Of a DNA stretch of 64,000 nt, positions 1-64,000 are shown in pieces; the stretch's first letter is position 1, and every line of letters begins with the position of its first letter. The position numbers were made by a program, and so were the translations under genes. Location of the stretch: assembly GCA_000002445.1 (NCBI GenBank), contig CM000208.1:2304001-2368000 (forward strand), given 5' to 3'. A model generated the notes under the pieces. The model made no database searches. It had not been told where the DNA came from and saw only the letters and a program-made list of their open reading frames with translations. The stretch is from Trypanosoma brucei. Lineage: Eukaryota.

Positions 1-731
1 CTAGCACGCCTGAAAAGTTCAATGAAACAGAAATCATACAGGGAGCTATGACACCTCCAATGCTCTTCACGGCAGAGGTGTATTGCGCTATGCCACAGAT
101 TGATATAATGGTAAAGCATCCAAGGAATACACCGCCTGGGAAGTGCAGGAGGTTCTACGAGCGAGCATTTGAGGCGTCCACCCGAACAGGGACAAGGGCG
201 ATTCTGAGGGCAAATGAATCTGGAAGGTCGTATCTCAATGGCGGAGGAGTAATTGCAAGAGTATGGGCTCTGAGAGAGGCTCTGGAGGCATTCTTCCGCT
301 TAAAAAAGCAAAGTTTTTTTTGGGGCTGTGATCAAACTATGTGGGCATTTGTGTTTTTGTGGAGTGTAACTAGACCAAGTAACGTGAAACCGAAGTTGTT
401 TCTGAGAAGGGGAATTATGAGCCTTGACTACGAAACTCGGTATTTTCATTATCCTTATGGAAAGGTGATCAAAAGGGGTGCCATACTACATTTTGCGGGG
501 TCGAGTAACGTGTGGAAGGAGACAATACCCAGGTACCTCAGCGAGATGAGTTGGTTCAAAGCTCTAAAAAATTCTTTCACAGAACGAGAGGCTTACAGGC
601 GGCTGCTAGAAACAACTTCCGTTGAAATACACTCTGCAAGGGGTGCCTTTAGGTATGTAAAGCTCGGTACTGTGTGCCCCATCTCTAACGTTTCAAACCC
701 AAATTGGTTATCTGGGGAGTTGAGAAAGTAA
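1..731 (+). CDS. Copy A of a type-II membrane GT-A-fold (GT8-like) putative glycosyltransferase. It is 5'-truncated by the window edge; codon phase starts at position 3.
   Basis: In frame with listed ORF 48..731, with no stops from position 3. About 98% identical to the C-terminal two-thirds of copy B. Carries the LNGGGVIARVW motif and a C-terminal ILHFAGSSNVW motif (GT8-like HxxGxxKPW region). Confidence 0.75.
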   Translation, partial: STPEKFNETEIIQGAMTPPMLFTAEVYCAMPQIDIMVKHPRNTPPGKCRRFYERAFEASTRTGTRAILRANESGRSYLNGGGVIARVWALREALEAFFRLKKQSFFWGCDQTMWAFVFLWSVTRPSNVKPKLFLRRGIMSLDYETRYFHYPYGKVIKRGAILHFAGSSNVWKETIPRYLSEMSWFKALKNSFTEREAYRRLLETTSVEIHSARGAFRYVKLGTVCPISNVSNPNWLSGELRK

Positions 732-821
732 TGCATACGGTCAATCTGCATTGAAGATTACACCCGTAATCCGCGGCACATCGCATCGCACTCTCTTATC
801 CCTTACATACTCATTGCAGAA

Positions 822-846
822 ACTGACGTTTTATTTTTGTTTTCAG
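822..846 (+). promoter_or_regulatory. Polypyrimidine tract plus AG, a candidate spliced-leader trans-splice acceptor. Equivalent sites recur at 2113-2137 and 3421-3438.
   Basis: gacgttttatttttgttttcag lies immediately 5' of the first plausible in-frame ATG of each array copy. Kinetoplastid mRNA processing uses a polyY tract followed by AG for SL addition. Confidence 0.5.
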
Positions 847-849
847 GAA

Positions 850-2022
850 ATGTTGAGGAGGATCAAGGGTATTTCAACTCGTAAAAAGGGAGGGAGATTA
901 TATTTAATAGTGATTGCGCTGCTGATAGTGGTCGGGGTTATGGCGACAATGGATATAAGAAGTAGTCATACGGAAACCGGTCACGGGTTGAGAAAAGAAA
1001 ATTTCCACAGTAGTTATGCACCAAGGATTAGTTATGTTGTGGTGCAAAACAGACCCTCCCCAGGGTGGTGTAGAATGCTCTTAAGCTCTATACTCACCAA
1101 TGTGTCGGTGGTTACGTTGGGTATGGGAGGATGGTATGGTAACGTAAGAAGATGGACCTGGATATATAATTATGTATGGCGGGGAGAAGCGCGTGAGAGC
1201 GATGTGATTGTGATATTCGATGGGGGAGACACTTTTTTCACAGAAACACATTTAAGAGAAGATGCCATGAAGTATTTTCTGGCAACAACGCCTAGCACGC
1301 CTGAAAAGTTCAATGAAACAGAAATCATACAGGGAGCTATGACACCTCCAATGCTCTTCACGGCAGAGGTGTATTGCGCTATGCCAGATATTGATATAAT
1401 GGTAAAGCATCCAAGGAATACACCGCCTGGGAAGTGCAGGAGGTTCTACGAGCGAGCATTTGAGGCGTCCACCCGAACAGGGACAAGGGCGATTCTGAGG
1501 ATGAATGAATCCGGCAGGTCGTATCTCAATGGCGGAGGAGTAATTGCAAGAGTGTGGGCTCTGAGAGAGGCTCTGGAGGCATTCTTCCGCTTAAAAAAGC
1601 AGTGGTTTATATGGCGTTGTGATCAAACTATGTGGGCATTTGTGTTTTTGTGGAGTGTAACTAGACCAAGTAACGTGAAACCGAAGTTGTTTCTGAGAAG
1701 GGGAATTATGAGCCTTGACTACGAAACTCGGTATTTTCATTATCCTTATGGAAAGGTGATCAAAAGGGGTGCCATACTACATTTTGCGGGGTCGAGTAAC
1801 GTGTGGAAGGAGACAATACCCAGGTACCTCAGCGAGATGAGTTGGTTCAAAGCTCTAAAAAATTCTTTCACAGAACGAGAGGCTTACAGGCGGCTGCTAG
1901 AAACAACTTCCGTTGAAATACACTCTGCAAGGGGTGCCTTTAGGTATGTAAAGCTCGGTACTGTGTGCCCCATCTCTAACGTTTCAAACCCAAATTGGTT
2001 ATCTGGGGAGTTGAGAAAGTAA
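850..2022 (+). CDS. Copy B of the type-II membrane GT-A-fold putative glycosyltransferase (390 aa). The start is reassigned to the ATG at 850, just downstream of a polypyrimidine-AG tract.
   Basis: ORF 751..2022 in frame 1. The motif ttttatttttgttttcagGAAATG at 827-852 suggests 751-849 is intergenic. The N-terminus has a basic tail (RKKGGR) followed by a hydrophobic anchor LYLIVIALLIVVGVMA, giving Golgi type-II topology. Motifs present: DxD-like DVIVIFDGGDTFF, LNGGGVI, ILHFAG...W. Confidence 0.75.
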   Translation: MLRRIKGISTRKKGGRLYLIVIALLIVVGVMATMDIRSSHTETGHGLRKENFHSSYAPRISYVVVQNRPSPGWCRMLLSSILTNVSVVTLGMGGWYGNVRRWTWIYNYVWRGEARESDVIVIFDGGDTFFTETHLREDAMKYFLATTPSTPEKFNETEIIQGAMTPPMLFTAEVYCAMPDIDIMVKHPRNTPPGKCRRFYERAFEASTRTGTRAILRMNESGRSYLNGGGVIARVWALREALEAFFRLKKQWFIWRCDQTMWAFVFLWSVTRPSNVKPKLFLRRGIMSLDYETRYFHYPYGKVIKRGAILHFAGSSNVWKETIPRYLSEMSWFKALKNSFTEREAYRRLLETTSVEIHSARGAFRYVKLGTVCPISNVSNPNWLSGELRK

Positions 2023-2140
2023 TGCATACGGTCAATCTGCATTGAAGATTACACCCGTAATCCGCGGCACATCGCATCGCACTCTCTTATCCCTTACATA
2101 CTCATTGCAGAAACTGACGTTTTATTTTTGTTTTCAGGAA

Positions 2141-3319
2141 ATGGCGAAGGGAGGGAAAAGGGTAGTTGCTCGTAAAAAGGGAGGGAGATTATATTTAATA
2201 GTGATTGCGCTGCTGATAGTGGTCGGGGTTATGGCGACAATGGATATAAGAAGTAGCCATACGGAAACCGGTCACGGGTTGAGAAAAGAAAATTTCCACA
2301 GTAATTATGCACCAAGGGTTAGTTATGTTGTGGTGCAAACGAGACGCTCCCCAGGGTGGTGTAGAATGCTCTTAAGCTCTATACTCACCAACGTAAGCGT
2401 CACAACAGTTGGAATGGGCGCAGTGTACATTCATGCGTGGAGATGGACCTGGATATATAATTATATGCTACGGGAGAGGATGCATGAAGACGATGTGATT
2501 GTGATATTCGATGGGGGAGACACTTTTTTCACAGAAACACATTTAAGAGAAGATGCCATGAAGTATTTTCTGGCAACAACGCCTAGCACGCCTGAAAAGT
2601 TCAATGAAACAGAAATCTTACAGGGAGCTATGACACCTCCAATGCTCTTCACGGCAGAAAAAGGCTGCTACGCGCCGCAAATGTATATCATGACGGGTGT
2701 CGATCCCAGTAAAATACCTCAACGGGAAAGATGTTTAAATGTGTATGAAGAGGCATTTGAGGCGTCTACTCTGGCAGGGACGCAGGCTATTTTGCGGAAG
2801 CACGAATCTGGAAGGTGGCATCTCAATGGCGGAGGAGTAATTGCAAGAGTGTGGGCTCTGAGAGAGGCCCTAGATGTTTTCTTCGCGCTCAAAAGGCAGA
2901 GTTACAAATGGTGGTGTGATCAAAGTATGTGGTCATTGATTTTAGCGTGGAGTGTCAGCAGACCAAAGCACGTGAAACCGGTGTTGCTTCTGAGAAGGGG
3001 AATTATGAGCCTTGACTACGAAACTCGGTATTTTCATTATCCTCATACAACGCCGATTAGGACAGGAGTGATCCTACATTTTCCAATGCCGATCGTTTTG
3101 TGGAAAAACAAAATGGCAAAATACGTTGGTGAGACGACATGGTTTAGGGCTTTGCGAGATTCCGAAGGAAGACAGAAGACAGTGGCAGATTACTTAAAGA
3201 CCGTTTATGTGGATATTCGCTTCGTCTTTGGGTTCAAAAAGTGGAGGAAGTTTAGCAGCGTGTGCAGCATAAGCGATGTTGTGAACCCAAACTGGCTAAG
3301 TGGTGTGTTGAGAAAGTAA
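2141..3319 (+). CDS. Copy C of the type-II membrane GT-A-fold putative glycosyltransferase (392 aa). Its N-terminal half is near-identical to copy B, and its C-terminal half is a mosaic of conserved and diverged blocks.
   Basis: ORF 2042..3319. The ATG at 2141 follows ttttatttttgttttcag. It has the same TM anchor, the DVIVIFDGGDTFF motif, LNGGGVIARVWALREAL, the shared LRRGIMSLDYETRYFHYP block, and ILHFPMP. Confidence 0.75.
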   Translation: MAKGGKRVVARKKGGRLYLIVIALLIVVGVMATMDIRSSHTETGHGLRKENFHSNYAPRVSYVVVQTRRSPGWCRMLLSSILTNVSVTTVGMGAVYIHAWRWTWIYNYMLRERMHEDDVIVIFDGGDTFFTETHLREDAMKYFLATTPSTPEKFNETEILQGAMTPPMLFTAEKGCYAPQMYIMTGVDPSKIPQRERCLNVYEEAFEASTLAGTQAILRKHESGRWHLNGGGVIARVWALREALDVFFALKRQSYKWWCDQSMWSLILAWSVSRPKHVKPVLLLRRGIMSLDYETRYFHYPHTTPIRTGVILHFPMPIVLWKNKMAKYVGETTWFRALRDSEGRQKTVADYLKTVYVDIRFVFGFKKWRKFSSVCSISDVVNPNWLSGVLRK

Positions 3320-3443
3320 CACCAGCGCTTGACCTGTACCATAATATCATGCCCCCTATACGCTGCGTGTCGGCACGCCATTCACCAGGATGTATGAATA
3401 CACTGTGTGTGGAAATCCGTGTTTTATTTCATTTTTAGAAAAG

Positions 3444-4625
3444 ATGAAAGGAACTAAGAAATTTTATGGTAAAAGAAGGAAGAGAACGTGTGTAATAGGT
3501 GCGGCACTTCTGCTTATCTTTTTACTTTGTCGCATGCTGTTTATCCGGACGGAAGAAGTGGAAGACACCACGTTTGAGGAGGGTTGTTGGGAGCGTGAGA
3601 TGCGCAGCGAAGGAGTGGGAGATGTAAAGGTGCGTTACGTCGTGATACAGACGAAGCCCTCCCCAGGTTGGTGTAGAATGCTTGTAAGCTCTCTCGTTGT
3701 TGGTATTGATGTAATTACAATAGGACTCGATGGCGTGTACCATCACACCTCGAGGCCACATTGGTTGCTGAACTACATAGAAAGTGCGGGGTTAAGTGAT
3801 GACGATGTGATTGTGACATTTGATGGTGCGGACACAGTATTTGTGAACAAGCATAACCTCCAGTGCGCTATTAGCAAGTTCATATCAACGACACCGAGCA
3901 AACCAGAAAATTTCGATGAGGAAAAAATACTGAAAGGCGTCCAAAAGTCTCCACTCCTGTTTACTGCTGAAAGGGGGTGTTTTGCCTCTCAACTAAGCGT
4001 TTTGTTTTCAATAAGAGGCAGAAAACACGAAAAGAGGTGTGAGCGGTTCTATAGGGGGGAGATTTCAAAGGCCAAAGCAACCGGCGCGGAACGGGTGATG
4101 CGGATGCCAAAGAGTGGGCGGGCGTATCTTAATGCTGGTGGGGTGATCGGGAGGGTGTGGGCATTTAAGGAAGCAATAGGAGGATTTTCAAAACTTAGAG
4201 AAAAGAGTGACAGATGGTGGTGTGATCAGACAATTTGGACCATTCTCTTTGCCTGGAGCGTCAATCAACAGGACACTGGGGGTAAAGCAGTGCACTTGAG
4301 AAAGGGTCTGATTTCTCTAGACTACGATGCGAGGTATTTTCTCATTCCTTCGTACACTTCCCCAATTCGAAGCATGATATTGCATTTTTCCGGGCTTATT
4401 AGAGACTGGAAGTGGTGGTTTCCAGGTGTTGTGAGGAGGTTGGTATGGATACAGAGAATGAGAGATGATGTGTATCAGAGAGACAGTAGGAGTTTGCTAA
4501 CTAAGACCAGCTTAACGATCTACGGCGCTAAAGGAGAAAAATATATTCGTAAGTTTGCCGATGTTTGCAACGTTGATGAGGCCGTGGACTACACGTGGCT
4601 GTCGACGGTCCGAAGTAAGCATTAG
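3444..4625 (+). CDS. Copy D, a divergent paralogue (~35-40% identity to copy B) of the same type-II membrane GT-like family (393 aa).
   Basis: ORF 3390..4625. The ATG at 3444 follows gttttatttcatttttag. It has a basic tail and TM anchor (RTCVIGAALLLIFLLC). Conserved motifs: KPSPGWCRML, DVIVTFDGADTVF, YLNAGGVIGRVWAFKEA, WWCDQTIW, ISLDYDARYF, ILHFSG. Confidence 0.7.
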   Translation: MKGTKKFYGKRRKRTCVIGAALLLIFLLCRMLFIRTEEVEDTTFEEGCWEREMRSEGVGDVKVRYVVIQTKPSPGWCRMLVSSLVVGIDVITIGLDGVYHHTSRPHWLLNYIESAGLSDDDVIVTFDGADTVFVNKHNLQCAISKFISTTPSKPENFDEEKILKGVQKSPLLFTAERGCFASQLSVLFSIRGRKHEKRCERFYRGEISKAKATGAERVMRMPKSGRAYLNAGGVIGRVWAFKEAIGGFSKLREKSDRWWCDQTIWTILFAWSVNQQDTGGKAVHLRKGLISLDYDARYFLIPSYTSPIRSMILHFSGLIRDWKWWFPGVVRRLVWIQRMRDDVYQRDSRSLLTKTSLTIYGAKGEKYIRKFADVCNVDEAVDYTWLSTVRSKH

Positions 4626-7625
4626 ATACTACAGGTCAGCGTGAGACCGGCTGTTTCTACGGATGTGTGTACACAGGATTTTATACGTTGTGGGTTGCCG
4701 TCCACTCCGCGGCAAATCACCTTAGGTGCCACTGTTGACATCAAAAGGTTTTTCGAAGACAGTCTTTAAAAATTTATGTAAATTCGCTCCCTGCAATCGC
4801 GAGTTGGCGTTGTTTTGTAAACACGTGGATCCGCGTAAACGAAAAAAAAACAGCGATCCCAGTGTCGTTGGGATCTTCTACTGATGCCTGCAACGATGTG
4901 GCCACCGAAAAATAAAGGTAACCGTTTTTTTTTTTTAGCACCGTACTCGTTCGCTATTTACGGATGAAAATGAGGGGGAGTAGTGGGTATGTAGATTTCG
5001 AATGCCGTATCGTGGTGTTATTGGTGACTTTCTGTAAAACAAGCAGTTCAAAGGGGGAGTGTGATTATTATCGTCAAACTTTTAGATGAGAGCTTGCATT
5101 CAAGGCGCGTGTTGTGGCAGAAAACACGGGCTGCTCCCTGAGGTAGTGCAAGCCGTGTGCTCGTATAACGCCATCCGGTGCAGTGGTGGTTGGTGTGGTG
5201 GTGTTCCGCGACACCGACATGTCGGGAGGTGTCTGTGAGATTGAGGGGTTTATGTGGGAATATGATATCGTAGCAATGTTTTATGGCGCAGACACGTCTT
5301 TAGCGCAGGCCGAGTTTGTGGAGGAAGAGACACACCTTTGCGAATAGCTCACCAAAAATTAAAATGACAAACACATGGCGAGAGTCATTTTGCTTGGAAC
5401 AATGTTCCCCTCAATAATTTTCCGATCGAGAGGGGATGTTACCTCCTACGGATGTATGTCATGCTAGTGGTGTAGAACAAAAGTTCACAGTGGTACGAAA
5501 GTGTGTGAATATACGAGACTGGATGAGTGGGAAGGAGCTTATGGAGGGCTCGTCACGGTTGGGCTGCAGAATGCATGCCCAAACGGCATCGGTAAAAGTG
5601 GAAGAGTTTAAACGCTCAGAGAACCCTTTAAATCACTTTGTCAACGCCAGGATGGAGAACTTCAACTGATGGTGCGGCTACTATATAAGCGCTGGCGTTT
5701 CCGTACAATGTGACAGAGTACGTATTCGGGGAGGCGTTTACTCCCTCTCTACGGGGACCCATGTCCCTTAACTACAACTTCCAATGGTTTGGCAACGCCA
5801 CACTCAAAACAAACCTCACTTCCACTATTGCCCATTCGGGGTGAGATAATTGGGAGGGTGAGCTTGCCGATGACTGGGAGACTGTCATTGTGGTACCGAC
5901 AACTTGAACCACCGGAGAGGTGACAGTGAACGAAGGAGCATTCACTTTCGGAGCCTTTAGTGGCACAACGTAAGGAGAGAAAGTGCCTTCGAACAACCTC
6001 GGTGACGTGCGTCGAATCAATAGGACGGTGAAATATAAATGGCTAATGAGACCATTTAAGTGAAGTTAGCTGACGCCAGCACCATGTGTTTGCATTTATT
6101 TCACCGTGGCGTGCCTCGTATTTCTCCGCAATGAAGTTGGGTAGACATCTTCACCATTGTTGAGGACGTGGTATGCATCTATTGAATAGTGGATCTTGTC
6201 CCTAAAAACTGCCGAAACGTGGACGAAGAGCTCTCATAAAAAGGATTTCGATTTTACGCTGCTGTGCGTGAGTCAGGATAAAGAGGTGGCGTGATTTTAA
6301 TTGGTTCCATTGGAAATGCCTGTGATTTAGAGGAGTTCTTAGTGAAATCTCGAGCGCGCACAATAGTGATAAAACGAAAAAGAGGGATGTGAGGGGGAGG
6401 GCGTGCCGGTCATATAAAGGATATTCCAAACTATGAGCTTCATGGGAAAGACGCTTGTTTTGTGCGCGCTATTTTTCCGAACAAGTAGCAGGGGTACAAT
6501 CTCGCTTCAGGTTGCGCTGCAGCAGATTGATGTCCATGATATAACTACCTCTCCCGTGGATAAGAGCCGTTCCATTACTCGAAAATTAGGTAGGGTAGAG
6601 AGCGCGGGGTGGCGACCAGAAGTTTTGATTCGGAAGAAATTATTGTAGATTATGTTTGTCGCCGTGTGTTTTCCTCTTACCTTATCAGTTTTCAACTACA
6701 GTGATGGCATTCCATCGGGAGTGGTCCGACTAATCTTGGAACCACCCTCGGGAGCGAGTCGCTCTGTGGGCAATTTGGGAGAAGACAGGACTTGTGATAC
6801 CGAGATGTTAAAATAAATTTAAAGTAGTTGTATAACGTCTAAGAATTCAAAGGTGTATACAGTTGAATGTTTAATCCTGGGCGTGCTCATGAAGTAAATT
6901 GGTTACTTGGGGGTTATGGAAGCGAAATTAGTATGTTTTTTGTGGGCTTGTTGTATTCATGATCATCTAGAGAAAAGCATTGACGTACGAAAAGCTGATT
7001 ACAGTGGATTGAGGGAACGGAAGGCCAGTTGCCCATTTGAGAGGGAACGCCAGCGGGAGTCTTCCAAGAGACGGTTAGCTCTCACTATATGCCAGTTTGT
7101 TGCCGATTGTCTGTGAAATTTATAATTCAAGTGGAAGACATCACTCTTCTCAGATCATATCTGAGTTTAAAAGAATTGGGATACCCCTGTTGCTCAAATA
7201 TTCCACCATAAAAAACGAAAGATCTTCACTTGGTAGCGTCGGATTAACTGTGCGTCCGGTTTCTCATATTCAGAACATCAATTGGAACTCCCACTCTATA
7301 GTGTGCCACGTCAGTGTTCTTCAATTTCCAAAGAGAGGGAGATTTTGTGACGGCAGCTTCATACCGCAGCGGGGGTCTTGGTGTGTATGCAGAGATTGCT
7401 TACTTGATGTGCACCACTCAGTTGCAACATCCTTGGCGTAGTTAACGGACAAAATTTAAAAATTTTATTGCTTTGAAAAAAAAATGAATTTGTGTTAAAT
7501 GATATCTTAACATTTAAATGCTTTTCTTAGCAAATGATTGCAAATAACTTTGCGTTAAATGGAATGATCTTGTTTTTCATGCTGTCTTGTGAAGGGACGT
7601 TAAATTTGCAACAGCTAGGATAATA

Positions 7626-8228
7626 ATGAGAACGAATAGTCTCAACATCGGAGCAGTTTTGGGGGTGATGTTGGTAGTGGTTGACATTGAAGCACAGGGA
7701 ACAGGTGCCGTGTCCGCGTCGCATTGCACTTTCAACCAGCGCTCCGGTGTTTCTAAGAAGGAAGAGCTAGGGGACGCTATGAAGGTAGATAATGTCTTTC
7801 CAGGAGGCCCTAAAAAAGACGTTTTGGTGTCGTGTGCCAATAAGAGTCGTCAGACAGCGGCAGGGATTTTCGTTCACTGGTGCTGCAGGTGTGAATCAGA
7901 AACCAGTGGCGACAGGGGCAATGTTTGCGAATTTTTTGGAGATTGTGAATGTGATGATATCTATTCAACCTCAAACGTCCCTAAATGCGTTAAAGGAGAC
8001 CACATGTGGAGGGACTCTTCTACTGCGCTGCGGGCGGTTCTTCAGGATGTCAAGGGGAGAGACGCTTGTAACATCTCAACACCTAATGGAAAAGAGATAT
8101 TGATGAAGCTTACGAGAGAAGAGCTCACATCTAATATAGCACCTCAGGATTCGTCCTCCAAAATATTCTTGTTTCTGCTGGCTGCGCTGCTCATGCAGGA
8201 CGAATCTGTGGCACAAACCTCCAATTAG
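7626..8228 (+). CDS. Possible small (200 aa) cysteine-rich type-I membrane or secreted protein.
   Basis: The N-terminus has a signal-peptide-like hydrophobic stretch (IGAVLGVMLVVV). There are 10 Cys, some in clusters (HWCCRCESE, CEFFGDCECDD). There are N-glycosylation sites NKS and NIS. A C-terminal hydrophobic stretch IFLFLLAALLM is followed by a 10-aa polar tail. It is on the same strand as the cluster, with a polyY...AG (gcttttcttag) upstream. No homology is recognised. Confidence 0.35.
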   Translation: MRTNSLNIGAVLGVMLVVVDIEAQGTGAVSASHCTFNQRSGVSKKEELGDAMKVDNVFPGGPKKDVLVSCANKSRQTAAGIFVHWCCRCESETSGDRGNVCEFFGDCECDDIYSTSNVPKCVKGDHMWRDSSTALRAVLQDVKGRDACNISTPNGKEILMKLTREELTSNIAPQDSSSKIFLFLLAALLMQDESVAQTSN

Positions 8229-11200
8229 CGAGAATGATAACTCGTCCGTCACACATTTTAGTGGAAAATAGGGGGTATTAAACAAAAAGGGCCCTCACAA
8301 ACACGTGCATCCAAAATATAAATAAATACATATACATGCATATTTCCTCTTCTCCTCATGGCGTCTCCTAGAGGTTGCTGGCTTCTCTTAGGCACATCCT
8401 CTGTCCACGTATTACTCACACTTGCACGTATGATTTACTATGGCCCAAGCTGCTTTGATATTTGACGTTTCCAATGAGCACACACTTTTGATACTTTCCC
8501 AACTTTTTGTACATATTTCTGTTGCATTTTATGTTCAAAGAGCACCGTGCGGTGGTTGGGGGGAAAAACGTAGCACAGTGATAGGATGCCAATAAGAGAG
8601 GTTTGAAGGAACTACGGGAATACGATGGGCTACTTTGCTGAAGCAAGGAAAACCTCAATTAGTCCTGCGTGGCACTGAAAGAACACCATCTGGTGGCAGA
8701 GATGAATATGGCTAGCAAAAAAAAAAAAAAGACTTTCTCTTTGCAAAAACTCCCTGAGAGCTTTCCACAAACAGGGTGGCGTGTCTGAGGAAGCTTTTTC
8801 ACGGACTTTCCCTCAAAGGGTCTCACGCCAAGAAAACAGATTATGGCAGAGTGACAAATTTCACGGTTGCTTATAGATTCCTACCCCTTTTGGGCGGAGG
8901 AACATCACCCTCATGAATCTCACTCAAAAGAAGGGAGTGGTGACGGCGGTCGGCCTGTCAGCAAAATGCCGGTGTCCATTCCTCTGGGTGTATGTGCCGC
9001 GTGGCCCGCGTTGTGCAAGGTTTCGTTCATCTGAAGTTAAGCTTTTGTGGACGGTGGCTTTCCATTCAAGGTTTGCCAATGCGGCTGCAGCGTGGGGTTT
9101 GTATAAATGTGCTTAACATTCACTGGTATAGATTTGCTGCATGTTCATGGGATCGCTGATGCGCCGCGCGTGAAAAAAAAAATTATTCCATTTTCGTCAT
9201 TTGGACACCATTCTTCCGCCTTGCAGTCTACACTCCTCTGTGACCGAATGACAACGGTTAGTACAGGTGCAGCTCTGAGTAGGCTGACCACCGGGGCGTG
9301 CGGTAAGTCAATTCCCTTTGTGACTTACCCACAAAGATAAAGGGCGCGAACTATCGCTAATTTGGCACCGCAGTGGCAACGGTGCGCAGACAGGTCAATA
9401 TGCCGCAGTTTTGACTTACTTCACCCGTGTTATCGTCTGTTTCATTCTTCCTTTCGGCGATCCGGGCCGGTGTTTGGCTCGTTACTTCATCGTGCACGGA
9501 GAAACTACCCTTCTTTCGCAGTAAAAACACGCAAACTGTGAGCCATCAAATGTTCTTCGTCAGTGCGGTGCGTAGTGTTAACTGTGCTGGGTCGAAAGGC
9601 TTTTAAAACTGCAGTACCCATGCATCATTTGTTCCAGGGTGACGCAGCACTTGCTTTCGCTTCTGGATCCAACTGTGTGTGACCTCACACGGCCGGAGTT
9701 GTGACCACCATGACTGCAGCAGTCCAGTGCTTCCATACTATTGCCGTGACGTGGTCACAGTGGGATTTGTTAATGTTTTGAGCAAACCGCAAGAGTCATC
9801 GCGACTGTTGTCTCGCCATAGCTTAGGGGCTTGGCGTAGGGGTTCGCGCATAAGAAGGAGCACTAACCCGAGTTCCGCACCCCATTCCGGTGGACACAGC
9901 GCTCCATACCGAGGGGTGCTGTGTATGTGGTGTGCCTGTCTTATCGCATATCTTCAGGTGGCACGTGCCTCGCCCGCTCACCCCCAGCAGGGGCAAAGCG
10001 GCACCTCACGTCGCTCGCATACAATAGGGTGCGGGATGTGATTTTGAACAGACACTCCCTCATTCGGAGGGAAGTACCTTATTTTTGAAAGTACCCTGTC
10101 AATTCGAAACCCCTAACCCATGAGGGTGATCTCTCCCTGTGATACTGTGCTAGTGAACACGCTCTTACAGTTGGGTGTGCTTTTTTACATGCTGGGTCCT
10201 CGGCAATTTTCGATTTGTGCGTACCCTGCTTCATTTTTCTATGCTCGGGCTGGTTTTCCGCGGGGGCAACAGTGTGAAGAACCATATGGTCGACGGGGGT
10301 GCCAGCCTCTGCGCCCCAGACTTCATCCTTGTCCCAATCGTAGTGACCAGGCACTGACAGAGTGGAGATATGGGCAGTGCAGCGCTCTTCAACAAAACGG
10401 TGGGGCCCTTCGCCATAGTGGCATGTGCCGAAAAAAAAAAACAGTCCCGAGACACGTCCTGCACATGTCGCAGTGCAGCTTCACACCTTAGACAATTTAA
10501 AAGGAAGAGCACTTTGTCGGGTTTCTGCCCCAGCTTAAAATACAAAGTTATTCCAATTTAGGGCGGTAAATTATAACAAGAGGACGGCGACGAAAAGAGG
10601 AAGGGGTAAAGAACCGATTTTTTGTCTCGGCTTCGCGCCAACCGTCCGCGATTGCGCTTCGTTCCTAGCGCGGAAGTATGGAGAGCCTTGGAAGGAACCG
10701 TTCCAGCCTTGCTCAGGTTACAGCCGTTGCTCCACCGTGTCTCCAATACCTGCTTCTTCTTTTTTCCCCAAAGCTTTTTCGATATGGGGCATGTGGCCAA
10801 GTAGCCCGACGACCATTGGAATACCAACTCCAACTGGCTGCGGATTTCCTTCCCTTCCCGGTCGCACACCCAGTGGTGGGTTCCCGGTTGCACCAGCTTT
10901 CCTCGCTTACTGCTTAAAGCTCGGCTATTGCTGGTAGCGTTTCGCCGATATGGCCCAACTCCTTGTTATCGCATCCAGGGATGCCAGTGAGAACGGCGAC
11001 CCCAGCTTAATGCTGTGAGGTGTATCCCAACATCGTCTCCGTCACTCGCAATTTGACACAGCTCCTCCGTATCACGGGCTTTAATTTCGGAATGCTCGTA
11101 AGTGTTGCCTTTCTTTCCTCATCTTCACCCCGTTTTTTTCACTCCTTCCATTGGACCCTGCGAATCTCTTATCGGTTTCCGTCCTGATACATGGGCAGCC

Positions 11201-14200
11201 GTTCCCACCGCATATTTACGGCACGCCTTGGGCCCGTTAATGCCATCCCTGTGGTTAAGAAGATATCTAAATACATTTTCGGAAGCAGGGGGTTTGTTTT
11301 CCATCGGAACATCGCTGTGCCTGCGATGCGGCAAGCTTCCTTCAGATCTCCACGCGCCTTCATCGCCTTATTCTTCTCGGAGCGCTACCCATTTAAGTGG
11401 AGCAGTGTCTGTTTTCATTTGTGTGCTGCCATCGTTCTTTTCCAATGGCTTTCTTCTTGATTTTCCATGTGTACTTTGAGTCGCTCCTATATGTGTCCCA
11501 TCAAGGCCCTACTGAGCAAATATGCCGCTGTGCTCGGAACGTTTTCGGTCTGAATTGTTATTTGCCTTCCCCCGTCTGGTCTCTCCTTTTCCCATCTGTC
11601 TGGGCAAGTGATGGCATGTAAAGCTTTGCGATGGCCCGCGATGGTGTGAGGAAATATTTTACACTTGCCCACTTCTTTTATGCTGCTCCAAAAAAACAGA
11701 CCAAATCTTAGTTTATGACTACCCGCTCTCCTCCAATCAAATGGTCTACTGTGATCGACACTTTGTTGCCTCGTTCACAGTTATCCTCCGCTCCTGGTGT
11801 CACCGAGCCTCGCTTTCGTCGGCACTTTTACTCCCCTGTAGCAGGTAAACTATGGGTTTGGCGTGGCAAGTACTGTTGCTGCTTTGCCACCGAAACTTCT
11901 GTCTACCTTCACCACTTGTTCGACCAACTTTGGTCTTATTCCGATGATTTCTGTCGTAGGCGTTCCTTTGCTGCGTGGGCAGTCGTTGGTGTTTATGCGT
12001 TTCAACACGATATGACGCTTAGGCCGCGCAAGCGTTCGCTAACTCTTGTCCGGAAGTGACCCCCGAAATGCACGTTCACTATTATTTGTCCCCACCTCCC
12101 TCACCTTCGCCTCTGCTACTCCTTCCTCAGCGGTTTTTTTTCATTCGGACAACATCAGTTTGAACCAGGTGGTTGGTGGTTTTCTACCACTTAAATCACA
12201 CTTATTTTACTAACTTCCTGGGACGCTGCAGCTACTTCTGCGACAAACCTCCTCCAAAGTTGGTGTTCCTGATGCCGACCCCCTCCCCCTGCACGTGACA
12301 TTAAGAGTTCATCGGTCGCTAGACTCCGTCGCCGCCGCCGTTTCCCTCTTATCCGGAGGCCCTGTTGCCACGCATAACCTCAGCTTGGCTTACAGTTTGT
12401 TGGCTTTCGTGCATCATGGGAACTTCCAGGCACACTCCCCGACTATTCTTTCCCACGGTCTTTGTCTCTTCCTCGCCTTTCCTGGTATGGGAATCCCTTT
12501 ATATTTATCCACGTTTTTCTTTGAGCTCCACGCATTTTTTTAGAAGTGCCGCTGATGCTTAGGAGTCCGGGCGGAAGTCATGGTTATGAGAGGCTTTAAA
12601 GCATTTTTTCAGTTTTTCTTACTCTTCAGAAGTCACACACATATGTTTTACCACCGTGTTGTTTGTCGCTTTGCCCGGTTGTGACTGTAAAAAGGCATAC
12701 CCCGGGCATGCTATTAGTCTACGGGTTCTTTCTTACGCAACTTCACGGGGTGGGAACTCTCCTGCTGAACCGCTTGGGGATGTATCTAAGCTTTGTTTCT
12801 CCCATTACTCCTTTGATTCTGCTGGTTACAGCTGGAGCTGCACCCACAGCCGCATTTGTTGGAGGTTGTCCTCCTGTGAATCCATCTGGATCGCCAGAAG
12901 GTGAACCTTGAAGCGCCCTGGGACACTTTCCTCCACACAGGTGGGTTTTGTGTCCTTTGGGGAGGCAACGTGTCGGCGCCCATGGAAAGTGGAAGGTTTG
13001 CTTCCCCAGTATTCACACGTTTCTCACGGAAGAGCAAAGAAGTTGGTGCGCACCCACAGGCCATCGTCGCAAGGAACAAACCCTTCTCAGTTTGAGACGG
13101 CGCCCGCATTGCATTCCACATTGATGGGAAATGAAACCTTTTCCCCGTTGGCCCTACAGAAATATGGTGAAAGGGAGGAAAAGGCAGATAGCGCCAACTC
13201 ACGTTGCCCTTTAATGGCGCACGCTCTGAGAGTTCACTTTCCCTTTAATACCCCAATGTCGGTGCGCGCCCTTACTCTACTCGGCGCGCCCCAAACTTCA
13301 GCGTCGACTCGCCACACTGAGAAGGTTTTGCATATTGGCCTCCAACTTGGACGGTTTTGGGCCCTGAACCGTGGGAGGAGGTTGTGTGCTTTCCCCCTCA
13401 TACTCTTTGAGCTGCCCAACGACCCCTTCATAATCGCAAGGCGCCATTCCGCGGCTGAGGGACCCTCTTTTGTCTCACGCGAGCTGTGGTCACTTTAAAG
13501 GACGTGGTGTCATTAAGGTAAGTTACGAACAATGCATGTCTCGCTGCCCTCGCGTTTAACGGCACGAACAATTCTTGCTCCCGCGTAGCAACGGTGTACA
13601 GGTTTCGTCACTGTGGGTTTTTCGTCTCAAGTCACTCCGTTCTCCCCCGTGCGGCTGATAGTTCATTGGTGGAAAAACTGTCTCGCGGCCAGGGGACTGC
13701 GCTGAAACGATTTCTAAGGATACCCATGGAAATTATCAAACATAGAGGACACTTTTCATGGCCCGCCGCAACGTGCCTGGAAAATGGTGAAAAAATGACG
13801 TTCCACAGATGCCTGTGACACCAGCGCTGTGCGGTTTCGTAAACGCACCACAAAAGTGACCCCCGTATGAGAATTTCTGCCCAGCCCCAGCTCCACCCGA
13901 ACTTAGGGTTTACTTAAGTCTGGCATTACGTCAACACAGCTGGTGGTGGCGCGGAGAAATAGCAGGCCGGGTGCCCCCCAGCAGCACTTCCCTAGCGAGT
14001 TGCTGTTGATGAAAAAAATGCCTTCTTCCCCTCCCACCCCGGTGTGCTTGTGACTCGCGCGCCTCTGTATGGCAGTCCCTCCCACTTTCCCCTTAAACCA
14101 AATGGTTCCAACCAGCCAATCATCGAATTCCCCTCGAGCCCTCCTCTTCTATCTCGGCATCTTCAGCAAACTTGAGCCCGGCGCCTCGGAGTCAAGCAAA

Positions 14201-15872
14201 TTTCTACGGTGTTGGACCGGCCTGTAAAATACAGACGCCAGTTTCTCAACCGCAGAGCTCCACTGAAAACACGAGCTCCTTTAGCGAGGCAGACCCCAAC
14301 TATTCCGCTGCGATCCATGTGAAATTGGACTGGGGCTTCCCCGGCATCCTTGCTCAACGACAGCGGCTACGAGGGACAAGCAAAGAAGCAAACTTCCAAG
14401 GAAACGAAAAAGGCAAAAGAGCATTTGCTGTCGCAGGGTGGATTGATAACGTTACCGTGGCCCCTTGCCCCAGAAGACGGTGCTAGCAAGCCCTCCCAAA
14501 TTTCGTCAAAGTGGGATACACGCAAGAGATGGGAATCCCCTGCTTCAGAAAATAGCCACGCCCTGCCGCTGCGGCAACGTAGTTGGCATTGCCAATAATA
14601 TTCTTGCTTTTACCGACCCTCTGGAAAACGCGAGGCCACAACCACTCCTTGACGGACTTATCAACTACTACTGATTTTTTTTTTCGTCTCCTTCGCCTCT
14701 TCGTCATCCTGCAGCCACTTGTGACAGCAGGATTTCGTTTCACCTGACAGCTCCACAGTTTCGCATATAGTGATATTTGGCCCTCAAATCAGAAGAACTG
14801 ACACCTCGGCGTTGTCTAATCGGCCAAAAATCTCGCTTTCCACAACTCTTTCTGGTTCCCCTTTTTTTCAGTAGGCAGAGGAAAACAACCATCTCCAAAC
14901 TGAAAACTGTGTGCAGCCGCGCCCCAGCGGAAGCAACATGCTTGCGCAGCAAGGTTATGTCGGACGAGTGACCCACCTCCCTTTCGATAGGCCCTATTTG
15001 GTGCCATTCACCTTTGGCTGGGGTTCTCACCACTCGACACACCCTGTCCTTCGGTCCGAAATTTTCCTTTTCAGGAATTTGTGGCTTCCACCCTCCCTCC
15101 CGTACATCCTTTTGCCACGAGTGGGGCTTGGTATCCTCCTCGTTGTTTTTTCAGTGTTTTGGATGGCGGCTGTGTCGCAGCACCGCCCTTTTCCAGTTGC
15201 ACGGCACTCCGCGGTGCTCGATCCCAGCATCTTTTCACGCGTAACCGTTGCACCTTCATTTTCCTGGAGGGGGTGCGCCCCCCAAGGAACGATCTGGCCT
15301 CCCGATGGTGCGTTATTCTGGCATCAAAGGTCAATGGCGAAGTCGGTGTCCGAACTTCCGCTGCTTACGAATTGCCTTACGAACGGAGAATGGTTGTCAC
15401 TCTTTCGCTTTCACGGTTGTCTGCTCCCTCCCGCTCTGCGCGTTGGTCGATTTATCCGGCTACCCTTCCTAAAGTGAAACGAGGGGGTTTTACAGGTAAG
15501 GAGCTCCCGCATTGGCCCTGTCGCTTGGTACGTCTCCCCAGTTCGTCGAGGGTTTCGTGTTCCACCGGCTGATCAGGTAACTGCCGACGCTAACTTCTAC
15601 TGATCATAGGTTTCTTCTCCTCTTCGTCTTGGCGGTGCGCTCGCCTCAACCGCACCGGTGACCCGGTGAGCCTCCTACGCATTTCCTTGCAGTGCGGGCC
15701 TCCTGGCTCCCCGCGGTCGCCATTTTTCTTACTTGTGTGTACGGTGGTTGGCTGCCCCATTGCTGCTCTTTGTGTGTTTTTTTCTTTTTCTTTTTTCTCG
15801 GCGGGAGGGGATGTAGTTTCTCTCTTTTCTTTTGCTGAGGACAGGTTGGGGCGGCATGAGAAGTTCCTGAGG

Positions 15873-15913
15873 TGTGTCTGTGTGTGTGTGTGTTGGGGGG
15901 GGGGGGGGGGGGG
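15873..15913. repeat. (GT)n microsatellite immediately followed by a 19-nt G homopolymer.
   Basis: The sequence gtgtgtctgtgtgtgtgtgtgtt followed by 19 G lies at 15873-15913. A poly-T tract lies 50 bp downstream. It is about 460 bp upstream of the oxidoreductase gene. Confidence 0.9.
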
Positions 15914-16375
15914 TACGGCCTAGCGGCTGTTTCTGCTACCGAGGTGTGTGACGAAGGCGCCACCCTCCTAGCTTGCCGTGTTGCAGTTTTTTTTTTTTAC
16001 AGCTAGTTGTGGCGGTTCGCCCTCGAGTACCGAGAGACGCAGGTGCATCCCGTGAATATTCGGGTCGTTTAAACTGTTAGCGATCGGTGTCGGGATACGT
16101 GTGCTCCAGTCGGGTTTCGCTCTTTGCGCTTTCGCCCTTTCAGGGCAGCGGGTGCTTTGAGCTCCTGGTAAATGCCACTTTGTCTTTGCTAACATTTTTT
16201 TCGGGTTATCCACTTTATGACGCTTAAGGTTAGTCGTGCTACAGATGATGCCCGTATATGTGTACAATCGCCAATGTTCGCGTCCATGTAGGCGTTGGTG
16301 TTCTTATCTTCCTTACCGTTTATTTACAAGGAGGAGAAAGCAAAGTCTTTTTTTTAAAGCTGACAGCCCACTGGC

Positions 16376-17380
16376 ATGCAGAGGAAAATTGTAGCGAAGA
16401 GACTGTCCTCAAACTTCCGTGAAGCTACTGAGGTTCTGTCATCTCCTATCCCTTCCTATCTTAAGTCAACTGAGCTTCTGGTGAAAAACCGGTTTGTTGG
16501 CATTAACGCTAGCGATATCAACTTCACTTCAGGGAAATACTTGCCAGGGACTGTACCTCCCTTTGACTGTGGCTTCGAGGCCCTCGGTGAAGTCGTTGCA
16601 GTGGGTGATGGTATCAAACAGTTTTGTGCCGGTGATGTTGTAGTCACGCAAGCCTTCGGTGCTTTCTGTGAATATCAAGTGGTTCCTTCCAGATCTGCTA
16701 AGAAGGTCCCTTTACTGAAGTGTGAGTATCTGCCCCTTGATCTCAGTGGGACGACCGCATCTATTTCAATAGGTGAGATTTTGAAGCCGTTAAGGGGGGA
16801 ATTAGCGGTTGTTACGGCCGCTGGTGGAGGGACAGGACAATTCGCCGTGCAGATATTGAAGAAAGTCTACGACTGTACTGTTGTCGGAGTGACTTCCTCC
16901 TGCAGTAAGGAAAACATGCTGAAGGAACTAGGGTGTGATCATGTTATTGTTGGGGAACGTGAGTCAGTTGGTGAGGCAATGAAACAACTTATGCCAACGG
17001 GTGTAAATGTTGCCTACGAATCTGTGGGAGGTGACATGCTGGATGTCGTGGTAGATAACATTTCCCTCCGCGGCCGCGTACTCTCTATTGGGGGCATTTC
17101 TGGGTATAGTAACGGAGGTAGCTGGGACTATTCTGAGAAAGGTAAAGCACCATTGCCAATGCGTCTCTTGTCAAAAAGCGCGTCCCTCAACACTTTTTTT
17201 CTCCCACATTATATCAAATATGCGAAACTACACTTTTCACGGCTTTGTCAGATGTACGAACAAGGAACACTACAGAGCTGTATTGACCCTTCGAAGTTTA
17301 AAGGGTTGGAAGCTGTGGCTGATGCGGTGGAGTATATGTACGAAAGGCGGAATAAGGGAAAGGTCATCGTTGAGATTTGA
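16376..17380 (+). CDS. Medium-chain dehydrogenase/reductase (MDR) family oxidoreductase, ZADH2/PTGR3-like quinone oxidoreductase type.
   Basis: GINASDINFTSGKY is the ZADH2 signature region. AAGGGTGQFAVQILK is the Rossmann nucleotide-binding glycine motif. The length is 334 aa. A polyT/polyY tract lies upstream at 15975-15990. Confidence 0.85.
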   Translation: MQRKIVAKRLSSNFREATEVLSSPIPSYLKSTELLVKNRFVGINASDINFTSGKYLPGTVPPFDCGFEALGEVVAVGDGIKQFCAGDVVVTQAFGAFCEYQVVPSRSAKKVPLLKCEYLPLDLSGTTASISIGEILKPLRGELAVVTAAGGGTGQFAVQILKKVYDCTVVGVTSSCSKENMLKELGCDHVIVGERESVGEAMKQLMPTGVNVAYESVGGDMLDVVVDNISLRGRVLSIGGISGYSNGGSWDYSEKGKAPLPMRLLSKSASLNTFFLPHYIKYAKLHFSRLCQMYEQGTLQSCIDPSKFKGLEAVADAVEYMYERRNKGKVIVEI

Positions 17381-17780
17381 TTATCTTTCTATGTGCGTTT
17401 GGTTGTGATGCAGCCCTGCACTAACAAGGGAGAAGGTGAATGGATGGTGGTCCTCTGTTATTATTCTTATTATTGTCTCTGTGCGTGTGGCTCCAAAGAG
17501 TATATACATATATATATGACAGATCCTTTGTTTGAAATCTCACTTTGAACCGACTTTTCCCCATGTTCACCTTACAGGGACGTCTTTTGTATTTTACGGA
17601 GGAGGAGCCTGCGGTCCACGAAATAATACAAAACGAAATGGGTGTGCCGTTGTATGCGGCACTGCACGCCGCATTCATTGACCTGAGCTTGTTTTTCTTC
17701 TATTTTTTTAAAAAATTTTCATAGTAGGATAAAGAGAATTGTTGGTCGACTAAGGTGCGAAACAGAGAAAGAAAAGCAGA

Positions 17781-20700
17781 ATGGAGAAAACACAACCGTT
17801 CAACGACCTGATATGTCAGGTAGCAAGAGTAGGCGTGACGAATGTACAGTGGTGTGGAGAAAAAATGAATGACTCCCAGCTGGATACTCTAATTTCGGCG
17901 ATGGAATTGTCTCCTGTGCGGATTGAGAATATAAATCTTTCCAAAAATGAAATAACATCCGCAGGGGCATCGCTGCTGTGTACTTATATCAAGAAGAATT
18001 CGAATATCAAAGAAGTGTATCTTAACGAAAATCTGATAGATGACGCTGGTGCAAGAGAATTTATTTCCATATTCAACAACCAGGTTCATCCAACAATATT
18101 TGATGTTAGCGGAAACCAGTGTTCGTCAGCCGTTGTAAACAACTTGGCACTGCTGGCCAAACAGGACCAGCATTCCAAGGAAATACATCAATCTTTGTTG
18201 GCCGGTGAAGCCGAGGAGCTGGATATAAGTGGTATGAACATCAACAAGATTGACCCGCGTCTTCTCACTTTTTTCATACTTGATACCCATGCATTGAGGA
18301 GTCTGATCGTCTCTGGATGCGCTGCTGGGGATGCTGGAGCCACACTGATTGGTGATTTACTGAAGAACAGTGCTGTATCTCACGTTGACCTAAGTGACAA
18401 TGATATATCAGATGCAGGCGTCTCTCAGTTTATTGAGCGCGCCGACCTTTTGCATCACCCAACGATAACTTCAATATCTTTCAGTAAAAATATCCGTATC
18501 AGCAATTACGGAATGCAACAAATGTCAAAAACGTTGTTTAACACCAATGATGTAATTACCTCATTTGATGTCTCAGACACATCCGTTACCTCCAGCGTTC
18601 GTTCCACCATTGCACACGAGTGCGAACTCAACAAAGAGCCATCTTGCCTGAAAAGAGCCGTTGCTGCAATACGTACCAATGATCCATCATGTACAAGTGT
18701 TAACCTTCAGTGGGAAAGGCTTACGCAGACTGCGGCGCGCTTTGTGGCCCCAGTTTTGAAACTCAACACGATTATGTTGGAGCTTAACCTGGGTAACACT
18801 TCTGCGGGTGATAAGGGGGCGGAACTTCTGGCTGCGGCATTGCAACAAAACAAGACCCTTCGTATTCTTGGCCTTGCGAACAACAACATTACGTCCCGCG
18901 GTGCAAAGGTTCTTTTCCAGCGCCTCCACCAGCAAGGGGTACTGGAGGAATTAAATTTGGCGAATAACAGGATTGATGACGAAGCAGAAACCTCCATACT
19001 GAACACCTTGCAGCTGAATCCTACAATCAAAGTTCTTAATCTCGTCAACAACCTCCTGTCGGGGGACTGCATGAGCGAGATTGATGAATTGATTCTTCTT
19101 AACCAGGCACCAAAAACTGTTCAAACAATTGTAAGTGACATTGAAAACAGACCGGCTTCCGTAACTAAGGTGGCTCTTTCAGGGAAAACAGGTGAAGAGT
19201 ACTGTAACGACACCTCAGTTAGGATACTGTGCAATGCTTTGGTACTGAATAAGGTTGTAACCACTGTGGATTTGTCGAAGAATGTAGTTGGTGATATAGG
19301 GGTGACGTATTTATGCGAGATGTTAATGACGAACAGCACAATCGTGGAGCTGAATCTTGAGAGTAATTCGATCACCGACCGTGGTGCACAGCGTTTGGCC
19401 CACGCTCTTCGCACCAACGCTTCACTGCAACACCTTAACCTCTCAAACAACTCTATAACCGATGTTGGTGCTGGAGATTTTGTTGATACGTTGAGGTTTA
19501 ACTACGCGTTGACAAGCATTTTATTTGAGAAGACAACCGTTACTTCGGATCTGCGCACCAAAATTGCTGAAGCTGCTGACATGAACAAAGAACCAAGGGG
19601 GTTTAAGGACGTGATGTACATGCTGAGAGACGGAAGTATTAAAACACCTAAACTTGATTTGGCAAGAAAGAATTGTCCCCGGCCCATCACCGACGAATCG
19701 GTTAATACCCTGTGCGTGCAACTTCGTGGTATATCGGTTGTCAGGGAATTAATTTTGTCAGGTAACAGTGTTGGAACGGAGGGATGTAAAAGCATTGGCA
19801 AGCTTTTGGCTCATGAAGGCTCTGGTATTTGTCATATCGATCTCTCTCTCAACCCAGTCGACGACGAAGGTCTCGGTGAACTCGCAAAGGGACTTTTGTC
19901 GAAGAACTGCGTGCTTCAAATCCTCAATCTTCGTGGTACTGAAGTAACGTCGACGGGGATAATCAATTTGACAAATACTGTAAAGGCGAATGCAACGCTT
20001 CGGGAGGTGATCGTCCCAGAGAGAGTGTCTGCCGATGTATTTTGCAGGATGAACCAAGAACTAATGGTTAACGCACAACCGAAATCACTCAAACCCTTGT
20101 TAACGTCTATCAACGAAAACGAAGTAATACCGCTGCTGGTTTTCAAAGACCCGGTTTTACCTTTTACCGATGCAGCCTGCCATCTTCTCTGCGCGGCAAT
20201 CGTGAACAACGAACACATTACCTCCGTCGACATGTCTAACAATAAATTAACGAGTGATAGCGTTCCTTTTATTGCAGAAGCGTTATCCAGCTGTCCCAAG
20301 ATAACGTCTGTTAACCTGTCGCACAATGAGATAGATGAAACTGGTGGATATGAGCTTGTTAAGTGCCTCGCGGAAAACGATTACGTAACTACCTTGTCTC
20401 TCGAGGGAAATCCAATACCTGAGGAAGTGATTTTCAAATTAAACGAGCTTCTGCACCTTAACAGAGGCTCAATCGATTTGAAAAAGATCCTGCTGAAGCA
20501 TAGAAAGGGGAGACTTGCGGATAAAACGATCAATTTGAATTCTAAGGGGAAACAGTACAAACTAAACGATGAGGATGTCCGGTTATTGTGCGAAGTGATG
20601 GTCGAGTGCGGCTCCATACGTGCTGTTGACCTTGGGATGAATATGATAACGGATGTCGGGTGTGAGATGATTGCTGACGCACTTCTGCAGGCTCCTCGTA

Positions 20701-21029
20701 TTGAAGCAATATACTTGGACTATAACCCAATCGGTGAAATTGGGGGGGAAGCACTGTACAATGTGTTAAAGGTTAACCACCAGATCCATACGCTTTTGCT
20801 TGAGGGAACAAATGTACCTGAGGAAATTTGGGAGGAAATATTAAGTCTGCTGCGCGTTAATGAGACAGCAAATCACGAAAGAATCGACATGAGGGCTATT
20901 CGTCTTGAAGAAGTAAATGATGAGACTCAGTTTCGCAGTACTGATTACGCGATATCGCAAGAACAAAAAGTTGGGATTGACGCTTTTAAGGCTTACGAAA
21001 GTTCGGTTCGGGCTCTTGTGAAAGAGTAG
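17781..21029 (+). CDS. Leucine-rich repeat protein of the ribonuclease-inhibitor (RNI)-like type, 1082 aa.
   Basis: Many ~28-aa repeats of the form LxxLxLSxNxIxDxGAxxLAxAL (e.g. LNLESNSITDRGAQRLAHALRTN, LNLSNNSITDVGAGDFVDTL, VDLGMNMITDVGCEMIADALLQ). It is a single uninterrupted ORF. Confidence 0.85.
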   Translation: MEKTQPFNDLICQVARVGVTNVQWCGEKMNDSQLDTLISAMELSPVRIENINLSKNEITSAGASLLCTYIKKNSNIKEVYLNENLIDDAGAREFISIFNNQVHPTIFDVSGNQCSSAVVNNLALLAKQDQHSKEIHQSLLAGEAEELDISGMNINKIDPRLLTFFILDTHALRSLIVSGCAAGDAGATLIGDLLKNSAVSHVDLSDNDISDAGVSQFIERADLLHHPTITSISFSKNIRISNYGMQQMSKTLFNTNDVITSFDVSDTSVTSSVRSTIAHECELNKEPSCLKRAVAAIRTNDPSCTSVNLQWERLTQTAARFVAPVLKLNTIMLELNLGNTSAGDKGAELLAAALQQNKTLRILGLANNNITSRGAKVLFQRLHQQGVLEELNLANNRIDDEAETSILNTLQLNPTIKVLNLVNNLLSGDCMSEIDELILLNQAPKTVQTIVSDIENRPASVTKVALSGKTGEEYCNDTSVRILCNALVLNKVVTTVDLSKNVVGDIGVTYLCEMLMTNSTIVELNLESNSITDRGAQRLAHALRTNASLQHLNLSNNSITDVGAGDFVDTLRFNYALTSILFEKTTVTSDLRTKIAEAADMNKEPRGFKDVMYMLRDGSIKTPKLDLARKNCPRPITDESVNTLCVQLRGISVVRELILSGNSVGTEGCKSIGKLLAHEGSGICHIDLSLNPVDDEGLGELAKGLLSKNCVLQILNLRGTEVTSTGIINLTNTVKANATLREVIVPERVSADVFCRMNQELMVNAQPKSLKPLLTSINENEVIPLLVFKDPVLPFTDAACHLLCAAIVNNEHITSVDMSNNKLTSDSVPFIAEALSSCPKITSVNLSHNEIDETGGYELVKCLAENDYVTTLSLEGNPIPEEVIFKLNELLHLNRGSIDLKKILLKHRKGRLADKTINLNSKGKQYKLNDEDVRLLCEVMVECGSIRAVDLGMNMITDVGCEMIADALLQAPRIEAIYLDYNPIGEIGGEALYNVLKVNHQIHTLLLEGTNVPEEIWEEILSLLRVNETANHERIDMRAIRLEEVNDETQFRSTDYAISQEQKVGIDAFKAYESSVRALVKE

Positions 21030-22949
21030 CGTGAGCACGAACAGAAAACCCTTTCCTGATGTTTTCTAGAACACGAGTAGAAAGCAACCGAGCATATTTT
21101 GGAGAAAAATAAAACAGCGACAAGAAGGTATGTAAAAACAATAGCATGTATATCTCAATGAAAGGTAGTAAAAGCTGCTGCAAGCATTCAGAGGAAATGC
21201 AGAATTATGTACTGTTTTTTTTTTTTGAAATCAGAGTTCTACTCATTACAACTTACTCACACCTAGACCAATAATATGTCCTTGTGTACCGTGCAAACTA
21301 CAAAAAGTGAGAATGATCCCAAGTTAAATACCCTTTTGCCGCTTCAACGTATTGCTATTTTTCTTCATTTCTAATTTTCTGATACTTAGTTGAAAGCCGC
21401 GCACATGCTGCGGCCAAGGCACATTATTACCTCCACATATCCTCCTTGCCGTATCACTTCTGCGTTGAGTTGTTGTTGTCGTGTGTTTTCCCGATGAACC
21501 GGCCGCTGGTTTGTAAGCCACTTCTTCGTGTACAAAAGCTGAGTCTTGGGGCACGTGCAGATGTTTGGTGGTGCTGTATTTTGGTTTGTTTATGCCGGTT
21601 GCATCAAAAAGTTCCGTGAGAGATTGATAGTTCCTTGTTTAGTCGTTAAGACGGAAACTTGCCGTCCTTATTTTTTCGAATTGGTGTGTGTTCCAAGATA
21701 TAATCAGAGTAGTGCGCAGAATGAGCTGCAGCTCTTCATAGGCTACACGAGATACTCTTTGATTTTGTCACAAGGAGGTCACCCAGACGTACAAGGGATG
21801 AACTGTGCCCGAATCAATCGCTTCAACTCTGAGGCCGCAAATGAAGAAGGTTTTGTTGATGTTCTTGTGCACGAGGGGGTAAACCGCAAAACTTCTTCGA
21901 CAATATCATTCCCAAGGTATGCTGCACCTCCAAAAGAGACAGTCAGTAAGAGAAAAGTGCGGGGTTAGTGGGGTTGCGGGGTGTACTATGGTGCATATAC
22001 CTTTTTGATACTTGTATTTGTGTATCAAACTGAAAAGGATTCGGAATCAACTCGGCAAATGTTACTCGCTAATTTCCCTTTTGGTCTGCACGGCGACACT
22101 TGTTATGCCCACCGCGGCACGGTGCGGTCACTTGTGCTGTCGTTTTTTGAGTAATGGGTTTGTAGTTTACACCGAGCAATTTGCCCAACTGGTTGCAAAG
22201 TCTTTGTTCTTTTTTGGGGGCTTTTGCGGTTGGATTTCGCTGTTGTGGCTAGTGTCATGGTGTGACCAAACGGTGTGCCGTCCTTCGTTACCATTCACGC
22301 TGGTTGCTCCTTGGAGGCTATGAAAACTTCGGGTGCACTGGCTTTGCTGCCCCGCCTCGCACTTTTTGTTTGCACTCGCTGAGTGGTCGAACCGTATGTT
22401 ACGTGGAGGGCATGTTGCAGTTTTCGCCTGCGTTGTGGGTTCTTGATATGAAGATAGCAGTGTAGGGCGTTGAATTGGCGGGACATTTGGTTGCGACCGT
22501 GATGGTCGCTGGTTCAGTGTGCGAATGCAAGAATGGCAGTAGTTTAGTGTAAATGGCCGCCGTTTTTGTTTTTCCAGCGCAGTATGTGGTACCGTGAGTA
22601 GCGCAAAGCGAAAAAGTGTCTTCCCTTTCACTCGACACATCGTGAACGCCGTACGTCACATATGAATGGTAGTCGGAAGCAAACGACCCGTAGTACAAAG
22701 GCGTTGTTTGCGTTTCAACACCTTCTATAAGGATGTGGCTGCATGGATATGCTCTTTTCCCGCTACCCCCACAGGGACAAAGCGGAAGGTGCATGTAGTC
22801 GTTGTAACTCAGCAACTGCATCTCCGTATGCAGCCTCTGCTTTTCTTTTCTATTTTGTTTGCACCTCTCTACTGATATGGTTGCAGTTGGTTTGCATGCT
22901 CTTGGGCTGCGTGTAACGGTTTTCTCGTAGCGAAGGTGTACTGTTATTT

Positions 22950-24251
22950 ATGTCGTCGTCGCGGGCCCACCAACCCTTGTTCGTCCTGAAGCAGCATTGT
23001 AGTGCTGTTTCGACCTGCGCTCTGGACGGCCAGGGGGTGTTTGCCAACTTTTTGCTTAGTGGCGACGTCGACGGAATAGTTAGGTTGTGGGATTTGGAGC
23101 TGCGTGAGGCTCTGTTTTCGTTTCATCCGGTCCAAACCGTGAGAGGGAGCACGAAGATGGTAACGGAGGGGTCATTTTCTTCTTCGGCTGGGGATGGCGT
23201 GCTGCAGGTCGGGTTCCTTTCCTTTACAGAAGCGGTCGCTGACAGTGCAGAGACTACGGAGGTTTGGTTTTACACACAATGTCGAAATCAACAACTTTAT
23301 GTGTGGAAAATTCGCTTATGCGATTTTGATAGTGGATTTGGTGGTGAGGAATGCGGCTTGGAGACTGAGAAGTTTGTGGAGCTACTGCATACAATTGATG
23401 TACCGCAGCACGGGTTCTGCCCGGTGCCTTCTGTCTGTTCCTCCCCAACTAAGTTTCTACTCGCAGTTCCGCATGACAGCAATGGAATTGTTAGCCTATG
23501 GGATGTCTGTTTGATTTCTCGAACACCCCTGTCTTGTGAAGGGTTAAAAGTTAATTGTTCGCGGTCTTTCTCTGCTGCCGGTACCCTGGCGAAATGTGGT
23601 ACAATAATGTGTATTAGTTTTCGAGATTCGACCCACATCGCAGTTGCGTTTGAGAGCGGGAACGTTTCACTCAACAGTACGTGCGGCCTGCAGCTGGCGA
23701 TAATTCGTGCTTTTGCGGAAACAGCAGTTGCGTGTGTGTGGTCCGGTGCTGCGCTTCTCGTAACATCGGCTGAGGGCCGTCTTCAGTGCTATACAGTAGT
23801 CGAAAGCACTGCGGAGACTCGAGACGACGCTGGGAGTGCTACTGTTACGAATATCTCTCTCGTTTTGAGGTGGGAAGTCACCCTCTCAAAGGGTTTAGGG
23901 TGTGTGGCATTGCAGCGCCATCTAGTGGTCGTTGGCTCCTGGGATCACACACTGCGTCTGTTTGATGAAGGTTCGGGCCGGGTTATTTCCATTTTAACCT
24001 TTCACAATTCTACTGTTAACAGTGTTGCAATGCCACCAGATAATGTAGCGGGCTGCGCATTGTTTGGATATGACGTGCGGCGCCCCCGTTGGTGTGATGG
24101 TGGCACCGTTTCTTGCAGTGGCAAGCAAAGTACAAACGATCAAAAGGATAAAGACGTGTACCTTTTCGCATCCGCGGGTGGAGACTATGCTGTCGCTGTG
24201 TGGCGCGTGGACTTCAAAACACTTACCGCTCTTTCGCGTGACACGCTATAA
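22950..24251 (+). CDS. WD40-repeat protein (433 aa).
   Basis: WD-like units: GDVDGIVRLWDL, SNGIVSLWDV, SWDHTLRLFD...TFHNSTVNSVAMPP, SAGGDYAVAVWRV. Confidence 0.7.
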   Translation: MSSSRAHQPLFVLKQHCSAVSTCALDGQGVFANFLLSGDVDGIVRLWDLELREALFSFHPVQTVRGSTKMVTEGSFSSSAGDGVLQVGFLSFTEAVADSAETTEVWFYTQCRNQQLYVWKIRLCDFDSGFGGEECGLETEKFVELLHTIDVPQHGFCPVPSVCSSPTKFLLAVPHDSNGIVSLWDVCLISRTPLSCEGLKVNCSRSFSAAGTLAKCGTIMCISFRDSTHIAVAFESGNVSLNSTCGLQLAIIRAFAETAVACVWSGAALLVTSAEGRLQCYTVVESTAETRDDAGSATVTNISLVLRWEVTLSKGLGCVALQRHLVVVGSWDHTLRLFDEGSGRVISILTFHNSTVNSVAMPPDNVAGCALFGYDVRRPRWCDGGTVSCSGKQSTNDQKDKDVYLFASAGGDYAVAVWRVDFKTLTALSRDTL

Positions 24252-24603
24252 AGATGTACTTCGTTTCCCCCTGGGCTTGTTTGTGTTTCTACCGCGCCAT
24301 GAAGGTGTGGTGGTGGTATACAGCGCCGTAAGGTTTTAGTGCGCGCTTCAGTTACAGTTGGCCTCCGGCGTGAGAGGTCACGCCCGGAACTTTGTGGTTT
24401 GCTTTTGATGGCCGGTAGCGGCGCATAGAGAGGTTTGTGTTATGTCGTTCTCTTTCCTTTCCTTTCTTTTTTTTGGGGGGGGGGCTCTGGTTTGGTGAAC
24501 AGACGCTATTTCAGCGGCGTATTTCAAAATATCAACGGTTACGGGGTGCATCTATTGAGCCAGTCGTAGAACAAAAGAAAACAGCACTAATAAGGCGGAA
24601 TAA

Positions 24604-26247
24604 GTGACGGCAACTCGTGGCTTACTTCCCATGCTAGGTGACCGCTACGCCGTACTTAAGGCACTGGGAAAGGGCACCTATGGGCAAGTTTTACTCTGTC
24701 ACGACACAAAAACTGGGGCGCAAGTAGCCATCAAGGTTGCACGGGGTGACCCCGCGTACCGCCGCGCAGCTATGAATGAAATTGGAGTGCTGCGGGCCCT
24801 GGTAAACAACGGAGATACGTTGAACATGCTAGGATACTTTGAGCATCGTAAGTGTCTTTGTATTGTGACTGAGGTTCTCCAAATGAGCCTGTTGGACATT
24901 CTACAAGGGAGGGGATACCGTCCTTTGCCGTTGCGTGACGTGCACGTCATTGCAGGGCGTGTTCTTCGGGCGCTTGCAGCGCTCCATGATATTGGATACA
25001 TGCACTGCGACGTTAAGCCGGAAAATGTCATGCTTCGTCCTCCCACTGTGCACCACGACACAGAACAAGATTTCAAAGGAACCTGTCTTATTGATTTTGG
25101 AGCGGTGCGTCAGTTTCGTGATAACAGATACTACGACATCCAGTCACTTTGGTATCGTGCGCCCGAGGTTATGCTATGTGTTCCCTACACACATCGTATT
25201 GACTCATGGAGTGTAGGGTGTCTACTGTATGAGCTTTACACGGGAGAGCCGCTCTTTTATGGGGCGAACCCACAAGATTTACTGAGCCTGATATCCCACA
25301 CTGTTGGATTGCCGCGGCAAGAGAGGTCGATGTGCGGTGCGGATTATCCTGCTCAGAGTGTTGTGTGGAGGGGAAATGCGGTGGATGCGGAAACAAATAT
25401 ACGCCACCTCGTTCTCAAGCTACGTAGCAAAACTGCGGAAAACTGTAAGTCAGGTCAGCTACTAGCGGAGGAGGAAGCTTTTGTGAACTTGATTTCGAGG
25501 CTCCTTGAACCAGATGAGAGAAGAAGGTTATCTTGTTCTGACGCCCTAAGTCATCCCTTTTTTACGCAGCATTGTGTACATGGGGGTCACATCGAGCCTA
25601 CCGTATTTCGGGCGGGTAGCGATGAAGAAAGCAGCGTATGTGGATCGTCTCCCTCCGCTGACTTCGTTTCATCATCATGCAACGCAGCGTCTTCCGGTGT
25701 CAGTGTTGCTCGATGGGAGAAGCGACCTGGATTTGCCGCTCAGTCGCAGCGCCGACAGCAGCTTTCCTTTCCTCCAAGCGACTGTACTAGAATACCTCTT
25801 GTTGGGGTTGTTGGCCATCCTACTGGGGTCGTGATAACTTCTTCGCAACCGTCACTGGCCTCCAGCATACCCGGTTCGCCTTTACACCTGCTTCTTCCAC
25901 CTGTTGCGTACCCCAACACGGTAACCGCCCTCCATTCGGCACCTGCTCAAGTTCATCAACAGGTTCATGTACCACCGCTATTTGTAGGGGCGAGGACATG
26001 CACGGGGGCTCCCGCACCCCCGAACTACCCCAACAATGCAGCGGCTAGCGCTGGACGGAGTGGCATTGGCGCGCGCTTTGGAAATGATAGCCGCAACCGT
26101 GACAACAGAATGATGGCGGCTGACCCACCTGGACCTGCTTCATTACAAATGGTACGTGTCGCGCCGTGTGCTGCAGTTTCGTCAATGTACAAGGTTCTTG
26201 TGGGAAACCCCATGGGACCGGTGCTTTACGCCTCCTCAAAAGCCTGA
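24604..26247 (+). CDS. Ser/Thr protein kinase of the CMGC group (CLK/DYRK-like), with a C-terminal S/P/A-rich low-complexity tail.
   Basis: GKGTYGQV is the Gly loop, AIK is the VAIK lysine, HCDVKPEN is the catalytic loop, DFG is present, and the activation segment ends in YRAPEV followed by DSWSVGC, as in CLK/DYRK kinases. Confidence 0.85.
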   Translation: MTATRGLLPMLGDRYAVLKALGKGTYGQVLLCHDTKTGAQVAIKVARGDPAYRRAAMNEIGVLRALVNNGDTLNMLGYFEHRKCLCIVTEVLQMSLLDILQGRGYRPLPLRDVHVIAGRVLRALAALHDIGYMHCDVKPENVMLRPPTVHHDTEQDFKGTCLIDFGAVRQFRDNRYYDIQSLWYRAPEVMLCVPYTHRIDSWSVGCLLYELYTGEPLFYGANPQDLLSLISHTVGLPRQERSMCGADYPAQSVVWRGNAVDAETNIRHLVLKLRSKTAENCKSGQLLAEEEAFVNLISRLLEPDERRRLSCSDALSHPFFTQHCVHGGHIEPTVFRAGSDEESSVCGSSPSADFVSSSCNAASSGVSVARWEKRPGFAAQSQRRQQLSFPPSDCTRIPLVGVVGHPTGVVITSSQPSLASSIPGSPLHLLLPPVAYPNTVTALHSAPAQVHQQVHVPPLFVGARTCTGAPAPPNYPNNAAASAGRSGIGARFGNDSRNRDNRMMAADPPGPASLQMVRVAPCAAVSSMYKVLVGNPMGPVLYASSKA

Positions 26248-26249
26248 GA

Positions 26250-29200
26250 TGAAAGGGGAAAGGGGTCAGTTGATGCTACTTTCTTTTTTCTTTTGTCTTT
26301 GTAAACTCTCTTTTTCACTTTCCCCATCATTTTCTTTCTTTTCTTTCTCTTTACTACCTCTCCATACGCCCGTACAGAGGCATATGTTTGTTTCTTTGCG
26401 TTTGATCGCGTTCCTCCATTTCTCTTCCCATCCCACTCCATTATCGAACGTGGACGGGTGAGATGACCGCCGAATTTTCGTGTAGGTGGGGATGGTTGAC
26501 GAATACCACTTGAGGATATCTTAAGAGACAATTTTTTTTTTTTTTTTGGGGGGGGGAGGGTTTGCTGTTGTAACCGCGTGAAGGGGGAGAGGTGACATTT
26601 TTTTTTTCTTTTACAGTATGTTTAATCGTAAGTGCACACATCGGAAGGAGTGCTGTCGTACTAATATATATGTGTGAGCTGGTAATAACAAGAAATATGG
26701 AAGCTTCTGAGCAAAACGGCTGGCTACTTCCTTCCCTTTCTGCTCCATGTTTTGTTTCACCAGGTTGAGAAGCTGATTTCACCGAGTTTCTACTGCCGAT
26801 TATGGTTCTTGGCTGCATTTCATTTTTTACTTTATTTGCTCTACTTCATTTATGCGGCACCGAATGGGTGGTCACTTAGCTGGTGTGGCACCACTTTTTT
26901 TTATTGTTATTATTAAAGAGAAGGGAGAAAGAGAGAGAGGTGAGGAGAGACAGTAAATAATTAAGTAAAAGAACTAAAATGTAACAAGAGTAAAGGGGAA
27001 AACATTTTCTTCTTCCTCTCGTTTCTCCCCCAACCAACCAACCAACCGGCCAACTAAGGGCGCATTTCTCTATCTTTCGCAGTGAGGGTGGGATTAAAAG
27101 GTGTGTGTGTCTGTGTATGGTGGGGGGGGGAGAGCGGAAGGGTTTCAGGGTTACGGTTTTGTTTTTTTGTTGGTGTTGTTGTTTTATTTCACTAAAATTA
27201 ATTGTTATCTATTGCGTTGTTAGTTTTTTCTTCATGTTAGAACACAGATTATCCCGCACGCACACTCACGATGCAGGACGAAAGGGAAACAAGAGGGGAC
27301 CGTGTGCGTCTATGTAGAGGAAAGCATATGATTTCAGTGTACAGTTTCCATCCTTCTTACCACAGGCAAAAACACATGTGGATGAAAATTTCCCTCAGAG
27401 GAGAAGTTCAAGCTGAGCATCTTATTGTTTTCCTTTCGTACTGCATGTATGTGATACTGTGCTTACACTTTGTTCGCGCAACATTGCCCCCTTTCCGCTC
27501 CCTTTCTCCCCTTCCAGTTCGGTCCCACCACATGCTGCATATCTTTTTACCTTGCCGTACGCGTATGTGGTGGTGGCTGTGTGGGAAAGAAGAAGAAGGC
27601 GTCGCGGTAGGGCGTGTTATGTATATATATATATATATATATAACAAATATGCTACGCGTGCAGAAATTATTCCCTGCACATTTTGGTTTTGCTCGTTTG
27701 GTTCATTTTTTTGTTTTTACCTTTGCTCCTTGACTAGGCATAACACAGCACGACTTGCATTTAAATAGTTCCGTTTAGACACCCCTTTATATATTTACTT
27801 ACGGTGGGAATGAAAGAAGGAAGGACAGAAGGGAAGGAAAAGCGAAGAATTAAGTGATTGTAGCCCGGGGTGTATATTCATGCCCGTCAGTTTCTCTATT
27901 CCCCTCACTTTTTTTTTGGTTTTACAGAATTTTAAAAAGATGAAGTAAACAATGATCATTATTATTAACAGAAAGAAAAGTCAGGGAATTGTTCGATTTT
28001 TCTTTTGTCCCTGCTTCTGCTACTGTTGTTTCTGAAGCCATTTTGGTTTACTCCAGAGCACTCTACGTGAAGTATGGGTGACGGAACACAGGGAGAGGAG
28101 GTATGGGAGAAGAAGGCATAAAGAAAGAGAGAGAAAAAGGTAAAGCCGAGTGATGAGAAAGTAAGTAAGAGAAGAGAAAAATAAAGGGAAAAATAACATG
28201 ATAAACGTTGCGAGTAATGTGTTTGTGTGAGGAGGAGAAATATGGATGAATGCTACGTGTGTGTGTGTAGGGGAGGAAGGGAATAATAAGGCAAAGAAAA
28301 TAGTTATAAAAAGGAGTTGATGAGCCTGTCGTTGTCTCACACCGCCAACTCGAGTGACAAAAAAAAACGACAGTAATGGTTAGGCAAGGCGGCAACAATA
28401 AGGCCAATCTTTGTTGTTATCGTTGCCTTGTTCGCGCTATGTCCTCTTCTTTATTACCGTACACTATTTAGACCCTCGTTTATTACCCCTCATTGATTTA
28501 CATCGGTGCCCAATAAACGTACTGCCTTTTCCATTGCTGTACAAATCTTTTTTGTCCTTTTTTAGTGATTTTTTGTTTTTGTTTCTCCCCCTTCTATGGC
28601 TGTTTTTCCCCTTCTAGGGTTCACTTTTTTTCACATTCGTGTGGAATGCGGAGTAGTGGCAAGTGACGTATAGAAGAGAGGAAAGGGGAAAAAGAGGCGT
28701 AACACGGAAGCGAAACTCGTGTGTGTAGGGGGAGGGGGATGAGGAGAAAGGGAATCTGTCAGCTGATTTTTTTTTTCATAAATGAATTGTTCGCTTGCTG
28801 TTTTTGTTTGTCTGGTATATATGTGTTTATATATTTATGTATTTACGTATATGTGTGTGAAAACGAAGTAAAATGGTGGGTGGACAATGAGGGCGGCCGT
28901 GGGGGTTACCCAGAGGTCCTGATTGGTGGTGTGGTGCATCAATAAAAGATGGGGATGGGCGGCTGTAAGTCCGTTTCTTTTTTTTTTCCAAAAGAAAAGG
29001 AAAGGGGAAAGCGGGACGCTACGCACCATGCAAAGTGCAACAAACGCCCCTTGTCGCCGTAGCCTTATATCCATTCCCCTGATACTATAGAAAGCGGTGT
29101 AATATATATATATATATATATATGAACATGTTGCTGGTGTGAAGATCCATTCCCCTCCCGCTTACATACATCTGCATGTTTTTGCGTACGTGGTTGAATC

Positions 29201-30231
29201 CTTCTACGCTGCAGAATATTCAACTCCCACATTTGTCGGTAGTTGTTACGGCATTTTTTTTTTAAAAAAAAGGATTTGTGACTGCAGTGTGATTTTGTGT
29301 TCAACGGTTAACACATTATTGTTATTGCTATCACCGTCTATATATACAAGTTTTTTTTTGTGTGTGTGTATGTGTGCCGCTTATAGTAGTAAATTCTTTT
29401 ACCTTTTCTATTTATTTTCCAGACCCTTTCACATTTCTATTTCTGCATTTTCTTATTAAGAACAAAATAAAATTACTTTGGTGCTTGCTTTACATTCTTT
29501 TTTCTTTTTGTGGTGCTACATTTTGCCTTTGCGTGCGTGATTCTGTAAGGTAATTTCCAGAAATGGTCGGGGTTAAATTGAGCGAACTCGATCCCGAGGA
29601 AGACGGAGGTGAGGTGTTTTTTTTTTTTTTAATCGCAGACTTCATCTTTTGTGTGATGCTTTTGTTGTAGCCATGAAATGACGTCCCACATTACCATTCT
29701 TTTTTGTTTTCACATGATCGGTAGAAGAGGAGAAATCGTTCTTTTTTTTTCCTCTTTTTCACTAAACAGTTTAATTCGGTGGAGGACGAGAGGGTCATAT
29801 ATGTCTTTGTGTATGCGTGTTTTTTTTTTTGTTTCGGAAGGAAGCAAAATCAAAGTAATAAGAGGATAGAAACTTTTCATAGGCAAACAAAGGAATAATA
29901 ATAATAATAATGATAGTAAGAAGGTGAAGGAGCAAAGGGATGCCTTCACCTTCGTTTGTTTGCCGATTTTTCAGTATTCACTCATTCGTTCACTCATTCT
30001 TTTCTTTTTTTTTCTTTTTCGTACCCACACGCCGTTGTCTTTTGCACTGCCATCGTCATCCCTCCGGTGCCTTATTTTTATATTTTTGGCACGCTTCTCC
30101 TAATTGCCCGCTGGTCCATAACCCGTGTTCAACGCTTTATACTTTCAACTGACCTGTTGTTTGTTCTTTTTGTGTGTCATTTGGTTTTGTTTTACTTCTC
30201 TTTTTGTTTTTTTTCTTTTTCTTTGTTTTTT

Positions 30232-30266
<35 letters not shown>

Positions 30267-32785
30267 GAGCGGTAGCGTGGCCACGCGCGGATATGTTGCA
30301 CGGTTCGGTTGGAAATGAGCAGCTGTAATCACTCTGAGAGGTGTTTATTTTTAAAAGGTTCCGGTAAAGTGCGGGCGCCACATAAATGTGGACACTTTGC
30401 GTGGTGCATGTAATTTCTACGTTCCATAAGGGAGACAGGAGAACATGAGCAACGGCTGTGAAGACAGAAGGGAAATCAATAAGCAACAACAGTAGCAACT
30501 AAAAAGAAAGAAGAAAAAAGAAAAGAAAACAGTAGCAATAGAAAAAACAGTAATCCAACTGTGCAAACATTTGTGTGCACTACATTTTTTTTTTTTTGCA
30601 CACCTCGTTTTTTTTTTCTTTCGCGTCTCTTCTTCCATCTTTTTAGCGAATTTTTATTTTTGTTTGGTGAGGAGGGGGAGGGTGAAGTGGACGGGTTCAT
30701 ATGAAGTGGGTAGCAGGGGATGACATGAAGGATGTGGTATTTTTTTTTATATTTTTCATCTTTTCAGTTTAACCACACTTCTGTTTTACTTCTTTGCCTC
30801 CCCCGTTCCTCCCCTTCTTTTACCTTTTCATTTTTTTTAAAGTCTTAAAAAAAATAATCTTTCACTCGCGTGTAGAAGGGTACTGGCGCTTTTTTCTTTA
30901 TTATTGTGAGGGAAATTTTTGTTCTCTTTTCGTTATTTTCCCCTGTTTTTTTTTGTTTCTTTTTGTATCATTTAGATATACTTTTTCAGTGAGTGGTGCC
31001 CCTCTTGTCCTTTTTTTTAAAAAAATTTTGGCCTGCCGACGCACCCCTAAAAAATGTGCTGAATTTCTCCCTTTTTCACTTGAAGACGCACTTCAAAAGG
31101 GGGGAAAAGAAGTGACGGCACTTCGCCAGAGAGTCTCATCACTGAGTTGTGTGTCTATGTATATATTTATCTATTTATTTTCTGCTTGTTTATTAAATAA
31201 ATGAATAAATAAATAAATAAATATATATATATATATTGCGTGTGTTTGTGTGTGTGTGTGTGTGCGTCTACATTTCCTTTCCCTTTTCTCTCTGTATTTA
31301 CTGGTAACATTTCTCGTGCTTATTGCCGAGTTTCAGCCGACGATGCGGCTGCCGCATCCGAGCAATTCAACGTGGTATTGCCGCGTTCCCTTCTTTTTTT
31401 TTTTCCTTTTACCTTTTTTACTCCTTTCCATTTTTTCTTCCTTTTGCAAATTCATCTACGGGGGTTGCGATCCCTTATTTTTGTTCCTCTTCCTTCATTT
31501 TCTCTATTCTTTCCTCTCCGTTATGCTTTTCTTTTTCTTTTTTTTTTCGGTGGCCGCCAGTAGTACCCTTTCGTTTGATTGCCGTAACATTTGTACCGCA
31601 TCGCCCCTACAGTTCCCCGTTTTCTCCTTCACTTTTTTTCTTTTTTCTTTTTTTTTTTTGTTACCCCTCGTGTAACTGCGGGAACTGCTGCTGCATTCCG
31701 TAGTTCACATGTGTTTGGCTCATTTGTTGGCGGGAGCGGCGGCGATGTAACGGCTATCAGTGGGCGTGTGCGTGTGTTGTGTGATTGCGGGGAAAATATT
31801 TGGCTTCGCACATGCGGGGAAGAAATTATTTGACCCGTTATTACTTTAATACCGTCAAGTTGGTAATGGATGTGCAATCGAAGGGAATGAATGCTGATTG
31901 TGAGGGTGCGTGGGATGTGTGTGTGTGTTTTTTTTTTAATTATTGTTGTTGTTTATTTATTTATTTTTCCGAGCATATGTGCCTTTGTTGTATTTCATAC
32001 TTTAATGTTTCTTTAACCACAATCATATACACTTTGGTGTGGTTTTTATTTTCCTCTGTGACCTTGTGGGGCACCTTACCTCATTTTGTTACTCATTTTT
32101 TTCCTTTTCACCGTGCGATCATTTGTATTTACTGTCTGTTGACTTCGATTTTTTTTTCCTTTTTTTTCCTTTTCGTTGGTGGGGACGCACACCAATATCA
32201 TGGGATATTCCATTCATATGTTTTGGTTCCTGTATTAAATGTTTCACTCCTCATGTTTTTTCCTCCCCCCTTCTCGTCATACTTTGCTACGTGATTCCGC
32301 TCTATATATTTCTTGCACTCAATGGGAAGTACTCATTTTCTGTCTCGTATTTTCTTTTTTATTCTTTAAACACCTGTGGCTCTTTGGAAGGTAGTGTTTT
32401 TTTATAGGTGGGTAGGAAGTCCCAGTTGGACTTGTTAACGGTGGGGATTCCGTTTTTTTTTTCTTTTCTTCCCTTTTCTTTTCCCCTTTCATTAGTTAGG
32501 GGGAGAGCGATATATATATATATATATAAATAAATACATATATTTAACCAGAAACTACATATCACGCTTCTCCTTTGTTTTGATTTTAGACGTAGCCGTC
32601 AGTTTCTGAGGACGGGCCAAAAGAAAGGGGAAAAAAGGAAAGAGGGAAACAATCTCTCCTTCCGTACTCGCGCATTCATTTTTTTTCTTTTTTGGACAAT
32701 TGTTTGGTAGAGGCACTCGCTGTTATTACCATTATTATTGTCATTGCCGTTTCAATACCGCCATTCGGCTTGTGTGACTGTGTGA
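26250..32785. repeat. 6.5-kb low-complexity intergenic block that is strongly pyrimidine (T/C) rich on the + strand. It contains (TA)11 at 27622-27643, (AT)n at 29102-29123, (AAT)n at 29894-29913, (GT)15 at 30234-30263, (AAAT)n/(AT)n/(TG)n at 31195-31266, and (TA)n at 32510-32528.
   Basis: Read directly from the sequence. There are many overlapping low-complexity ORFs in all + frames (F/L/S/C-rich), which are not credible proteins. Confidence 0.8.
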
Positions 32786-33811
32786 ATGAGTGGAAACTCA
32801 CAAACTGCTAGAGCCCTTACGCGGGCTGCATCGGCTGATGGGTTTAATCCATCCAATACGGGCGCGTTTTCCCCCGATGTTGAGGATTTTGAAGCACTTG
32901 AAACTCAAGCCCGCGCAGCACTGGAGGATTTGGCAGCGAATGGAAGTCGCAATGAGGCCTTAACGGTGGAGTACATGTGCATTTTAAGAACGTATCGACA
33001 GGCCTGTGAAAGGCGTGCGCAATATGTTGAAGCAGACCTCGTGCAGCGGGTGTTGCGGTACATGCGGTTAGATGAGGAGACGCGCCACGTGTGTGGTTTG
33101 ACGGAGCTTCAAAGGCAGGAGCGGGATGCCATTGAAACTTTACACCGTGAAGAGGTTCAGGAGTTTCACCATGCGTGGAACATGCGAATAGATGAATTGG
33201 AGGAAGAGCAACTGCGGTTGGAAACAGCGCTTATTGAGCGCCAAAATGCAGAGCTGCAGTCCTTCTATGAGGAGGTCAACAGTTTAAACCCGCACGCAGC
33301 AAAGTGTAGCAGGGGGTTGTTGTACGCGCGCGCAGTAGAGCACATTCTCGCGTCCCAGCGGGAATACGTACGCGCCCACAAGAAAAAAAAAGAAGCCGAT
33401 ACTATCGAGGCAAGAGATGCCGAGAGGTTTGTCCAGGCGAAGGTGGAACTGCTTGAGCGACGTGAGGCGATGATGCGGCAGAAGCATGAACAAGAACGAC
33501 ACGTGCTTGAGGTAAAAGCTAAAAGGCGCAGAGCGGAGATGGAGGCGGCCCGAAAGAGGGAACTTTACATCTTGCTGAGGCGGTATTTGAATGCACAGCG
33601 TGAGTTGGAACTTCACCAGAACATTGTTCGGAGTAAAACGGGAACTATTCTTCTGAAACACGCCAGCAACACCAAGGGAAATACGAGCGGAACTGCTGTG
33701 CTGGTGGAGAGCGCAGAGTCCGGCGCATTTGGGATAAGGGCAAGGAAGCAACATTTAGACAATTTAGTCGATTCGTGCACATTACCAAAAATTGGGACAA
33801 AGCCGAAGTAA
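32786..33811 (+). CDS. Hypothetical coiled-coil protein (341 aa, E/R/Q/L-rich).
   Basis: Heptad-like charged composition (EEEQLRLETALIERQNAELQSFYEE..., AKRRRAEMEAARKRELYILLRRYLNAQRELE). It is a + strand ORF with pyrimidine-rich DNA upstream. Confidence 0.55.
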   Translation: MSGNSQTARALTRAASADGFNPSNTGAFSPDVEDFEALETQARAALEDLAANGSRNEALTVEYMCILRTYRQACERRAQYVEADLVQRVLRYMRLDEETRHVCGLTELQRQERDAIETLHREEVQEFHHAWNMRIDELEEEQLRLETALIERQNAELQSFYEEVNSLNPHAAKCSRGLLYARAVEHILASQREYVRAHKKKKEADTIEARDAERFVQAKVELLERREAMMRQKHEQERHVLEVKAKRRRAEMEAARKRELYILLRRYLNAQRELELHQNIVRSKTGTILLKHASNTKGNTSGTAVLVESAESGAFGIRARKQHLDNLVDSCTLPKIGTKPK

Positions 33812-35128
33812 ATGTAAATTCAGGCTCTGAGATGGTTTCTGGCGTACAATCCGGGACGGGGATGGAGTAATGATGGAAGGAAGAAATATAAGGAAGTGTG
33901 AAGAGAGGAAAAAGAAATTTGAAGTGATGGTGCGAACTTCCGCTAGGTGTTCAGGGCCGTTGACAAGGCTGTATATACTTCTGTTTAAAAGAGGAAACAA
34001 AAAGCCCGAAACATTTTATACTAGAGGGCCATCAAACTAAGCAGGTTGGGAAATCTGTGCTGCTCGGGCGTGTGTAACAGTGCTCAAGAATATCCCACCG
34101 TATCATGTAAATTAAGCACAAAAGCCTTCTTCTTTTGTTCGTGTCAATTTGTTCATTTTTGCTCGTCGGAGGCCTAGTCGATAATACGTACTTGCAAACA
34201 ATCGTGTGTACCTTCTCCCTTCCACATCACCAACACCACGTCCCAGCACTTTAAGAGCCTTTAAAAAAATAAAACAAAAATAGGTGAAATAAGGGTTGGA
34301 CCGCTGGTGGGGGAACATGCGAGTAGAAGGTCTGATTCGGTAACGTATGTGTGTATGTGTTTATGTTTTTTCTTTTCTTCTTTTTTTTTCTTGGTGGAGG
34401 AGGTGCGGTGTTGAGAGTGTTTTTCTTTGGGCAGTTGTTTAGGTATCAGACACAGGGACAGATAGAGCCCACCAAGGCGTCGCATTCTATTTCTTTCCTT
34501 GTGTATTTTCTTCTATGTCGTTACTATCTTGATGTATTTTTCTTTCACGGCAGGACTCCGCGAGAGGTTGATACCGTGTTGTTTTGGCCCATGCAAGAGC
34601 AAGTGGCCATGGATGGACCAATGGTTGGTTCCTGAAGTCTGTATCATATCCAGTACACTTGTTTTTTCTTTTGGTGCCTCTCCCGCCCTTTTGTTCCTTT
34701 GTTTCACTGTTATTGTTCCTCATGCGGGAAAATCAAGTAACTTTGTGGTGTCTGCTCGATGTTGTAACTGATGATTTGCTGCCGCCTCTTCTTTTTTTTC
34801 TTTGTTTGTCCCACGGTTACTTAGTACCCTCCCCGTATCTTCTTCCCGTTTTCACAATTTTTGTCACTCTACTGTTTGTGGGCGTGTTTGTGTTTGGGTT
34901 ATTCACACGTAGGGGAAAGGGCTCCCGAAGGAAGGGTGCATCCAAACGGTGAATTAAAAGCAGAAGGGAAAGATTTATACTCCTTACTTTTTTGTCGATT
35001 TCCGAGGGCTAACAGCGAATACATTTTTGACACATACCCTTTTTTTCTAGAGGACGGGTATTATATCTTGTGAAGGGTGCGAACACCGCCTCCGCACTCC
35101 GTTTCCTCTCTGCCATTACCTCAATATA

Positions 35129-38100
35129 ATGTTGAGCACCCTTTTCTTCGATGGTGCTGACGCTACCAGTGCACTTCACGTACGCACAACTCTTGAAGAT
35201 CGCTTGGGTGATGCACCTGCACGTACCGCAGCTGACAATGTTGTTTCATATCAGGCGATGGATTTCCCCAGTAGCGGGTCGATTCCGGTTCCATCACTGC
35301 GCGCCACACTTTTGTGGTGGTTGGATCGTGATGAGCCGCTGGTTCACATATTGCTAACGGGAAGCACAGTCGGAGATATGAGTTATTCTTCCCGTAAACT
35401 GTCAGTGGAGCTGGTATCACCGCGGCACACTATTATTGCCTGTGGTGTTACACACGTGCGAGATCAGGCGGTGTTTGCCGTGTCGTGGGTAACTTCTCTT
35501 CTCGAAGCAGGGGCTTTGCAAATTCAGCTGCAAAGGAGTAGTGATCATCACAGCCAATTGCTTATTGTTCCGGATGAACAAGCAGTACTAACATCGCGCT
35601 TCTCGGGTGTGGCGGCGGCGTTTGAGTATGATGCGTCAGTGGTTCAGGCGAAGTCAAATGGCAATGGAGGTAACGTCGATGACGAAGAGGGAAACGGGTC
35701 AGAACCCACATTGTGTGCCTCGGTTATTGCGAGCCTGCCGCAGGCCGCCGCCGCCGATGGGCTGCTTTCTGTCATTCTGTTAAGTAACGGCTGCAGGTTG
35801 TGGCGTGTGGAAATAGCCAGTGATGGTACCTTTGTTGAGCATGAGTTCAAAGATGCAAGTGGAACTAGTGATAGCGATGGGGAGTTTTTAGGCGGCAGTT
35901 TACTTCCGTCATGGCTCCTCACGTGGTCGCAAGATCATAGGGAAAAGAGCCACCGGCGGTACATCGCCGTGAGTTCCGTGCAGCTGACCCACTACTTTGC
36001 CATTCTTCGCTCTAATGGCTCAATAGGATTGTACGATGACTCCCTGTCCACCATTTCATCAGCGTCAGAGTGTGCCCTAACAAAGGATGAGATGGTTTTT
36101 AGTCACGCACTTCAGTGGTCCGCGCTTATCGGTAATGACGTGCATGTTGTCACCAGTTTTGGTAGGAAGGAAATTCGGCAGTGCTTGTGGGCTCGGATAC
36201 CCATCGCATCAACAAGCGGTGATGATCCCAAAACAGTCAAAATGACGATCCTCCCACCTTCGTCCACGAGCACCCTTTTGGGGTGTGTTGCCATAAACCC
36301 AACACGTCTTTCCCTTTTGTGGGGTATTGGGGCAGAGGAGGATGCATGTATTCGTTGTTCGCTTTCTGTTGGTTCACTCATGCATGCCAATGAGCAGGGC
36401 TTGTCAGGCATATTGCAAATCATTGATGCAGAGGAGGAGTTGGATGCAGATGGCGGTTCCATCAGTGGTTCTTGTGCTTATTCTTCACTCAGGGAGGCCC
36501 AGACTTTCTTCTGTCATTCTAAACCGCTGCATGCGCTTACGGCTGTGGGAGAAGAAATGGTACTGGTAGAAAAGGTTGATGAGAGCGTACGAGCTCATGT
36601 ACTCACCAGTGATATGAGTCCGCTCGAGGAGATGCTGGAATCTGCCTTTGCCGTTACGAGGCCGGTTGCGGCGACGACGCACTGCACACTACCACTTGCA
36701 TCCCTTCATCTGATTCCTACGGTGGTTAGAGAAAGCGGATGTGCGACGGCGGGAAAGCTTGAAGCATTTTATGAGGGCATAGAACTGGCTGCCTCATGTG
36801 CAGAGGCCGCGGATCACCTTTCGGCCCTTTTGATCAATGCAGTGCATTGTGTTCCAGTCGCATCCACCCTGGGTGGCTTTCAATTACTGCGCAGTGCCGC
36901 ACATTTACAGGGGTATACGCCCTCCGGATTTGTAAACGAGGACGCTATCAAGGCCGCCATCGAACACGCAACTATGTTTTTTGACGTTTCCACAAGGAAG
37001 GCATCGTTCTGTAGCTACTCGAGACACTTTATTCAACATACCATCGCACGGGATCTCTTGTTGCGCGTTGCTTACCTTACATGCTCTTTTATTGGTTGGA
37101 TGGGGTCGGACCCTGATTACCGAACGAGTCCTGAGATTGCCCGCGTCCGCGCTACTCTTGAACTTTTGTCCGCTGCGTACCATTCCGTAAGCGTCACAGG
37201 CCCTTCAACAGCAACCATCGTACCTGAAGTGCGTAAAACGGTCGTTGACGATGCCATTAGGTTGTTTTTACAATTTACGGTGGGCGAGGAAGCGGAGGGA
37301 AACGATGTGCTTTTTGCCGTCCGGGTGGCAAACAGGCTAAGGGCCTGCAATGAAGCTCGCGGTCCAAAAGCTTGTGCAACTTGGTGCAATCTACTTAGTC
37401 GTCGTTATCCGTGCTTGCAACACTTCCGAATTATTCGCTGCATCGAGGTAGGCCGGACGTCATGTCCCTCACAACTAGCTGCTATGTGCCTGGCGACCAC
37501 CTTTCACTTGGTGAACTGTCCTGTGCCAGTTGCCAAAGCGTTGTTGCTCGACTGTGGGTTGGCCATATACAACGACAGCACATTTCAAACTGCCTTCAAC
37601 GGTATAGACGTCAGAGAGTGGTGGGCGCTGCTAGACGATAGCGGTGACTCCAACGATGGAAAAATAAGTGCCGTCATCGCCTCTGTGTACCGTGTGGCGC
37701 TCCTTCGCTGCATTGTGCACCCCGGTACTTCACACCATGCGAGCGCTAGTGCATCGCTAGTTCGTGAGCTGTTTCTTGCGGAACTGATTCAACTCGGACA
37801 GCACCTTCAAGAGTCACGTCTTGACTGTCCTGGGATCCTTCGGGCACTCACAGAACTCCGCGTAGATACGCACATGTTTCTCGCGAGAGCGGCTCTCGAC
37901 GATCCCAACTTTGGGGATGCGTTCCGGTCGATTGCAGATGTGCAGCAGATCGCGGTGGGTCCTGATATAAAGACTGTGTGCATGGAGAAGATTGGGCTTT
38001 TGATTGGTGAGGTAGTCGAGATTGCGTCTTCATCCGATGAACTTACCGACTGCCTTGTCGACGTCACGCACTGTAGTGCTGAACTAGACACTCTTCTCAC

Positions 38101-39349
38101 GTCCAAGTGGTACTCGTTTATTGCACGACTAGCTGTCAGAAGCGGTTCAACAGAGGCAGAACAACTGCGATGGCGCGCAGCAATTGGCCTGTACCGTTAC
38201 CTTTGCAAGCGTCACGCATACGGGCAAGCCGGCCGGATGATGACAGACCTTACCACAGCCATACGTTGCTCATCGCTTCGTGCGAACGTTGTTGAAACAG
38301 TGGTGGAACTCACTTCACTGGCTGTGACCGCGGTGGAACTCATCTCTCCAATAGCTCCACTTCAGGTACAAGACAGCGAACCCTTGGATGGTGCTCAGGA
38401 ATCTTCCACATTTAGTGCGTGCAGTGGTACAGGGTGCTTTTTTACACCAGAGTACGCAGCTGTGAGGGAGCCGTTGGGTCGTGAGCACCTTCCATGGGTG
38501 CGGCGTCGCCATTATCAGGCATATTGTGAACAGCAACTCCTGAAGGCGAATCGACGTGTGGACTGCACGGATTTGTGGGTAGAAAATCCGCCACCAGCGG
38601 CGTACGCCGCTGCATTGAGACGCTTCGTGGAGGCACTCATGGAGGCGCGGCTATGGACTGAGGCTTTGCGGTTTGCAGCTATGGCAGGGGCTGATGTTGG
38701 TTTGGTGCTTCAAAATCACGCGCTGGACCTTATGAAACATACAAATTACACCTGCGACGAGGAGGCTCTTGAGGAGTGGGTTATGTTAGTGGCAAGTTGT
38801 GAAGAATTTTCCACACTTTCTAACAAGTATTCACCATTGCGTTCAACTGTTGTCACAGCACTTCTATGTGACTGCGAAAAGGTGTGCCCTGCGCTCCTAG
38901 ATTCTCTCCTAAAGGCCGACCGCTATGAAGCGCTACAAGCGCTTCTTGAGGTATTTGAAACGCTGCTTCGCAGAAATTCCTTCTCCGAAGGAGACGATAT
39001 GACCGACGGAGAGGACCGTAACCACGACTCCTTGACATCTGCCGCATGCAATGAGGAGGAAGGTGATGATAAAAGTGACGGTGCGTACAAACCATGGATG
39101 TTGCTGCTGAAGGCCCTTCAAATCGGTACCGCCGTTCTCATGGACTCGCTCTCGAATGAAGAAAAGTTTGAGCTAAACGAAGCACCGATGACGGCTGGTG
39201 TCTTTGATCCTATGGTGCGGAGGGCGAGTGAACTACTGAACTCACCGTTGTTGCTTCAACACCCTTCTCTTGTGAAAGCGGAGGGTACAGCAACGAACTT
39301 TTTGAAATTTGTTGGGTTGGTGAAGCAGAAGAAGTTAGCAGGGCTATAG
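35129..39349 (+). CDS. Large hypothetical protein (1406 aa) with no domain I can recognise. The C-terminal half looks alpha-helical/solenoid-like.
   Basis: A 4.2-kb uninterrupted + strand ORF. Composition and codon usage are consistent with neighbouring genes. Confidence 0.7.
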   Translation: MLSTLFFDGADATSALHVRTTLEDRLGDAPARTAADNVVSYQAMDFPSSGSIPVPSLRATLLWWLDRDEPLVHILLTGSTVGDMSYSSRKLSVELVSPRHTIIACGVTHVRDQAVFAVSWVTSLLEAGALQIQLQRSSDHHSQLLIVPDEQAVLTSRFSGVAAAFEYDASVVQAKSNGNGGNVDDEEGNGSEPTLCASVIASLPQAAAADGLLSVILLSNGCRLWRVEIASDGTFVEHEFKDASGTSDSDGEFLGGSLLPSWLLTWSQDHREKSHRRYIAVSSVQLTHYFAILRSNGSIGLYDDSLSTISSASECALTKDEMVFSHALQWSALIGNDVHVVTSFGRKEIRQCLWARIPIASTSGDDPKTVKMTILPPSSTSTLLGCVAINPTRLSLLWGIGAEEDACIRCSLSVGSLMHANEQGLSGILQIIDAEEELDADGGSISGSCAYSSLREAQTFFCHSKPLHALTAVGEEMVLVEKVDESVRAHVLTSDMSPLEEMLESAFAVTRPVAATTHCTLPLASLHLIPTVVRESGCATAGKLEAFYEGIELAASCAEAADHLSALLINAVHCVPVASTLGGFQLLRSAAHLQGYTPSGFVNEDAIKAAIEHATMFFDVSTRKASFCSYSRHFIQHTIARDLLLRVAYLTCSFIGWMGSDPDYRTSPEIARVRATLELLSAAYHSVSVTGPSTATIVPEVRKTVVDDAIRLFLQFTVGEEAEGNDVLFAVRVANRLRACNEARGPKACATWCNLLSRRYPCLQHFRIIRCIEVGRTSCPSQLAAMCLATTFHLVNCPVPVAKALLLDCGLAIYNDSTFQTAFNGIDVREWWALLDDSGDSNDGKISAVIASVYRVALLRCIVHPGTSHHASASASLVRELFLAELIQLGQHLQESRLDCPGILRALTELRVDTHMFLARAALDDPNFGDAFRSIADVQQIAVGPDIKTVCMEKIGLLIGEVVEIASSSDELTDCLVDVTHCSAELDTLLTSKWYSFIARLAVRSGSTEAEQLRWRAAIGLYRYLCKRHAYGQAGRMMTDLTTAIRCSSLRANVVETVVELTSLAVTAVELISPIAPLQVQDSEPLDGAQESSTFSACSGTGCFFTPEYAAVREPLGREHLPWVRRRHYQAYCEQQLLKANRRVDCTDLWVENPPPAAYAAALRRFVEALMEARLWTEALRFAAMAGADVGLVLQNHALDLMKHTNYTCDEEALEEWVMLVASCEEFSTLSNKYSPLRSTVVTALLCDCEKVCPALLDSLLKADRYEALQALLEVFETLLRRNSFSEGDDMTDGEDRNHDSLTSAACNEEEGDDKSDGAYKPWMLLLKALQIGTAVLMDSLSNEEKFELNEAPMTAGVFDPMVRRASELLNSPLLLQHPSLVKAEGTATNFLKFVGLVKQKKLAGL

Positions 39350-39818
39350 TTGCTCCCGAATAAGGAAAGGCCAGGTAGTGTGCGTCAAAATAGAGGAGTA
39401 ATTCTAAGGTAGGAGAAGAAGTGAAGCAAAAGTTGAAAACTTATATATATTATATTTTTCCTGGGGTGGCAACAAGAGTTGAGTCCAAGACATTTTTTGT
39501 CACCACAACTCTATCTGCGAACCATTTTGTTGGTTGGTTGTGGCGGCGGATCGTGAAGTTGCCAATGGGGGCGACAAAATTATCAAAAAAAGGCAATGAA
39601 AGGGGGATGTCACTCAAGCCCACCAAGGGGAGGGGAGGTGGTGAACGAATGGTTGGTAATCTCTTAAAAGGGAAACACTTTTTTTTGCCGCCGCGGCGTG
39701 CGGTTGAACTCTTGTGTGCGTGTGTGAAGGGGAGCCATGCCATTTTTCGCTACGTACACGCAGCTCTGTACTTAATTCTCACTTTTACCCTCGTAGGTGG
39801 ACACCTTAGGAGCACACC

Positions 39819-42149
39819 ATGAAGCGGAACCGTAACCACAACGACCAAATGGGTCCAGCGGCTGCAGCGTTGCGCCGCCGCTCTGTTTTTCGTGATGCTC
39901 GCGCTTCTTCTACACAGTTGACTGATGCCCAGTTAATCGCAGGGGCGCTAGAGATGCAGCGTAGCATTGGCCCCTCGAACACAAGTACAACTGTTGTTAT
40001 CAACAGCCCAGAGGAACTTGCTCTTTACAGACAAAAAACGCGTGCTGAACTGGAGGAGCGGGTGAAACGCGGCTACACATTCCTTGGAAATTGGGTGAAG
40101 TATGCGAGGTGGGAGGCACAACAGAAAGACTACGAGCGCATGCGCAGCATACTGGAACGCGCCGTCAAGTTTCATGGCGCAAATCCCGTTCTCTGGCGCG
40201 ATTATGCTGAGTTGGAGGAGGAGGGTGGTTTTATAAATCATGCACGAGCGGTGTGGGAGCGTGGTGTCACTGCACTACCATCCGCGACAGACCTCTGGCT
40301 AAAATATATTGTGCTCGAACAGGCAGCAGGGCAGGACGGTAAGGTGCGCGACTTATTTAACCGTTGGGTGTCAGGGCCGACGCCACCTGCGTGCGCATGG
40401 GAGTTATTTGCGCTGTTCGAGGCGCAACAGCGTCGCGCTGAAAACTGTCGGGATATTTTGCGGCGGTATGTGGAGGCTCACGGCACTGTGGAGTGTTGGA
40501 TTTTCTATGGTAGTGCCGAGTTGAATGTGCTGAAGAATGCGGACCGTGCCGCCATGGTTTACGCTTGTGCGATGGAATCGTTGCCTAACGAATATATAAA
40601 TGGTGAGAAAGATTGTCGAATACCGCTTGCGTGGGCTGACGCCCTTGCCGCCGCACTGAAATTTGATGAAGCACGCGAACTATATCATCGTCTTTTGAAG
40701 GAGTGTACATCTGTGAAGGCACTGGACGCCATTTTCACGGCTTACAAGCGCTTTGAACGACTATACGGAAGTGCTGAGAACCATGAGACTATGACCTCAG
40801 TCATCGCCAGAGCAATGTACCAGCATCGCATCGCCCACAACCCTCGTGATTTTGATGCTTACGTTGCGCAGTTTCTACTTTTTCGTGATGCGACCCAAGG
40901 AGATAATGCAAGTGTGTGTGCGGGCCATGCTGTTAATGTGGGCAGTAAGGGAGGAGCGTGGGAGGAGGCACTCCAGTGTTTAACGGCTGCTGCTGGGATC
41001 CGTATTGATGGGGAGAAAGATGCTGTGTTGGCGCAACACCACGCTGTTGTGGTGATGGCATATGCGCGTTTGGTGGAGGAGCGTGGTGATGTGGCCGCTG
41101 CACGCTCAGCATTAGCGAAGTGCATCCGCCATTTCCCCTTTAAGACGGCATGTTGCCCACGACTCTGGATAGAGGCTGCAGCGCTTGAAGAGCGACATGG
41201 TGAGTTTGTTCAAGCACAAAAACTTCTCGCTGCGTCACTTAATATCTCACCCTGCCCCGAAGTATTCGATGCTGCGCTTCGCTTGGAGTCTAATGCTTGC
41301 GCAGCTGGTGAAGTTAGCGCAGAAAGTTGCGTTCAGCGCAGTCGTGCCATCTATGAGAGTGCGATTAAGCAGTTCCCACAAAATTTCGCCTTGTGGGAGG
41401 GCTACGCGAAGTTGGAGGAGAAAGAACGACAATTTCACCGCTCTGACGCCCTGCGTGCTGCATGCATACGTTCCTTCTCCGCAGTTGCGCGGTCGGTGGT
41501 CTCGTTGTCTGAGCGTTATGAAGTACTGGAGAAGGTGGACCAAGCTTGGGCGCGCCGCCTCGCTCTGAAGCGACGTCTCCTTCGCTCTGCCCGCAAGAAA
41601 ACGTGTGGAGGGCTCTCGGAGAGTGCTGAGGTGGAGGAACTTAACTTTTCCCTTCGTCAGCTATACCAAGAGCTGTTGGATTCCGTGTGGGATGAATACA
41701 TATATGAAGCATTACGTTGGAGGGGTAAAAATGCCTCAACAGTTGGGGTTCTCTCCCCGCCCCCATTGCGGCTGCCGGAGGTTCTTACACCGGCGACGGC
41801 CAGATGGGCAGAGGCCGTTAGTGCGGTGACAAATTTTGTTGTCTCGTCGACGACGGCTGATGGTCGACCGGAGGACTCGTCTGTGGAGTGGATGCGCACA
41901 ACATTCCGTAAGCGGCTTGAGAGGTACCGCCCCAAGTTGCTGCAAGAGTTTGGGGGGCTGGACAATAACGCCAGTTTTGAGGCGATACAACAGTCGAAGC
42001 GGTGGGTAGAATTCCTTCTGTCTCCGAACGGAACGGAGTGGCGGCGGTTTGAAGCAGCTCATGGGACATCTGATACGTTGGAAGCGGCGAAGGAATGCAC
42101 GCAACCAACTGCACGTCGCACGCGGTTGTTTGTGAAGAAAAAGGCATGA
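39819..42149 (+). CDS. HAT (half-a-TPR) repeat pre-mRNA splicing factor, crooked-neck-like (CRN/Clf1/Syf3 family).
   Basis: The N-terminal region aligns by eye to Clf1/CRN. WVKYARWEAQQKDYERMRSILERAV matches WIKYAQWEE..ARSIYERAL. NHARAVWERGVTALP matches NHARNIWDRAITTLP. There are repeated W..Y...E and F..ARE.Y.R HAT units. Confidence 0.8.
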   Translation: MKRNRNHNDQMGPAAAALRRRSVFRDARASSTQLTDAQLIAGALEMQRSIGPSNTSTTVVINSPEELALYRQKTRAELEERVKRGYTFLGNWVKYARWEAQQKDYERMRSILERAVKFHGANPVLWRDYAELEEEGGFINHARAVWERGVTALPSATDLWLKYIVLEQAAGQDGKVRDLFNRWVSGPTPPACAWELFALFEAQQRRAENCRDILRRYVEAHGTVECWIFYGSAELNVLKNADRAAMVYACAMESLPNEYINGEKDCRIPLAWADALAAALKFDEARELYHRLLKECTSVKALDAIFTAYKRFERLYGSAENHETMTSVIARAMYQHRIAHNPRDFDAYVAQFLLFRDATQGDNASVCAGHAVNVGSKGGAWEEALQCLTAAAGIRIDGEKDAVLAQHHAVVVMAYARLVEERGDVAAARSALAKCIRHFPFKTACCPRLWIEAAALEERHGEFVQAQKLLAASLNISPCPEVFDAALRLESNACAAGEVSAESCVQRSRAIYESAIKQFPQNFALWEGYAKLEEKERQFHRSDALRAACIRSFSAVARSVVSLSERYEVLEKVDQAWARRLALKRRLLRSARKKTCGGLSESAEVEELNFSLRQLYQELLDSVWDEYIYEALRWRGKNASTVGVLSPPPLRLPEVLTPATARWAEAVSAVTNFVVSSTTADGRPEDSSVEWMRTTFRKRLERYRPKLLQEFGGLDNNASFEAIQQSKRWVEFLLSPNGTEWRRFEAAHGTSDTLEAAKECTQPTARRTRLFVKKKA

Positions 42150-42479
42150 AGAAGCAGGGTTAGTGAATGCACGAGGCTGAGGAGAGGTGTGGTAGTATCA
42201 GAGAGTGTGGAAGCTGTAAATTGCTGTCACTTGCCAAACAGAAAGGCCCGTTTATTGTATATCATTGTAATTCTCTATTGGTCGCTCCTGCCTCTCGTGT
42301 TTCTATTTTACATGCATCTTCTTCTTTGTCTCATGCGATCATAAGAGCTTTTCACCTTGCAGCGACAAGCCGCCTAAACGCTTTTTGATGCTATTCGGGG
42401 ACCCTAAGAAGTATCGTGCCTTCACACCGATTCTTCAACTTCTCGTAGGGCGTGTTTCACTCCAGATCGCCTTAAACTC

Positions 42480-45437
42480 TTGTTTCCCGGTCCACAGGTA
42501 AAAATGGAGCAGGCACAGCGGCCGCCGGACAATGTGATGGGTGTTATGCGTTGTGCTGTTGAGCGGGGTCGCAAGTCATTCGTTGCGTATAAGAAACGTT
42601 TTTGGGTTGTTGATGAGACACAAGGCCGTTTAGAGGTGTACAAAAATGATCAAGAGCCGGTACCGCTAGATAGGTTCTGCGCATCAGAGGTGCGTGGAGT
42701 CATTATATCTGGTGACAGACAGAACAAGTTTTATGGCCTTGTACTGCAACTTCGGCGTGGCCAAAACATCAAACTCCGACTTAGCTCTCTGGCGGAACGG
42801 GATAGGTGGTATGCCGCAATCACTCGTCTCATCGAACGATGCTCCACGTACAATCGTGACTATAATCTGTTGCGCGTCGCGCAACGGAGAACGCTGGTGG
42901 CAGGGCGTTTATTAGGGGTGAACATTACTTTGGCCGTTGCACGATTAAGTGATATCCCTGATGATCTTCTTCAGTACCTGGTGGAAGCCGTTGATGTTGC
43001 CATCGACACAATCTCCGCGGCGGTCCATGCATACGGTGGTGATGTGGAGGTGCCACGGCGGTACACGATCACAGTAGAAGCGGGCCAGGATCGTATTGAT
43101 ACGGGCCCACAGTATGACCCAACTACAGGTAGTCTCCTGCTAAACGTGTGGATTTCACGAGATGTAACAGGTAACGTTCGCTTCAATGTTGCGGATTCGG
43201 CGGAAGTGATGAAAATGACGCAGTCACACGTGTGGCGTGAACCGCGGATCGAGGGGTGGATCACAACAAATCCAAGTTGCGTTGCTGTTTGCCGTGAAAT
43301 TGGTGAAATGCTCGGAAGCAGGAACTTTTCATTTTCATTCCAGTGGGGCCAAAACTTACGGGATACGGAGAGGGTTGAACAATATTTGCATCAGTACGTT
43401 CATGAGGATTTTTTGCGTGCAATTCATCGGAATATCGTCGAGGTAGTGGAGGATTTCAGACGCTCTGATACAGACGCTGACGATTCGTGCTATCTCAAGT
43501 ACATTGGGGACTTTGTTTCTGGAATAGCTATTGTTCTGGATGAATCAACTGTAAATGCGGGGAAGCCACCTCTACTGCGTGTAACAACTACGGTTGAGTA
43601 CCAGCGGCGTTGCAGGCACGCAGTGGTGCTGAAGTCGAAATACTTTGAAGTGTACCGGACGCAGCGTGTGCTGACCAAGTCATTGAGGTTGCAACTTGTA
43701 GAAGTTATTCTCCTAGCAGACCTGAGCAAGCGGCTGAGTGACAGTAAAACTGCCCTAACTCAAGCCATTGGAGGCAACGAATGTGTGCGTATTATATGGG
43801 TTAACTTATTTCGCTCGTTTGCAAGCGTTGGCGCTCAGCTACCTCAATTTAAGTTATCTGATGTGGTCACTTCCATCACTAACACTTATTTGACCCGTCT
43901 AGAAAGCCTACAGCAGTTGGGGTCACTTGAGCTACCGTACGCTGGAGTGAAACCGCTTTACGCATCACTTTTTTCCAATGTCACCACTCTTGTCGTTGAT
44001 TTTGTGCCATTTAAGGAGGACGACGTTTCCCAACTGCCGGAGCCAAAGGTTCACGACGGTATATTGACGGATTACATTGTCTGCTGCACAGCCGCTCAAC
44101 AACGTGCTATGATGAATTTCATTTGTTCGCGAAGAGGTGTACCTCAGATTGATCGAGCCTATGTGCTGTTGAATGGTCTTTTTGCTTTTCCTTCGATGCC
44201 CGCAACTACCTTCAAGGAGTGGTGCGAGAAACAAGCATTTAATGGCGTGGAGGGATACAGTGGGGCGAATGACGATGATTCTAGCTCCCGCTCTTCTGGA
44301 GGAAGTGATGACTTGGGCGATGCTGTGGCGTTTGAGCGCAACGCGGAGGCACAAGTGCTCGATCTGCACCGTGTTGTGAGTACAATCTACGACTCGCAAG
44401 GTGCTGCCGTACACCTTAAGATCGGTGCGGATTCTATCCGTGATGCTATCGAAGCCCTCGAACAGGCATTTGACGGACGTCAGATTCGTAAGCACGATTT
44501 GGTGCGTGTACTTACAGCCAATCTACGTCGACTACGGGCTATTTATAGTCATGCTGTTGGAGGTGAAGTGATGACTCGTCTCGACTTAGATGCGGCAGGA
44601 CGGCTTCTTCGTTCTCTCTGTGAATACAAGGAAAGTGAACAAGGCCTTGATGAGTTGCTTCAGCGATGTGCCCAACAACGACAGCAGGCCGTGAGGCTGG
44701 GAAGCAGTGACTCGGTGCCCCAAGAAAGAAGATCGCTGTCCTGCAGCGCATCGGAAAGTATCTACGATTTTCAATGTGTATCGCAAGTGGCGCTAAACTA
44801 TGTTCTACCACGGGAGGTGAAGCTAGCCCGTAAAGCGTGGCGCGTCGGTCTTGTTGCGGGTCTTCAGGATGTTGGAAAAACGCTGATCCTCAACTCTCTT
44901 CACGGTGTCATACAACCGACATTTCCAACAATTGGACTTTCCCAGAGAGTAATCGCTTTTGAGGAGTGGGTGTTTGCGATGCACGAACTCGGTGGTCGAG
45001 AGAGTTTTCGTGAGAACTGGCGCTACTACGTTGAACGCATGGAGGAGGTCGATTTCTTGTTCTTTGTCGTAGACAGTATGAACAAACGCGCCTTCAAATA
45101 TGCCTCCAATTATCTGCGTGAGATTACCAATTATTTCGTGAATACTCCCCTTGTTGTGTTGTTCAACAATGTCCGTGTAGGCGTTAGAGGCGTTTCCTTG
45201 TTGGATCACTTGTCAGGTGCTGTTAAACTGGACAAAATAAAAAAACGGCAGCCAGAGAGATTCATCATCGTTGGGACATGTGATATTACTGTGGTGAGCT
45301 CGTCGCACCGCACAATTCCTCCGACACTTCTTGAAACTATGCAGCGTCTTGGGGAATATCTACGCCAAGTGTCACCACCGGAGCGAACGCCCAGCGAACC
45401 AAAGAAGGGATCTGGAGTTGAATACACAACGACATAG
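42480..45437 (+). CDS. Multidomain protein (985 aa) with an N-terminal PH-like domain and a C-terminal ARF/ARL-like small-GTPase domain that has substituted catalytic motifs.
   Basis: The PH-like region is RKSFVAYKKRFWVVDETQGRLEVYKND...RDRWYAAITRLI. The ARF-like region (~44830-45260) has the P-loop GLQDVGKT, PTIG (ARF PTIGFN), HELGGRE in place of WDVGGQ, WRYY (ARF WRHYF), FFVVDS, and VLFNNVR in place of NKxD. Confidence 0.8.
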   Translation: MFPGPQVKMEQAQRPPDNVMGVMRCAVERGRKSFVAYKKRFWVVDETQGRLEVYKNDQEPVPLDRFCASEVRGVIISGDRQNKFYGLVLQLRRGQNIKLRLSSLAERDRWYAAITRLIERCSTYNRDYNLLRVAQRRTLVAGRLLGVNITLAVARLSDIPDDLLQYLVEAVDVAIDTISAAVHAYGGDVEVPRRYTITVEAGQDRIDTGPQYDPTTGSLLLNVWISRDVTGNVRFNVADSAEVMKMTQSHVWREPRIEGWITTNPSCVAVCREIGEMLGSRNFSFSFQWGQNLRDTERVEQYLHQYVHEDFLRAIHRNIVEVVEDFRRSDTDADDSCYLKYIGDFVSGIAIVLDESTVNAGKPPLLRVTTTVEYQRRCRHAVVLKSKYFEVYRTQRVLTKSLRLQLVEVILLADLSKRLSDSKTALTQAIGGNECVRIIWVNLFRSFASVGAQLPQFKLSDVVTSITNTYLTRLESLQQLGSLELPYAGVKPLYASLFSNVTTLVVDFVPFKEDDVSQLPEPKVHDGILTDYIVCCTAAQQRAMMNFICSRRGVPQIDRAYVLLNGLFAFPSMPATTFKEWCEKQAFNGVEGYSGANDDDSSSRSSGGSDDLGDAVAFERNAEAQVLDLHRVVSTIYDSQGAAVHLKIGADSIRDAIEALEQAFDGRQIRKHDLVRVLTANLRRLRAIYSHAVGGEVMTRLDLDAAGRLLRSLCEYKESEQGLDELLQRCAQQRQQAVRLGSSDSVPQERRSLSCSASESIYDFQCVSQVALNYVLPREVKLARKAWRVGLVAGLQDVGKTLILNSLHGVIQPTFPTIGLSQRVIAFEEWVFAMHELGGRESFRENWRYYVERMEEVDFLFFVVDSMNKRAFKYASNYLREITNYFVNTPLVVLFNNVRVGVRGVSLLDHLSGAVKLDKIKKRQPERFIIVGTCDITVVSSSHRTIPPTLLETMQRLGEYLRQVSPPERTPSEPKKGSGVEYTTT

Positions 45438-46717
45438 CTCTTGATCTCGTTATGTTGCTGTGACTTGCACTATGTGGTCTCACGGCGTACTTGTTTGAAA
45501 CTCTCTTCGGAGATTCCCTCCCTTCTTTCCTCCCCCCCCCCACCGAGCGGCGCAGTCTTCAAACTTGGCACACGGGAATGGCCAGTAACTTATGCCTGTT
45601 TCATCATATCGTGCGCTTAATAACATTTCTGAAGGATTTACATGCGCCTTTTCCTTCGCTTTTGAGCACCTAGCGGCCGGTAGTTGCGGCAACCTTCGGT
45701 AGATCAATGTTCATTCGACTCACCTTCTTGAGTTAAATGTTGAATTTTAACGTATTCGTGGTTTTCAGTGATCTGCTAGTTGTGAACTCGTTCCTTCCTC
45801 CCCCCTCCTGCACTTCTTTTCGTTGAGTGGTAAGTCGTTGGTCGGCAGGTAGGTGTCATGTACTTCCATCCTCTCCATGTGGTTCCGTTGCTTGCTCCTG
45901 ATGTCTGTATCGGTCAGACCTTATTTGGCTCTTATTAGGTGGGAAGCTGATCACAAAGGAAGAGGTTGATGATATTTTTCACTTACACTTTTTGTTGATC
46001 ACTACACACCGAGGACTGTGTGGCAGTACAAAAGCAGTTGATGTGGGAAAGAAGAAGAGATGCCCCCCCCCCCCGTGGAGCGGAGCGGAGGTTTGCAGGG
46101 GGATGAGGGCTGATGATGGGACTCTTTGGCCCGCACGGTGCGCATGTTGGTGCCTTTTGTAAGGAATTGTGGTGTTGTTTAGGATGTTGCGTTCCCTCAC
46201 CGCCCACGTGAGGTGTTTACTTGCGACTGACAAAAGAAGGCTCCGGTGTGACGCAAGGGGAGGTCAGGTGTGTTCGTTTGAGTTCGAAAACGATGTTACC
46301 CATCAAACCGAATTCGTTTGCAGTGCCACAGCTGCTTAGCTCAATTATTACGTCATTGTTTTTCGTTATCATCGTCACCGGTTTATGTTAGCTTTCGTGG
46401 AGGGACTCTTCTTCGTAAGAGAGGAAAGCGAGTGGCGGATGTGGTGCGGTTGATATCACAACATGTTTCTTCCTGCTTTTTGTTTTTTTTTTGATCGTGA
46501 TCTGTCCAGGGATCAAACTCGCTTCGCGTCCTTTTCACTTGAAGTCACAATTGCTGCCGATTTTTTTCTGATTTGCTCCGTTTACAGCATACTTTGGAAC
46601 GAGGGAAAGCAAAGTAGGGGAGAAAGGAGGTGTATGCGTATTCTTCTGTTTCACTCTCTTTCTACATCCAGAAGGAGGATATTTTTTCCTCCTTTCACAC
46701 TCTAGCCTAGTTGTGAA

Positions 46718-48121
46718 ATGAGTGTTTGCCTTGGCACGGATCCGTCTCCGCAACTGTTTGCAAGTTGGGCTAAGAAACAGGGCATCTTTCTCCACCCCGA
46801 TGTAGCCTTTCTTGTTCCTACCAAAACAATGGGAGCAGGTGTGTTCGCTCGGAGGCAGCTTCCAAAGGAAACTGTTATAGTCAGCTGCCCATTCAGCAGT
46901 TCCATTTCGCCGTATGCGGGGCCTTCCACCGTTGAAGCTCCCTGTGTGAAAGCACTTAATGATACCCAAGTAAAAGATAATGTATTGTACGTGACACTGC
47001 GCTTTATGGCAGAAGTTCTGCGGCCTTCATCGCCTTGGGTACCGTGGCTTAAAACGTGCCCGCGCATGTTAGACCACCTTTTTGGCAATGTGATTGATGA
47101 TAAAGCGTTTTGCTCTGCTACATGTACCTCATTAGGTACTGTTTCGACACGGTGGACATGTCTTTCGCAACAACTGCTCGAGATGAATGTTTCCCAGCGG
47201 TGGGGTCTTGCAGAAGAGATTATGAAACGCTATCCCGAACACTGGCCGGAGGATCGCGCTACGTTTCCTCTTTTTTGTGAGTGTCTGGCCCTGGTGCTCT
47301 CACGTAATTTCCACCGGGAGAACGTTGAGGGCCGTGAAGGTCCTTACTTACTCCCTGGTCTTGACATGGTCAACCACTCCTTTGAGGCGAACGCAATCCT
47401 GGAAATCCGTGGGGGCGGACGCAAGCATAGTTTAACCTTTTGTCTGGTCGCCTCCAAAGAGTTACGTCGTGGAGAGCAGGTGCTTCTTTCCTATGGAAAG
47501 ATTGGCGCCGCACGGTTTGCCGTGGAGTTCCAGTTCGTCACGGATTCTGTTGTAGGGGAGGATATGCTTCGATTTTCCGTTGATGTAATAGTGGACATAG
47601 TTGCAGCTATTATGGCATCGGGTGAAAGCACAAACGACACAGAATCGAACGTAAGGATGTTGCGGCAGCGCGTGGAGCGACTACAGCGCCTTGGGTTTCT
47701 CTTCGATGAGGGTCTTTACATCTCACGATTACCACGCACCTCAATCAACCGTGACTTAGATGCTGTCGGTAGTTCGTGTTCTGCCTCCACTTGGGGTGCC
47801 GAGATCGCACCTGCAACCGTTAAAGATGTTCAGCGGTTCTTTAATGTTTTCCATCTTATGACGGTAAGCACTGGTGAGTTTGACCATCTAATTCACACCA
47901 TAAACCGGGATTGGCAGGTGAAGCGCACAGATGCCTTGATGACCCTAGCGTCCAGGGTGATAGCTATGCGAGCAGAAGCAGCTCATCTGCAGCTGAATTT
48001 GGTTCAAGAGCAGTTTTCAGGGGAGGAACACTCCTCTCGTCGTAGGCTCATGGAAACTGTTCTGAACTCTGAGCTGCAGATGCTGGATACACTTCAGGAG
48101 TACGTGAAAGGAATGTGTTAA
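46718..48121 (+). CDS. SET-domain protein lysine methyltransferase-like (467 aa), SETD6/LSMT-like class.
   Basis: LLPGLDMVNHSFEANA is the SET NH(S/C)xxPN-like motif. ELRRGEQVLLSYG is the SET GEELxxxYG-like motif. It has a long C-terminal helical region. Confidence 0.75.
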   Translation: MSVCLGTDPSPQLFASWAKKQGIFLHPDVAFLVPTKTMGAGVFARRQLPKETVIVSCPFSSSISPYAGPSTVEAPCVKALNDTQVKDNVLYVTLRFMAEVLRPSSPWVPWLKTCPRMLDHLFGNVIDDKAFCSATCTSLGTVSTRWTCLSQQLLEMNVSQRWGLAEEIMKRYPEHWPEDRATFPLFCECLALVLSRNFHRENVEGREGPYLLPGLDMVNHSFEANAILEIRGGGRKHSLTFCLVASKELRRGEQVLLSYGKIGAARFAVEFQFVTDSVVGEDMLRFSVDVIVDIVAAIMASGESTNDTESNVRMLRQRVERLQRLGFLFDEGLYISRLPRTSINRDLDAVGSSCSASTWGAEIAPATVKDVQRFFNVFHLMTVSTGEFDHLIHTINRDWQVKRTDALMTLASRVIAMRAEAAHLQLNLVQEQFSGEEHSSRRRLMETVLNSELQMLDTLQEYVKGMC

Positions 48122-48570
48122 GATTTTTTTCTTGTAGTCGCACAAGGGTTTCGGACGTACCGCTTGTAAATATATAGGGGGGGGGTGTCCAGTTCTTTTT
48201 TTTTTGAGGGTTCGGCGATTAAAGCTCTCAACGATCCCCTTCCTCCCATTTCGTCATTCGCTTTAATTATTTGGGGGCCGCTGGCTACTCTATAATTCCT
48301 GTTCCTGGTTGTTCTACTGTGGTACCATGACACTTCTTGTAGTGTTTACAGATGAGTCTCATCTATACGCACTGCCGCCATATTTTTCGATCTCTCCCAC
48401 TTTCCCTGTTTTCGCCCACCCTCAAGTCTCTCCTCTCCAAAGACGCATCTATATTTACTCTTCTGTATACGTGTGCACACAATTTTTTACACAACTGAGG
48501 TTAAGGTATTGTTGGATCATTGTGGTGAACAATCCTGACGCGTATCGTTGCGCGACGTGGGAAGAGGTCG

Positions 48571-48659
48571 TATATATATATATATATACTTGGTGAGTGG
48601 CTGTGTGTCTGTTCGTATACGTTTGCGTGGCGCAGCGTGGTACAAACATATATATATAT
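48571..48659. repeat. Two (TA)n microsatellites, at 48571-48588 and 48648-48659, flanking the first ATG of the 1860-aa gene.
   Basis: Read directly from the sequence. This suggests the annotated N-terminus (MAVCLFVYVCVAQRGTNIYIYAL) is probably 5' UTR. Confidence 0.7.
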
Positions 48660-51600
48660 GCGCTGATGAATAAGCTGCTTATCACGCTACATGGCTGTCA
48701 TATAATGCATTCCCCGGGTCTCTCGACCGTTTCCCCTCGCGTATTAATAGTGGTGGATGGTGTGTACGAGTTCGTGGCTCACGGGAAAGCTAGCACCTTC
48801 ACATCCTACTTCAACGAGCTTTTCACAGTTGGTTACATTGACCGCTTAACAGTAGTTGAAGTACTTGTATACAATTCGTCAACCACGGGATGTGGAGACT
48901 ACAACGAACAACAGTTGCTTGGGACATGTCGATTATCCACCGTGTGGTTGTTCCAGGGGAAGACACCTAAGCGGCGACGCCATGTTTTGGCGAACGATGC
49001 CGGCATAGCCGGGACAGTTGAGCTCACTTTGATGCTTGACACCTCTAGGGAAGGTAAAGGCAGCTTTGAAGAAGAGACGAACGAGTGGTGTGCCTCGCGT
49101 TTGGTTCGTTTTCTGATGCACAATGATAAGGGCCGTTTGAGGGATGTAGACCTTTTGCTTTCCACAATGGAGACTGATGGAGCACCACTGAGGCCTCTAG
49201 CATCACCCCCAAAATGCGCAGCTGCTTCCTCTGAGAGTTCGCGAAGCTCTTGCGCGGCTTTTGAAGAATTAATGAGGAACCTGTGCGAGGAGTATCACTG
49301 TGAAGAACCTCCGCAGTGTCGGGTCCGGGTTGCTTTGGAAGGTTGTACCTCTCTTGAAGAAAGTGACAAGCACCACTCATCAAATGTAATTGTGGTGTTT
49401 CGGAGTACAGCCGAGGAGTTCGTGTCGCCGTCAAGGCCGTACACGTCTAACCCTGTCTGGGGATCAACGTTGGGTACGGCCACTTTCGACGTCTGTAACC
49501 CGGAGGACTTTGTGCTTGATGTTATTGTGTACCGCATCACTTCGTCATCGGGTTATGTTGAAGTTGGCCGGGCGCGAATACGTGTTTACATGCTCACAAC
49601 GGAATACTCTTCCAAAAGACAATATTTTATTTTCCGCCATGATAGTTACATAACGCCATGTGTTACAGGCGCCGTCCATATCACAATAAAACCGTTGGGG
49701 TTCGGACTGTCACCGAAAGATGCGGGTGGAACCGCCGACTTGTTCCATGCTCGGTTGAATCGTTTTTTTTACCGCTACGATCGTCGGCGACTGCAAGAGG
49801 TGGATATTATTCTCTACTCTCGCAGGAATAAACTGGATGAATTGATGGACGAATTGGAAGTTTACTACGGTCGTGAACCTGGCACGGCAGTACTGTGTTT
49901 GACTGTGGAGGAGGTGCAATCGTTATTGCATGTTGCATCTACGGACCTCGATGGTGAGGATGTAGTAGTTGTGGTCACAATGGGTAGCCAATCGAACCGT
50001 ACAGACGCTAAGCGAGTGACTGCGAACTCTCGAATAGTTTTTGGCAATGCTTTTCAGATTGACGTTGTTCGAGAAACTGATATGATACGGTTTGAAGTAG
50101 TGAAAGCAGGATGTGAGGACGTTGTGTACGGAAGCGTGGATTTTACTTGCCTCAGAATTCAGAAAGGTGTTGAGAATACCCGGACGCTGTATTTGGTAGG
50201 AGCTGCGGGCACAGAGAAGGCATTTCTAAGTGGAACAATAACAGTTACTTTTTTCAGTGAAAATTTGGGCCAGTCGTACACTGCTGATACAGAATCAGAG
50301 TGCATGTATGCAGGGCGTCTGCGTCGCTATGCGTGTCAGCACGCACCAGAAAAACTGCATCTTGTGGACGTGGCGGTTGCTACTGTTTTCGATACTGAGG
50401 GATTCATGAAGGAAATGAGTCGAGATTATGGCGAAGAGAATCCAACTTATGTGCTGTACATGACAGTATTGGGGTGTCGAAAGCTGAGGAAGCGTTTTGG
50501 GTTTACAATGAGTGCGTACGTTGTCGCTCGTATGGGCGTGGACCGCTACGAGACACGTGTAGTGAGAAATAGTACGAAGCCGGACTACTTTGAATTCTTT
50601 GAGTTTTTTATAGATCAGTTCGCGCACACGGAACTCACCCTAGTAGTTATGGATCAGTACGACATGGGTACCGACAAAGAGGTTGGCCGGACTGTCATTC
50701 CCTTGGAAAATGCAATCCCCGAGCATCAGTACAACCTCTGGTTGCCTCTCATGAAGGATGGGTGCTCCAACTGTGGGTTTGTGGGTGTGAAGTTTGTGGT
50801 AAAGGATCTTCAACTTCGCGACTCGTTGTGTGACCACGTCAAAGCAGGAACCTTCTCAGAGCGTTGCGGCCCTAGACAAGAGGAGCTTACATCGCCAAAT
50901 GAGTCACGACGGGCAACAGGTGTTACCAATTTTTCCAACGCGTTATACCACTTGTTTGGTGGGTGGGGCAAGAGAATATTCCGTGCGCCTCGGTGGCAGC
51001 CGTGGCGGGACGAGTCCAGCAAGGGGTTCTCCAAGCTCAAGGTATCTGAAGGGGTTTCGGGCTGTGAGCATGGATCAGATCACCCAGTGCTTGCGAACAT
51101 CATTGACGACGGCATCTACTCTGCAAGTGAGTTCTTGCGACCCAGAACAGCGAGAACGGCACCCAAGTTATTATCAAATCTTCTTGTTAAACAGCGTGCT
51201 CGTCACACCCTCGTCCCGCAAACACCTAACTCTACCACAGGAAGGCGGTTTTTACATGTACACCTCCACTACTGTGACGACTTGGAAGAGAGGCGTTTAG
51301 TTCCTCCAAGCCCATGTGTGATGCTCGCAACGCTCAGGACAACATACATTTCGAGAACAGCGTTCGAAACTTGTTCACCCCGATATGACGATGTGTTTCA
51401 TTTTCCCATCACTTGCCCAGATGAGGACTTTCTTACCATAACAGTCATGACAGACACGCCGTACGGTAGAAAAACTCTTGGGTTCTGTATGCTCTCCATA
51501 AAAAATGTTTGCTATGGCATGCCTCAAACGCGTTACGTAGCGCTGGTGGTCGCCCCTCATGGATCTGTGGCGCAACAACGTGGTGTGGTGTGTCTCTCCC

Positions 51601-54179
51601 TCCTTAGTGAGAATTTCGGTGTTGCCGTACCGCCACCCCTGGGGAGAGAGTGCAGCTTTCGGCAATGGTTGCAAAGCATCCTCGTGAAGTATGCGCCGAC
51701 GGAGCTGCATCGGCTCGAATGGTACGTAGGCGAGTATTCTGTCAAAGACAACAGAGAGGTGGAAGGCTTCTTCGTTACGAACACATACAAGAGGAGGGGG
51801 AAGGAGGAAGTCAATGTCCATATTTCCGTGGAAACGGTATCAAACTTGCATTGCGATGGTTTGGTCGTTGCCTCTGGTTCGTGTTCGATGACGGCGGAGT
51901 TAGGGGGAAGGACGGTCTGCCGTATCCCCGCTGTGGAGGGAAGCAACGGCTTCTTCAACATTTCAGGGGAATTCGATGTTGTCATCCCTCAACCACTAAC
52001 GCAGACACTGCGCCTTCTTGTGAGCGTCAAGGCAGGCTCAAAACGTAGCCACGGAGAATGTGTCATATCATTCGCGGATGTGCACCGCAAGGCAGCTCGT
52101 GGGCAAGCTCACTACATTGTGGAAGGCCCAGGACTCCCGTCGGCCTCCCCCATTGGTTACGTAACCGTCTCAATGTCCTGTGACCGTTGCGGCAGAGTGG
52201 GGACGCCATCAGATTATGCAGATAGGAGTCTATATACGAGGATGCGTGATTACTATTACTATTACATTCGTGAACGACTTCACGTGGTGAACGTCACTTA
52301 CAGCAAGAAAGTTGATGTGGACAACCATCTGAGAAAGCTGGTGGAGGTGTATGGCCCAGAACCCAGCACCCGTCAACTCCATCTAGAAATTGTGCAGTGT
52401 AATTTTCCAGGCATTGCCGACGGTACTCCCTATTTTGCTCTCGAAGTCGGACTCCTGCAGTATAGGACAGTACCTGTCGCCGACAACCCTGACTCCCATT
52501 TCAAAGGGTCATTTGACATTCATCTTGGATTACCCGAAAAGGATGAACTAAACCTGATAGTGTTTATGAGTCGTGCGTGTGAGTTGCTTGATGTGGAGGT
52601 TGGACGAACCTTGATACCCCTCAGGAACGTCGTGTGCGGGAAGAAAATGCTTTTCCGTCTCCCACTCGTGCGACAGGCTCAGACAAAATATGCTAAAATC
52701 CATGGCTCCGTTGAAGTTTTGCTTTACACCAATGATTTTGGTCTCCCGTCCGAGCAGCAGAGGCACGCTCTGCATCACAGCCTTTGCGATCGAGTACAGT
52801 GGGAGGTTTCTCATTCCAACCCAAAGGACATTCATCGGATCCCCAATTTTCTCGCGGGAATACAGGTGCAAAGCGGGTGGGTTAGCGGTCAAATGGAATG
52901 TAGATCGTTACCTCGGCCTGGCTCAGCGTCAGATAACGCAATCCGTGTTCTCTTTCTTGGGTTTCAATGCCTTCCTGAAAAAGGTGTCTACATAAAAGTG
53001 AAGTTGGATGGCTGTAAGAAGCTTCTACGCACAGGCGACCTGTCGGGGAAGCGGCTTGCTTGCGTCAATGAAGAATTCACCATTGAAGGTTCTGCTGTAC
53101 TGAAAAACACAGTTTTTACGTTGAAGTTAGCAGAAAGTAAGACAAATGAATCGCGCGCGTTATGTTACTGCGACTTCACTCTAGCAGATTGTCCCCCTGG
53201 ATGTGTGTCTAGAAAGTGGCTGCGTCTCTTCGACGACAGGGGCAGGTCTATGGGCCAACTAGGCATTCAGGTGGACGCACCAGCTTCCTCAAGCTCATTT
53301 TTCTCTCGCAGCAGCAGCAACCGGTCCCATCACGACGTGGAGCGAGTCACGGATGATGTCGTGTCACTTCTACAAAAGTACTTGCCGCAAGGGCTGCGGC
53401 GACTCGACCTGATAATTAACCATTCCGATAATGTGAGTGCCGTTCATCGTGTGCTTCGCAAGGAACTGGCACCCAAAGTGCAAGCGACAATATACTGCCA
53501 GGTTCAGCAAATCAGATTGCGAACTCCAGCAAGGATATACCCCCGAGTCGAGTTTTCTTCAGCTGACGAGGTTCAATACGTAACGGAGCGCACATACGGG
53601 GAGTGTATGGTGGACTCAAATACGCCATCCCGAAAGAGAGGGGCCGTTTACCTCCACTTTTCTTCAGTCCGTTTGGATGTGAACGGGGCAGATGCGCTGC
53701 GGATTTCTGTTCATGATGGTGAGGCGAGAGAGGGGTGTGAGAAGTTAGGGAGTGTGGTGCTTTCGTTGCGAGCACTTCTAACCCCGACACTGTACGGCAC
53801 AAATGAGATATTGAGGGCGCCGCTTGTCAAACTGTGGCGTACCGGGATTAAAACACGGGCAGTCGTGGCTGGAACCATAACCTTCCACCTTAGTATCCCT
53901 ATTTTTGAGCGGTACCCAGCGGCGCTATGCCTCTCCGAGATCTTTCCGTGCGCTGTGGACCGAGATGTGATACGATGTTATTTCAACAAAATATCTTCAG
54001 TGCTGCGGTGCCACGATACGGGTTCACTCGTGGACATCCACCGCAAGGTGTTTGAGGAGCTTGTCGTGAAACCAAATGGGTCGGTTGAGCTGCGCAACTT
54101 CCTCCACCAATTAGCGGAACGGTGGGGCGTGGACGTGAGTTCTCTTGACGCCACTTCCCCCGACTGGTCGTTTTGTTGA
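48597..54179 (+). CDS. Giant multi-C2-domain protein (about 1838-1860 aa) built from repeated C2 + ~55-aa helical-linker modules. The first ATG at 48597 lies next to a (TA)n microsatellite. The true start may be the ATG at 48666 or one further downstream.
   Basis: Several C2-like beta-sandwich signatures are present (e.g. YVVARMGVDRYETRVVRNSTKPDYFEFFEFFIDQ...LTLVVMDQYDMGTDKEVGRTVIPLEN and VVVVVTMGSQSNRTDAKRVT...). Recurring linker motifs are DFGLPSEQQR, ELHRLEWYVGEY and YGPEP. It is paralogous to the next gene. Confidence 0.85.
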   Translation: MAVCLFVYVCVAQRGTNIYIYALMNKLLITLHGCHIMHSPGLSTVSPRVLIVVDGVYEFVAHGKASTFTSYFNELFTVGYIDRLTVVEVLVYNSSTTGCGDYNEQQLLGTCRLSTVWLFQGKTPKRRRHVLANDAGIAGTVELTLMLDTSREGKGSFEEETNEWCASRLVRFLMHNDKGRLRDVDLLLSTMETDGAPLRPLASPPKCAAASSESSRSSCAAFEELMRNLCEEYHCEEPPQCRVRVALEGCTSLEESDKHHSSNVIVVFRSTAEEFVSPSRPYTSNPVWGSTLGTATFDVCNPEDFVLDVIVYRITSSSGYVEVGRARIRVYMLTTEYSSKRQYFIFRHDSYITPCVTGAVHITIKPLGFGLSPKDAGGTADLFHARLNRFFYRYDRRRLQEVDIILYSRRNKLDELMDELEVYYGREPGTAVLCLTVEEVQSLLHVASTDLDGEDVVVVVTMGSQSNRTDAKRVTANSRIVFGNAFQIDVVRETDMIRFEVVKAGCEDVVYGSVDFTCLRIQKGVENTRTLYLVGAAGTEKAFLSGTITVTFFSENLGQSYTADTESECMYAGRLRRYACQHAPEKLHLVDVAVATVFDTEGFMKEMSRDYGEENPTYVLYMTVLGCRKLRKRFGFTMSAYVVARMGVDRYETRVVRNSTKPDYFEFFEFFIDQFAHTELTLVVMDQYDMGTDKEVGRTVIPLENAIPEHQYNLWLPLMKDGCSNCGFVGVKFVVKDLQLRDSLCDHVKAGTFSERCGPRQEELTSPNESRRATGVTNFSNALYHLFGGWGKRIFRAPRWQPWRDESSKGFSKLKVSEGVSGCEHGSDHPVLANIIDDGIYSASEFLRPRTARTAPKLLSNLLVKQRARHTLVPQTPNSTTGRRFLHVHLHYCDDLEERRLVPPSPCVMLATLRTTYISRTAFETCSPRYDDVFHFPITCPDEDFLTITVMTDTPYGRKTLGFCMLSIKNVCYGMPQTRYVALVVAPHGSVAQQRGVVCLSLLSENFGVAVPPPLGRECSFRQWLQSILVKYAPTELHRLEWYVGEYSVKDNREVEGFFVTNTYKRRGKEEVNVHISVETVSNLHCDGLVVASGSCSMTAELGGRTVCRIPAVEGSNGFFNISGEFDVVIPQPLTQTLRLLVSVKAGSKRSHGECVISFADVHRKAARGQAHYIVEGPGLPSASPIGYVTVSMSCDRCGRVGTPSDYADRSLYTRMRDYYYYYIRERLHVVNVTYSKKVDVDNHLRKLVEVYGPEPSTRQLHLEIVQCNFPGIADGTPYFALEVGLLQYRTVPVADNPDSHFKGSFDIHLGLPEKDELNLIVFMSRACELLDVEVGRTLIPLRNVVCGKKMLFRLPLVRQAQTKYAKIHGSVEVLLYTNDFGLPSEQQRHALHHSLCDRVQWEVSHSNPKDIHRIPNFLAGIQVQSGWVSGQMECRSLPRPGSASDNAIRVLFLGFQCLPEKGVYIKVKLDGCKKLLRTGDLSGKRLACVNEEFTIEGSAVLKNTVFTLKLAESKTNESRALCYCDFTLADCPPGCVSRKWLRLFDDRGRSMGQLGIQVDAPASSSSFFSRSSSNRSHHDVERVTDDVVSLLQKYLPQGLRRLDLIINHSDNVSAVHRVLRKELAPKVQATIYCQVQQIRLRTPARIYPRVEFSSADEVQYVTERTYGECMVDSNTPSRKRGAVYLHFSSVRLDVNGADALRISVHDGEAREGCEKLGSVVLSLRALLTPTLYGTNEILRAPLVKLWRTGIKTRAVVAGTITFHLSIPIFERYPAALCLSEIFPCAVDRDVIRCYFNKISSVLRCHDTGSLVDIHRKVFEELVVKPNGSVELRNFLHQLAERWGVDVSSLDATSPDWSFC

Positions 54180-55656
54180 TGGCGCCGCGCTTTACTGTGA
54201 AAGACTGTTAAGTACATATGTATGTTTATATTGTTTGCAGGGCTCGTGGAACGGTTCGGATGTAAGTGTTTGTGATGTGGTAGTCGTTCGTTTCTGTCAT
54301 GATGTTTAGTAGCGTAAAATAAAGTATTCGTTTATTTATTTGTTGTCCCTTTTTTTAAAAAAAAAATTGTGTAATACCCCTTCTCGCAAAAGTAACGGAA
54401 GAACGGGGCGGTTCTTCCTGAAAGACTGTGAAAATAAAAACAGTACGATACACCGCTGGTGTACAGGGGGAAAGGGGGAAAAAAGGAAAGTCAAGTATGG
54501 TATAGTATTTATTTGTTTGTAGTCTGCTGGCCCCGTGTATTATATGGCAAAACTGAATATAGTGGAACCGTACGTACGGCACTTCGTTCGGTGCCTTTTT
54601 TTTTTTGCGCTGTTTCGTTTATTTGATGCCCTTCATGACTTCTCTTTCCCCCACTGAATCTTACGGTTTTGGCATTACTTACTCGATGGTGGTAACGGGT
54701 TCCGTCATCTTGTCTTTTTATATTTTAAACCTCTTGTTAGCCCGGTTTTCGTTTTTTTCTTTTCTTAAAAAAAAAAAATAATCTAACTCCTGTTTGTGTT
54801 TTTTGGAACAGATCGATGTATGTGGTTGAGGTGTAGAGAGGACAACAGGCACAACAACTTGTGCGATATTACGTGTCGCATGTTAGTTTCCTACCCTTTT
54901 TGTTGCTGTTGTTGTCCTTCACTTCTGTCAGCGGCTTACTTGTTCGTAAAAGTGTCATGGGAGAGGAGAGAGTTCGATTGGAACACTTCCTGATGTGGAA
55001 AACGATTAAGTCTTTTTTCCCCCTTCTGTTCGCTGTGGCTTATTGGTAGACCCCTCATGTGAGCACTTTTATTCTGCTCCCCCTTTGTACTGTTTTCCGT
55101 CTGTGCGAAAACCACTCGTGCCTCTTCTTGTATACTTCGTCATGATACCTTCTTTCTATTTTCTCCTTCTCATTCTTATCATCAATTTACCGTTTCCTTT
55201 CCCCCCTTTTTTTTCGCACTGCCCCCAAAGTGTTCATTTAAACCCCCACTATCACAGTGGTTGTGAACTGAGTGTGTAGAGTGCAGGAGGCGGATAACAA
55301 CAAAAGGGCTCCATCACTGACACTACGCTACCCGCCACCTGTGTTTTGAACGGTACGCACACACATAAGCACACAAGCAGAAAAAGAAAACGAAAAAAGA
55401 AAGGGAGACATTAGGGGTTTCAAAAGGGAGAGTAATTCGAAGAGCAGAGAAGGAAGGGGAACATCACGGCACATATTCCTAGAAGGGCGATTGTTAATAA
55501 TTTGCTCGGACGAGGGAGGGCTACGAGAGGAAGTGAGTGAGACGAACAGAAGTCACATTCTCACTGATAGTGTTGTGCGAGGGTTTTTGTGTTTCAAGAC
55601 AACGAGAATATTGTCCATTTAAGCAGGGTAACACTTCGTCACCCTCGTAGAAATAT

Positions 55657-58600
55657 TTGCAAGTAACCATGAAGGACAGTTATCGCGATCCCAACAGGGC
55701 AAAGAGCTACGCGTCGTCCGCCGATGCCTTTTCTTCTAGTGCGCAACGTTCATGTGCTGTCGGTAGTGCCACCTGGAACGGCTCGCCCTGCGATAATTCG
55801 CCCAGTAGCACATTTATAAGTAGCACCGGAAGAAACACTGGGAAGTTGCATAAGGTGGGGTTTCGGAAAAGAGAAACGACTGCCCCACGTGGTGAAACGC
55901 ATCCGCCGAGGGTCCCAAGAAAGCAGACGCCACCGACTGCGAGGAGCAGGCCGGTGCCCCCTTTGGCGTTGACGCAAACAGGTGCAAGAACAGAACGCGG
56001 TCACAGAATGGATTTGAGGGTACGTGTCGAGGGCGTCAAAAAATTGCTTCCCCCTAATAGCGCATCGAAAGCCCTACCCTCAACCTTCATTATGGTTCAA
56101 ACAGCAACAGGGCGTGGCAAAACGCCGGTAATTTTCAACAACGCTAATCCTCCTTTTAACGACGAGTTCGTGTTTACCGTTAGAGATCCCAAATTAGATG
56201 AAATTACGGTTGTATTAGTCTCGCACACACCATCTGGAAACAAAAAATTGGGACAGTGCGTTCTTTCTCCTGGAAATCTTGTGTGTGGCGAAGAGAAGAG
56301 GCGATGGGTTTCTATTGTCCGCCATCCTGGAACAGATCAAGCTCGCGACTACGCTCCCATGCTACTTAGTATGTATACTGAAGACTTCGGCCTTCGGTGT
56401 GGACCATCAGAAGCGAAAGAAAGTGAATTCCGCGAAAAGCTTCGTGCGCTTCTTAAAAACAACGCACCACGGGAGCTCCACCGTCTCGAGTGGTATGTGG
56501 GAAGTTGCGTAGGTGACTATGATGGTGCTTTTTCTCAGCTGTGCTCAAAGTATCGCAAGTCAAAGGGCACACCTGCGGCGTTTCAGCTTGTCATTAACGC
56601 AGTCTCTGACTTGACCGATGGTAATGGATCACCAAGCGCTTGTGAGACGTGCTGCGTGAAAATTTACGCGGGTCGGGTGAAACGGGTCACCCCAATGGCC
56701 TTGTATCGATCCTCGGCAGTATTTAACGAAGTCTTCAACCTGTCATTAGATGACCCCTTGTCGTCTGGAATAACTCTCTGCGTCTGTTCGCCACGCGGTA
56801 AGATTGGTGAATGCGTTGTCTCTCTGAGAGGGATCCAGAAGGGCGTCGCGAAGGAGCGCACAAATTCTCTTGTTTATGCTGCTGGGACCGGGGATGCAAG
56901 TCTCTGTGGAACCATTTCCTTTACCCTTTACTCACAGACGTTCGGAGTGGAAAATCCCATTGAAGAGGCAGAAGAGAACGCCAGGCGTACTCGGCTGCAG
57001 AACTATCTGTGGAATTATCTCCGAGATGACCTACATCGTCTAGACCCCATTCTATACTCCATCACTGACGTGGATTCCTTCATGAGTGTGTGGACGCGCA
57101 CGTACGGTCCGGAGCCCCGACAACACCTTCTACGGCTCCGAATTAAAAATTTGAGGCTCCTGACCAAACTGAAGAGTCCCGAAGAGTTTACGGTCGTATT
57201 ACGTACAGGACCAAATGCATATCGAACTTCCTGTGTTCGCTACTCACAAGACTTCAGATTCTGTGATGAATTGGTGGTCAGTGTGTGCACTCCATCCGCC
57301 GCCGAGTTCACTTTTATTGTGGTGAAAACATCGGACGTACACGAGGTAGAGATGGGTCGGGCCACCGTGTCCTTTGCAGATATTCCGCAGAGCTCTGTAT
57401 TCAAACGTGATATAATCATCTATGAGGACGCCTTACAGGTCGGCTCCAAAGACTTTGGTACGCTTTTTATTGAGGGGATTACGAACGACTTTGGTCTGCC
57501 GTCGGAAACCTTAACTCCTGAAAGGAGAGAATACTACAGACGACGTGTCGCATCGATTTTGTCCCGCTACAAACCGACTGAGGTATACCGTTGTGACTAC
57601 CTTCTTGGCACCCACTCGGGAATGGAGGAGCAGCTTGTGAGGCGTTTATCAGAGGAGTACGGCCCCGAAACCGGTAACGCGCACGTCAATATCCAAATTT
57701 TGGCAATTAATGACTTCATGCTCTCCTCTCCCTGCTACGTTAAGGTATACGTGGATGACGTTCAGGTACTTAGAACAAAGAGCCACCGCACAGCCCTGAA
57801 TATGCAGTTTGATATATCCCTGAACAACTCCGCAACGCTGCAGATAGAGAATCCCCTCCGCTCGCTACTGAGGTTTGAGTTGATGGAGCCTCGGAGGTTT
57901 CTGCGATCCCGGGTTGTGGGCGTGGCAGAGTTAAGCCTGGTCAAGATGGTACCGAATGAGAAGAATGTGTACCGGCTTCCAGTGTTTAACGCTGAGCGAA
58001 ACGGAGAGGTTGGAACTCTGAGTGTGGAAATAGAATCACCAAGTCTGAGGCACGACGTGTCAGCCATTTTCGACACTCCCCGCGAAGAAGATGACGCCGA
58101 GCTATTCGAAAATGTAATGAAAGATGTAACAACTCTGGTAAGCAAGTACTGCCCTCAGAACTTGCCCCATGTCCAGCCGATGGTGGCCAAGGCAGCGTCA
58201 TTGAGGGATGTCCACCGCGAGCTTAGGGACAAGTTCACACCAAAGCGGGTTGCTTTCACTTTTTACGTACATATTGACAAGCTGGACCTATCGAACCGCG
58301 AGGACATTGAGGCGTATGACGAGGGTCTTATTTCTGTCGAGGCTTACTTCATGAACGAGCGTGTTGTGCAGCCAATGAAGGTAAGTGATGTAAGCAAAGC
58401 AAGGGCGAGTAAGTTGTTTCCCGAAATTCGTTTCGATATCGTTCACCCACACTCATCAGAGCCTGACTGTAGCTTGCCCATACTTGAGATCGTGATGCAC
58501 AAAAAGAACTATAGTACCTTCAAACCCCTTCTAGCTGTTACGAGGCATGGCACTGCTGCTGCAGCGAAACCTCTGAACGTACAAACAACAGAAATGGGCC

Positions 58601-59214
58601 GTGTGGTTCTCTCGGCGCGGGCCCTTCTAACAGAGTGCATGTACTCCCTTGGAGAACCGGTTACTGTAGGTCTTGTCTCTTCAGGGGAACGCGCTCCACA
58701 GGGAGGTACCGTGTTTGGGGACATCGAAAGCTGTCAACGTGCCTACATTGGCGACCTAACGTTGCGCGTGACTGTTCCTTCATTTGAAACCATACCGCGA
58801 TGCTTACAGTTTAGCTCTCACGTCACACGAGATTTTCAACAGGATTACGTCCGTTATCACGCTGACCGAATCTTCAGTCTGTACCGAGCTCACGATCCAT
58901 GGAAGCTGCGTGAATTTTACTACTTGCTCTTCGAGAGGGATGTGGCTTTGGGCAAGTGGCCTCGATCACTACATAATTGGTTGGTAAATTGTATCAAACT
59001 GTATGGACCAGAGGCCCCTGGTACCTATGGACCGCCTCCCAAGCTTCGTTTGGGTTTGAAGGAGTGGGATCAGCAACGAGTCAATAGAACGACGGCGAGT
59101 ACTGCGTGCACATCAAGCGGGTATAACACAGCTCGAGGAAGCAGCTCCGCATTTCCTTCAAACGCATTCAGCGGCAGCGCCAGGCGTTCCCGGAACGGCG
59201 ATCATGGACAGTAG
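55657..59214 (+). CDS. Multi-C2-domain protein (1185 aa), a paralogue of the upstream 1860-aa gene. It has an N-terminal S/R/P-rich disordered region and at least 5 C2-like domains, each followed by a helical linker.
   Basis: The first C2 is MDLRVRVEGVKKL...TFIMVQTATGRGKTPVIFNNANPPFNDEFVFTV...ITVVLVSH. Shared motifs with the upstream gene: ELHRLEWYVGSC, TRTYGPEP, EEYGPETG, NDFGLPSE, TEDFGL. Confidence 0.85.
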   Translation: MQVTMKDSYRDPNRAKSYASSADAFSSSAQRSCAVGSATWNGSPCDNSPSSTFISSTGRNTGKLHKVGFRKRETTAPRGETHPPRVPRKQTPPTARSRPVPPLALTQTGARTERGHRMDLRVRVEGVKKLLPPNSASKALPSTFIMVQTATGRGKTPVIFNNANPPFNDEFVFTVRDPKLDEITVVLVSHTPSGNKKLGQCVLSPGNLVCGEEKRRWVSIVRHPGTDQARDYAPMLLSMYTEDFGLRCGPSEAKESEFREKLRALLKNNAPRELHRLEWYVGSCVGDYDGAFSQLCSKYRKSKGTPAAFQLVINAVSDLTDGNGSPSACETCCVKIYAGRVKRVTPMALYRSSAVFNEVFNLSLDDPLSSGITLCVCSPRGKIGECVVSLRGIQKGVAKERTNSLVYAAGTGDASLCGTISFTLYSQTFGVENPIEEAEENARRTRLQNYLWNYLRDDLHRLDPILYSITDVDSFMSVWTRTYGPEPRQHLLRLRIKNLRLLTKLKSPEEFTVVLRTGPNAYRTSCVRYSQDFRFCDELVVSVCTPSAAEFTFIVVKTSDVHEVEMGRATVSFADIPQSSVFKRDIIIYEDALQVGSKDFGTLFIEGITNDFGLPSETLTPERREYYRRRVASILSRYKPTEVYRCDYLLGTHSGMEEQLVRRLSEEYGPETGNAHVNIQILAINDFMLSSPCYVKVYVDDVQVLRTKSHRTALNMQFDISLNNSATLQIENPLRSLLRFELMEPRRFLRSRVVGVAELSLVKMVPNEKNVYRLPVFNAERNGEVGTLSVEIESPSLRHDVSAIFDTPREEDDAELFENVMKDVTTLVSKYCPQNLPHVQPMVAKAASLRDVHRELRDKFTPKRVAFTFYVHIDKLDLSNREDIEAYDEGLISVEAYFMNERVVQPMKVSDVSKARASKLFPEIRFDIVHPHSSEPDCSLPILEIVMHKKNYSTFKPLLAVTRHGTAAAAKPLNVQTTEMGRVVLSARALLTECMYSLGEPVTVGLVSSGERAPQGGTVFGDIESCQRAYIGDLTLRVTVPSFETIPRCLQFSSHVTRDFQQDYVRYHADRIFSLYRAHDPWKLREFYYLLFERDVALGKWPRSLHNWLVNCIKLYGPEAPGTYGPPPKLRLGLKEWDQQRVNRTTASTACTSSGYNTARGSSSAFPSNAFSGSARRSRNGDHGQ

Positions 59215-60846
59215 TTTGCCGGTTGGTTCCCACAGGAAATGGGCAGTTTTGGGGGGAGATTGTGGCTTATGAGTATGCCAGAACGGGTGCGCCACGATGG
59301 AGAAATAACATTAGAAAATCCTACGCCGTCATCCATATATGCGTATGAATGTATATATGTCTGTATAAAAAAAAAATGGGGTGGATGATGCTAGAAGATT
59401 GAATGAGAGATGTAAGACAGGCAGTGTAGGCGAAGCGAGGAGGGCAGGCGAGAGGGTGTGCTCGCACTGCACCCCTGTTTGTGTTCACACTTGTAGTGTA
59501 TGTATCTATATCTGCGACAAATGTACGAATTTTAAATTTCTGACTTTACAGTAGCGCCTTGATGCCTTTTTGGAGTGGAGTGCGCAGGTGAAAAAGAATG
59601 GGGAAGTTGAATGCGGTGGAAGTGCACTTGATGTGTGTGCCTGCGCATACATGTGCGGATGTGGATGTGCATGTGAGAGGTGGTGCGTGGCCGCAATCAG
59701 GATGCTGGAGCGTTTCCCGTTATTTTATCATCCTCTAGGGGAACTCTTTTTTTTTTTTTTTGCCATGCTTCGCATTCGCTATGTGGAATAAGACCGCCAG
59801 TTTACCTTCTCGGTATACTTCACTACCCTTTAGAGCATATGGGTAACCAGCTGAGGATGCACGGGCGAGCTCATGGTTTTGTCCATTTCCCTAAATTGAG
59901 GGTGGATGGGAAAACCAGTTGTCGAATCCAATCTCTCTTTTCTCCCCTCCCCCCCCCAAGTCAGTCCGCTGCGGCGGCACTCAAAATGCAAGTAGCATCA
60001 CGTATGACCTTCTGTTTTCTTCCTTTTTTTTCCTTCAGTTTTTTTTTCCTCCGCTATATGTTCACTTTTTTTTTGTGTGTGTGTGTGCACTGATTGACTC
60101 CGGTAGTGGTGGTTTCATTGAAGCATTTATTCCGTATTTCCTCCTCCTTTCGCTTTGTCAGATCCCTGGTCCTTCAGCGCAAGAACTAAACCGCACCATG
60201 TTTCCCGTTGCGCATTGTTTTTATTGTTTTGTCGCTTGCACTCTCCCTTGTATAGTTTTGTTTGTTTTTTTTTTTGTTTTGTCTCCTTCGCCGCTCCATG
60301 ACCCTTTTCCCCCTTTCTGAATGTGCTTTGCGACTATGGGAAACGAAAGTGTGGGAAATGTACAGCAAAATACGACAGAGTGGTACGTTTAGAAGGAAGG
60401 AAATGGAAAATGCAACCTGTGAGAAAAAGGGGGGAAATGTGCACGACAAGGAAGGAAGAAACCAAGGAGAAGTTGCCTTCATGATAGAAAACTGCTTGCT
60501 ACACGTTACGGATATCTTTTTTAATACTACAATGAGCTACCGAACATGTGTATAAGAGCATCATTTTTCTTCCTGTATTATCAGCTGTTGCGCATCTGAT
60601 GTGATTCTACCCTAACCTCCTTCATTATTTTCTTTTCTTTAGTCACTGATCCTACTTCCTCTGCATCGAGGTTGTTATTTCTGTCTTAACTAATCAACTG
60701 CTCGGGTACTGCGGCCACTCGGGCAGTGCAACACGTGTAAACGTACATAAGCAAATACATTCTTTCGTATATATATATATATATATTCGTATAGTTGTTG
60801 AAGCGGACCTCTTCCTATAGCTTTGTAGGCCAAGAAGGTAGCAAAA

Positions 60847-62559
60847 ATGTATCACTACGAGTACGATGACGACCACTCAACCAACCTCTCGCAAGCAATT
60901 AACGCCAAGTTGATTACGCGTAGGGGTATAACAACAGACAGCCCAGATCCCATTACTCCGGTTTTTTCGTCGACCGCGCCAACTCGCTCATCAACTGGAC
61001 TAACGACTGAATGGATACGACATCAAAAGCTTAGCGGAAGGGCTGTACCCCCGACCCTTGATACTCTAAAGGGGACAGGTAGTGGAAGGAAATACAAGAG
61101 TGTCACAAATTCCCAAGAAAACAATGTGGACCCAAACAGCATTAACCGCGGCACTTTGCTAGTTAACTCATCCTACTCGGCACCTTCACCAAGATATAAC
61201 CACGTCTCTTCAGTGGTAAAAAAGCTGATAGAAGGGAGAATAACGCCCCAAGAGGCGCGTCGTGCAAGTTCCTCTCGTCGTGGCAGCTCACGAACCACCC
61301 GACTGGTTGCCAGTAGCCGATTCGCTCCTGCCGATAGGCCATCAAGCGCCCCGAAACGTCTTCCGATGGGCAGCGGTAGGACTGGTGGGCTGCTGCCACG
61401 TCTAAGAATATCGTCAACACCACACATACCCGTCCGCACGCAGCAATGGATCCCTTCAAACTCAGCAAAACCAGCGACGGCGGAATGCCAAAAAAACATA
61501 TCGCCACGAGGTCCGGCAACCACGCAGTCATCGGGCAGCTCACGAAGGTTAAACATGTATCAAAGGGTGCCACTATCACGACAATGCGACTCTTTTCCGA
61601 GGAAACCAACAACTGTGGAGGAAAAACCGAAGCCCCCTCAGCCATTGTTCAGTCGGGTTCCGAGATGTGCGGCGGATATTCCAGATCATCGGAAGCCCTC
61701 TCCACGACACGATGTACAGTCAAGAAGGCCGTACGTGCCGCAGTCAGGACGTGAGGTACCGAAAGCGCATAAGACACCACTCTCCAGGGCATCCAGTTCG
61801 CCGAAATACAACAGTGCCCGGAGGAGGTACGTGCAGGACAAACAAACCAACGAAACATCTACTATCAGCGGAAGGCAACGAGTTCCTGTGAGTGCAGTAG
61901 ATGTAGGAAGCAGGGAGAAGGCTAACGTCAGCGAAAGGCAACGAGTTCCTGTAAGTGCAGTAGATGTAGGAAGCAGGGAGAAGGCTAACGTCACTGAAAG
62001 GCAACGAGTTCCTGTGAGTGCAGTAGATGTAGGAAGCAGGGAGAAGGCTAACGTCACTGAAAGGCAACGAGTTCCTGTAAGTGCAGTAGATGTAGGAAGC
62101 AGGGAGAAGGCTAACGTCACTGAAAGGCAACGAGTTCCTGTGAGTGCAGTAGATGTAGGAAGCAGGGAGAAGGCTAACGTCAGCGAAAGGCAACGAGTTC
62201 CTGTAAGTGCAGTAGATGTAGGAAGCAGGGAGAAGGCTAACGTCACTGAAAGGCAACGAGTTCCTGTGAGTGCAGTAGATGTAGGAAGTAAGGAGCAAGA
62301 AGACGGACGAGTCACCGCAATTTCTTCGGACTCGAGAGGCGCATTAAGTCAGACAAAGGCGATGGAGACACAAAAAGTCGTCGATCCGTTGTCAACAAAA
62401 GATATAATTTCCCACGACGCGGCTGGTCGTCCCAAACATAAATCTCTTAATGGTGGTTTAGTGATACCACAGGTGGAGGGGATTAAGTCATTACTGCTTT
62501 TTGATATCAAACCACCGAAACTGAGCGAGACTGGCGCTGTTGCCGCCACTGTCGGTTGA
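60847..62559 (+). CDS. S/R/P-rich low-complexity protein (570 aa) containing 6.5 copies of a 21-aa tandem repeat ERQRVPVSAVDVGSREKANV(T/S).
   Basis: It is a + strand ORF whose reading frame is maintained perfectly through the 63-bp repeats. The composition resembles trypanosomatid repetitive proteins. Confidence 0.65.
   Translation: MYHYEYDDDHSTNLSQAINAKLITRRGITTDSPDPITPVFSSTAPTRSSTGLTTEWIRHQKLSGRAVPPTLDTLKGTGSGRKYKSVTNSQENNVDPNSINRGTLLVNSSYSAPSPRYNHVSSVVKKLIEGRITPQEARRASSSRRGSSRTTRLVASSRFAPADRPSSAPKRLPMGSGRTGGLLPRLRISSTPHIPVRTQQWIPSNSAKPATAECQKNISPRGPATTQSSGSSRRLNMYQRVPLSRQCDSFPRKPTTVEEKPKPPQPLFSRVPRCAADIPDHRKPSPRHDVQSRRPYVPQSGREVPKAHKTPLSRASSSPKYNSARRRYVQDKQTNETSTISGRQRVPVSAVDVGSREKANVSERQRVPVSAVDVGSREKANVTERQRVPVSAVDVGSREKANVTERQRVPVSAVDVGSREKANVTERQRVPVSAVDVGSREKANVSERQRVPVSAVDVGSREKANVTERQRVPVSAVDVGSKEQEDGRVTAISSDSRGALSQTKAMETQKVVDPLSTKDIISHDAAGRPKHKSLNGGLVIPQVEGIKSLLLFDIKPPKLSETGAVAATVG
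61870..62295 (+). repeat. Near-perfect 63-bp tandem repeat of about 6.7 units with a strict two-unit (126-bp) higher-order alternation of gtg and gta.
   Basis: The units gaaaggcaacgagttcctgt(g/a)agtgcagtagatgtaggaagcagggagaaggctaacgtca(gc/ct) were read directly from the sequence. The third-position g/a alternates in every unit 1 to 7. Confidence 0.95.
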
Positions 62560-63121
62560 GAGCGTATGTGTTCCATTACATCTTGGTACGTGTCTTCCAA
62601 GTGTAGCGTTTGTGTGTAAACTTTGCATTCAGTTTGGCGCAGAGCAGTTCAGTTCTTCCTCACCAAGGCAATTAATTTTGGTGACAGTTGGCAGTGAGTC
62701 TGGAAAGGGGGGAGGAGTGATGGAAAATCTCGTGGAACCTCCCACGATAGTACCAAATGAGAAGTTGAAATTTATTTTTTGGATACGGTGGGCAGTCCTT
62801 CCGCCGCTTCAACGCATGTGTGCGTCATCATGTATATGTGTATATATGTATTTTATTCGTACGGCTCTCCTTACTCACCTACACGTTTTTTCCCCTTACC
62901 GCCATATTTTGTTTCACTGGCACTTAGGGATTTCGTTTCCCCCCTCAACTCGAGTGTAGGGGGCTGTTGTTATTTTTTCCGGTGTTGTCTATTTTTAATT
63001 TTTCTATATTTATTCTTTTTACACCCTTTTGTTTCCCTTCACTTTCCCTTTGAAGTATGGTTTCTTTGAGTTTGTTTAAACTGCTAAAGTTGAGGAACCA
63101 GTGCCCACTCTACCAAAGTGA

Positions 63122-64000
63122 ATGTGGCGTCCAGCTGAAGTGAACGCTAATATCGGCACCCCACCGCATAAAGTATCTTCAATACCCGGTTTGGACGCGG
63201 GATTGGCTCCACTATGTGCAACAATGTGGGCCGGTGGTTTGTGTCCAACAAGGGACGTGACATTGTGGGGATTCGGTGATGGTGATGGTGTGGGTGGGGA
63301 ACAGCAGTTGCGTAACGTACAGCAGCACAGCGGTCCTTCTCCCTGTGCTGTAAAGGAAGGAGACGAAGTGTTGATGTATGCTCGTCCGCTTCCTTCAACT
63401 GCGAATGAAGAAGAGGATGAAGATGGTGCCGTAAGATTCGCTCAGTGGTGCACTCCCATAGAGCGGAAACACGCCTCTGATGCCGGAGACTCCAGTCAGT
63501 GTAGCATGACCGGTCATAAGGCACGTGCAGCGCTGGCGATGAAACGACACCACGGCGACCCCGGTGCTCCGACAAAATTACCCGAAAGTAGGGCATGTAT
63601 TTTTAGTGATGCTGATGAACTTACTGTTCCGTTTGCTAAGCGGTATCGGTCTTTTCAGTTGCAGGGTGTGGATGATGGTGACTCTAACAAGGTGAACGGC
63701 AGTAGCGTGCTAACTCCCTGTGATTCGTCTAATCTATCCCACATTACGCCACTGGATGAGGGTGGAGAGTCGATTGACCTTGCGAACCACATGTCAGGTC
63801 TCATATTAGCGGCATCCCCAACCCCAAAGAAACTGGATTTTGTCACTCCTCTTGAAGATGGTGAAGTGCACACGGGGGACAATGGCACATTTAATGCTCA
63901 GGATGGGGAAAATAGGCCACTCAGCGCATGTAGCAGCACCCATCGCCCCCTTCGGGGGAAGAGATTTCTTGACGATTTGGACCCGAACGTGGGAGTTGCA
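63122..64000 (+). CDS. Partial CDS that is open at the window's 3' end (at least 293 aa), encoding a hypothetical protein. It is absent from the supplied ORF track because no stop codon is reached.
   Basis: I translated frame 2 by hand from the ATG at 63122, just after the TGA at 63119-63121, to position 64000 and found no stop. The translation reads MWRPAEVNANIGTPPHKVSS...FLDDLDPNVGVA. It is on the same strand as the cluster. Confidence 0.45.
   Translation, partial: MWRPAEVNANIGTPPHKVSSIPGLDAGLAPLCATMWAGGLCPTRDVTLWGFGDGDGVGGEQQLRNVQQHSGPSPCAVKEGDEVLMYARPLPSTANEEEDEDGAVRFAQWCTPIERKHASDAGDSSQCSMTGHKARAALAMKRHHGDPGAPTKLPESRACIFSDADELTVPFAKRYRSFQLQGVDDGDSNKVNGSSVLTPCDSSNLSHITPLDEGGESIDLANHMSGLILAASPTPKKLDFVTPLEDGEVHTGDNGTFNAQDGENRPLSACSSTHRPLRGKRFLDDLDPNVGVA

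What the first reader, a model, noticed from the sequence alone, without database searches (positions are those of the whole stretch)
61870..62295. Higher-order (126-bp) near-perfect tandem repeat encoding a 21-aa unit: candidate repetitive antigen and hotspot for copy-number variation
There are seven units of 63 bp with more than 97% identity. The third codon position g/a of Val alternates strictly in every other unit, and agc/act (Ser/Thr) varies at the unit end. Together this indicates that a 2-unit block is being amplified. Tandem amino-acid repeat proteins in T. cruzi-clade parasites are frequently immunodominant B-cell antigens. Repeats this perfect are usually collapsed or expanded in short-read assemblies, so the true copy number may differ.
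Basis: partly seen in the sequence, partly recalled or inferred. Interest (0 to 1): 0.5.

Follow-up and report, generated by a model that had tools for sequence, protein, structure and literature searches.

The report
REAP-1 gene's known 21-residue repeat
The tandem repeat is real, but it is the long-known 21-amino-acid repeat domain of REAP-1, a mitochondrial RNA-binding protein of Trypanosoma brucei, and what stands out is that its copy number differs between strains and even between versions of the reference gene model.

Summary
Window 61870-62295 holds six full 63-bp units plus one partial unit, in frame within a 570-aa ORF (60847-62559, + strand).

[quoted passage not shown] The window is therefore T. 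brucei chromosome 10, not a T. cruzi-clade genome.

Copy number varies:
- This window has 6 full units plus a partial one.
- T. b. gambiense and T. b. equiperdum have 3 plus a partial one.
- The 1998 cDNA protein has 7 plus a partial one.
- The TriTrypDB 8.1 model of the same gene has a theoretical mass that equals this ORF plus exactly one more unit.

The T. congolense orthologue has no repeat, so among the sequences available the array is seen only in the T. brucei group.

The GTG/GTA alternation is real, but it occurs only in TREU927. A 252-bp (4-unit) period fits the array at least as well as 126 bp.

The antigen idea has no support here. REAP-1 is an imported mitochondrial protein that mass spectrometry detects, and it is annotated as RNA-binding.

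AlphaFold predicts two beta strands per unit, with moderate confidence at best and no match to a solved structure.

Verdict: already known, low interest.

The parts
60847..62559 (+). [quoted passage not shown]
   Evidence: ORF listed. It is 100% identical over all 570 aa to P0003 = XP_823194.1/EAN78366.1/Q38A04, named RNA-editing-associated protein 1 of T. brucei brucei TREU927. The review table links REAP-1 to Tb927.10.9720.
61870..62295 (+). Tandem array of 63-bp units encoding the 21-aa REAP-1 repeat (aa 342-482 of the ORF): six full units plus a seventh that matches for 42 nt
   Evidence: TRF: period 63, 6.7 copies, score 785. Unit table, self-identity by shift, and 6 pattern matches against 0 in shuffles.
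61870..62121 (+). First 252-bp (4-unit) block. Unit types are a (GTG..AGC), b (GTA..ACT), c (GTG..ACT), b
   Evidence: Shift 252 gives 3 mismatches in 174 positions, all at the array edges (61871; 62037/62039 against the diverging last unit).
62122..62295 (+). Second, truncated block: a, b, c' (partial). It repeats the first block exactly up to the point where the last unit diverges into unique sequence
61186..61269 (+). Best-conserved block of the protein (aa 114-141, SPRYNHVSSVVKKLIEGRITPQEARRASS), a predicted helix. It lies upstream of the Met that starts the 1998 cDNA protein
   Evidence: 22/28 identical to the T. congolense orthologue P0006. AlphaFold gives helices at 115-128 and 134-142, the region with the highest pLDDT of the full-length model (about 65).
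61366..61368 (+). Met174 codon, the first residue of the 418-aa REAP-1 deposited from cDNA (Q9Y0C7/AAD45351)
   Evidence: Alignment A1. This Met is not conserved in T. congolense.
62491..62523 (+). Conserved C-terminal motif LLLFDIKPPKL (aa 549-559)
   Evidence: Aligned with LLLFDVEPPRL of the T. congolense orthologue.

Best explanation
The array is the coding sequence of the 21-amino-acid repeat domain of REAP-1, a nuclear-encoded, mitochondrially imported RNA-binding protein of Trypanosoma brucei. REAP-1 was first found associated with the U-insertion/deletion RNA editing machinery.

Shown here:
- Identity with REAP-1.
- Expression and mitochondrial location, taken from the literature.
- Copy-number polymorphism of 4, 7 and 8 units (counting the partial one) among T. 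brucei-group sequences.
- Absence of the repeat in the T. congolense orthologue.
- Near-identity of the units at the DNA level, with variants shared between non-adjacent units.

Inferred:
- The array arose by amplification in the T. brucei lineage after it separated from T. congolense.
- It is kept homogeneous and changes length by unequal recombination or replication slippage, in register with the 63-bp unit (or multiples of it).
- The TREU927 allele carries a higher-order pattern of 2 or 4 units left by a recent block duplication.

Inferred for function:
- Each basic unit (4 K/R against 3 D/E) folds as a beta hairpin.
- The stacked units form a multivalent RNA-binding surface.
- Unit number may therefore modulate avidity, but it is not critical. 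The protein tolerates 4 to 8 units, and from memory of Hans et al. 2007 the null mutant is viable.

From memory, not verifiable with the held library: Madison-Antenucci and Hajduk 2001 reported RNA binding with preference for pre-edited mRNA and implicated the repeat region.
For: Identity:
- 100% to XP_823194.1 and 98% to Q9Y0C7, both named REAP-1.
- Flanks are collinear and about 99% identical to T. b. gambiense and T. b. equiperdum chromosome 10. The only large difference is 189 bp (3 units) inside the array.

RNA binding:
- The review table lists KREAP1/REAP-1 as 'RNA binding'.

Mitochondrial and expressed:
- Precursor and mature forms are seen on immunoblots, and the precursor accumulates when the import pore is knocked down.
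- Mass spectrometry gives 20 peptides and 47.7% coverage, and the protein is in the mitochondrial reference set.

Copy-number variation:
-.

Lineage specificity:
- T. congolense TCIL3000_10_8630 aligns on both sides of the array but has no internal 21-mer repeat and no significant match to the unit.

Concerted evolution:
- Across strains, all four combinations of the two variable sites exist. TREU927 has GTG+AGC, GTA+ACT and GTG+ACT, while the other strains have only GTA+AGC.

Composition and fold:
- The repeat region has pI 10.75.
- AlphaFold places two 8-residue strands in every unit. Mean pLDDT is 75 for the region alone and about 50 in the full-length model.
Against: - The role of the repeat in RNA binding rests on my memory of a paper the library does not hold. 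Nothing computed here shows RNA binding.
- The AlphaFold models are weak evidence. The full-length model has mean pLDDT 37. The better model was made from a single sequence of perfect repeats, which can produce regular structures spuriously. It has no significant match among solved structures (best E 0.066, TM at most 0.43).
- The copy numbers in other strains come from assemblies I could not check against reads.
- 'Specific to the T. brucei group' rests on one outgroup sequence. The profile search for more distant orthologues failed even to recover the query's own family, so T. vivax, T. cruzi and Leishmania remain unexamined.
Confidence: 0.9

Rival explanations
1. The repeat matters mainly as an immunodominant B-cell antigen. 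On this view the host antibody response targets the 21-aa unit, and the repeat is kept or varied because of that.
For: - Tandem-repeat proteins of trypanosomatids are often serological antigens. This is general knowledge, and titles cited show such screens exist for African trypanosomes.
- REAP-1 was discovered with a mouse monoclonal antibody raised against editing complexes (from memory of the 1998 abstract). That antibody is still in use, so the protein is immunogenic in mice.
Against: - REAP-1 is imported into the mitochondrion and processed there. It is exposed to the host only after parasite lysis.
- None of the 14 papers that hold 'REAP-1' or the full protein name treats it as an infection antigen. 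Those I opened use it only as an editing factor, an import marker or an antibody target, and most of the rest are unrelated uses of the acronym.
- Variation among units and strains is mostly synonymous or conservative (Val GTG/GTA, Ser/Thr). This is not the pattern expected under immune selection.
Confidence: 0.07
2. The repeat is a functionally neutral expansion in a disordered, low-complexity part of a dispensable protein. Slippage creates it and nothing selects on unit number or sequence.
For: - Most of the protein is predicted with very low confidence (mean pLDDT 37).
- The T. congolense orthologue lacks the repeat altogether.
- Copy number ranges two-fold among close relatives.
- The null mutant is viable (title of Hans et al. 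2007; details from memory).
Against: - The reading frame and the amino-acid sequence of the units are kept almost perfectly in all four sequences. The few differences are synonymous or conservative. However, recent amplification alone could explain this.
- From memory, the repeat region was implicated in RNA binding in 2001.
- AlphaFold gives a regular two-strand-per-unit pattern rather than coil.
Confidence: 0.2
3. The particular structure in this window (6.7 units, alternating GTG/GTA) is an assembly artefact, for example a mosaic of two alleles or a mis-joined repeat.
For: - The TriTrypDB 8.1 protein model of the same gene is one unit longer than this sequence.
- T. brucei is diploid, and the two alleles may differ (general knowledge).
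- The other two genome assemblies show no GTG or ACT units at all.
Against: - The array is only 426 bp, and the units have fixed spacing with no indels.
- From general knowledge the TREU927 reference was built from Sanger reads, which are longer than the array.
- A random mosaic would not give a strictly periodic pattern (1 in 35 for the G/A site alone).
- The flanking differences from other strains (T334, S481, S516) show this is a distinct allele and not a chimera with those strains.
Confidence: 0.1

Closest known systems
REAP-1 / KREAP1 (RNA-editing-associated protein 1, Tb927.10.9720; Madison-Antenucci et al. 1998, EMBO J 17:6368)
   Same: It is this gene. The product is 100% identical to the TREU927 protein XP_823194.1. 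It is 98% identical over the shared part to the cDNA-derived Q9Y0C7, with the same 21-aa unit.
   Different: - Copy number is 6 full units plus a partial one here, against 7 plus a partial one in Q9Y0C7.
- Some units end in Thr here, whereas all end in Ser in Q9Y0C7.
- The genomic ORF extends 173 aa upstream of the cDNA protein's first Met. That extension holds the block best conserved with T. congolense.
REAP-1 orthologue of T. congolense (TCIL3000_10_8630)
   Same: Homologous N-terminal two-thirds (aa 11-307, BLASTP E 4e-18) and C-terminal motif LLLFDxxPPxL. Its locus tag also places it on chromosome 10.
   Different: It has no 21-aa tandem repeat and no significant similarity to the unit.
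Tandem-repeat serodiagnostic antigens of trypanosomatids (for example the GM6-type antigens of African trypanosomes and the T. cruzi repeat antigens)
   Same: Near-perfect in-frame tandem amino-acid repeats with variable copy number.
   Different: REAP-1 is an imported mitochondrial RNA-binding protein. I found no serological evidence for it in the held literature.
Beta-solenoid and beta-hairpin repeat proteins with units of about 19-23 residues (for example the functional amyloid FapC and left-handed beta-helix proteins)
   Same: The unit length is similar, and AlphaFold predicts strand-turn-strand for each unit. The top, non-significant Foldseek hits belong to this class.
   Different: There is no significant structural or sequence match (best E 0.066, TM at most 0.43). 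The resemblance concerns only a predicted model of uncertain reliability.

Membership tests
REAP-1 (Tb927.10.9720) of Trypanosoma brucei | Sequence identity with the reference REAP-1 protein along its whole length | tested here: met
   100% over 570 aa to XP_823194.1/Q38A04, and 98% to Q9Y0C7 over aa 174-570 apart from the unit count.
REAP-1 (Tb927.10.9720) of Trypanosoma brucei | Tandem 21-amino-acid repeat domain in the C-terminal half | tested here: met
   Six full units and one partial unit of ERQRVPVSAVDVGSREKANV(S/T), aa 342-482.
REAP-1 (Tb927.10.9720) of Trypanosoma brucei | Same genomic neighbourhood as in other T. brucei-group genomes | tested here: met
   Window 57850-64000 is collinear with and about 99% identical to chromosome 10 of T. 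b. equiperdum and T. b. gambiense. A C2-domain gene lies upstream in all of them.
REAP-1 (Tb927.10.9720) of Trypanosoma brucei | Expressed protein located in the mitochondrion | tested here: met
   By literature look-up only. Mass spectrometry gives 20 peptides and 47.7% coverage, and the protein is in the mitochondrial reference set. Precursor and mature forms are seen, and the precursor accumulates on import knock-down.
REAP-1 (Tb927.10.9720) of Trypanosoma brucei | RNA binding, with the repeat region involved | not testable with these tools
   Listed as 'RNA binding' in the review table and in the TriTrypDB description. The 2001 paper is known here only by its title. The involvement of the repeat is from memory.
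Trypanosomatid tandem-repeat B-cell antigens | Near-identical in-frame tandem amino-acid repeats | tested here: met
Trypanosomatid tandem-repeat B-cell antigens | Recognised by sera of infected hosts | not testable with these tools
   No paper found that reports it. The key screen papers are not held.
Higher-order tandem repeat (multi-unit period) | Identity at a multiple of the unit length exceeds identity at the unit length | tested here: met
   95.9% at shift 63, 97.7% at 126, 95.4% at 189 and 98.3% at 252.
Higher-order tandem repeat (multi-unit period) | One specific higher-order period (126 bp, as claimed) is supported over the alternatives by several complete periods | tested here: inconclusive
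   The G/A site fits 126 bp (1 in 35 by chance). The AGC/ACT site breaks 126 bp and fits 252 bp. Only 1.7 periods of 252 bp are present. The alternation is absent from the two other genomes.

The most novel reading that the evidence does not exclude
The 21-aa units stack as beta hairpins into a solenoid-like, positively charged scaffold. This would be an undescribed RNA-binding fold seen so far only in the T. brucei group. Its length polymorphism (4 to 8 units) would tune how REAP-1 affects mitochondrial RNA stability. In addition, the real protein would start 173 residues upstream of the 1998 model and include a conserved helical block.
Probability: 0.12. Interest if true: 0.4.

Novelty: already known. 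Interest (0 to 1): 0.1.

Why it matters
It matters little for discovery, because the repeat domain of REAP-1 has been in the literature since 1998.

There are three practical points:
- Copy number at this locus depends on the strain, and apparently also on the assembly version or the allele. Peptide-based quantification, antibody epitope counts and size predictions for REAP-1 should not assume one fixed length.
- The array is absent from the T. congolense orthologue. REAP-1 is thus a clean example of a recent coding-repeat expansion in a non-essential RNA-binding protein.
- Conservation upstream of Met174 suggests that the long genomic ORF, not the 418-aa cDNA model, is the real coding sequence.

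Tried and rejected
1. Pfam scans of the ORF, of Q9Y0C7 and of the T. congolense orthologue gave only a sub-threshold TX13_rpt hit (20 bits against a cut-off of 40.3). The precomputed PF18244 tag on Q9Y0C7 was not reproduced.
2. The exhaustive phmmer search returned 18 hits. Apart from REAP-1 itself and the T. congolense orthologue, the six I read (P0005, P0007-P0009, P0014, P0019) are unrelated repeat proteins, such as bacterial LRR and other periodic proteins, that match only the array. The other ten also align only within or around the repeat region. I rejected them all as homologues.
3. A profile search with the conserved N-terminal region (alignment A3) returned nothing, not even the sequences it was built from. 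It therefore says nothing about orthologues in T. vivax, T. cruzi or Leishmania.
4. The apparent 'proto-unit' in T. congolense (KVPTG...SRVKA...DVGDTRTAN) is not significant: 319 of 2000 shuffles score as high.
5. There is no solved structure by sequence and no significant Foldseek match for the repeat model.
6. There are no Rfam families and no tRNAs in the window.
7. The papers of 1998 and 2007 and the Goto et al. 2011 tandem-repeat antigen paper are not held. I did not request the 2001 paper, which is known here only by its title. What I say about their contents beyond the titles is from memory.
8. Exact-sequence look-ups of the window protein, of P0003 and of P0006 in the contig collection found nothing. 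The TREU927 and T. congolense loci could therefore not be fetched as DNA.
9. The minus-strand ORFs through the array (61686-62315 and 61744-62298) are by-products of a stop-free repeat unit. All long ORFs of the window lie on the + strand.

Full report
**Observation**

Tandem Repeats Finder reports a single strong array in the window, at 61872-62295: period 63, 6.7 copies, 96% matches, no indels, score 785. Read in codon register, the units begin at 61870 and then every 63 bp up to 62248. Six are complete. The seventh keeps 42 nt (14 codons) and then diverges, and the neighbouring 63-mers match the consensus at only 13-20 of 63 positions. A 58-nt unit pattern occurs six times, never in 100 shuffles, and nowhere else in the 64 kb.

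The full units match the consensus at 60-63 of 63 positions and differ from each other at 0-4 positions, so mean pairwise identity is 96.8%. The Val codon alternates strictly (GTG, GTA, GTG, GTA, GTG, GTA, GTG). The last codon reads AGC, ACT, ACT, ACT, AGC, ACT.

**What it is**

The array lies in frame in a 570-aa ORF at 60847-62559 on the + strand, the strand of every long ORF in the window. A search of the protein collection returned two clusters, both named RNA-editing-associated protein 1 of Trypanosoma brucei. One cluster member, XP_823194.1/EAN78366.1/Q38A04 of T. brucei brucei TREU927, is 100% identical to the window ORF over all 570 residues. A 2026 review table equates REAP-1/KREAP1 with Tb927.10.9720 and lists it as RNA-binding.

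Window 57850-64000 is collinear with and about 99% identical to chromosome 10 of T. b. equiperdum and T. b. gambiense. The only large difference is 189 bp inside the array. The window is therefore T. brucei chromosome 10, not a member of the T. cruzi clade.

[quoted passage not shown] The paper itself is not held.

**Expression and location**

These points come from the literature, looked up here.
- REAP1 is used as a marker of mitochondrial import. Immunoblots distinguish its precursor and mature forms, and the precursor accumulates when subunits of the outer-membrane translocase are knocked down.
- In the importome study Tb927.10.9720 belongs to the mitochondrial reference set. It was identified with up to 20 peptides and 47.7% coverage.

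It resides inside the mitochondrion, however, which does not favour the antigen idea. None of the 14 papers holding the name treats it as an infection antigen. Those I opened use it only as an editing factor, import marker or antibody target, and most of the rest are unrelated uses of the acronym.

**Copy number**

The four available T. brucei-group proteins differ mainly in the number of units:
- TREU927: 6 full units plus a partial one.
- T. b. gambiense DAL972 and T. b. equiperdum: 3 plus a partial one (507 aa).
- The cDNA-derived Q9Y0C7: 7 plus a partial one.

The importome supplement gives the theoretical mass of the TriTrypDB 8.1 protein Tb927.10.9720 as 64.376 kDa. The window ORF has a mass of 62.111 kDa. 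Adding one unit ERQRVPVSAVDVGSREKANVS gives 64.376 kDa exactly, whereas adding a Thr-type unit gives 64.390.

The curated model of the same strain therefore very probably carries one more Ser-type unit than this window and the GenBank protein. Either the two alleles of the diploid differ, or the assembly was revised. Both readings support the view that this is a length-unstable site, and that the count in the window is not the only one.

**Higher-order structure**

Self-identity of the array is 95.9% at shift 63, 97.7% at 126, 95.4% at 189 and 98.3% at 252. At shift 252 the only mismatches sit at the two edges of the array.

The unit types are a (GTG..AGC), b (GTA..ACT) and c (GTG..ACT), and their order is a b c b a b c'. 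The G/A site fits a 2-unit period, which is 1 of 35 arrangements by chance. The Ser/Thr site breaks that period and fits a 4-unit period. With only 1.7 periods of 252 bp the two cannot be separated.

In T. b. gambiense and T. b. equiperdum every unit is GTA..AGC, a fourth combination that is absent from TREU927. All four combinations of the two sites therefore exist. This indicates exchange between units (or recurrent mutation) and concerted evolution within alleles. The pattern is a feature of the TREU927 allele, not of the gene.

**Origin**

An exhaustive phmmer search of 1.84 billion representatives found one homologue outside the repeat, a 454-aa protein identified as TCIL3000_10_8630 of T. 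congolense IL3000. It aligns with residues 11-307 (BLASTP E 4e-18) and 508-560 of the window protein. It has no pair of 21-mers sharing 9 or more residues, and its middle region does not match the unit better than shuffled sequence does (319 of 2000 shuffles reach the score).

The array therefore most likely arose after the T. brucei lineage separated from T. congolense. The other phmmer hits align only within or around the repeat region. The six I read are unrelated periodic proteins. A profile search for more distant orthologues returned nothing, not even its own input, so it is uninformative.

**How it probably works**

The repeat region is basic (pI 10.75; each unit has 4 K/R and 3 D/E), in a protein of pI 10.7.

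AlphaFold results:
- With a five-sequence alignment the full-length model is poor (mean pLDDT 37). It places two 8-residue beta strands in every unit at pLDDT of about 50.
- The repeat region alone gives the same pattern at mean pLDDT 75 and pTM 0.67.
- No solved structure matches it significantly. The weak top hits are beta-helix and beta-solenoid proteins and a functional amyloid (best E 0.066), and there is no PDB relative by sequence.
- A single-sequence model of perfect repeats can be an artefact, so I treat the hairpin-per-unit picture as a hypothesis.

[quoted passage not shown] The most likely role is a multivalent, positively charged RNA-binding module whose unit number can vary without loss of function. 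[quoted passage not shown]

**Rivals**

- Antigen reading: no positive evidence, and the variation is synonymous or conservative.
- Neutral expansion: this cannot be excluded by computation. It remains the main rival for the functional part.
- Assembly artefact: possible for the exact unit order and count, but unlikely for the array as such. The array is only 426 bp, strictly periodic, and lies on an allele with its own flanking substitutions.

**Side result**

The block best conserved between T. brucei and T. congolense is aa 114-141, RYNHVxSVVKxLIEGRITPxEARxASS, with 22 of 28 residues identical. It is also the most confidently predicted helix. It lies upstream of Met174, the first residue of the 1998 cDNA protein, and that Met is not conserved. 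No other Met lies between residues 1 and 174. The long genomic ORF is therefore probably the true coding sequence, although its acidic N-terminus does not look like a mitochondrial presequence.

**Verdict**

The feature is already known and the mechanism is ordinary: a coding minisatellite in a known RNA-binding protein. Interest is low.

Noticed in passing
window 60847-61365 (aa 1-173 of the REAP-1 ORF), especially 61186-61269: The N-terminal 173 residues are missing from the 1998 cDNA-derived REAP-1 (Q9Y0C7 starts at Met174). Yet they contain the block best conserved with the T. congolense orthologue (22/28 identical) and the best-predicted helix. Met174 is not conserved. The long ORF is probably the real one, although its N-terminus (MYHYEYDDDH) does not look like a mitochondrial presequence.
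   Followed up: partly
window 60847-62559, compared with TriTrypDB 8.1 Tb927.10.9720: The theoretical mass quoted for the TriTrypDB 8.1 model (64.376 kDa) equals this ORF plus exactly one Ser-type 21-aa unit. The curated model and this sequence (which equals GenBank XP_823194.1) therefore differ by one repeat unit.
   Followed up: partly
window 1-4625: There is a head-to-tail array of about four gene copies with a period of 1291-1312 bp (ORFs 48-731, 751-2022, 2042-3319, 3390-4625). The first two copies are 96-100% identical over the repeat segments compared, and the later ones are more diverged. The product has an N-terminal membrane anchor (MLRRIKGISTRKKGGRLYLIVIALLIVVGVMA...) and no Pfam match.
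   Followed up: partly
window 8229-16375: An 8-kb stretch has no ORF of 200 aa or more in any frame. It is richer in G+C (0.49-0.54) and pyrimidine-rich on the + strand (negative GC and AT skew), and sits inside an otherwise gene-dense + strand unit. It contains no Rfam family and no tRNA.
   Followed up: no
window 7626-8228: A 200-aa ORF has a signal-peptide-like start, many Cys residues and a hydrophobic C-terminus, which suggests a small surface or secreted protein. It has no Pfam match.
   Followed up: no
window 48597-54179 and 55657-59214: Two large neighbouring genes (1860 and 1185 aa) both carry C2 domains. The second lies directly upstream of REAP-1, and the same arrangement is seen in T. 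b. gambiense and T. b. equiperdum.
   Followed up: no
window 30160-31965: A cluster of T-rich low-complexity repeats, a (GT)15 run and a (TAAA)10 run lies in the lowest-G+C part of the window (0.39). It is probably a long intergenic region.
   Followed up: no
L002 4025-4276 (T. b. gambiense DAL972 REAP-1 array): The gambiense allele has its own unit variants: GAT to GGT (Asp to Gly) in unit 1, and GAA to GGA (Glu to Gly) at the first codon of units 3 and 4. The T. b. equiperdum units are identical to each other apart from the first codon of unit 1, which is GGA (Gly) in every strain.
   Followed up: partly
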